Shown in pieces: positions 1 through 25,723 of a stretch of DNA of 25,723 nucleotides. Made by a program: the position numbers and the translations under genes. Numbering within the stretch: position 1 is the stretch's first letter; each line of letters opens with the position of its first letter. The notes below the pieces were generated by a model. It had not been told where the DNA came from. It saw nothing but the letters and a program-made list of their open reading frames with translations, and searched no databases. The stretch is from a virus. The stretch lies in IMG/VR virus record IMGVR_UViG_3300029394_000350, positions 1-25,723 of that record; one strand, written 5' to 3'.

Positions 1-1188
1 ATGGCAGGCATCATTAAACGCAACAACAAATGGGTGGCCGTCTTCCGCTCCCTGGACGGCAAAGAGCTTCGGAAAACCACCGGCATCGACGTGGTTCCCA
101 AGGCGCTGCTTCCGGGAGCCAATAAGAAATCAATCATGTCCCAGAATGAAGCCCGGGCGCGGCTGGTAGCCCAGGAGATGGAGAAAGAAGCCCGGTACGG
201 GGTTTTCGACCTGGACAAGGTGAAGGCCATTGCCGGGGACCAGGCCGGCGTGCTGAAAGCCACCATGAACGGCATGACGGTGACGCGGTTCCTTTTTGAC
301 TGGCTGGACGGGAGGAAAAACAAGAAGCGGGCCTATGAGCGGGACGGCATGGCCGTTCGCCGGCTTCTGGCGTTCCTGGGGGACCGTCGGAATATGCCGC
401 TGGCCGCCCTGAATAAAGGCATGGCGAAGGATTTTGTAGAAACGGAATTGGAGCGCGTTTCCGTCGGAACCGTCATCCGCTATGTGTCCACGCTGTCCAC
501 CGCGTTCAATGTCGCTGTAGACCGGGAGATCCTTTCCCGGAATCCGTTCCGGGGCGTCATGCCTTCCCGGGCGGACCACCAGGCGGAAAAGCAGCTGCGC
601 GGCGCCTTCACCATGGAGGAAGTCAACACCATCATTGAACGGTTCCCGGATGAATGGCCGGATCTGGTACGGGTGTGCCTCTACACCGGAGGCCAGCGCC
701 TCGGAGACCTGGCGACGCTGAAATGGGAGCAGGTTGACCTGAAGAACTCCTTTCTGTTCATGACCACGCAGAAGAGCCGGCGCCGCATGAACAAGCCGAT
801 CATCCATCCCTTGAAAGAGGTTCTGGAAAGGCGTCTGCTCAACCGGGTGAACGATTATGTATTTCCCCTGTCCGCGCTTCGCCATGCCCATGCCGGCGGA
901 CGTTCCGACAAGCTTTCCACGGAGTTCACGACGCTATTGAAAACGTACGGAATCATCCGAAAGATGCCCGGGGAAGTGAGAGGCGACCGGCACCGGCTTT
1001 CGGAAAAGAGCTTCCACAGCCTGCGGGCGACCGCCGTGACCGTCCTGCGCCTGGCCGGGGTGTCCCCGGATTTGTGCCGCTTCATCGTCGGCCACGACTC
1101 CGAAGAGATTGAACGGGTGTATTTCCGCCCGGATTCGGCGGACGTTCAGGAGGCCATGAGCAAGATTGCCGTCGGACTGGCCCGTTAG
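1..1188 (+). CDS. int: Tyrosine recombinase / phage integrase (395 aa)
   Basis: Complete ATG..TAG ORF. Box I-like GQRLGDLATLKW, box II HSLRATAVTVLRLAGV (H-x-x-R) and GHDSEEIERVY (H ... catalytic Y) are typical of lambda-type integrases. Confidence 0.9.
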   Translation: MAGIIKRNNKWVAVFRSLDGKELRKTTGIDVVPKALLPGANKKSIMSQNEARARLVAQEMEKEARYGVFDLDKVKAIAGDQAGVLKATMNGMTVTRFLFDWLDGRKNKKRAYERDGMAVRRLLAFLGDRRNMPLAALNKGMAKDFVETELERVSVGTVIRYVSTLSTAFNVAVDREILSRNPFRGVMPSRADHQAEKQLRGAFTMEEVNTIIERFPDEWPDLVRVCLYTGGQRLGDLATLKWEQVDLKNSFLFMTTQKSRRRMNKPIIHPLKEVLERRLLNRVNDYVFPLSALRHAHAGGRSDKLSTEFTTLLKTYGIIRKMPGEVRGDRHRLSEKSFHSLRATAVTVLRLAGVSPDLCRFIVGHDSEEIERVYFRPDSADVQEAMSKIAVGLAR

Positions 1189-1205
1189 CCTTCCTTCCCT
1201 AAGAC

Positions 1206-1235
1206 GATCATTTTGTTGACATCAACAAGATGATC
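1206..1235. repeat. 30-bp near-perfect palindrome between convergent int and glycosyltransferase-like genes (possible bidirectional hairpin terminator)
   Basis: GATCATTTTGTTGA-CA-TCAACAAGATGATC: 14-bp arms with 1 mismatch and a 2-nt spacer. It overlaps the TGA of the minus-strand gene (1222-1224). There is no adjacent U-tract, so the terminator role is tentative. Confidence 0.4.
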
Positions 1236-1977
1236 CGTCTTCTTCCTTGTGGAACCGGTAACGGTACAAGGCGTCCATGGCGCGGGCGCGCTCGGATTTG
1301 GGAATGTTCGTAGGGCGCGGGTTGCCGAAGGTGACCATCCAGAATTCGGCGTATTTTTTCGGCGTTACGGCGATGCTGAACCAGTTCCAGGCTGTCCACT
1401 TCCCTTCCCTGTTGAAGGGCGTCCAAGGTTCGTCAAGCCTGATCCGCTCCTGGGGAAAGAGCCCCTGGATGGTCCGGCAGATCGTCAGGTCTTCGGGGGC
1501 GAGCGCGGGGATGTCAGCCTGCATCAGTTCCTCAGCCGCCAGTCTGGCCGCCCGTCCGCTGATCGCGTAACACGTCCCATAGGCGGAGCGTTCGGACGGG
1601 TGGCCGGGGACCTGGTAGCCGGAGGCGTGCAGAGACAGCCCGTTGCGCTGCATGTCGAGGATCCAGCCGCCCGACAACAGGAGCGTGTCGGAGTCGATTT
1701 TGACGATGACGTCTTCATCCTCCGCTTCCCCGGCCAGCGTGGAAATGATGCCCCGGACGCATTCCGGGCCGCGCAGGTTGCCGTTCCTTGTCCAGCCGGT
1801 TTGACGATACCGCGCACCGGCTTCTACAAGAGCGATTCTGGCACGTTCAGCAATGGGGGCGGATTCATCGTCCACCACCGTGATGACGGCTTCGGGGAGG
1901 GCCGCCGCGGCGCACCGGACACAAACGAGGGCTTCCTCCGCGTCTCCGGCATAGGTGAATAGATAGATTCTGATCAT
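1222..1977 (-). CDS. GT-A fold (family 2-like) glycosyltransferase-like protein, 251 aa; moron next to int
   Basis: ATG ORF starting 8 nt after the stop of the tail-tip gene. N-terminal beta-strand IRIYLFTYAGD, then VVDDES and a D-x-D-like KIDSDT, laid out as in nucleotide-sugar GT-A transferases. The call rests on motifs only. Confidence 0.5.
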   Translation of the reverse strand: MIRIYLFTYAGDAEEALVCVRCAAAALPEAVITVVDDESAPIAERARIALVEAGARYRQTGWTRNGNLRGPECVRGIISTLAGEAEDEDVIVKIDSDTLLLSGGWILDMQRNGLSLHASGYQVPGHPSERSAYGTCYAISGRAARLAAEELMQADIPALAPEDLTICRTIQGLFPQERIRLDEPWTPFNREGKWTAWNWFSIAVTPKKYAEFWMVTFGNPRPTNIPKSERARAMDALYRYRFHKEEDGSSC

Positions 1978-1985
1978 GGTGTTTG

Positions 1986-4127
1986 TTAAGCTGGTCCGTA
2001 GGGGTAGAAGGTGCCTCCGAAGACGGGTATCTGGATCATTCCCAGCGCGTACTGCGTCACCTGATCATCTTCGATGTCGGCTATCTGGAAAGAATAGTCG
2101 AAATTGACGCCAGGCTTTTTCTCTCCGAGCCTGATAGGATAGACGGTCCCCGGGATGCCCGAGACGTCAACGCCCGTCAATTTGGCGTCCTGGTCAAAGT
2201 GGACGTTGAGCCATACTTCCCCGCTGGTTTGGGGGATAGTCACCCAGGAAGAACCGGAACCGCCCCCCTGCGGGTATTTGCCGAGCAGCGAGCCGTTCAG
2301 GTAGAGCGCGCCGGGCTTCATCTGCGCCCCGGTGATGGCTCCCTCCGTATCTTTCTGCAAGCGCACTTGGAAGCCGTATTCCGGCGCGGGCGTGGATTCT
2401 CCCGTGGATTTGGTGATGTGCTGGCTGATGGTGGGGGATTCCGGCTTGGGGTCAAAGCCGTATTCCGTCGATTCCGGCGCCCCCTGCATGTTTTCCAGCG
2501 TGGAAGATGTGCGCGAGGTGGCATTCACGCGCTTCAATTCTACCCATTCTTCAATCCCTAGTTGTTCCGGCGCGCCGTAGGAAAGGGAAATCACGTTGGT
2601 TTGCAGGTCGCGGCTCACCGTCTGAATCATGGTGTTGATGTTCTGCCAAGCGGGGTTTCCTCCCAGCAGCGAGACGCGCCGGCCAATGTATTGGCGCGTC
2701 TGCGCTTCGCCAAGCGCGACAAAGGAAATAGATCCGTCCCACGGCAATTCCTGCATGGATTCCCATACCGTTTTGGCAATGTCCCCATAGGGCACTCCCT
2801 CCGATGGTTGCGGCGATTCCCCTTCTTCCGGCCCGTTGGAGGGCTGTTCCCCGTTGTAGATGCCGTCAATGGGGTAGCTCGCGTAGGGGCGGTCCATGGT
2901 GACCAGATCCACCGAGAATTCTTCCCAGAAGCAGGGCACGCCTCCCAGCGTTCCCACATTTTTGAATTTCTCCCTCCACTTGGCAGGCGCGCTTTCCGGG
3001 ATGGCGAGACGCTGCTTGACGGTAGCGTTGCACCATTGCGGCCTGATGGATTTCGTGTGAATCTGCCCGTCCGTCAGTTCATAGCCTGTAGCGGAGGTGT
3101 TGTAGCCTTTCGGATTTTCCTCCGCTCCGTCCCAGGGCTTCCCGGTGATGGTCGGGTCCTTGTCATAGACGGCAATGGAACCTACATCTTTCATCCACGG
3201 GAAATGACGCTCCCAGAAACTCTTGATCATGTCGTTCTGGTTAATTTTCCGCCCCCTTACTTTCATGCGCTGGTAGGACAGGCTGCCGGCCCGGGTGCCC
3301 TGCACCGGCTGCGGATCTTCTACCGGGGAACCGGTAGAACTGTATTTAGAATAGTAGAAGTCTACTGACGTCCGGTAAACGATGGAGTGCGGCAAGGTCG
3401 GGTCCCCGTCTTCCGGGTATTTGGACAGGTAGGAGACGCGGTAGCCGTTGCTTCCGGTGGTTTCTGCGACGATAGCCACGCAGGGAGGCACGAGGTCGCC
3501 GCGTGGGACCAGGGAAACGTCCATGGCTTTAATCTCGCCGGATGGCTGCAAGGGAAGCGAAATGGGCGTCAGGGCGTCATAGTCCGTGATGATGAGTTTG
3601 GGGCGCGCGCCGCTGTAGTCATAGTAGGAAACCATGCGGGGCGACCAGCGGCGGATGGATTGAAGGAGGCTGCCAATCGTATCACAGGAGGCGTTCCACG
3701 GAATCAGCATCTTGTCATCGCTGATGCGTAGTTCGTAGTCCGCCGGGTGATGCTTGGCTAGGTTCAGCACTCGGGAGAGCGCGGCGGAAAGGCTTATCTT
3801 CGGAATGATGCCGCCCCCGCCGCTGACTTTATTCCACATGGAAAAGACCGGCTTCCATTCGGAATCCAGGGCAAAGCAATGTTCCAGCCAATACCAGGGA
3901 TCGGAAAAGACGATTTTCCACGCACGGGAAGAGCCGCTGTAGGTCTTTTCGATGCTGGAAACGAGGCCGGATAGAATGGTGTTCCCGTTTTGGGAAATGG
4001 TGACAGTATCGAACTGTTGGAAGGGCAAGACCTCCCCCAGCGTTCGCACGGGATAAACCGCGGTGATGGCGGAGGCGGAAAAGCTTTGCTGGTCGTGGGT
4101 CAGGCTGGACGGCTTGAGCGCCAGCAA
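1986..4127 (-). CDS. Large tail-tip / baseplate (host-specificity-like) structural protein, 713 aa
   Basis: Long ORF (TTG start in the track) downstream of the tape-measure-like gene and last in the late operon. The frame is open 17 more codons upstream to the TAA at 4179-4181. Size and position fit a distal tail/tip protein, but I recognise no specific motif. Confidence 0.5.
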   Translation of the reverse strand: MLALKPSSLTHDQQSFSASAITAVYPVRTLGEVLPFQQFDTVTISQNGNTILSGLVSSIEKTYSGSSRAWKIVFSDPWYWLEHCFALDSEWKPVFSMWNKVSGGGGIIPKISLSAALSRVLNLAKHHPADYELRISDDKMLIPWNASCDTIGSLLQSIRRWSPRMVSYYDYSGARPKLIITDYDALTPISLPLQPSGEIKAMDVSLVPRGDLVPPCVAIVAETTGSNGYRVSYLSKYPEDGDPTLPHSIVYRTSVDFYYSKYSSTGSPVEDPQPVQGTRAGSLSYQRMKVRGRKINQNDMIKSFWERHFPWMKDVGSIAVYDKDPTITGKPWDGAEENPKGYNTSATGYELTDGQIHTKSIRPQWCNATVKQRLAIPESAPAKWREKFKNVGTLGGVPCFWEEFSVDLVTMDRPYASYPIDGIYNGEQPSNGPEEGESPQPSEGVPYGDIAKTVWESMQELPWDGSISFVALGEAQTRQYIGRRVSLLGGNPAWQNINTMIQTVSRDLQTNVISLSYGAPEQLGIEEWVELKRVNATSRTSSTLENMQGAPESTEYGFDPKPESPTISQHITKSTGESTPAPEYGFQVRLQKDTEGAITGAQMKPGALYLNGSLLGKYPQGGGSGSSWVTIPQTSGEVWLNVHFDQDAKLTGVDVSGIPGTVYPIRLGEKKPGVNFDYSFQIADIEDDQVTQYALGMIQIPVFGGTFYPYGPA

Positions 4128-4178
4128 GTCATTGATGGTGATGTCGTGGTTCCTGCTGCTTGTAAAATGGTTAGTGGT

Positions 4179-4667
4179 TTATTTCTTGTCGGCGATCTTT
4201 TGGAGCAACGTCAGAACCTTCGCACACCAGAAACAGCCAAGGCAGGAGAAGGCACCTGATAACAAATAGATGAAGGCTAGTGGAAACTGATGATGATAAA
4301 AATTGATTAAAAATAATACAATACCAGCAATAATCGTCATTGCTCCCACTACTTGAAACAACCCCTCTACTGTAATTTTTAGAGGCTCTTGCTCATTCAC
4401 CCAAGCAGGTTTTTTCTCTCTCTCATCTAAAATAAATTCAACAAATCGTTTCTTTTGTTGCCGCTCCGTTTCTTTTTCTTCTGATTTTCTGTTGGTGTTT
4501 TTGGTCAGATGATAAATCCTTCCAAAGGATAGCCACTCCTGACCTCCTTCAGGGCAAACGAGAGTTTCTGACAAGATTTTCCCTTCCTTGTACAAGGCTT
4601 CAAGTTCTTCAAAAGAGTAGGGGCCCTCAGCATTGTTTGAGTTGGAAGCGACGTAATAATTAGCCAT
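4179..4667 (-). CDS. GYF_2 (DUF4339)-domain membrane protein, 162 aa
   Basis: The N-terminus YYVASNSNNAEGPYSFEELEALYKEGKILSETLVCPEGGQEWLSFGRI matches the GYF_2 pattern. A K/E-rich linker follows, then two C-terminal hydrophobic helices (LFQVVGAMTIIAGIVLFLINFY; FPLAFIYLLSGAFSCLGCFWCAKVL). The gene is very AT-rich compared with its flanks. Confidence 0.7.
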   Translation of the reverse strand: MANYYVASNSNNAEGPYSFEELEALYKEGKILSETLVCPEGGQEWLSFGRIYHLTKNTNRKSEEKETERQQKKRFVEFILDEREKKPAWVNEQEPLKITVEGLFQVVGAMTIIAGIVLFLINFYHHQFPLAFIYLLSGAFSCLGCFWCAKVLTLLQKIADKK

Positions 4668-4714
4668 AGAGGTATGGTGCTATAAACCGGCGTTAGTGCA
4701 AGCCTAAAAGCTGG

Positions 4715-6556
4715 TTAATAGCCTCCGGCAATCCTGTTTATCCCTGTTTGCAATCTTCCGTTGCCCTTCTGTACTATTTTCAAGATTTCCTCGAATTTAG
4801 CATCTACATATTTTTTCGTATCTGCCTGCACGGCATTTACCTTGCTCGCCTGTGCTGTTGCTATGGTTTGTAAATAATCCATCAATTTTTTTGAGTATTG
4901 TCCATTTTCTCTCAATACGTTTTCCATAACATCAAACACGCCTTGAAGCTCGCTGGGGTCGATTTCCGTATCTTTGTCCGAAATGCTTTCCGCAAGGCGT
5001 TTCTTCCCTGCATTCAAAGCTTCGCGGGCAGCTGCAATCCGGGCGCGTTGCTGGGCGGTAGGATGCTCGGGTACGCCTTCAAGGGCAATGCCGCGGATCA
5101 TCGCCTGCTGCCCCTCGGCGGTCTGCTTTTGAGCCTCCCTTTCGGCCCGTTCACGAGCCTTCTTTATTTTTTCTTCATTTCTTCGGGCTTCCTCTGCTTC
5201 TTCCCTGTCTCTTTGCATGTTAAATGATTTAACCTTGCCGGCGTCTATTTGGTTTTGAATAGCATCGGTTTGTTCCATGTTTTTGATAGATGCTTCGGTC
5301 GAAGCCATTGCATCCCCCAAAGACCCGGCTTTCTCTGTTAAATCATCGAACTGTTTTTTCGCGGCGTCCGTATTCTTCTTAAACTCTTCTACTGCAACTG
5401 ATGCTTGTTTAAAGCGACTGTTTATATCAGATCCTTGGCTATAGTCGAATTCAAGATTTACGCCGCCGGCTCTTAACAAATCCTGATATTCATTCAATTT
5501 GGATTGAGTATCATTTAATCTTGCTCGCGCTGTTTCACGAATAGACGTTAGATACTGTTTTTCGTCTTGAAGTTCTCTCAAATATTTTACAGGGTCTTCT
5601 ACCCCTGCTGCTATTTTCGGTGCATTTTTTTCTAATTCCTCTAATTTGCTATTGAGATTATCAATACTCCGCTGAGCACGTTCTTGCTGCTGCAAAAGTC
5701 CAAGAACATTTTGAAGAGAAGGAAGGTTCCCTTGTTTGAACTGCATATCAAAAGCATGAGCTTCCGCAGCATCTCGGGCCTTGACTGCCTCCGAAAGCTG
5801 TTTGCCAATATCCATGTAATTAGCCTGCTCCACGCCTAAATCACGCTGTCTGATTTTCTGGTCAAGATTCTGATCAACCATCATCAAGCCGTAATCCCGC
5901 TGCCTCTTGGTGATTCTTCCTTCCTGGTAGTCATTCTCCAAGTTAACGCGGTCAAGCTCCGCCTGGCGTGTATCAACGCCTTTCTGGCGGGCCGCTTCCT
6001 CCCGTCTCAAGCGAATTTGTTTTTCAAGCTCTTCCGTCTGATATTCAAATTCCCGGGTAATGCCCTTTACATAGTTTTGATACTCTTCATTAACGGTCTT
6101 GGTGCGTTCTTGCTGGTTGAATTCCTGCAAAGCCTGATAACTTGCCCGGATAGCCTGACGAGAAGCTTCGGCAATCTCTTTGCTATGCTCCTTCATTTTT
6201 TTGGCGAGATCCGCCGACTTGTCTTCCGTCTTCCCCATCCATTCGTAAAGCTTCGCCCCGGCGAGAACGGCAAGCGACATCGCCCCGGCCAGACCTGCGC
6301 CGCCTCCGAAGCCCATCACCAGCCCCGGAATATTGTTCATGATGCCCCGGATGCCGTACTGTAAGTCATCGAAGAAGTAGGCAGCCTGCAAGGCCCCCTG
6401 ACCCATGTTCTTCACGCTCCTGGTTGCCTGCTTGCTGTCTTTATCCAACTGCTCCGTAGACTTGTTGAGCGCGTCGATCTGCTGTTTGGCTTCTTCCACG
6501 CCTTTTCCGTCCAGCGTGGACTTGAGTTTGATTTCGATTTCTTTCTTGGTGGCCAT
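4715..6556 (-). CDS. Tape-measure-like protein, 613 aa
   Basis: Coiled-coil-rich (K/E/Q/R heptad-like) protein with an N-terminal Gly-rich hydrophobic segment GLVMGFGGGAGLAGAMSLAVLAGAKL. It is preceded by a small chaperone-sized gene and followed by a large tail protein. Confidence 0.6.
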   Translation of the reverse strand: MATKKEIEIKLKSTLDGKGVEEAKQQIDALNKSTEQLDKDSKQATRSVKNMGQGALQAAYFFDDLQYGIRGIMNNIPGLVMGFGGGAGLAGAMSLAVLAGAKLYEWMGKTEDKSADLAKKMKEHSKEIAEASRQAIRASYQALQEFNQQERTKTVNEEYQNYVKGITREFEYQTEELEKQIRLRREEAARQKGVDTRQAELDRVNLENDYQEGRITKRQRDYGLMMVDQNLDQKIRQRDLGVEQANYMDIGKQLSEAVKARDAAEAHAFDMQFKQGNLPSLQNVLGLLQQQERAQRSIDNLNSKLEELEKNAPKIAAGVEDPVKYLRELQDEKQYLTSIRETARARLNDTQSKLNEYQDLLRAGGVNLEFDYSQGSDINSRFKQASVAVEEFKKNTDAAKKQFDDLTEKAGSLGDAMASTEASIKNMEQTDAIQNQIDAGKVKSFNMQRDREEAEEARRNEEKIKKARERAEREAQKQTAEGQQAMIRGIALEGVPEHPTAQQRARIAAAREALNAGKKRLAESISDKDTEIDPSELQGVFDVMENVLRENGQYSKKLMDYLQTIATAQASKVNAVQADTKKYVDAKFEEILKIVQKGNGRLQTGINRIAGGY

Positions 6557-6574
6557 GGTGGTAGATGTGGAGGG

Positions 6575-6856
6575 TTATCGTTGTTGGCGGGCTTCTTCGA
6601 TGACGAAAGCGGGCAGTTTCCCGGCGGTGAGGGCGTTTCGGGATTCATCCACGCGTTTCTGCAAGGATTCCAGGAGCATCATATCCCGGATGATGACGCC
6701 GAAGGCATGGGAGGGATCAACGCCGGCGGCTTGAGAGGCAGTAAAGACGCTTTCCTTCAATTCCTGCACCGCCTGGTTCAGGTTCGGGTTCTTGCCGCAC
6801 TCTTCGGCAAATTCGATGAAAAGCCGTTCTATTCCGTTTTGTTGTTGTTTGTTCAT
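6575..6856 (-). CDS. Small protein in tail-assembly-chaperone position, 93 aa
   Basis: ATG ORF immediately upstream of the tape-measure-like gene (19-nt gap). Assigned by position only; I could not identify a frameshift heptamer. Confidence 0.4.
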   Translation of the reverse strand: MNKQQQNGIERLFIEFAEECGKNPNLNQAVQELKESVFTASQAAGVDPSHAFGVIIRDMMLLESLQKRVDESRNALTAGKLPAFVIEEARQQR

Positions 6857-6870
6857 GATGGATTATTCTG

Positions 6871-8382
6871 TTAAGATGGGTATTCGGTGGAAGTGTAGCG
6901 GATGACGAGGGATAATCCGAACGTACGTCCGGGCGCCGTGGCTGCCGCGGGATAGGACTCATTTCCGAGACCGTCAAACGCCTGCGGATTGGACAGCATC
7001 ACATGCTGCTCATAAATGCCGTTCTGGTTTTCCACGACCAGCTGCCAGTCCGAACGGATTTCCACGCCGGGCGAAAACGTCCATTTCACGTTCCCGCCCG
7101 GCGTGGAAACCGCCTCGCTGCTGGTCGCTAGAAGAGAGGCAGACCCGTTTTCCACCCGGTAAAGCGTTAACGTGCCGGAATTGGCGCTGGTGGGTTTCGT
7201 CGTGATGATTTCCTGAAGCGTCAGTCCCTTTCCTTCGGGGTTGCCTTCCGGGAAGTCCGGATAAACGTCCGAGGGAATAAACCTCCATGAGGAATAACTC
7301 ATCGGATTATCCGAGTATTCCCCTCCGGGCGGGGGAAGCTGATGATTTCGGGTGACCAGTCCTGCCCTCAATACGCGGATTGTCTGTCTTAAGCCGGAAT
7401 CCGCCTGTGTCACGGAAACGACGACGGAGCCGGCCGCTCCTTCATTGGGCGCCGCGGTTAACGTGAAGGACCCGTTATTTCCGTTCGTGATATCGGAGAT
7501 GACAACGGAAGAGCTGGGAGAATTGGGCGTCCAGTCAACGCTGACTGCTCCCGGGTCATAATAGGAAGTCACCTGGACCTGGTAGCTTCCGCCAATAACG
7601 GGAACCTGTACCTGGGTTGGAGCAAGGCTGAATGAGTAAGAGGGTTGAAGCTGACGAAATTCAACCTCAACAGCCTGTCCTGTTCCGTCCTGAATGACCT
7701 GGAGCGACATGGTCCTGTCCTGGTCTCCTTCATTGGCCGCGACGATAACCTTGAATGTCCCGTTGTTGCCGTTGACGATATCGGAAACGGTTAATCCTTC
7801 GGAAACGTCGGCAATCTGCCAACCCTGCCCTACCGGTCCAGGGCTGAACGACGATTCCACATTAATGGTGTATTCGCCTCCCTTGACGGGTACGTCGAAA
7901 GAAGAGGGCGTCACGCTGAATATCCAGTTGGAATTGTCCGGGGTCCGGTCGGTGACCGTCATGGTCAGTGTGACCAGCAGGCACAGATAGCCGTCTTCGG
8001 GAGACGGCGGAGGAACAAAGTTCTCCGTCTCAAACTGGTAGCCGGTGATGACGGCGGCAAAACGCCATTGCGGCTGGTCGGAGAACTGCAGGTACAGATA
8101 GCCGTTCTGGTTGCTGGCCAGCCACAGGGCAAGATTCTCCTGCCAGGAAGCCATGTCCTGATAATCCGTGAACCAGCGGTAAAACGCGATGGTGCGCTGC
8201 TCCACGGCGCTTCCCAGCCCCTGCGCGAACGCCCGGGGACCGTCTACCAGCGACGTTTCAAATGCCTCCATGGATCCGCCGAAACGTGGAGGCTCCGGCG
8301 TATCGTCCCAGAGGTTGAGCAGCTGGATCTGGTTGCCGGCGGCGGAAACGTAGCGCGCCGCGTAGGGTGCCTGGTAAGTCAT
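6871..8382 (-). CDS. Tail structural protein with two tandem Ig/BACON-like domains and a C-terminal beta-rich domain, 503 aa
   Basis: ATG ORF. Internal ~85-aa repeat: (...VPVKGGEYTINVESSF...DIVNGNNGTFKVIVAANEG...) versus (...VPVIGGSYQVQVTSYY...DITNGNNGSFTLTAAPNEG...). It sits in the major-tail / distal-tail position upstream of the chaperone and tape-measure genes. Confidence 0.6.
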   Translation of the reverse strand: MTYQAPYAARYVSAAGNQIQLLNLWDDTPEPPRFGGSMEAFETSLVDGPRAFAQGLGSAVEQRTIAFYRWFTDYQDMASWQENLALWLASNQNGYLYLQFSDQPQWRFAAVITGYQFETENFVPPPSPEDGYLCLLVTLTMTVTDRTPDNSNWIFSVTPSSFDVPVKGGEYTINVESSFSPGPVGQGWQIADVSEGLTVSDIVNGNNGTFKVIVAANEGDQDRTMSLQVIQDGTGQAVEVEFRQLQPSYSFSLAPTQVQVPVIGGSYQVQVTSYYDPGAVSVDWTPNSPSSSVVISDITNGNNGSFTLTAAPNEGAAGSVVVSVTQADSGLRQTIRVLRAGLVTRNHQLPPPGGEYSDNPMSYSSWRFIPSDVYPDFPEGNPEGKGLTLQEIITTKPTSANSGTLTLYRVENGSASLLATSSEAVSTPGGNVKWTFSPGVEIRSDWQLVVENQNGIYEQHVMLSNPQAFDGLGNESYPAAATAPGRTFGLSLVIRYTSTEYPS

Positions 8383-8388
8383 GGGCGG

Positions 8389-8973
8389 TTACTGGTTGAT
8401 ATAGTCCTTCACCCCTTCCGCAATGGCTTCGGCAATGCGGCCGGGATGGTCCTTCAAAATAGAGGCGTTTTCAGGATTGGTGATGAAGCCGCATTCGCAC
8501 AGCACCCACGGGCAGCGGGTCTTTTTCAGGACGGCGAGGCCCGGGCGCGACTGCACGGTGTTGGCCCGTCCGGGCAGCAACCGGGAAAGAGGTTCCGCGA
8601 TGCATATGGCAAGCCGGCTTCCTTTAACGCTTCCCGGGTAGAAACATACATGGGCGCCATGCGGAGCAGGATTTGGAACGTAAATGAGTTCCTTTCCTTC
8701 GTCTGTTTCAACCGTTTTTTCGGTGCTCGCGCTGTCGCAATGCAGGGAAATGCCGAAGTCATAGCCTCCTTCGTTGGCGACCTTGACGGTGGCGTTCAAG
8801 TCCTGGGAATTGGTCATCTTCGGAAAGTCAATCACATCCACCCGGGCTCCCAGCCGTTCCAGCATGGGGGCGAGGCGTTCGGCGATCGTCGCCGCGACGG
8901 CGTGTTCTTCAAGCCCGTTCCCGCGGGCCCCGGTGTTGTTGGCATGGCCTATATCAATAGCTATTTTCCTGAT
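8389..8973 (-). CDS. N-acetylmuramoyl-L-alanine amidase (Amidase_3-type) endolysin; start codon non-canonical or lost
   Basis: The ORF track begins at ATG 8865, but the same frame is open up to the TAA at 8983-8985. That extension encodes IRKIAIDIGHANNTGARGNGLEEHAVAATIAERLAP, the conserved Amidase_3 N-terminus with the Zn-ligand His and Glu. Downstream are HCDS and the ECGFITN-type motif. There is no in-frame ATG/GTG/TTG upstream of 8865, and AAAGGAG sits just 5' of in-frame ATA/ATC codons. Confidence 0.8.
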   Translation of the reverse strand: MRKIAIDIGHANNTGARGNGLEEHAVAATIAERLAPMLERLGARVDVIDFPKMTNSQDLNATVKVANEGGYDFGISLHCDSASTEKTVETDEGKELIYVPNPAPHGAHVCFYPGSVKGSRLAICIAEPLSRLLPGRANTVQSRPGLAVLKKTRCPWVLCECGFITNPENASILKDHPGRIAEAIAEGVKDYINQ

Positions 8974-9031
8974 TATTCTCCTTTAATGGTTGATTGTTAA
9001 TATGATTGAACTTGTAAGAAAAACTTTACAG

Positions 9032-9286
9032 TTACTGTTTATCCAGACGGCGTTCAATGTTTTCGATGCGAACGGACAAGAGTTGAATGGCTTTGGCGGT
9101 CTCGACCTGCGCCTGCGTCTGCATGGACATCAAGTCAAGAATCCTGTCATTATGGTGTCCCATCACCTCCCCGATGTACCAGCAGGCAGCACCACACGTG
9201 ACCAGCGACAGCATGACGCAGGCCACGAGGGGCGACGTTTTCGCAAAATCCAGGAAATGAGCCGGCACTTCGGAGAGTTTGCACAT
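9032..9286 (-). CDS. Single-TM + coiled-coil membrane protein (holin or Rz-like i-spanin candidate), 84 aa
   Basis: ATG at 9286 lies 2 nt after the upstream stop. TM segment SPLVACVMLSLVTCGAACWYIG, then the amphipathic DRILDLMSMQTQAQVETAKAIQLLSVRIENIERRLDKQ. It sits directly upstream of the amidase. The track's longer start at 9331 is possible. Confidence 0.5.
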   Translation of the reverse strand: MCKLSEVPAHFLDFAKTSPLVACVMLSLVTCGAACWYIGEVMGHHNDRILDLMSMQTQAQVETAKAIQLLSVRIENIERRLDKQ

Positions 9287-9290
9287 GGCC

Positions 9291-9614
9291 TTATTTCTTG
9301 GAGGGGATGACCTGCACGACGGGCGGAACATCCGTAACAGGCTGGGCCTGACTGTAGGAGATATGTCCCGGTTCCAGCACCAGGCAGGAACCGTCCTTGC
9401 ATACCACCGTCTTTTCCGGCGTCACGTCCACGGAATGACCGCAGCCACCCAGCAGAGCGGAAGCCGCATAGGCAGCACCTGCTAGGACTACCCACAAAAG
9501 GCGTTCCCACCACTTCAGGCCGGTTTTAGTTTTGCTTTTTTCGTAGGCATCTTTCATGCCCTGCTTCCCCGCCTCAAGGGCGGCCTGCTTTTGCTCGTCA
9601 CTTAATTTACTCAT
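9291..9614 (-). CDS. Membrane/lipoprotein-like small protein (o-spanin or holin candidate), 107 aa
   Basis: ATG at 9614 overlaps the stop of the upstream gene (ATGAGTAA). Hydrophobic stretch LLWVVLAGAAYAASALLGGC ends in a lipobox-like LGGC, followed by a Pro-rich 49-aa tail. The N-region is unusually long for a signal peptide. Confidence 0.45.
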   Translation of the reverse strand: MSKLSDEQKQAALEAGKQGMKDAYEKSKTKTGLKWWERLLWVVLAGAAYAASALLGGCGHSVDVTPEKTVVCKDGSCLVLEPGHISYSQAQPVTDVPPVVQVIPSKK

Positions 9615-10017
9615 GGTTTTGCTTTGTGAAGTATTTGAAAAAATCCACGGCGGCAGGGTCGGTAACAATGAACTCCGGGTAATCACGGGAAGTGAACACC
9701 CTCCGCCCGCCCTGCGGATTGACGGCCTCAACGGTCAGTTCCACGGCTTCCTCCGTCCGCATCGGGTCATCCTCCTCCGGAGCGTAAAACTCTTTCAGCC
9801 GTGCCCACACCTGCACCGCCTGCCAGTCCTCACCCATGCCCACCAGCGCGGCAACTACGGCGGCCATTGCCGGGGCATGGTCCGCTGGTATCTCGTCCTG
9901 CGTATAGCGCGCCGGAGGTCTATATCCGCCCTTGTCCTGATAAATGGGCGTCAGAGTGAATTCCTGCCATGTTCCAGGCTTCGGAAACTGAATTTGTATT
10001 TCTGCGTCGTTCATCAT
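9607..10017 (-). CDS. Hypothetical protein, 136 aa (possible fibre-associated/assembly protein by position)
   Basis: Its ATG overlaps the fibre stop (TAATG). No recognisable motif. Confidence 0.5.
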   Translation of the reverse strand: MMNDAEIQIQFPKPGTWQEFTLTPIYQDKGGYRPPARYTQDEIPADHAPAMAAVVAALVGMGEDWQAVQVWARLKEFYAPEEDDPMRTEEAVELTVEAVNPQGGRRVFTSRDYPEFIVTDPAAVDFFKYFTKQNHE

Positions 10018-11951
10018 TAGAGAGGTATGTTAATGTCCACAAAATCTGCCGTTTCCTCGGATTCAATGGCATTCGTTCCTATCGCGTCCAACCCGTAGAA
10101 AAGCGGGTTGATATTCCCCGGCTGGTAATAGGCATATTCGCCGGGCCCGGCGTTAACGGCTGCCGTTCCGCTGGTGGTGTTGATCACGTCCGTCACCCAC
10201 CTGGAAATGCCGACGCCAGTCTCAAAATTGGAGACGCCGCGGCAGGTGGCAATTTTGTACAGGTTGTTGGTTTGCGCTCCCGTGACCATCAGCCATAGCC
10301 CTCCCAGGTTTTCATAAACGCTGCTGCTGGCAACCGCCTGCTGCTGGTAAATAATCTTGCAGACCGTCCACGGGATGGGTTCGTTATGTGCCGCAGGAAT
10401 AAAACTGGTCGTCGTCTTGACCTGCCACCCATCCGTGGAATTGAGCGCGTAAATCTCACGTACGCGCACCGTATAGCCGTTGCGGGCCGTGTCTCTCACA
10501 TTGTCAAAGGTGATGTCCAGAATCTCCCCGAAATTAAAGGCCAGGCCATTGCCGGGAATAATCGTGTAGGAATCCGTGGTCAGGTCCGTCCTGATTGTTT
10601 TCGCTCCGCGCCCGAAGCCCATCGTCACCTTCGCGGCTGCAGTGGATCTCCAGACAAACGAAAAGCCGGCCCAGGAAGAGTAATTCCATTGGGAAGAGGG
10701 ACCTTCAAAGGGAGCCTGAATGGTGGTGTGAGCTCCCGCGGGAATACCGATGCGGGCCATCTGCCAGGGAACCGTTTTAGTAATTGTCGCCGTCCCGGTC
10801 GTGGTCAGGGAGTCCGTATTCAGAAACGCGGCTGCCGTATAAATATTGGACGCACCTCCCATTCCCGCGGCATAAAGCCGGTTGACGCCGGATTCGCTGG
10901 TGGGAGCGCCCACAGCCAGCGGGACATTGATCCCGCCATTGGCGTTGACGGTGCTTGAAAACGTGGACGCCCCCGCGCAGTTGAAGCTGGCGCCCTGGGA
11001 AATATTCAGGATGCCGGATTCTACCATGAATGTCCCTCGCAGCCAGCCGCCCGATTGGAGATCAACGGACTGATAAAACCGGGTGATTCCGTAAATCTGG
11101 TTCAGGGTCCCGGCGCTTCCGCTTCCGTCCGGGTTGTTGACGACCAGAGGCCCGTTGATAGTAGCCGATTCAGCGGTCAGGGCTCCCCCGATGTTGACGT
11201 CGCCGACGTTGGACGTCAGCGTCCCGGGCTCTCCCTTTTCCCCTTGTAGTCCCTGGGGTCCTGCCGGACCTTCCGGGCCCTGGGGGCCCTCCGGGCCTTG
11301 AGGCCCCGCCGGTCCTGTATCTCCCTTCGGTCCCTGCTCCCCGGTTTCGCCCTGCGGCCCGCGTTCCCCGGTTTCGCCGCGTGGACCTTGCGGCCCTTCG
11401 GGGCCGGTTTCTCCACGTTCACCCTGCGGGCCTGACGGTCCCTGAGGACCAACATCCCCGCGGGGAATCGTGAAATTGAGCAGATAGGATCCCACTTCGG
11501 ACCCCTTGACGGCTTCCGCGTTGGCGGGCGTCCCCGGTTCCCCGGTGGTGACCTGACCCACGGACAGATTAAAATTCTCGGCGTACTTTTTGGCCTGCTC
11601 CGCGTACCAGGCGGCGCTGGACGCGTTGTCAAGCATGACCTGCACGCATCCGCTTCCTTCCGGCAGCTGCACGACGACCGCGCCCGCCACGGCCTGCTGT
11701 TCGTCCGGCAAGTCAGGCGTTACACGGCCCGCAGAAACAAAGCATCCGTAGAGCAGCGGTCTTTCCTCGTTTCCGTCGTCCATGAAGACGTCGTAGGACC
11801 ACCTGCCCGCAGGCACCGAAGCCCAGGAAAGCACGCCGTTACCCTCATCGTCGCGGGAAAAGCCGAACTCGGCGACGCCTGTCTTGAGACGGACAGCGCC
11901 GCGGAGGGTGACGCCGTTCATGTCGACGGGATCCCCCTGAAAATCTACCAC
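10017..11951 (-). CDS. Collagen-like tail/side fibre protein (644 aa from the GTG in the track)
   Basis: 26 uninterrupted G-X-Y triplets ([19 protein letters not shown]...GEKGEPG) flanked by a beta-rich N-domain and a ~400-aa C-terminal domain. The coding signal appears to continue upstream of the GTG ([17 protein letters not shown]). Confidence 0.85.
11226..11459 (-). repeat. Collagen triple-helix (G-X-Y)x26 coding repeat
   Basis: Counted directly from the translation, residues 165-242 of the fibre ORF. It generates shadow ORFs in the other frames. Confidence 0.9.
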
Positions 11952-12034
11952 ACGGACGACCAGCGACTGGTTCAGCCCCGTGACGGTCCGGATATCGTAT
12001 TTGCCTGCCTGCTGCCTGGGAAAAAAGAGGATGC

Positions 12035-12053
12035 GGGGGCGCAGCGCGCCCCC
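12035..12053 (-). promoter_or_regulatory. GC hairpin 12 nt downstream of the UGA of the 196-aa gene
   Basis: Minus strand: GGGGGCGC-GCU-GCGCCCCC, a perfect 8-bp stem. UUUUUU begins only 8 nt after the stem, so it is not a canonical intrinsic terminator. Confidence 0.6.
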
Positions 12054-12065
12054 TGGTGAAACGCG

Positions 12066-12656
12066 TCAGGAACCCGGAGTCGGCGTCACGTCCTGCACAT
12101 TGGAGGGCGTGAACTGGTACTTGCCGCGGTAATCCATTTCGAACTCGAACTGTGGTGAAGCAATCGCCGTGGTGTGCTCAGGGTCCTGCAGCAGGCGCAA
12201 GGCGCCATGCGCCGTTCCGACCAGATAGATCGTGCCGACGTCGTTTTGGTACCAGAAATGAAGATACCCTTCGATCTTGTTGTCGCCGCCATGTCCGACG
12301 GTGGTCGATTCCTCGCCATTAGCGGGAGGCGCTCCCAGGGCGAAAGACAGCTGGAACCATTCGGGAGACATGTCCGGCGTGGTGAAGGTCATCCGCTTTC
12401 CGGTCGTCGTGTTCTTGCGCTGCTGGCGATATCCCAGCGCGCCGCCGTAAAAGCGCGTTACTTCCCCTTCGACCTGGGTGGCAACGGATTGGAAAGCCCC
12501 CAAAAGCCCGAAACTCACCCAGGGCTGTTCAGGCCCGGCTGTCGGATCGGCGGGCGGAGCCGTGGGAGGCGTCGGAAACTGGTCCGGTCCGGTGACGTAA
12601 GAAGCTCCCTCGTCTTCGGTCACTTTGATGCCGTCGGGGAGGAAAATCGCCAGCAC
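12066..12656 (-). CDS. Virion structural protein, possibly major tail (tube) protein, 196 aa from GTG
   Basis: ORF follows the connector/neck genes and precedes the fibre. The frame stays open upstream of the GTG (ATTYEPTFTNRNVTPQITG...). It ends in TGA-C. Function is assigned by position only. Confidence 0.4.
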   Translation of the reverse strand: MLAIFLPDGIKVTEDEGASYVTGPDQFPTPPTAPPADPTAGPEQPWVSFGLLGAFQSVATQVEGEVTRFYGGALGYRQQRKNTTTGKRMTFTTPDMSPEWFQLSFALGAPPANGEESTTVGHGGDNKIEGYLHFWYQNDVGTIYLVGTAHGALRLLQDPEHTTAIASPQFEFEMDYRGKYQFTPSNVQDVTPTPGS

Positions 12657-12730
12657 GCCGGTAATCTGCGGCGTGACGTTGCGGTTCGTGAATGTGGGTT
12701 CGTATGTAGTTGCCCTGGTGCTTGAAATGG

Positions 12731-12928
12731 TTAGTAGATGATGGATGCCTTGCCGTCGGCTTCCAGTTTATCAGCGAGTTCTTTTGTAGCACGGATGCGC
12801 GCCCCTTTCAAGAAGGTTGAGCGCCCTATCCTCACTTCTTTGGCGAGAATGAGAATGTTCGTGTCGATGACGGCGGCCTGCTCCGTCTTCTTCTCCGGTT
12901 CGGTGTTGGCTGCAGTTGCTTTGCTCAT
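12731..12928 (-). CDS. Hypothetical small virion-module protein, 65 aa
   Basis: Its ATG overlaps the upstream stop (ATGA). No motif recognised. Confidence 0.45.
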   Translation of the reverse strand: MSKATAANTEPEKKTEQAAVIDTNILILAKEVRIGRSTFLKGARIRATKELADKLEADGKASIIY

Positions 12929-13188
12929 TTGATGTCAACGAGGTTGAGGGTGGACAGAGCTTCCGCGACGGGCGCGGGAAGTTCCGGGGTGTCGGTTTTC
13001 ATGGAGAGGCTGAGAACCAGCCCTCCGTCCAGTTCGGTGCGAGTGCGAATGACCCGCACGGCCTTCTTGTCAGTTGTTTTCTTCTTTTCGTCCGGTGCGG
13101 ACGGCGTTTTGCCGGCGGTTTCGGAAGATTCGTCCGGCTTCGGGGCGCTCTTCCGCACGGCCTTCTTGTCAGTTGTTGATGTGTTCAT
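12925..13188 (-). CDS. Hypothetical basic/disordered small protein with internal duplication, 87 aa
   Basis: ATG ORF. TTDKKAVR occurs twice 33 residues apart, encoded by an exact 25-nt repeat. Confidence 0.45.
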   Translation of the reverse strand: MNTSTTDKKAVRKSAPKPDESSETAGKTPSAPDEKKKTTDKKAVRVIRTRTELDGGLVLSLSMKTDTPELPAPVAEALSTLNLVDIK

Positions 13189-13696
13189 TGAATTGCGGAT
13201 GGTTTCTCATGTTAATATTAACCGGGACACGGTAATCCACGGTCAAAACGTTCATTTGCCTCTTCTCGCCGTCAATGATGGCGGAGGAGGAAAAACGGCC
13301 TTTGATTTTGGGTTTCATCATCGCCGGTGCGGAAAAGGGAAGAGGATTCCAGTTCCACAGGGCTTCTTCAATCACGTCCCCCACCGCCCGAAGATAATAA
13401 TCAGGCGTCAGGCATGCCGCCGGGAACAGGGATGCGTTGTGATAAATGGAGGCGATGATGAAATACTGACGCCACATCGTCGGCGCTTCCGTTTGTCCGT
13501 TCCCGTCCTGGTATTCTGCCGCGTCCCCGGGGCACACCAAAACGACGCCGTTGTTTCCCATCGCCGACATGATGATGTCATTGGCGGCGTACTGTGGGTC
13601 GAAGGGCCGTTCGAAGATGTGACAGTTCAGCGCTCCCAGGTTCTTCAGGCGCTCAATGATGCGCCGGCACATGGTCTGGTCGATGGAGGGGATCAT
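13169..13696 (-). CDS. Neck/tail-completion-position protein (Mu gp37/DUF1834-like by position), 175 aa
   Basis: Best start is ATG 13696, overlapping the upstream TGA (ATGA). The track's longer 13801 start overlaps the previous gene. The family call is weak. Confidence 0.45.
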   Translation of the reverse strand: MIPSIDQTMCRRIIERLKNLGALNCHIFERPFDPQYAANDIIMSAMGNNGVVLVCPGDAAEYQDGNGQTEAPTMWRQYFIIASIYHNASLFPAACLTPDYYLRAVGDVIEEALWNWNPLPFSAPAMMKPKIKGRFSSSAIIDGEKRQMNVLTVDYRVPVNINMRNHPQFNEHINN

Positions 13697-14358
13697 GGTT
13701 CGTTTCCGATGTTGGCAAGGTAGGTTTCCGCGGCGCGCTGCGCCATCCGGTCCATCGTCGGGAGAATTCCCGGCGTGGGCGGGATCGTGACTTCGCGGCA
13801 CAGCACGTAGAGCACGTCGCCCGTTCTGGCTCCCTGGCGGAACAGTTTGCGGGCCGCTTTCTTTCCGGTGGCTGATTGCGCCGTCTTGAGGATGAGGACG
13901 CCGGTCACATTGCCGTTGCGTCCTCCGTTCTTGGAGGGGATGAATTGCAAGTCCTCTTTGCGGAAGCCGGCGCTGTAAATGCTTCGGGCCCCGCCATGGC
14001 CGCGGGGGGCGTTGATGGTGGGGATAGCCAGGGCCCGGATCGGGTTCCCGGTGATTTCCGAGGTGCGCCCCGTGGGGCGAAGCGGCCCGCCCAGATAACC
14101 CTGCGTGCCGATCCAGTGAAGACCGATGCCGCTCCAGGCGATGGAGACGCTGACGCCCTCGGCGGTTTCTTCCATGGTCGTGGCGTCCGCCGCGCCGTCG
14201 TAGTAGTCCTTGCCCTGCTGGCGCAGGGTTTCCTGAATGAGCAGGCTCAGGGCGACGCCGGCCTTGCGGATGGCGGTTTTGTGCCGGGCCGCGGACGGCT
14301 CCATGTCGGCAAACGCCCGGTCAATCTCGGACTGGTCGATGTGGACGGTTACAGCCAT
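13693..14358 (-). CDS. Hypothetical virion morphogenesis/neck protein, 221 aa
   Basis: ATG ORF overlapping the upstream stop by 10 nt, within the head-tail joining block. Confidence 0.45.
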   Translation of the reverse strand: MAVTVHIDQSEIDRAFADMEPSAARHKTAIRKAGVALSLLIQETLRQQGKDYYDGAADATTMEETAEGVSVSIAWSGIGLHWIGTQGYLGGPLRPTGRTSEITGNPIRALAIPTINAPRGHGGARSIYSAGFRKEDLQFIPSKNGGRNGNVTGVLILKTAQSATGKKAARKLFRQGARTGDVLYVLCREVTIPPTPGILPTMDRMAQRAAETYLANIGNEP

Positions 14359-15485
14359 TTGGAGGGTAAAACGTAAGGGGTGGGCAGTTCCACGCGGAGA
14401 GCTCCGGCAACGTCTTCCACTTTCTTGACGTGCCCGGAGGTAAGGCGCCAGGTGAATTCCCCCTCTTCCTTCCGGGATACGTGGATATACTGGCGGGAGG
14501 ACGCGGCGGCCACGTCTGCGGGCCGGGCGTACCAGACGCCTTCCGGCTCGGAGGACAGGCGGTCCAGCAGGCGGTCCAGGTAGAGGGCCGCCAGCGTTCC
14601 GGCCACGGCTCCCCCGGCTGCCGCCAGGCGGAAGGCCTGGGCCTGCCGCAAGGGGATCTCTTCCGGGAAATCCCCGGACAGGACTTCCGCCAGTTCCGCG
14701 TCCGTGTAAGGGCGCGTGCCGTTCGGGTCCGTGTAGGTAAAGGTGGTATCGCCGTCGTTCCCGGTCTTGACGCGCACGGCGTCTTTCAGGATGCGGCGGA
14801 TCTTGTTCCTGTTGGATTCCGTCACGCCTTTGGCGTTGCTTTCCAAGGTGGCGTTGAAGCTGGCGGGAGCGGGACGGACGCGCGACACGTCCAGACCGGC
14901 CGCGCGGGCTTCTTCGGCGCCCACGGGGGCAATGTTCATGCCGGACAGGTAGTCAAAGGGCGGGTAAGGCGTGCCGAACCGCGAGAGACGCACCCAAATA
15001 TCGGAGGCCGCCAGTGCATAGCCGACAGTTTCTCCGCGGATGAAGCCGGATGATACCGCTTCCGTGGCTTCTTCTTCCAGTCCGACCCGGGCACGGTTCC
15101 AGCGTTCGGCCCAATAGCGCGGGTCTTCCCGCCCCTGGGATCGGTAAAATTTGAAGGCGGCCGTGTCTTCGTCCTGAGTCCAGTTGTACCAGTTCCGGTA
15201 GCCGTGGGCCATGGCCGCGTTTGTTTCCATAACAACCTGGATGCGGACCCAGGAGGACAAATCCTGAATGCCTCCCTGCCCCGTCGCCGGGGGGCGGTAA
15301 CCCTGCTGGCGCAGGGTTTCGCGGATGGCCCGCTGCGCTTCCTCGTAGCTCAAGGCCCCCGAGGCGACCTGGGACGCCTTGTCCTCAAAATCGGACAGGA
15401 TGACGCCGGGTTCCACCCCGGACACGAAGAAGGCGCGTTCGGCGTAGTCGTTGGCAATCATCTCCATTTGGGCGGCGGTCATCAT
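14349..15485 (-). CDS. Virion/head-morphogenesis-associated protein, 378 aa (weak Mu F / SPP1 gp7-like features)
   Basis: Start taken at ATGATG 15485/15482, overlapping the upstream TGA (ATGATGA). The track's 15704 start would overlap the previous gene by more than 200 nt. The family assignment is tentative. Confidence 0.45.
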   Translation of the reverse strand: MMTAAQMEMIANDYAERAFFVSGVEPGVILSDFEDKASQVASGALSYEEAQRAIRETLRQQGYRPPATGQGGIQDLSSWVRIQVVMETNAAMAHGYRNWYNWTQDEDTAAFKFYRSQGREDPRYWAERWNRARVGLEEEATEAVSSGFIRGETVGYALAASDIWVRLSRFGTPYPPFDYLSGMNIAPVGAEEARAAGLDVSRVRPAPASFNATLESNAKGVTESNRNKIRRILKDAVRVKTGNDGDTTFTYTDPNGTRPYTDAELAEVLSGDFPEEIPLRQAQAFRLAAAGGAVAGTLAALYLDRLLDRLSSEPEGVWYARPADVAAASSRQYIHVSRKEEGEFTWRLTSGHVKKVEDVAGALRVELPTPYVLPSKWL

Positions 15486-15958
15486 CGGTAGGTGCTTCGC
15501 ATGGGGTTGAACCAGGGTCGGCGCGTGTAGCGCGGCATCATGTAGGCGGGATCCGCGGGCGCGGAACCGTCCACGCTTTCCGGCAGCATGTCCCCTTTGG
15601 CGTAGAGCGCCAGCATCGCGTCCGCCGATTCGGCGGTCTTCTGGCGCGTCTCGGTCAGGTTGAGCTGGTAGCGCAGGTAGAGCTGCCGGATGATCAGCGG
15701 CCATGCCAGAGACCGCATGCTTTGCGGGATGTCGTACATCCCGCTGTTCTGGAGCGATTGCCGCAGGGCGAGGTTGTTGGCCAGCGCCCCGCGGATGGTC
15801 ATGCAGACATCGTTGACCGCCTCCATCATGACGTCCCGGTAGTCCAGGCTGCGCTGCTCCCCGGCGGTCACCAGGGCGTCGCGTTCGGCGGTGTTGAGAC
15901 CGAGCAGCCGATCGGCTTCATCGGTGGAAATCGAGGACCAGGCAGGAAAGGCGGACAT
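15482..15958 (-). CDS. Head-tail connector-position protein (DUF1320/Mu gp36-like by position), 158 aa
   Basis: ATG lies 16 nt after the capsid stop. Size and position fit a head completion protein. Confidence 0.45.
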   Translation of the reverse strand: MSAFPAWSSISTDEADRLLGLNTAERDALVTAGEQRSLDYRDVMMEAVNDVCMTIRGALANNLALRQSLQNSGMYDIPQSMRSLAWPLIIRQLYLRYQLNLTETRQKTAESADAMLALYAKGDMLPESVDGSAPADPAYMMPRYTRRPWFNPMRSTYR

Positions 15959-15977
15959 GATGGAGGCGGGGTTGGGG

Positions 15978-16718
15978 TTAATCGGCGGAGGCCGTCGCGT
16001 CGATGCGGACGATGGCGCTGGGGTTCGTCAGCTTGGTCAGCGAGTAGACGCGGTTGGTGACGAGCGTCAAGGCCGGCGTCGGCTTGTATTCAGTGATGAC
16101 TTCGCGGCGAAGCTTGCCGGAAAGCCCGAAGGTTTTGACGGCGGAGGCGTCGAACTGCGTCGGGGAGTCTTCCTTGTACAGGACGTAGACTTCGTTTTCC
16201 ATGATGGTTTTCGCGTCGCCGGAAGCGTCGCGGTACGGCATGGAGGCGATGTAAATATCCCGGATGGGCCGGATCAGAGCCATGCGAAGCAGGTCTTCAT
16301 TGAACAGGCCGACGCTGTTGAAGGAAACCACCTGACGCGCCAGCGGATTGGATCGAAGCAGCTGCCATGCGTTGACGCCGAAGACAATCGTGGTCGGGAA
16401 GTGTCCGGTTGCGGCGTTGATGGACAGGATCGCCTTGTCCAGCTGATCCAACGGGTTTTTCTGCGGGTTGGCCCAATCGCCCATGCCGGAAGCGGCCGGA
16501 AGCTGGCTCATCAGCAGCTTGGCGCGCTCATATTCGTAGGACGTCACAAACTGTGATTCGATGAGTTTGTATTCCGCCAGGGCGATGGCCTGCGCCTTTT
16601 CCAGGTTGACGCCCAGCAAAGCGTCCGGTATGGGCAGCGTCAATCCGTAACCCTGAAGGGTGTCTGTTTCGTTTCTGCCGCGCAGGACGGTCTGGCGGGG
16701 AGGTTCGCCCGGCCCCAC
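15978..16718 (-). CDS. Major capsid protein (lambda gpE-like / Mu-like head), at least 246 aa; true N-terminus probably upstream
   Basis: It follows protease/scaffold and the DUF2190-like gene, as in gpC-D-E type head modules. The track starts it at GTG 16718, but the frame is open for 71 more codons, to the TAA at 16932-16934, filling the otherwise empty 220-nt gap. Confidence 0.65.
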   Translation of the reverse strand: MGPGEPPRQTVLRGRNETDTLQGYGLTLPIPDALLGVNLEKAQAIALAEYKLIESQFVTSYEYERAKLLMSQLPAASGMGDWANPQKNPLDQLDKAILSINAATGHFPTTIVFGVNAWQLLRSNPLARQVVSFNSVGLFNEDLLRMALIRPIRDIYIASMPYRDASGDAKTIMENEVYVLYKEDSPTQFDASAVKTFGLSGKLRREVITEYKPTPALTLVTNRVYSLTKLTNPSAIVRIDATASAD

Positions 16719-16938
16719 CTGGATGGGCTGGACGGTGAAGGCCGATTCCGTGTCCCAGACCTTGTACTGGAAATTCAGGTCATAGACCGGGACGATCGGA
16801 GCGATGCGGCTGATGATGGAGTTCTCTTCGGTGTTGCCGGACCCCGCGGAATAGGAGGTCAGGACATCGGTGAACTGAACGGCGGAGCAAAATGGAGTAG
16901 CCCTTGTTCTTGGTCTTTCTGTTGGTTGGGGTTAATAG

Positions 16939-17370
16939 TTAGGCTGCGGCGACCTGGTAGGACGGGACGAATCCGATTTCCACAAGGCCCTGTTCCCACT
17001 GTGCATGAATAACGCGGGCATAGACGGTTTCGCCGCTGGCGGCGGCCTTCCATGTCCCGTTGGCCGTGATGGTGACGGGCGTTCCGGCGTTGATGGTTCC
17101 GGGCGTGTCGGATAGAGCCGCCTTGATGAGGCCGGCATACATGCCGACGAGCGCGGCGACGCAGGTTCCCTTGTTGGGCTGTCCCTGCAGGACGACGCCT
17201 AGCAGCTGCTCCTGCGTGGGGATAGTGGACAACGGAGTTCCGACAAATTCAGGGATGTCGGGATTCGCGGTCAGCGCCACGACGGTTCCTTCCTGTCCGC
17301 ACAGGTCAACGCCTTCCGGGGCGTTGAAATAGACGATGGCGCTTTTCTGGGTTACGTTGAGTGATGGCAT
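16939..17370 (-). CDS. DUF2190-like head decoration protein, 143 aa
   Basis: Gly/Val/Ala-rich ~140-aa protein located between the protease/scaffold and capsid genes, the typical position and composition of DUF2190 decoration proteins. Confidence 0.55.
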   Translation of the reverse strand: MPSLNVTQKSAIVYFNAPEGVDLCGQEGTVVALTANPDIPEFVGTPLSTIPTQEQLLGVVLQGQPNKGTCVAALVGMYAGLIKAALSDTPGTINAGTPVTITANGTWKAAASGETVYARVIHAQWEQGLVEIGFVPSYQVAAA

Positions 17371-17392
17371 TGGGTTTGATCAGGTTGAATAA

Positions 17393-18505
17393 TTAACGTT
17401 GGGCGGAGACGATGAAGCCCTCTTCGGTCGCCTTCTGGTAGGCGTCATAGCGCTTCATGCCGTCCTTGATGAGTTCGTTCACACGGTTGTTGATTCCGTC
17501 AATGGATTCCTTCTTGCGGAATGGGTCAGGGGGATTCAGGGTCGCGCGGCGGTTCAGAGGCGTCCTTTGCGGAAGCTTCTTCTGCTCCGGCTGCTCCTGT
17601 TTCTGCGGGCCCGCCTGGCGGTTGAGCGCGCGGATAAAGGCGTTCAGTGCGGCGGGGCTTTCCCGGAGAGAGTTTTTCAGCTCTTCCCGGCGTTCTTCCG
17701 TGAATTCCTCGCGTTCTTCCTCGTCCAGCGCGTTTTCGTACGTGCTGACGGCGTCGTCCACTTCGGCGTTCACGTGGTCTTTCTCACGCTTTTCCAGCGA
17801 GAGCAGTTCATCAAGTCGTCCGAGGATCGCCCTGCTCATGTCGTCGGTGCCGTCAAATTCGACATCCAGCTTGTCAAGCAGGGAATCGAACAGGGCCCGC
17901 TGGGCCTTGTCCATTTCCTTGGACGGATATTTTCTATCGTCGTTGTCCATATTGGTGTTCTGGGTTGTTTCCCCCTCTTCGGGGCTTTTGTGTTCGCCCC
18001 CGGCCTCGTCGGAGGCGGGGGAAGTCTGTCGGTTGACCAGAGGCCGCTTTCCCTTGATGCGTGGACGGTTGGTCAGGGCAAAGCCGGTCAGGCGCGAAGG
18101 ACGGTAGACCCCGTCCGACAAGGTCATCCCTTCGCCATATTCGGTGGATGATTGCGTGTATTCCTTGTCCTGCAGCATCTTTAGGCCGCGCGGCGTCCAT
18201 TCGATGAAGCCGTAGAGTTCCAGCGTGCCGGAAGGGTCGCGGTAGGTGTCCAGCCTCTTGAGCCATCCGAGGGCCCGAGTATCGCGGGAAAGGTCGTGGC
18301 TCAGGTGGTCGCCGTCGATGAGCATGCCCGGGCCGTCAAAGGTGCGGGCGTTGAAGTCGTCCACCATGTCCTGGATCGCCTGCTCGTCGACGCGCAGCAC
18401 GGCGGGTCCTTCGCCGTAGTCGACGTCATGATCCCCGCTCTTCTCGACGTGGAACCAGCCGTTGGCGGGTTGGGAGAGGTCATTGATTTGTTTCGTACTG
18501 ATCAT
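17393..18505 (-). CDS. Mu gpI-like prohead protease fused to an acidic scaffold-like C-terminus, 370 aa
   Basis: N-terminal GWFHVEKSGDH ... LIDGDHLSHD ... ALGWLKRL ... LYGFIEWTPRGLKMLQDKEYTQSSTEY follows the Mu I protease pattern. The C-terminal half is E/K/R-rich and coiled-coil-like. It overlaps the portal 3' end. Confidence 0.7.
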   Translation of the reverse strand: MISTKQINDLSQPANGWFHVEKSGDHDVDYGEGPAVLRVDEQAIQDMVDDFNARTFDGPGMLIDGDHLSHDLSRDTRALGWLKRLDTYRDPSGTLELYGFIEWTPRGLKMLQDKEYTQSSTEYGEGMTLSDGVYRPSRLTGFALTNRPRIKGKRPLVNRQTSPASDEAGGEHKSPEEGETTQNTNMDNDDRKYPSKEMDKAQRALFDSLLDKLDVEFDGTDDMSRAILGRLDELLSLEKREKDHVNAEVDDAVSTYENALDEEEREEFTEERREELKNSLRESPAALNAFIRALNRQAGPQKQEQPEQKKLPQRTPLNRRATLNPPDPFRKKESIDGINNRVNELIKDGMKRYDAYQKATEEGFIVSAQR

Positions 18506-19745
18506 CGGTAAATCCTTTCATGAGTCCGGCGTAAATCATTTGCTGAAGCTGCTCGTAGGCGTCGGGCGGAATGAGCGCTTTTTCCGGTTCCCTGTTGGCC
18601 GCCGCCGTCACCGGAACGGGTTCCTGCGTGCCCTCGATCGACATGCCGATCTTTTCTTCGATTTCGGTTTTCTCGGGGCGGACGCCTCCGTCCGCAAGCG
18701 CGGCAATTTCCTCGGCCTTCTGCAGCGGCGTCTGGACAGTGTCAAAAGTGATGTGGAGGCGGGCCAGCGGTTCTCCGTCTCCCAGGACAAGCGGGCTGAT
18801 GGCGGCGTTAAAAGCTTCGGCGACCTTGGAACAGACCGCGGAGACGACCGAATTCCAGCTGTCCGTGTGCGCTCCCCCGGCCAGCGTGCCGGAGCCTGAT
18901 TCATTCAGGACGGTCAGAGTGCCGGCCATGACAAACCGCACCTGGTCCTTGTCGGACATGTTGATTCGGGACAGGAAATAGTTTTCGTTGATGTTGGAGG
19001 CTTTCAACGGTTCGGCGGTGCAGCCGGGAGGAAGCACCATGGAGGCTCCCGATTTGAGTTCCTCACAGGCCCGTGCCAGCGCGTCCATGACGGCGGCGCT
19101 CGCGTCCTTGGGCGCCGTGATGATGACCGGGGCGCTTCCGTAGCGGTCCATATGGTTATCCCACGTGATTTTCGCGTGGTTGCGCTCAAAAGAGGCGCGG
19201 GTTGCCGGAAAAAGAATGGGGTTCCGGTGCTCCATGACCACGAGCGTTTCTTCCTCTACGCTCTCGCCTGTGTCGACCCCGATGTAGCACTGGGGGTTGA
19301 ACTGCCAGTCGTTCAGCGCTCCGGGCCGCACCCAGTACCGCTGCGGGATGAATTCAAACCGGCGGCCCCAGGCGTCCTCAATGTATTGGAGGTGGGCGTA
19401 ACCGTAGAACATGCCGGAGGCCAACTGCCCAAAGGCCTGTTGAAGTCCGGTGACGGAGTGATAGAATTCTTCCAGCGCGTTTTGCTGACGCTGGGCTTCG
19501 GGGCTGTCGTCCGCGGCGTCAATCACCCATCCCTGCATGGAGACGCTTTCAATGAGTCGGGAATAGAGCATGCCCAGCAAGCCGTCCGAGTAGATGACCT
19601 CGTCCCAAATGAGCATTTGGCGGGCAAAGGCTCCCCGCCGCGCTTCGTTCCGGGCGTCAATCAGGGTTTGCAGGTCGGCGCCCTGCAACGGATCCCAATA
19701 TTCAAACCATTGGGGCTGGTTAGGCTTCCTGCTCTGTTCCGTCAA
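18480..19745 (-). CDS. Portal protein (DUF935 / Mu gp29-like), 421 aa from TTG
   Basis: Size, its position after terL and before the protease, and overall family resemblance. The track start is TTG; the frame is open 63 more codons upstream. Confidence 0.7.
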   Translation of the reverse strand: MTEQSRKPNQPQWFEYWDPLQGADLQTLIDARNEARRGAFARQMLIWDEVIYSDGLLGMLYSRLIESVSMQGWVIDAADDSPEAQRQQNALEEFYHSVTGLQQAFGQLASGMFYGYAHLQYIEDAWGRRFEFIPQRYWVRPGALNDWQFNPQCYIGVDTGESVEEETLVVMEHRNPILFPATRASFERNHAKITWDNHMDRYGSAPVIITAPKDASAAVMDALARACEELKSGASMVLPPGCTAEPLKASNINENYFLSRINMSDKDQVRFVMAGTLTVLNESGSGTLAGGAHTDSWNSVVSAVCSKVAEAFNAAISPLVLGDGEPLARLHITFDTVQTPLQKAEEIAALADGGVRPEKTEIEEKIGMSIEGTQEPVPVTAAANREPEKALIPPDAYEQLQQMIYAGLMKGFTDDQYETNQ

Positions 19746-19980
19746 GGCTCGCCGGGTGAGTTCCGTTTCAAGCTCCTTGATTCTGGTCTCCTGTTGGGCT
19801 ACCAGCTTCGGGGCGTTGAGGATATTTTTGACGGCGTTAAACCTGAGGCAAAGAAAAGGTGGTTGCAGGGGAAGGAGTTGGACCTTCGATTCAGGGACAG
19901 GAACCCCGCGTGATACCGTTTCACCACCCTGCGATTAATTACATATCTTCATATATTGATACGTTGATATATTGTCAACC

Positions 19981-21327
19981 CTAATATCTCCCGTAAGCGC
20001 GTTTTGATGACACGGGCCGGGCGTACCAGGCTCCCAGCGTCCGCGCCAGTCCGCTGTTCCGGCGCGCGTGCCAGGCCATCACAAGGGCGTCGGCCCGGTC
20101 GGGGGAACGAACGCCCCGCTTTGCCATATCTTCCTTGCTTTCAATGCGGACGCGGCCTATTGCATCCGTCTGGAGCCGCGGCGCGACCAGCTGTTCAATC
20201 GTGTCCTCGTCAATGTCGAGGATGAGTTCTTTTTCCTCAATGGCGCGCGCCAGGGCCCGCCATGCCTGGGCTCGCAGATTGACAAAGGCTTGTGTGTCAT
20301 CCGCCGGAAACCCGCCGCGGTAGGAGTGCACCGGAAAGCCCTCGGCGCGGAAGTCATCAATGATGGGGAGCCCTAGGCCGTCGCCGTCGGCAAAGATGCG
20401 GTCGGCAGAGATGCCGAGTTCGGCGGCCTTCCGGCGGAAACGTCCGCGCGCTCCTACGGTGTCCGGGTCGGACCAGTGGTCGGCGATGAAAAAACGGTTG
20501 CCCTGCCCGGCCGCAAAGACGTTTTCATCGCCTCCCGCGGCAAAGTCGAAGCCGCCGCAGGTCTCTCCGGTGTCCAGGAAGGGAGGCGGGTTGTTGACCA
20601 GCTCCATGAGAGCGCGGCGGGAAATGACGGATTGTCCGTCAAGGTCGGTGAATTCACCAAGGATGGCCGAGCGGTAGAAGGAGGACTGCTCACCATATTC
20701 TTTCTTCAGGCGTTCGGCCTTGCCCGGGTCGTTGATTTCAATGTGCGGGCAATCCTCGTATTTGACGCGGATTTTGTAGTAGAGCGATGAATTTTTGTGA
20801 AAGCAGTCGTAGAAGGTGCCGGAATCGGCGCCCGGCGACGAGGTGATGAACGCGTGAAAGAGCGTGCAGCGGGAAACGGCGGTGAAGATGGAGTCCGGAA
20901 TGGTTTTGGCCTCGTCCAGGACGTAAAAGACAGGATCCACGTCGGGCGAGATTTTTGGATGCCATCCTTCCGCACGTCCCGCGTTGTCGGTGGAGAAACC
21001 CACGGCAAAGCCTCCCTCCGGCGTGCGGATCTCCGTCTTGTTGAAGGTCCAGCCGGAAAAGAAAGGATTGTCCATGTAGCGGCGGAGCGCGGGAAAGAGC
21101 TGCTTTTCCACCTGCATCCACGATGAGGACGTAACGGGGACCTGTCCCCGCGGAAAACAGGTGAGAAAGTACAGGATGGCGGGAGCGATGCAGTTGCTTG
21201 TCTTGCCGGATCCGTTAGGAGCGACCAGAGCCACGCTTTTCCCTCTCAGGGTCAGCTTGCCCAGGGACAACGCCTTGATGGCCTCCACCTGCCATGGATA
21301 GGGGTCAAGGCGGAGGATATGGCGCAA
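19981..21327 (-). CDS. terL: Terminase large subunit, 448 aa
   Basis: Walker A VAPNGSGKTS, Walker B-like VLDEAKT, a C-terminal nuclease-type acidic region (DGDGLG ..., SPDRADAL) and the N-terminal PYPWQ motif. TTG start in the track. Confidence 0.9.
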   Translation of the reverse strand: MRHILRLDPYPWQVEAIKALSLGKLTLRGKSVALVAPNGSGKTSNCIAPAILYFLTCFPRGQVPVTSSSWMQVEKQLFPALRRYMDNPFFSGWTFNKTEIRTPEGGFAVGFSTDNAGRAEGWHPKISPDVDPVFYVLDEAKTIPDSIFTAVSRCTLFHAFITSSPGADSGTFYDCFHKNSSLYYKIRVKYEDCPHIEINDPGKAERLKKEYGEQSSFYRSAILGEFTDLDGQSVISRRALMELVNNPPPFLDTGETCGGFDFAAGGDENVFAAGQGNRFFIADHWSDPDTVGARGRFRRKAAELGISADRIFADGDGLGLPIIDDFRAEGFPVHSYRGGFPADDTQAFVNLRAQAWRALARAIEEKELILDIDEDTIEQLVAPRLQTDAIGRVRIESKEDMAKRGVRSPDRADALVMAWHARRNSGLARTLGAWYARPVSSKRAYGRY

Positions 21328-21360
21328 GAAGAAGCTGACGGGGATTCGTGTCCTGACGGG

Positions 21361-21876
21361 TTAGGGATGGAGTTTGCCGGCGATGGTTTCCAGAGCGGTT
21401 TTCTCGTCTTCCTGCAGCTGGGCGAGCTGCTCAGGGTCCAGCGTGATTTTCCGTTCCAGCGGCGCTCCGGGAACGCCGGCGACGTCCTGACGGACCCGGT
21501 CTCCGAATTTATCAGGAGCGAAGCGGGCGGCGACTTTCAGCCGGGTTTCAATGGCGAGCTTCTTCGCGGCGACGGAGGCGGAGCCGCATTCCGGGTCAAG
21601 GGCGACTTTCGCGGCTTCGTCGGCCAGCTCCTGGCAGGCGTCAATCATAGCTTCCGACTGCGCTTCCCGCGCGCGTTGAATGAGTTTGGAAAACTCCGGC
21701 TTTGTTTCACGCCAGTTCCAGACCGTCCAGACCTCCGGCATGTGGTCATCGGAGCAGATGGATTTCATGGTTTCCCCGTCGGCCAGGCGGGAGGCTATCT
21801 CGGCAGCCAGTTCCTCTGTGTAGAGGCTCGGCCGCCCCGGTTTTCTTTTGGTGGTAGGTTTATTTTTCCTGCGGTT
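21361..21876 (-). CDS. terS: Terminase small subunit (HTH type); the conserved N-terminus has no in-frame start (frameshifted or recoded)
   Basis: The ATG ORF (21361-21768) starts at MKSICSDDHMPEVWTVWNW. The same frame upstream encodes KPGRPSLYTEELAAEIASRLADGET, the hallmark N-terminal HTH of this terS family. That frame is closed by TAG at 21877-21879 with no ATG/GTG/TTG in between. Confidence 0.75.
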   Translation of the reverse strand, partial: NRRKNKPTTKRKPGRPSLYTEELAAEIASRLADGETMKSICSDDHMPEVWTVWNWRETKPEFSKLIQRAREAQSEAMIDACQELADEAAKVALDPECGSASVAAKKLAIETRLKVAARFAPDKFGDRVRQDVAGVPGAPLERKITLDPEQLAQLQEDEKTALETIAGKLHP

Positions 21877-21960
21877 CTATCATAGGAGATAACGGATATT
21901 CAAATCAAGCGCGTTGTTTGTTCTTGATTCGGGGCGCGTGTGTCCCAAACTTTGGTCGAG

Positions 21961-22476
21961 ATGAAACAATGTCCCATCTGCGGAAAGGATGTTCCTCCGC
22001 GCGCGGGCAAGCGCGACAGCGTGTACTGTTCCCGGGCCTGCCTCCAGGCTCACTATGCGGAGGCCTGGGAAACGCTCACATGCCCTGTGTGCGGGAACGT
22101 ATTCCGGGCCCAAAAACTGTGGCGCCGTCAATACTGCTCTGCGGAGTGCGCCAACCGCGCCCAGCGAGGGAGGAAAATCACGTCCGCAGCGTTTTTGGAG
22201 GCCTGCCGGCATCGAGGCGTGCCCGGTCCGCGCAAGCATCCGAGGACAGGAAAATTTGAAACCAATTGCCATGCAAAAGTCTGGCGATTGGAATCACCGG
22301 AGGGCGAGATGGTGGAGGCTCGCAACCTCAAGCTTTACATGACCACCAGATTCGGCGACGATGAGGGCAAAAGGATTTATAGTCTTCTGTCCTGCGCGGC
22401 CGGGCGGTTCCGCAAATCGGGACGCGGCACGGGGGCTGGATGGCGGATTCTGGAAGCTCCATCCGTCCCGGAATAA
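21961..22476 (+). CDS. Double FCS/YacG-type zinc-ribbon protein, 171 aa from ATG 21961
   Basis: Two copies of C-P-x-C-G-x(10-13)-Y-C-S-x-x-C: CPICGKDVPPRAGKRDSVYCSRAC and CPVCGNVFRAQKLWRRQYCSAEC. A basic C-terminal domain follows. It is divergent from terS and followed by a strong terminator. Confidence 0.6.
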   Translation: MKQCPICGKDVPPRAGKRDSVYCSRACLQAHYAEAWETLTCPVCGNVFRAQKLWRRQYCSAECANRAQRGRKITSAAFLEACRHRGVPGPRKHPRTGKFETNCHAKVWRLESPEGEMVEARNLKLYMTTRFGDDEGKRIYSLLSCAAGRFRKSGRGTGAGWRILEAPSVPE

Positions 22477-22480
22477 AAAA

Positions 22481-22511
22481 GGGGCGGCTTCGAAAAAAAC
22501 CGCCCCTTTTT
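22481..22511. terminator. Bidirectional rho-independent terminator
   Basis: AAAAAA-GGGGCGG-cttcgaaaaaaa-CCGCCCC-TTTTT, starting 5 nt after the zinc-ribbon gene stop. Confidence 0.8.
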
Positions 22512-22660
22512 AAGGGAAATGGGCGTTTCCGCCCGGATGATCTTGCGATCGTTTTAATCCACAGCCCCGAAGGGCTGAACGTTCAGAGAGAACGCCTCCT
22601 CCTATCATTTTTTGATGGAGGCGGCAACGAAAAAAAATTCTTCTTTTTTCATTTTTTCTC

Positions 22661-22689
22661 TTGCAATACTAAACATTGTTTAGTATATT
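22661..22689 (+). promoter_or_regulatory. Sigma70-like promoter with embedded 21-bp perfect palindromic operator
   Basis: TTGCAA (22661-22666), a 17-nt spacer, TATATT (22684-22689), preceded by a long A/T tract. The palindrome ATACTAAACA-T-TGTTTAGTAT (22666-22686) fills the spacer. It lies about 70 nt upstream of the acidic-protein ATG. Confidence 0.65.
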
Positions 22690-22758
22690 GACCTTGTTGA
22701 CGGGAGGAAGGGACCAACCGGAGACACAATCCACAACCAAATCAGAAAGAACAAGAAA

Positions 22759-23364
22759 ATGGAAATCACCAACATCAAAGGAATGACGGCCCAGGAAATC
22801 GCTGACGAACTCAATAAGAATGGGTACAGCTACTACGGCGAACGCGCCCGCGCCTGGGAAGGCAGCACTCAGAGCCGCATCTATTTCGGCTGGGACTATG
22901 TCATCATTAACCAGGACGGCACCATCACCAATAACAAGCCGAAAAGAGCCCGCGCACTGACGATTGGAAACCCGGCGGTTGAAGCCATTGAGGAAGTAGT
23001 TACCCCCGCCGCTGAAGAAACCAAAGAGGAAGAAAAGGAAGAGTCCGAAGACAAAATCATCACCACGGAAGACGGAGAAGAAATCAACCTGACCGCTCTT
23101 GAATGCGAATTCGGCAGCTACGACTTTGAAGGCAAGACCTACTATGCTGCTCGCCAAATGGAATTAACCAATCGTCTTTTTGACGGATGCTACAACGACG
23201 CGGAAGAAGGAGAGGAATACATCTCGGAATACTCCGCGCCCGGATACGACGAAAACGGAAACCCCGTGGAAATCTTCATGACTTTCACGCAGGTGAAAGG
23301 TGAAGAGATAGACCCGGAAAACCTTAACTGGTTCCAGGACTCCGACCGCGTTGAAGCCCTCTAA
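22759..23364 (+). CDS. Highly acidic hypothetical protein, 201 aa (anti-defence / DNA-mimic candidate)
   Basis: ATG..TAA ORF. By my count 46 D/E against 17 K/R. Central acidic linker EETKEEEKEESED. No catalytic or DNA-binding motif recognised. Confidence 0.7.
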   Translation: MEITNIKGMTAQEIADELNKNGYSYYGERARAWEGSTQSRIYFGWDYVIINQDGTITNNKPKRARALTIGNPAVEAIEEVVTPAAEETKEEEKEESEDKIITTEDGEEINLTALECEFGSYDFEGKTYYAARQMELTNRLFDGCYNDAEEGEEYISEYSAPGYDENGNPVEIFMTFTQVKGEEIDPENLNWFQDSDRVEAL

Positions 23365-23372
23365 CCATGATT

Positions 23373-23396
23373 CCAGGGCGGTGCATGCCGCCCTGG
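23373..23396 (+). promoter_or_regulatory. Intercistronic 9-bp GC-rich hairpin
   Basis: CCAGGGCGG-tgcatg-CCGCCCTGG between the acidic-protein stop and the HTH gene ATG, with no U-tract. Confidence 0.5.
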
Positions 23397-23403
23397 CACA
23401 GCT

Positions 23404-23604
23404 ATGACTATTCAAGAATTTGTTGATTGGGTGCAGTCCAGATACCATTTGCGATCCAAAACTTCTGCGGTCAAAAAGGCTGCGCAAGTGTTGCGTGTGA
23501 CGGAAATGGCGGTGTGGCAATGGTTGGGCGGGTCCAGAAAAACGAGTCCTTCCATGGAGCTGTTGATGGAGCTAATCACCCGTCACGGATTGCCGGAAGA
23601 ATAG
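23404..23604 (+). CDS. Small HTH DNA-binding protein (Cro/Aca/YdaS-like), 66 aa
   Basis: KKAAQVLRVTEMAVWQWLGG fits a helix-turn-helix. Its size and position after an operator-controlled promoter suggest an autoregulator. Confidence 0.6.
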   Translation: MTIQEFVDWVQSRYHLRSKTSAVKKAAQVLRVTEMAVWQWLGGSRKTSPSMELLMELITRHGLPEE

Positions 23605-23607
23605 GCC

Positions 23608-23641
23608 TATACGAGATTCCAGGGTATACGAGATTCCAGGG
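23608..23641. repeat. Perfect 17-bp tandem duplication TATACGAGATTCCAGGG x2
   Basis: Copies at 23608-23624 and 23625-23641, filling the gap between the convergent HTH gene and DnaC-like gene. Confidence 0.9.
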
Positions 23642-24382
23642 CTATTCCCGGGGATGGTAATTGATCTCGCGGTAGGATTTCCAACCACAGGTGATGATGG
23701 TGCCGCAAAGGTGGATGCGGGAAACAATGGCCGGCCCGAGTCGATCTTCAAGGGCGGCGGGGCTGTAGTTGGAGATGATGATGGTCGGTTTGCCGTTCTG
23801 GTGCCGATAGTCAATGAGCCTTTCCAGCGCGGCGCCTGCAAAGTCCGTGTCCTTGACCTCGTGATACTCGTCCAGCACCAGAAGATACGGGGCCTTGTAT
23901 CGCTTCATAACATCGGATTCCGAGCCGTTGCCGTTAAACGTCTCTCTCAAGTCCATCGTGTAATCATAGGCCTTGGTATAGAGGACGCGCCTCTTTCGCC
24001 TGTACATGAGGCGTCCAAGAAACGTGCTCAATACCGTTTTCCCGGTGCCGTATCGCCCGTTCAGTACAATGATACTCCCAGGCGTCAAAACGAGGCGGTA
24101 GGCATCACGCAGGGCTTTCTTCCATGGTTCCCCGGTTACTTCGTCAAGGCAATCAATAGCTCGGCGGGGAAAACCGCGGTCAATCAGGCCAAGGCGTTCG
24201 TATGCCGCTCGGCGTTCTTCTTCCCGCTGCTTTTCAGCAGCCAGAGCTTCCGCTTCAAGCTCTTCAATGCTTCTTCCGTCGTCCTCGGCAAGAAGGGTGA
24301 TGGATTCCAGGAGGCTTTCAAGATTAACTCCCTTCAGTCCTCCCTGGGGTTTAATGGGTTCGTCAATCTTTCCAGAGGTCAT
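23642..24382 (-). CDS. DnaC/IstB-like AAA+ ATPase (helicase loader), 246 aa
   Basis: Walker A GRYGTGKT, Walker B LLVLDEYH, sensor-like IIISN. It overlaps the 3' end of the upstream replication gene. Confidence 0.85.
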   Translation of the reverse strand: MTSGKIDEPIKPQGGLKGVNLESLLESITLLAEDDGRSIEELEAEALAAEKQREEERRAAYERLGLIDRGFPRRAIDCLDEVTGEPWKKALRDAYRLVLTPGSIIVLNGRYGTGKTVLSTFLGRLMYRRKRRVLYTKAYDYTMDLRETFNGNGSESDVMKRYKAPYLLVLDEYHEVKDTDFAGAALERLIDYRHQNGKPTIIISNYSPAALEDRLGPAIVSRIHLCGTIITCGWKSYREINYHPRE

Positions 24383-25130
24383 CTCTTCTTGATGGTTTAG
24401 TCGTTGATTTTGGCTTGGTTCCCACGGTATTGGCGGGTTTCATCCCGGGCGCGGCCGCATTGTTCCGGGCCCAGGTGGCAGCGTATTGGCGAGCCATGGG
24501 CCGCCAGTCCGCCAGGGGGACGCCGTGCCGGTTTCGCCATCCAACGGCGGACTGTTCGTCGAAAAACCGTTCCGCGCACCGGGTCAGCTCGTCTCCAAGC
24601 GGGTGCAGAACCTGGGCGGCCATAAAGCGGTCAACCTCGGTAACGTCCTTCGGAAATTGGCAAACCTCGCGCCCGGTTGTAGTTGTAGTAGTATTATTAT
24701 CTTCTCTTCTCTTCTCTGGTAACGGTTTTTGTAACGGTTCAAGCGTTACATTTGCGTTACATGTTTTTGCAACTCGCTCATGATGAGCTTTTCTGCTATT
24801 CGCGACACGGCGGTTCGTATTGGCCCTATTCTTGGCGGATTGGCCGTTGTGGCGGTCAAAATTGGGGATTGAAAGGAGGCCCTCGCGTCCATTCAACCAG
24901 CCGACTTTGACAAGCCCAGCGGCGAAGCCGGGGCAGAATACGAGACGGTCGAGAAACGAATTTGTAACGGTAATGGCGTTACCAGAAACGGATTGTTGAT
25001 CAGCCCAAATCCAGAGGCGAAGCAGCTTGCCGACAACGGCATCCTGATCAATTCCAAGGATGCCGGCCAGCTTCACCACTTCGGGTTTGTCCGGTGTCGT
25101 GTGTTCCACCTTGATCCAGTCTCCGGCCAT
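24363..25130 (-). CDS. Phage replication initiator / replisome-organiser-like protein, 255 aa
   Basis: The N-terminus WIKVEHTTPDKPEVVKLAGILGIDQDAVVGKLLRLWIWAD is a pattern common to phage replication/organiser proteins. It sits directly upstream of the DnaC-like loader. Confidence 0.6.
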   Translation of the reverse strand: MAGDWIKVEHTTPDKPEVVKLAGILGIDQDAVVGKLLRLWIWADQQSVSGNAITVTNSFLDRLVFCPGFAAGLVKVGWLNGREGLLSIPNFDRHNGQSAKNRANTNRRVANSRKAHHERVAKTCNANVTLEPLQKPLPEKRREDNNTTTTTTGREVCQFPKDVTEVDRFMAAQVLHPLGDELTRCAERFFDEQSAVGWRNRHGVPLADWRPMARQYAATWARNNAAAPGMKPANTVGTKPKSTTKPSRRDDLWKD

Positions 25131-25142
25131 ATCAAAAAAGCG

Positions 25143-25613
25143 TCAGTTGGGGGTTGTAGATTTCATAAAGACCAGGAAGACGGTCTTCCCGCGGCGGTGT
25201 CCGAACAAAGGTTCATGGCTGGCCAGCTTCAACACTTCTGCCGTGCTGACCTGATCCTCACACCATTTGAACACCAGAACGCCGCCCGGTTCCAAAACCC
25301 GGAAACACTCCCGGAAACCGGCCTTCAAATCCTCCTGCCAAGTCTCCCTGTCCAGTTTTCCGTATTTCTTGGCCAGCCAGGACGATTCCCCGGCGTGAAT
25401 CAGGTGCGGAGGGTCGAACACGACAAGGCGAAACGCCCCGTCACTGAAAGGCATGGCCCGGAAGTCTCCGACGACATCCGGCTTGATTTCCAGAGTGCGC
25501 CCGTCGCAAAGCGTGTGTGTTTCCTCCCGGCGGTCCATGAACACCACGTCAGGATGGCGGCGGTCAAACCAGAACATGCGGGAGCCGCAGCAGGCATCAA
25601 GCACAGGCTTCAC
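25143..25613 (-). CDS. SAM-dependent DNA amino-methyltransferase (N6A/N4C type), orphan, 156 aa
   Basis: Motif I-like VLDACCGS and motif IV DPPH. GTG start overlaps the upstream stop (GTGA). No nuclease partner is visible in the window. Confidence 0.7.
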   Translation of the reverse strand: MKPVLDACCGSRMFWFDRRHPDVVFMDRREETHTLCDGRTLEIKPDVVGDFRAMPFSDGAFRLVVFDPPHLIHAGESSWLAKKYGKLDRETWQEDLKAGFRECFRVLEPGGVLVFKWCEDQVSTAEVLKLASHEPLFGHRRGKTVFLVFMKSTTPN

Positions 25614-25723
25614 TTGCCCTCCTTTCCGTCCGCCAGGGTTTCCCCCACCTGGGCGGGTGCGTTTTCCAGCGAGTTATGCGGATTCACATCCGTGTTCTCC
25701 CCCGCGGCGTCCGCCGTGTATTT
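25610..25723 (-). CDS. 3' end of an upstream minus-strand ORF (37 codons, truncated by the window edge)
   Basis: Open frame from the window edge to TGA 25610-25612 (...NAPAQVGETLADGKEGK*), overlapping the methyltransferase start. Confidence 0.4.
   Translation of the reverse strand, partial: KYTADAAGENTDVNPHNSLENAPAQVGETLADGKEGK

Follow-up and report, generated by a model that had tools for sequence, protein, structure and literature searches.

The A1 protein of phage Q-beta arises by read-through of the UGA stop codon of the coat gene, and the AUU codon of infC is a natural non-AUG start at which the ordinary tRNAfMet initiates. Recoding of TAG to glutamine and of TGA to tryptophan has reportedly taken place in crAss-like, Lak and other gut phages (in accounts ascribed to Ivanova, 2014, Borges, 2022, and Peters, 2022), and the RajBhandary and Schulman laboratories are said to have made earlier initiator tRNAs with amber and GAC/GAA anticodons. 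The closest engineered system is an E. coli initiator tRNA with the anticodon CCU combined with an AGG start, which ranked first among 12 engineered pairs in all strains tested and gave 35- to 402-fold increases (bioRxiv 10.64898/2026.04.16.719103); this result speaks for the feasibility of initiation at AGG in a phage. For Streptomyces sigR, a GTC start is reported (PMC5472188).

The stretch of DNA analysed here (hereafter the window; 25,723 nucleotides, positions 1–25,723 of the IMG/VR record IMGVR_UViG_3300029394_000350) comes from a temperate Akkermansia phage that has head genes of the Mu type, and represents its late region. This phage is common as a prophage in Akkermansia muciniphila, a medically relevant bacterium of the gut. 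Eight late genes, encoding the small and large terminases, the portal, the major head protein, a 216-residue protein (p216), a collagen-like tail fibre, an endolysin amidase and a 722-residue protein (p722), are located on the minus strand together with a tRNA gene (Table 1). We propose that AGG is very probably the start codon of all eight, read by an initiator-type tRNA with the anticodon CCU that the phage itself encodes. It is also probable, on the sequence evidence, that the phage belongs to a gut lineage with a naturally enlarged set of start codons, in which this tRNA accompanies a change from ATG to AGG in up to eight genes. The comparisons cover 43 related loci with 13 distinct variants of the spacer between the p216 and fibre genes, 21 distinct variants of the tRNA and, for start codons, a set of 60 metagenome loci. 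A syntenic sister lineage that lacks the tRNA is represented by L065/L086.

Table 1. Positions of the features discussed, in window coordinates.
Feature	Position	Strand	Proposed start codon	Remarks
p722, 722-aa late gene	1986..4154	-	AGG 4152..4154	L037 also AGG
Endolysin amidase gene	8389..8970	-	AGG 8968..8970	Preceded by AGGAGA
Collagen-like tail fibre gene	10017..12017	-		666 codons from AGG; Pfam Collagen, tail-fibre PHROGs
AGG, proposed fibre start codon	12015..12017	-		48 nt after TGA; in frame; invariant
Non-coding spacer, 48 nt	12018..12065	-		12-nt linker + hairpin + GCATCCTC + T6 + CCC
T-run (U6)	12021..12026	-		In pyrimidine-rich leader abutting fibre start; length polymorphic
GC hairpin, 8 bp perfect, 3-nt loop	12035..12053	-		GGGGGCGC-GCT-GCGCCCCC; begins 12 nt after TGA
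p216 gene (listed as a 196-aa ORF)	12066..12716	-	AGG 12716..12714	216 aa; TGA 12068..12066
Major head protein gene	15978..16904	-	AGG 16902..16904	First ATG/GTG/TTG 61 codons in
Portal gene	18480..19844	-	AGG 19842..19844	15 nt after tRNA
tRNA, anticodon CCU, initiator-type features	19860..19933	-		Between large terminase and portal; ARAGORN + Rfam
Large terminase gene	19981..21354	-	AGG 21352..21354	In-frame TAA two codons upstream
Small terminase gene	21361..21870	-	AGG 21868..21870	In-frame TAG two codons upstream

The interval 11949–12068 consists of the TGA of the p216 gene, a 48-nt non-coding spacer and the first 22 codons of the fibre gene. The listed fibre ORF, which opens at GTG 11951, is therefore 22 codons short. 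The fibre is collagen-like, as had been predicted (Pfam Collagen, E = 4.7e-15, with matches to tail-fibre PHROGs). Purifying selection on the protein begins at the invariant AGG 12017..12015. This codon is unchanged in 42 loci with indels in the sequence upstream of it, and the variable columns in the following codons (2–22) comprise 19 third, four first and two second positions, with no gaps. GTG 11951 is not conserved and is GTC, ATT or CTG in relatives. In the fibre gene of L065/L086 an ATG occupies the position of the AGG, and the encoded M-S-T/I-P-A-L-Y-N-I-K-T-L/V-T-G-L aligns with (AGG) and 14 window residues. The original prediction had placed the beginning of coding upstream of the GTG; this is borne out for 22 of the 38 intervening codons, those nearest the GTG, whereas the first 16 behave as non-coding RNA. 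It had also offered a non-canonical fibre start as an alternative, and the evidence now points to this AGG.

All eight window ORFs that have no canonical start contain an in-frame AGG where coding begins, AGG being a rare codon inside genes, and in alignments of relatives across these genes the AGG is invariant while the upstream flanks change. The p216 gene had been listed from a mis-called start as 196 aa and opens instead at AGG 12716; this codon is unchanged across 45 loci, and indels occur immediately before it. Its orthologues in L065/L086 and P0063 read MATTLSP(D/E)YANRNVSPQITG and correspond residue for residue to (AGG)ATTYEPTFTNRNVTPQITG. No match to p216 was found in Pfam or PHROG, and its AlphaFold model (pLDDT 30) is unusable. 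The portal AGG is present in 25/25 viral and 57/57 metagenome loci behind a leader of variable length. That of the large terminase is present in 20/20 viral and 49/49 metagenome loci, with an ATG one or two codons from the AGG position in L096, L097 and L065/L086. The small terminase also has an invariant AGG, preceded by sequence that is unrelated between relatives; counted from this codon, residue 5 corresponds to phrog_1482 position 3 and residues 17–128 to positions 1–105 of Sf6_terminase. The sister-lineage protein has a longer N-terminus and its start is not comparable. For the major head protein, AGG was found in 55/55 (set of 60 metagenome loci), residue 13 counted from AGG aligns with position 14 of phrog_1005, and an ATG stands at the AGG codon both in L065/L086 and in the tRNA-bearing L096 (MPNNFCTAVQFTDVL and MANLFYSAVQFTDVL). 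The amidase gene has the only Shine–Dalgarno-like leader among the eight. Residues 3–188 of its product, counted from AGG, align with positions 1–173 of the Amidase_3 profile, so that a start at the first ATG would remove about 35 residues of the domain. Its start codon is polymorphic among close relatives, with ATG in eight variants and AGG in ten, the window included. The p722 gene of L086 begins with ATG (MTHDITINDLLALKP, compared with (AGG)NHDITINDLLALKP in the window). The N-termini of the Amidase_3, phrog_1482 and phrog_1005 matches align only if the proteins are counted from AGG.

The tRNA gene scores 50.8 bits against the Rfam tRNA model and is labelled tRNA-Arg(CCT) by ARAGORN; the promoter scanner found no promoter upstream of it. 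The anticodon is CCT in 21/21 variants, 95% of cells in the alignment are paired and nine pairs show compensatory changes. A mismatch at 1x72 is an initiator signature that disfavours binding of EF-Tu and that acts, together with G2:C71 and C3:G70, as a determinant of formylation, while G:C pairs at the base of the anticodon stem are the second classical feature of bacterial initiators. Both features are carried by the predicted tRNA(CCU). The C1xA72 mismatch is found in 21/21 variants, as in E. coli metZ and unlike argW (in which the whole acceptor stem is paired and position 37 is A), and stays unpaired while pairs 4–7 of the acceptor stem covary. Of the variants, 20/21 have G2:C71 (the other G:U) and 21/21 have C3:G70, and the acceptor stem and A73 match metZ. 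The base of the anticodon stem in the window tRNA is GGG:CCC (29–31 with 39–41), as in initiators; G30:C40 is present in 21/21 variants, and the two flanking pairs are each G:C in 19, with A:U at 29:41 in two variants and U:G at 31:39 in two others. Elsewhere in the molecule, 11:24 is U:A in 21/21 variants and not the initiator-type A11:U24, the D-arm is of the Gln/Asn type (as in tRNA-Gln and tRNA-Asn), position 37 carries G (rarely U or A) and the T-loop has C55 in most variants. With the anticodon CCU in every copy, the molecule is best described as initiator-like but not as a tRNAfMet proper. Compared with an elongator tRNA-Arg(CCU), it shares the anticodon that reads AGG and lacks the paired 1:72, A20 and A37; the D-loop AACGGUA places U at position 20. 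A20 is the major determinant for ArgRS in E. coli, and identity rules may differ in Akkermansia. Its absence leaves the amino acid on the tRNA uncertain.

An intact tRNA is present in 24 IMG/VR relatives, in 55/57 metagenome relatives and in L037, L096 and L097, and none was found in the ATG-only sister lineage. All relatives with AGG starts carry tRNA(CCU), with an intact copy at the locus except in L114 and L131. In these two the portal-adjacent tRNA is cut by an insertion and AGG is kept at the portal (both) and at the major head protein (L131); an intact copy may lie outside the stretch examined. The codon corresponding to AGG in L065/L086 is ATG in the genes for the major head protein, p216, the fibre, the amidase and p722 and TTG in the portal gene, so that six of the eight sister-lineage genes have a canonical start exactly at this codon and the large terminase has one within two codons. 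The number of AGG starts differs among the sub-lineages, from one on the short L097 contig and three on L096 to seven to eight in the group of the window. These differences and the polymorphic amidase start suggest an ongoing spread that would make the tRNA indispensable.

In the mechanism that we propose, the phage tRNA(CCU) would be aminoacylated, probably with arginine since C35 and U36 are ArgRS determinants, and the charged tRNA would probably be formylated. The 1x72 mismatch would keep it out of elongation. It would then enter the ribosomal P site, where pairing of CCU with AGG would make this codon a fully cognate start for the packaging, head, fibre and lysis genes. The pay-off is a matter of speculation: the late genes might depend on the phage's own tRNA, which could act as a translational lock that limits leaky expression during lysogeny, or could insulate from the host.

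An alternative arrangement would dispense with a phage initiator altogether: the host tRNAfMet would read AGG, or a neighbouring codon, as a weak near-cognate start and tRNA(CCU) would be an elongator tRNA-Arg for a rare codon. Rare-codon tRNAs are common in phages, the ARAGORN label agrees with such a role and AGG is rare within genes (31 of 7148 codons). Wild-type E. coli does initiate at AGG at a low level (PMC6868393). We nevertheless consider this arrangement unlikely, because eight essential and highly expressed late genes would then rest on very weak initiation. It also sits poorly with the confinement of AGG starts to tRNA-bearing lineages, the tRNA-less lineage using ATG or TTG, and with a mismatch at 1:72 that persists in every tRNA variant while the neighbouring acceptor pairs covary. 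The tRNA lacks the A37 and A20 typical of elongator tRNA-Arg(CCU) such as argW, and internal use of AGG is not raised in tRNA-bearing genomes (0.43%) relative to tRNA-less ones (0.52%). Initiation at AGG by the phage tRNA is the preferred reading.

The spacer preceding the fibre AGG varies from 47 to 53 nt (13 variants, 43 loci), with all three length classes modulo 3 occupied, and has a predicted folding energy of about -18 kcal/mol in the window. The perfect 8-bp hairpin 12 nt past the stop and the displacement of the T-run by 8 nt from the stem are as originally described. The hairpin is kept in 12/13 spacer variants with loops of 3–5 nt, shows a compensatory C:G to A:U change in the stem of L027 and L028, and is found at the same place with unrelated sequence in L065/L086. 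Its conservation is equal in out-of-frame relatives. The hairpin has no counterpart among the Rfam families, and downstream of it come GCATCCTC (8 nt) and then TTTTTT at 12026..12021. The run consists of 6–9 T among relatives, and these differences in length shift the frame between p216 and the fibre. In intrinsic terminators the U-run begins 0–2 nt after the GC hairpin; here it begins 8 nt after the stem, and for this reason the terminator scanner calls no site on the minus strand. The hairpin is probably an element acting at the transcript level, by attenuation or through mRNA stability. The U/C-rich tract may be part of a leader without a Shine–Dalgarno sequence; comparable U/C-rich leaders precede the AGG starts of the portal, p216 and p722 genes. 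Neither element is likely to promote read-through.

Programmed read-through of UGA-C, aided by the hairpin, had been proposed to yield a p216–fibre fusion protein, a tube–fibre chain of about 879 aa. The underlying reading of the window is accurate: TGA 12068..12066 is followed by C, GTG 11951 is in the same frame and the 38 codons 12065..11952 (minus strand) contain no stop and no ATG, GTG or TTG. The two ORFs are in frame without an intervening stop in 16 other loci as well, 35/36 relatives retain UGA-C, and the hairpin 12 nt past the stop is stable. We consider the fusion very improbable, since the fibre is out of frame or separated by an in-frame stop in 26/43 loci. A stop occurs within 7–79 codons after the TGA in 23/36 relatives. 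The 17/43 loci in which a fusion is in frame and open represent 3/13 spacer variants, and an open in-frame link between the two genes is no commoner than chance. Among the window's genes, 17.5% of in-frame 38-codon stretches have no ATG, GTG or TTG and 59% of 16-codon stretches in the off-frames have no stop; the expected coincidence is about 0.2, after multiplying by 1/3 for the shared frame. The 16 codons after the stop display indels and RNA-type covariation rather than codon-type variation, and in two spacer variants the hairpin loop itself carries a TGA. The original prediction had named relatives with the two genes in different frames as evidence against it; the sister lineage has this arrangement, with an ATG-started fibre behind a hairpin that is equally kept. 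In the comparison of homologues that it had recommended, the hairpin proved to be conserved and the frame relationship did not. The fibre gene of most relatives needs a start of its own, and has AGG. Low-level read-through may occur in the window's own in-frame genome. The cause of the missing canonical start appears to be the phage's putative initiator-type tRNA(CCU), encoded 7.8 kb away and serving eight genes, which was outside the options originally considered.

A fibre start at some other non-canonical codon, such as the in-frame ATC (Ile, 11993..11991), with AGG as part of a purine-rich ribosome-binding motif, is just as improbable as the fusion, even though AUU, AUC and AUA are known weak starts and AGGCAGCAGGCAGG is purine-rich, with an in-frame ATC, ATA or ATT codon 10–24 nt downstream of it: synonymous third-position changes (CAG/CAA, GCA/GCG, GGC/GGA/GGT, TAC/TAT) already occur between the AGG and the Ile codon, alignment places the sister-lineage ATG at the AGG and not at the Ile codon, and seven other genes have AGG where the orthologues have ATG and show no such motif.

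If initiation at AGG by tRNA(CCU) is correct, the identity of the start codon can be rewritten by a virus, in parallel to the recoding of stop codons in gut phages, and translation of the late genes depends on an initiator supplied by the phage. The system would be a natural orthogonal initiation system and a counterpart of the engineered one, with the same CCU/AGG pair that performs best in E. coli. We found only engineered precedents in the literature, and the phage would appear to be the first natural case found of a start codon being added by a virus, should experiment confirm it. The first amino acid, its formylation, the handling of the pair by IF3 and a translational lock on the late genes all become testable questions. 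There is also a consequence for annotation. The major head protein, terminase, fibre and endolysin lose 10–60 residues if only ATG, GTG and TTG are allowed, and public databases list the portal of this family of phages with at least ten different lengths (352–493 aa).

Among known systems, the engineered metY/tRNAfMet anticodon mutants share the proposed mechanism, in which an initiator-type body with a changed anticodon directs initiation to the complementary non-AUG codon. The phage tRNA differs in being natural, conserved across many gut metagenomes and proposed to serve eight native late genes. Its body is also not a mutated tRNAfMet (Gln/Asn-type D-arm, U11:A24, G37). As in the stop-recoding phages, a phage tRNA would alter the reading of punctuation, the affected signals cluster in late genes for structure and lysis, and standard gene callers mis-annotate the genes; here, however, the start signal would be altered, AGG keeps its sense meaning inside genes and the tRNA is initiator-like and not a suppressor. 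The genome resembles Q-beta A1 in having a UGA, an open in-frame stretch and a nearby hairpin, but neither the frame nor the openness is conserved, the segment after the stop does not code for protein and the downstream gene is provided with a separate start. Like infC and sigR, the AGG genes have no canonical start and are missed by annotation pipelines. Those are single regulatory genes that rely on weak near-cognate pairing policed by IF3, whereas here eight highly expressed genes would share a single codon with full complementarity to a dedicated tRNA. The spacer resembles the terminators and attenuators of phage late operons, with a GC hairpin after the stop, then a U-rich tract, and a conserved position between a structural gene and the less abundant fibre gene. 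It differs from late-operon terminators in that the U-run is 8 nt from the stem and the U/C tract abuts the next start, resembling the leaders of other AGG genes.

The collagen-like tail fibre gene of this phage apparently begins at the AGG codon 12017..12015 on the minus strand, which, judged from the comparison of relatives, is one of eight AGG start codons apparently served by a phage-encoded tRNA with anticodon CCU. The window represents most of the genome of a temperate Akkermansia phage and shares 88% DNA identity with the unannotated Akkermansia phage DTMo-2021a; in one public record the element is entered as an A. muciniphila plasmid (AKMU_P330). The integrase gene lies on the plus strand, and the minus strand carries, from high to low coordinates, genes for a DNA methyltransferase, a replication initiator, a DnaC-like loader, the small and large terminases, the tRNA, a Mu-type portal, a Mu gpI-type protease/scaffold and the major head protein, several unknown genes, the structural gene p216 (216 aa, 12066..12716), the collagen-like fibre (Pfam Collagen; tail-fibre PHROGs), small lysis-region genes, an Amidase_3 endolysin and more large unknown proteins. 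A homologue search found relatives of p216 within the phage family of the window only, and its AlphaFold2 model, built from a 6-sequence alignment, has a mean pLDDT of 30.5, which leaves the earlier description of its product as a tube subunit unsupported.

Features of the window; for protein-coding genes with an AGG start, the position is that of the start codon and N-terminal sequences are compared with the tRNA-less sister lineage (L065, L066 and L086)
Feature	Position	Strand	Window	Sister lineage
Integrase	1..1188	plus		
Small terminase	AGG 21870	minus		N-terminus longer, not directly comparable
Large terminase	AGG 21354	minus		ATG two codons from AGG position
tRNA, anticodon CCU	19860..19933	minus	ARAGORN and Rfam; only tRNA found	
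Portal	AGG 19844	minus	(AGG)FNAVKNIL	(TTG)IKTLKNLF
Major head protein	AGG 16904	minus	(AGG)ATPFCSAVQFTDVL	MPNNFCTAVQFTDVL
p216	AGG 12716	minus	(AGG)ATTYEPTFTNRNVTPQITG	MATTLSPDYANRNVSPQITG
Hairpin, perfect 8-bp	12053..12035	minus	GGGGGCGC-GCT-GCGCCCCC; begins 12 nt past TGA	
3' of hairpin	T6 at 12026..12021	minus	GCATCCTC, then T6, CCC, AGG 12017..12015	
Fibre	AGG 12017	minus	(AGG) + 14 residues	MSTPALYNIKTLTGL
Amidase	AGG 8970	minus	(AGG)KIAIDIGHAN	MRIAIDIGHAN
722-aa protein (p722)	AGG 4154	minus	(AGG)NHDITINDLLALKP	MTHDITINDLLALKP

The p216 gene ends at TGA (12068..12066, minus strand), the next base being C, and the mechanical ORF list has the fibre ORF opening at GTG 11951, in frame with p216. 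The 38 codons from 12065 to 11952 are free of stops and of ATG, GTG and TTG. The shared frame, the open codons without a start, the UGA-C context and the hairpin, from which read-through of the UGA into a p216–fibre fusion had been predicted, are all accurate in the window sequence. An open in-frame junction of these two genes is statistically not unusual: 17.5% of in-frame 38-codon stretches in the window genes lack ATG, GTG and TTG, 59% of off-frame 16-codon stretches in the window lack a stop, and the prior for a shared frame is one third. The junction was aligned across 36 IMG/VR relatives of p216, and spacers were counted over 43 loci with 13 distinct variants. The stretch from TGA to AGG measures 47 to 53 nt among the relatives, with a run of 6 to 9 T; a stop follows within 7–79 codons of the TGA in 23 of the 36 relatives, and two spacer variants carry a TGA in the p216 frame inside the hairpin loop. 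A stop-free in-frame fusion is possible in only three of the 13 variants (17 of the 43 loci), the chance expectation, and the fibre genes of L065 and L086 start with ATG in a frame different from that of the upstream gene. The frame relation is therefore not kept, a finding that the original prediction had itself named as counting against a fusion, and we reject read-through on this comparative evidence. Recoding of TGA as a sense codon, considered because several ORFs had no start, was dropped since TGA terminates normal genes, the sole tRNA has anticodon CCU and the spacer after the TGA is non-coding.

Conservation of the hairpin, the other comparison that had been proposed, gave a positive result: the hairpin is kept regardless of frame. 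The fold energy of the whole spacer is no better than that of shuffled sequences (z = 0.55), so the hairpin is supported instead by conservation and covariation: two relatives (L027 and L028) carry compensatory C:G to A:U substitutions, and loop size varies from 3 to 5 nt. L065 and L086 have a hairpin at the equivalent site, unrelated in sequence. Its retention whatever the frame, together with this unrelated counterpart, points to a real RNA element and not to a stimulator of read-through; it may attenuate or stabilise the transcript. Genes with an AGG start have leaders poor in G and rich in U and C, with a Shine–Dalgarno-like AGGAGA in the amidase leader only, and the T-run at the junction is thus more likely to be part of the fibre leader.

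The expectation that coding extends upstream of GTG 11951 holds as far as AGG 12017..12015 and fails nearer the TGA. Over the 21 codons from this AGG to GTG 11951 the alignment contains no gaps, and its variable columns fall at third (19), first (four) and second (two) codon positions; indels lie immediately upstream of the AGG, which is invariant in 42 loci. The GTG is not kept, being GTC, ATT or CTG in relatives, and no canonical start was found in the fibre frame of any relative examined. Initiation at a non-canonical codon, offered in the original prediction as its fallback, is upheld by the invariance of the AGG, the third-position variation and an aligned ATG in the sister lineage.

A stop-to-stop scan revealed several ORFs with long 5' stretches free of ATG, GTG and TTG, each with an in-frame AGG where coding starts. 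Both terminase genes have an in-frame stop two codons upstream of the AGG, which leaves almost no alternative start. Internal AGG is rare (31 of 7148 codons). Counted from the AGG, positions 1–173 of the Amidase_3 profile correspond to residues 3–188 of the amidase, position 3 of phrog_1482 to residue 5 of the small terminase and position 14 of phrog_1005 to residue 13 of the major head protein; starting at the first canonical codon would remove 35–60 residues of the amidase, terminase and major head domains. Relatives all keep the AGG at seven of the sites, while their upstream sequences vary or are unrelated. At the amidase start (window 8968–8970) the same codon is AGG in 10 sequence variants, including the window, and ATG in eight, all within the tRNA-bearing lineage. 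Roughly two thirds of the late genes, like the early genes (replication initiator, helicase loader), retain ATG. CATG restriction sites are not avoided (123 observed against 95 expected), and their avoidance was therefore discarded as a driver of the change from ATG to AGG.

The sister lineage was located via a portal homologue with 60% identity. Its gene order is the same and an integrase is present, with a GC content of 43% versus 54–58% in the group of the window; no tRNA gene was found in L065, L066 or L086. All eight genes start canonically in this lineage, at the exactly aligned codon in six. Divergent tRNA-bearing relatives have fewer AGG starts: L096 uses AGG at the portal, p216 and fibre and ATG at the large terminase and major head protein, and the 3.9-kb contig L097 has AGG at the portal and ATG at the large terminase. 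Among 60 further loci from human-gut metagenomes, AGG occurs at the portal in 57 of 57, at the large terminase in 49 of 49 and at the major head protein in 55 of 55.

The tRNA gene sits between the large terminase and portal genes, with the portal AGG 15 nt downstream, and is labelled tRNA-Arg by ARAGORN. C1 and A72 are unpaired and are followed by G2:C71 and C3:G70, with discriminator A73 and an encoded CCA; this acceptor end is the same as that of E. coli metZ and unlike that of argW. The anticodon stem ends with G29–G31:C39–C41. A 1 × 72 mismatch permits formylation and keeps a tRNA off EF-Tu, and G:C pairs in the anticodon stem permit acceptance by the P site and IF3. Pairing in the cloverleaf reaches 95% over 21 distinct variants, nine of its pairs having changed in a compensatory way. 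All 21 leave 1:72 unpaired while pairs 4–7 covary, and all keep G30:C40 and the anticodon CCT; the pairs on either side of G30:C40 are G:C in 19. By these sequence features the tRNA is of the bacterial initiator type, yet it is not tRNAfMet, from which it differs in U11:A24 and a D-arm of the tRNA-Gln/tRNA-Asn type. Position 55 is normally an invariant U within a UUCAAYU T-loop; most variants carry UCCAACU (C at 55), and UUCAAYU is found in L056, L096 and L097. The L096 tRNA is without G19 (D-loop AACGCUA). Most variants have G at position 37 and a few have U or A; A37 is the usual base in tRNAs that read ANN codons. The main determinant for E. coli ArgRS, A20, is missing from the phage tRNA, which makes the attached amino acid uncertain; arginine, from C35 and U36, is only the best guess. 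Pairing between G37 and the nucleotide just upstream of the start codon was set aside as unconvincing: C precedes AGG at seven of the eight sites but also precedes the ATG of the amidase variants, and the preceding bases in L097 (U37) are A and U.

All 24 IMG/VR relatives retrieved with the 5' half of the tRNA carry it, as do L037, L096, L097 and 55 of 57 metagenome loci. Internal AGG use is alike with and without the tRNA (0.43% versus 0.52%), which argues against a role in codon supply. A genome scan with the 5' half matched tRNA-Gln genes only (Thermomicrobia, Elusimicrobia and others), with no Akkermansia match among the species-representative genomes scanned. The canonical initiator anticodon arm with CCU (CGGGCTCCTAACCCG) gave nine matches in IMG/VR, none of them a tRNA, and the L097-type arm gave none. 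The sequence TTGACA-17 nt-TATATG is visible ∼15 nt upstream of the tRNA (window 19934–19985), and the tRNA-less lineage has TTGACA-17-TATGTT at the equivalent position; the window sequence was not accepted by the promoter scanner.

The tRNA is cut in the remaining two metagenome relatives (L114:3368–3537 and L131:4831–5000), where its last ∼12 nt (...CCCCTGCAACCA) are left beside the portal and are preceded by at least 3.5–5 kb of AT-rich foreign DNA, the ORFs of which encode ERCC4-nuclease and GYF_2 domains and a 696-aa protein. The insertion resembles a mobile element that has entered the tRNA gene. Since AGG starts are kept at the portal (L114, L131) and the major head protein (L131), the far junction is expected to carry a complete copy of the tRNA.

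One practical consequence of AGG starts in this phage family is inconsistent public start calls. Among the database proteins compared (P0001–P0040 and P0059–P0067), the portal is called with at least 10 lengths (352, 355, 359, 378, 385, 397, 414, 421, 454 and 474–493 aa), some calls running upstream through the tRNA gene, and p216 ranges from 126 to 242 aa. A 65-aa ORF (ATG 12928; 12731–12928, minus strand) fills an apparent 208-nt gap upstream of p216 and stops 12 nt before its AGG; tblastn matches reach upstream of that AGG because this ORF has conserved C-terminal coding sequence. The minus-strand ORFs 14349–15704 and 13169–13801 of the mechanical list have 5' ends that are too long, overlapping their upstream neighbours by 100–220 nt; starts at ATG 15485 (378 aa) and ATG 13696 (175 aa) would instead place the genes directly against the stops before them, and the L086 genes are of similar size (381 and 171 aa). 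Between a fibre-adjacent gene and the amidase, the small ORF 9291–9731 (minus strand) encodes 107 aa from its ATG, with a lipobox-like LLGGC after a hydrophobic stretch, and may specify a lysis-cassette spanin or lipoprotein. The methyltransferase ORF (25143–25723) has its first start at GTG 25613 and an in-frame TAA at 25676..25674, the window ending at 25723; its match to phrog_954 begins at profile position 51, so about 50 N-terminal residues seem to be missing.

AGG at the start position of eight late genes thus alternates with ATG in orthologues and is linked to a tRNA of complementary anticodon and initiator-type structure. From this comparison we infer a system in which the phage tRNA would be charged, probably formylated and kept out of elongation, and would then be placed in the P site on the AGG start codon. 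Such a system might, speculatively, serve as a lock that keeps late genes from leaky translation in the lysogen, as insulation from the host or as a ratchet that makes the tRNA indispensable. AGG initiation in wild-type cells is low-level and under IF3 control (PMC6868393). Among 12 engineered pairs, an E. coli initiator tRNA(CCU) combined with an AGG start performed best in each strain tested and gave increases of 35- to 402-fold, and AGG initiation by tRNA(CCU) is therefore feasible (bioRxiv 10.64898/2026.04.16.719103). In searches of open-access papers and bioRxiv, the only non-AUG initiator tRNAs found were engineered ones, and no natural phage initiation by tRNA(CCU) at AGG turned up. The closest natural analogue is the recoding of stop codons by phage suppressor tRNAs, which concerns the opposite end of the gene.

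Follow-up and report, generated by a model that had tools for sequence, protein, structure and literature searches.

The stretch of DNA analysed here (25,723 nt, positions 1 to 25,723 of IMG/VR virus record IMGVR_UViG_3300029394_000350; called the window below) comes from a temperate or integrated phage that encodes an integrase. Between terS (Sf6_terminase, 6e-22) and a DnaC-like gene (23642-24382; phrog_50, 1e-33), both on the minus strand, lie two co-oriented plus-strand open reading frames, gene 1 (22759-23364, 201 aa) and gene 2 (23404-23604, 66 aa), which are separated by 39 nt and have a single promoter upstream. The unit is convergent with the DnaC-like gene, head-on as an earlier description made from the letters alone (the sequence-only reading) had stated, and the right-hand flank, which includes a replication initiator gene, is also on the minus strand. 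That reading had presented the pair as the lone plus-strand unit of the region; the reading frames and the minus-strand flanks are as described, but a third plus-strand frame lies in the same gap (21961-22476 from an ATG, 171 aa, or from a GTG at 21940, 178 aa). Its product gives only weak Zn-ribbon matches in Pfam and matches phrog_1271 (1e-11) over the Zn-ribbon part only. Of the 35 related loci surveyed below, 7 have this zinc-ribbon gene in full length and 6 have a 46-aa remnant of it, at the left end of the slot each time. It is a separate accessory gene outside the operator-controlled unit.

The zinc-ribbon gene is ended by a bidirectional intrinsic terminator (22476-22511; A5-GGGGCGG ... 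CCGCCCC-T5, arms AAAAAGGGGCGG and CCGCCCCTTTTT), a 15-nt inverted repeat with 93% complementarity that lies between an A-run and a T-run. Its fold (-33.4 kcal/mol, z = -2.87) bears out the strong hairpin that had been proposed to insulate the two-gene unit, although the element belongs to the gene upstream; it is conserved at three loci and probably also keeps minus-strand transcripts of the replication operon from running on into the late operon. Downstream of gene 2 no terminator was found. The right boundary of the slot is marked by two copies (100% match, Tandem Repeats Finder) of TATACGAGATTCCAGGG at 23608-23641, abutting the stop codon of the DnaC-like gene; related loci contain one, two or at least five copies and empty slots contain none. 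The GC content of the cassette is 0.44-0.52, compared with 0.55-0.64 in the flanks.

Promoter, operator and the small regulator gene

The putative sigma70-type promoter of the cassette (22661-22689, plus strand) consists of a -35 element TTGCAA (22661-22666), a 17-nt spacer and a -10 element TATATT (22684-22689). A sigma70-like consensus scan gave 2 matches where 1.1 are expected, which is not significant alone, and promoter rules for Verrucomicrobia are not established. We take the promoter to be real because of its conservation across loci and not because of the consensus match, as TTGnnn and (T)ATATTGA are found at the same spacing ahead of different cargo genes in related loci. The sequence-only reading, which had assigned the unit a sigma70-like promoter of its own, was right about the presence of the two elements, while their match to the consensus carries no significance by itself.

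The spacer contains a perfect 21-bp palindrome (22666-22686; ATACTAAACATTGTTTAGTAT, or ATACTAAACA-T-TGTTTAGTAT), confirming what had been read there, which extends from the end of the -35 element into the start of the -10 element. It occurs once in the 25.7-kb window, where shuffled sequences predict 0 occurrences, and it is the predicted binding site for a dimer of the gene 2 product. The promoter is followed by an A-rich 5' leader and translation-initiation region (22690-22758, plus strand; …GTTGACGGGAGG…CAGAAAGAACAAGAAAATG), which an alignment and the upstream regions of 17 cargo genes show to be conserved and common to different cargo genes; it is likely to be a homology arm for cargo exchange. 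An explanation at the level of RNA was rejected, as the leader has no significant fold (z = -1.4) and belongs to no Rfam family, the only Rfam matches being far below threshold and keyed on the terminator hairpin.

Gene 2 had been called a minimal helix-turn-helix (HTH) gene. The matches of its product agree with this in register, N15 Cro and P22 C2 included, but all are sub-threshold (P22_Cro 0.022, YdaS 0.022, phrog_35 0.003, PDB 2a6c 0.03). An AF2 model from 6 near-identical sequences (pLDDT 79) merges helices 2 and 3 and resolves no canonical HTH, and the Foldseek search with this model was uninformative; being mediocre, the model does not weigh either way on the HTH assignment. In the PDB, profile searches found nothing beyond a generic HTH protein and Cro/C2 (E>=0.03), and no solved Aca was among the matches; PADLOC gave only a 13.6-bit match of HTH type. 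Structures of Aca1, Aca2 and Aca10 are present in the PDB (PMC8633003, PMC8434428, PMC9410881). Gene 2 is predicted to encode a Cro/XRE-like HTH protein that acts as the autorepressor of the cassette promoter. A Cro/CI immunity switch, with gene 2 as the phage Cro opposite a divergent repressor, was rejected as the primary reading: the region upstream holds the terminator and a co-oriented gene, no divergent repressor partner was found, and the operator is single in the window.

Between cargo and regulator lies a GC-rich hairpin (23373-23396, plus strand; CCAGGGCGGT-GCAT-GCCGCCCTGG), which is a candidate attenuator or mRNA stabiliser setting a high cargo-to-repressor ratio. Three relatives have hairpins of other sequence at the same place, after the gene for the C-domain described next.

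Domains of the acidic gene 1 product

The protein encoded by gene 1 is extremely acidic (46 D/E versus 17 K/R of 201 aa, exactly as counted in the sequence-only reading; pI 4.1, net charge about -29), and sequence comparison identifies it as an in-frame fusion of two mobile, separable domains joined by an acidic linker. The AF2 model is confident and consists of two small domains (pLDDT 91.6). The N-domain (aa 1-82; 22759-23004, plus strand) is a predicted alpha/beta module with pLDDT 91-97 except around aa 61-70. Elsewhere it is a free-standing protein of 75-90 aa, about 25 cluster representatives match aa 1-82 only, and at two loci the N-domain gene is found two genes upstream of an HTH gene. 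The C-domain (aa 100-201 and the stop codon; 23056-23364, plus strand) is mostly beta (pLDDT 92-98) and very acidic, with 22 D/E versus 5 K/R across aa 113-201. The linker between them (aa 83-99, TPAAEETKEEEKEESED; 23005-23055, plus strand) is acidic and of low confidence (pLDDT 66-71). Stand-alone C-domain proteins begin with MNDNKIITTEDGEEINL, which corresponds to aa 98-111 of gene 1, and from this correspondence the linker is read as the fusion joint of an N-domain gene to codon 3 of a stand-alone C-domain gene. The fusion arose by loss of a stop codon within an operon.

Both domains are common among phages and neither has an annotation. At E<=1e-3, gene 1 has 158 cluster representatives as relatives, and each domain also exists as free-standing phage proteins of 80-110 aa; about 130 representatives match the C-domain, some of them with an N-terminal RHH. 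The C-domain is the commonest cargo of the cassette family, most relatives having it in a stand-alone form of 107 aa, and P0006 and P0010 have it joined to pentapeptide repeats. The N-domain had no match in Pfam or the PDB, 1 of 19 relatives matching the uncharacterised phrog_12732, and the C-domain had none in Pfam, PHROGs, PADLOC or the PDB. Apart from that one relative's match, searches with gene 1 (Pfam, PHROGs, PADLOC) and with the domain alignments (Pfam, PHROGs) returned sub-threshold noise only, such as DUF1176 at 0.0076, and the PDB sequence-profile matches of both domains (a lectin repeat, SNF2 and a nanobody) were dismissed as chance. Foldseek comparison of the gene 1 model gave no significant match in the PDB (best E = 0.15) and only uncharacterised phage proteins in BFVD (best E = 1e-3). 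With tblastn, a single match was found in annotated phages, a hypothetical protein in the lysis-integrase accessory region of Paenibacillus phage BN12; the N-domain had no match there, and plasmids had none for either domain. A third homology search, with the two-domain alignment, recovered further Akkermansia relatives only, and its profile lost the N-domain. The earlier impression of a novel protein holds insofar as gene 1 is unannotated, but both of its domains are widespread and it is a fusion and not a single protein. None of the searches connected it with a replication, recombination or structural family.

Pentapeptide repeats are a known DNA-mimic fold. The sequence-only reading had compared gene 1 with the DNA mimics Ocr (T7 gp0.3) and ArdA, and the extreme negative charge (pI about 4), the small size and the early or accessory position are indeed alike, as is the existence of a cassette variant that joins the C-domain to pentapeptide repeats, another fold of this kind. 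In contrast, gene 1 is predicted to consist of an alpha/beta and a beta-rich domain, with no Foldseek match in the PDB and no match to ArdA or Ocr in Pfam, so that membership of either family is unsupported. Charge alone does not show DNA mimicry by this protein.

The slot in related Akkermansia phages

We surveyed 35 related Akkermansia phage loci that have both anchor genes (terS and dnaC-like). The slot between them is empty in 11 (194-221 bp) and filled in 24 with 1.06-2.8 kb of plus-strand cargo. Every one of the 24 filled slots has an HTH gene of the gene 2 family, the cargo ahead of it being of at least eight unrelated types across these slots, and the palindrome co-varies with the type of HTH; this is the pattern of a conserved regulator beside variable upstream genes for which the sequence-only reading had suggested looking. 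The HTH proteins range from 66-77 aa through a 196-aa form, in which an acidic N-terminal part precedes the HTH (HTH196), to multi-HTH forms of 311 and 434 aa. The cargo is the C-domain alone (107 aa), the N+C fusion (201 aa), the pentapeptide+C fusion (267 aa), a pentapeptide protein (122 aa) with g102, an N-domain+X protein (295 aa), g94, g93 with g100, or g105. Apart from the pentapeptide repeats, these cargos belong to no Pfam family, and in PADLOC neither gene 1 nor the zinc-ribbon gene, nor any of 7 further cargo proteins, had a significant match. A known defence system as the primary reading was rejected, as the cassette proteins match no PADLOC model significantly.

In these relatives the operator is one of four types of palindrome, always at the same position between the -35 and -10 elements: type A (ACTAAACAwTGTTTAGT, 13 promoters), type B (TAGTATACATTGTATACTA), type C (GTTACTATAAATTTTATAGTAAC, 7-8 promoters) and type D (CATACTATC-N5-GATAGTATG). 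The arms differ by compensatory changes, whereas the centre is free (T or A; T5 or A5), and each type travels with its own HTH variant. The HTH protein found with type B has 42% identity to gene 2 of the window and a different helix 2-3, and at locus L054 the helix motif VTEM occurs together with a type-A operator. Both L054 and L003 contain a second copy of the same operator-promoter, which drives a neighbouring cargo unit. The window and its relatives together establish the anatomy of the cassette, its accessory status, its modularity and the co-variation of operator and regulator.

A two-gene autoregulated operon with a palindromic operator could also encode a toxin-antitoxin or addiction-like pair that stabilises the prophage, with the HTH protein as DNA-binding antitoxin and gene 1 as toxin, or the reverse. 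The weak YdaS matches ('toxin YdaS', which is actually a Cro-like HTH) and the RHH-antitoxin-like N-termini of some C-domain relatives point in this direction. Gene 1, however, matches no toxin family in Pfam or PADLOC, and at about -29 its net charge is unusual for a toxin, while the regulator in last place, the in-frame cargo fusions and the many cargos per HTH misfit a co-evolved pair; we regard such a pair as highly improbable.

In phage P22, Pant-arc-ant is a system in which a small repressor gates the strong promoter of a protein-binding effector, among late genes and away from the immunity region. The cassette follows the same logic, and some C-domain relatives carry RHH, as do Arc and Mnt. 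Gene 1 might then be an antirepressor directed at the main repressor of its own or a co-resident prophage, and gene 2 its dedicated repressor in the manner of Arc and Mnt. The comparison with immI (Pant-arc-ant, mnt) fails in that the cassette has no homology to Ant, Arc or Mnt, a variable cargo and no second divergent repressor, and gene 1 also lacks similarity to the Ant, KilAC, Bro and Rha antirepressor families. Eight unrelated cargos with one regulator and one slot, and a third of the relatives free of the cassette, are hard to fit to a partner-specific antirepressor, and C-domain relatives are found in phages of very different backbones, all of which makes an immI-type switch a rather improbable account of the locus.

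The combination of promoter, orphan gene and repressor is shared with lysogen-expressed morons and immI-type antirepressor modules. As in the P2/P4 hotspots of temperate phages and satellites (PMC9122126) and in classical morons, a fixed site between core genes is empty or holds unrelated cargo that differs in GC content and comes with a promoter and terminator of its own. P2/P4 hotspots, however, hold mostly recognisable defence systems, whereas the Akkermansia cargos are small orphans without a PADLOC match that share one dedicated regulator, operator and leader scaffold. If the cassette were a lysogen-expressed moron, its cargo would either be a new protein for defence or superinfection exclusion, keeping out superinfecting phages, or change the physiology of the host, and the HTH protein would set the cargo level. 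Such a moron is suggested by the cassette's own promoter, the terminator upstream, the lower GC and the presence/absence polymorphism, by the integrase-encoding integrated or temperate phage of the window, and by the defence systems that phage hotspots of such a kind hold (PMC9122126). We nevertheless judge it unlikely. No cargo protein fits any PADLOC defence model, the cargos are small, acidic and domain-poor without enzymatic or membrane signature, and the predicted tight autorepression by way of an operator across the -35 and -10 elements, with the regulator last, is typical of burst-type early expression and not of steady lysogenic expression. Distant relatives, moreover, are found in early-gene arrays of a phage contig of ~70 kb, with no integrase in the stretch examined.

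Proposed mechanism and role

The best explanation of the locus, to which as a whole we give an even chance of being right, is that a temperate Akkermansia phage has here, between its packaging (terS) and replication (dnaC-like) genes, a hypervariable hotspot occupied by a self-contained accessory cassette that the phage can do without, and that this cassette represses itself and has counter-defence as its likeliest role. The sigma70-type promoter would fire when repressor is absent, for example just after DNA entry or on induction, and give a transcript of the cargo gene followed by the small HTH gene. The HTH protein would then accumulate, probably at a level lowered by the GC-rich intercistronic hairpin, until its dimer binds the 21-bp palindrome over the -35 and -10 elements and turns the promoter off, so that a burst of cargo would be followed by tight repression. 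Recombination within the conserved promoter/leader and within the HTH gene would swap cargo from phage to phage. The acidic protein may stoichiometrically inhibit some component of host immunity, with gene 2 in the role of an Aca. We infer the binding and repression by the HTH protein, the burst kinetics and the anti-defence function.

Candidate targets would be the type I-C or II-C CRISPR-Cas, restriction-modification (R-M) or BREX systems of A. muciniphila. Type I-C and/or II-C CRISPR-Cas is present in most A. muciniphila isolates (PMC9241678), and BREX and R-M loci have been reported in this species (PMC10799925).

The closest known parallel is the acr-aca operon with its autorepressor, of which Aca1, Aca2, Aca10 and Aca14 are examples (PMC6765145, PMC9410906, PMC8633003, PMC13551039). 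Such operons likewise have a strong promoter with inverted repeats on its core elements, one or more small, often acidic orphan genes and the repressor gene last, and a constant regulator with variable cargo among mobile elements. Aca proteins have also been reported to control a neighbouring operon (PMC13551039), as the regulator could do here at L003 and L054. An acr-aca-like architecture, which the sequence-only reading had proposed, is strongly supported for the cassette, with the co-oriented pair, the promoter palindrome and the conserved regulator with at least eight cargo types all found. The cassettes depart from this model in several respects: gene 2 has no detectable relation to a solved Aca, known Acr proteins have no relative among the cargos, no acr-aca locus of Verrucomicrobiota is described in the literature examined, four co-evolving operator/regulator specificities coexist in one phage lineage, and the Akkermansia cassettes also include single-chain cargo-regulator fusions (HTH196 and the RHH-C-domain proteins). 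Because neither gene 1 nor gene 2 is similar to solved Acr, Ocr, ArdA or Aca proteins, what speaks for the anti-defence reading is the architecture, the acidity and a weak guilt by association. The features of the cargo that we counted in its favour are the acidity, the confident two-domain fold, the RHH and pentapeptide fusions, and the acidic N-terminal part that is fused to the regulator in HTH196.

Independent modules of counter-defence type in one chain, such as N+C and pentapeptide+C here, also recall the polyvalent proteins that phages and conjugative elements encode (Iyer et al. 2017, cited in PMC13551039). Gene 1 differs from them in being very small (201 aa, two modules), not obviously virion-delivered and not a giant multidomain protein.

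A narrower alignment of a C-domain sub-family led to 7 distant loci. At one of these, the C-domain relative lies two genes from ArdC (ArdcN 2e-30, MPTase-PolyVal 2e-45) with a DUF1281/Api92-like gene near; at another, it directly follows an orphan D12 Dam methylase; and at two, it is part of a unit divergent from terS/terL, as in the window. Each of the ArdC and Dam neighbourhoods was seen once, and most distant relatives are found in arrays of small unknown early genes, among them arrays on the ~70-kb phage contig, where a VapE-like gene is present.

Qnr and MfpA are gyrase-binding pentapeptide-repeat proteins. The long arrays of small early genes, in which distant relatives of both domains are found, and the pentapeptide-repeat fusion, whose fold has gyrase binding as its best-known cellular role, would suit an early host takeover unrelated to immunity, in which the acidic domains would bind and redirect a housekeeping protein of the host (gyrase, RNA polymerase or a nucleoid protein, for example), the HTH protein being a generic early-gene autoregulator. 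This is unlikely given that a third of the close relatives lack the cassette and that the cargo is replaced wholesale, which is the pattern of an arms race and not of core takeover functions, and that the ArdC and orphan Dam methylase neighbourhoods point to restriction evasion.

The counter-defence reading can be taken further, to a version that we offer tentatively and consider more probably wrong than right. Gene 2 would found a new Aca-like family, with at least four co-evolving operator specificities and with single-chain and multi-HTH forms, which anchors the exchange of at least eight unannotated inhibitor modules among Akkermansia phage cassettes through the shared promoter/leader; both domains in gene 1 would represent new anti-defence folds of wide occurrence and together form a bivalent inhibitor of A. 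muciniphila immunity (I-C/II-C CRISPR-Cas, R-M, BREX).

If the anti-defence role is correct, this would be, within the literature searched, the first regulator-anchored counter-defence locus for phages of A. muciniphila, a gut commensal under development as a probiotic. It would supply a new anchor gene for guilt-by-association mining in Verrucomicrobiota and about 8 small orphan candidate inhibitors of type I-C/II-C CRISPR-Cas, R-M or BREX, among them a phage protein of pentapeptide repeats and two domain families that are widespread and unannotated. If it is not, the region is still an ordinary, well-delimited moron. Whatever the function, the four pairs of operator and HTH specificities form a compact natural series on the co-evolution of repressor and operator, and the gene 1 fusion illustrates how neighbours in an operon become a two-domain protein.

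The slot between terS and the DnaC-like gene

The window represents a temperate phage, or prophage, of Akkermansia. It has a tyrosine integrase at its start, Mu-type genes for portal and protease and an Sf6-type small terminase on the minus strand, and a methyltransferase region with 90-92% DNA identity to the Akkermansia phages Chantilly and DTMo-2021a. Its structural region also encodes a GYF_2-domain protein (4179-4667, minus strand) and a protein of 644 aa containing collagen triple-helix repeats (10017-11951, minus strand), probably a tail fibre. The cassette lies between terS (21361-21768, minus strand) and the gene of a DnaC-like loader (23642-24382, minus strand), which follows those of a replication initiator and a methyltransferase. 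All sequence features described in the sequence-only reading are present: two plus-strand ORFs, gene 1 (22759-23364) and gene 2 (23404-23604); the acidity of the gene 1 product, given exactly as 46 D/E against 17 K/R (pI 4.1); an upstream terminator of A-run, GC-stem and T-run (22476-22511); a match to a sigma70-like promoter, TTGCAA-17-TATATT (22661-22689); and a perfect 21-bp palindrome (22666-22686), found once in the window and in none of 100 shuffles.

The slot was compared, with terS as anchor, in 46 related IMG/VR loci and three metagenomic contigs; both terS and the DnaC-like gene are present in 35 of the collected loci. Eleven of these have an empty slot, with 194-221 bp between the anchors, and 24 a slot filled with 1.06-2.8 kb carrying plus-strand genes. 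The GC content of the cassette is 0.44-0.52 against 0.55-0.64 in the flanks. Clustering of the slot ORFs revealed a single family common to every filled slot (24/24), that of gene 2, next to differing cargo, which bears out the earlier suggestion that the HTH gene might be kept beside variable neighbours. The family takes three forms: proteins of 66-77 aa, a 196-aa protein in which a very acidic N-terminal part is joined to the HTH, and multi-HTH proteins of 311/434 aa. The cargo 5' of the HTH gene can be a 107-aa protein corresponding to the gene 1 C-terminal half, the 201-aa fusion (found in the window, L019 and L023), a 267-aa fusion of pentapeptide repeats and C-domain, a 122-aa pentapeptide protein with a 102-aa orphan, a 295-aa protein joining the gene 1 N-domain to an unrelated tail, or orphans of 94 aa, 93 plus 100 aa, or 105 aa. 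Apart from the pentapeptide repeats no cargo protein has a Pfam match, and none has a PADLOC match.

In four loci (L012, L020, L021 and L040) the 196-aa gene, encoding about 130 very acidic residues ahead of its gene 2-family HTH, sits after the 94-aa orphan with a type-D operator (see below) ahead. The product, reminiscent of AcrIIA1-type fusions, may be a single-chain 'cargo + regulator'. Elsewhere the regulator position is held by proteins of 434 aa (L029, L044-L052) or 311/315 aa (L002, L055), built of 4-9 tandem HTH units (HTH_23, HTH_28 and Sigma70_r4-like repeats) and paired with a 23-bp palindrome of their own.

Operator, promoter and regulator

Ahead of its first cargo gene, every unit has a conserved block consisting of a T-rich region, TTGnnn, the palindrome, (T)ATATTGA and GTTGACGGGAGG…CAGAAAGAACAAGACAATG. 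The position of the palindrome is constant among related units, and its sequence falls into four types. Type A (ACTAAACAwTGTTTAGT; 13 promoters) accompanies type-A HTH proteins of 66-77 aa; type B (TAGTATACATTGTATACTA; twice in L003, once each in L004 and L005) a type-B HTH of 66 aa; type C (GTTACTATAAATTTTATAGTAAC; 7-8 promoters) the 434/311-aa proteins; and type D (CATACTATC-N5-GATAGTATG; with clean copies in L012 and L021 and degenerate ones in L020 and L040) the 196-aa protein. Types A and B differ at two arm positions, each change being mirrored in the opposite arm, and the centre varies between T and A in type A and between T5 and A5 in type D, a variation that a site bound by a dimer would tolerate. 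The type-B HTH shares 42% identity with that of the window, with LLDTTKACISHW against VLRVTEMAVWQW in the helix 2-turn-helix 3 segment, and the L054 protein, with a type-B-like backbone yet a VTEM motif, goes with a type-A operator. In L003 and L054 a second, identical operator-promoter stands ahead of the next cargo unit. This comparison provides strong evidence for the palindrome as the predicted site at which the gene 2 protein binds and, because it overlaps both promoter hexamers, repression is predicted.

The HTH matches of gene 2 itself are all sub-threshold (P22_Cro and YdaS, 0.022; phrog_35, 'transcriptional repressor', 0.003; PDB 2a6c, 0.03; also N15 Cro and P22 C2), and every one places AVKKAAQVLRVTEMAVWQWLGG on the helix 2-turn-helix 3 segment of Cro/XRE proteins. 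No solved Aca was among the matches of the PDB searches, and the AF2 model, for which six near-identical sequences were used, was of mediocre quality and uninformative. A Cro/CI switch is ruled out because a divergent partner gene is absent; an immI-like antirepressor is very doubtful, and that the two genes form a toxin-antitoxin pair is most improbable.

Genes 1 and 2 are separated by a GC-rich hairpin (23373-23396), and one occupies the same position between C-domain cargo and HTH gene in L029, L044 and L055, alike in structure among cassette types, different in sequence and with no clear U-tract. It is possibly an intra-operon attenuator that would lower repressor relative to cargo. We consider it very probable that promoter, palindromic operator, cargo, hairpin and HTH repressor jointly make up the regulatory part of the cassette.

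The A-rich leader (22690-22758; …AAATCAGAAAGAACAAGACAATG) recurs before different cargo genes, including internal ones (L032, L012), and survives in-frame as the peptide TGEKTETQSKRKTKKM, a leader 'fossil', in the pentapeptide and C-domain fusion P0006; it resembles a common module for translation initiation and recombination. Between terminator and promoter (22562-22586), a small hairpin, CAGCCC-CGAA-GGGCTG, is overlapped by a perfect 12-bp palindrome, CTGAACGTTCAG, both being kept in L001, L013, L015, L022 and L035.

Gene 1 and the role of the cassette

Homology searches divide gene 1 into two modules. Residues 1-82 have about 25 cluster representatives, mostly free-standing proteins of 75-90 aa, and residues ~100-201 about 130, mostly of 85-110 aa, some C-domain relatives reaching ~140 aa with an N-terminal ribbon-helix-helix (RHH; P0087, RHH_10, 2.5e-5). 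At the junction an acidic linker is followed by DKIITTEDGEEINL, the sequence with which the stand-alone C-domain protein begins; the fusion therefore formed from adjacent ORFs of the cassette. It is kept in a 70% identical orthologue (P0004). The AF2 model (59-sequence alignment; pLDDT 91.6) has two compact domains joined by a linker of low confidence. Foldseek found no match to this model in the PDB (best E 0.15), so that the proposal of an Ocr/ArdA-type DNA mimic failed the fold test; in BFVD its matches were all uncharacterised phage proteins (best E 1e-3). Neither domain has a match in Pfam, PDB or PADLOC, and the one PHROGs match was of an N-domain relative to the uncharacterised phrog_12732.

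Among distant relatives, two stretches look like small anti-restriction islands of uncultured phages. In L064 (5472-6868) the C-domain gene lies at a distance of two genes from the anti-restriction gene ArdC (ArdcN and MPTase-PolyVal) and a DUF1281/Api92-like gene, and in L063 (2739-3524) directly 3' of an orphan D12 Dam methylase gene. In two unrelated phages (L059, L062) the C-domain gene belongs to a unit divergent from terS/terL, like that of the window, and in Paenibacillus phage BN12 it lies within the lysis-integrase accessory region. Two unrelated contigs have the N-domain gene two genes 5' of an HTH gene. Other relatives simply lie within arrays of small unknown early genes.

Promoters of acr genes are repressed by Aca proteins via inverted repeats (PMC6765145, PMC9410906), and Aca proteins, RHH members among them, also control neighbouring operons (PMC13551039). 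An autorepressed, exchangeable accessory cassette of acr-aca type is the best-supported reading, and the sequence-only reading is confirmed in its observation and partly supported in its interpretation: the acr-aca-like architecture holds, and the counter-defence function is unproven. We propose that function tentatively, on the grounds of the architecture, the arms-race gain, loss and replacement of cargo, its acidity, the pentapeptide, RHH and HTH fusions, and the ArdC and Dam neighbourhoods. Plausible targets of the cargo are the type I-C and/or II-C CRISPR-Cas systems of most A. muciniphila isolates (PMC9241678) and the BREX/R-M loci reported from this species (PMC10799925). That the cassette is a defence moron expressed in the lysogen appears unlikely, and that it serves in early host takeover quite unlikely. 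Speculatively, if packaging started near terS and ran toward the late genes, the cassette would be the last part to be packaged and the first to be injected, an order that would fit an anti-defence burst at an early stage. The cassette is a good lead for experiments but no surprise.

Other elements of the slot

A zinc-ribbon gene (21940/21961-22476, plus strand; 171/178 aa) lies 5' of the terminator and is a unit separate from the operator-controlled cassette. With its own terminator it forms a second accessory unit of the hotspot, full-length in seven related loci and cut to 46 aa in six. The 171-aa protein has two CxxC…CxxC motifs, and its sole notable match is to the Zn-ribbon part of PHROG 1271 ('HNH endonuclease').

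The slot closes on its right with a 17-bp tandem repeat, TATACGAGATTCCAGGG, whose two copies extend up to the DnaC-like stop codon (23608-23641). There are likewise two copies in L013, L026 and L029, one in L003 and L020 and at least five in L012; empty slots lack the repeat. Candidate explanations are an iteron, a scar of recombination or a boundary of the cassette.

The DnaC-like allele differs in 8 of the 11 empty-slot loci (L016, L017, L024, L025, L027, L028, L037 and L043), being about 50% identical over aligned residues 70-240. This variant allele also occurs with a filled slot (L021, L022). The replication module beside the hotspot is thus mosaic as well.
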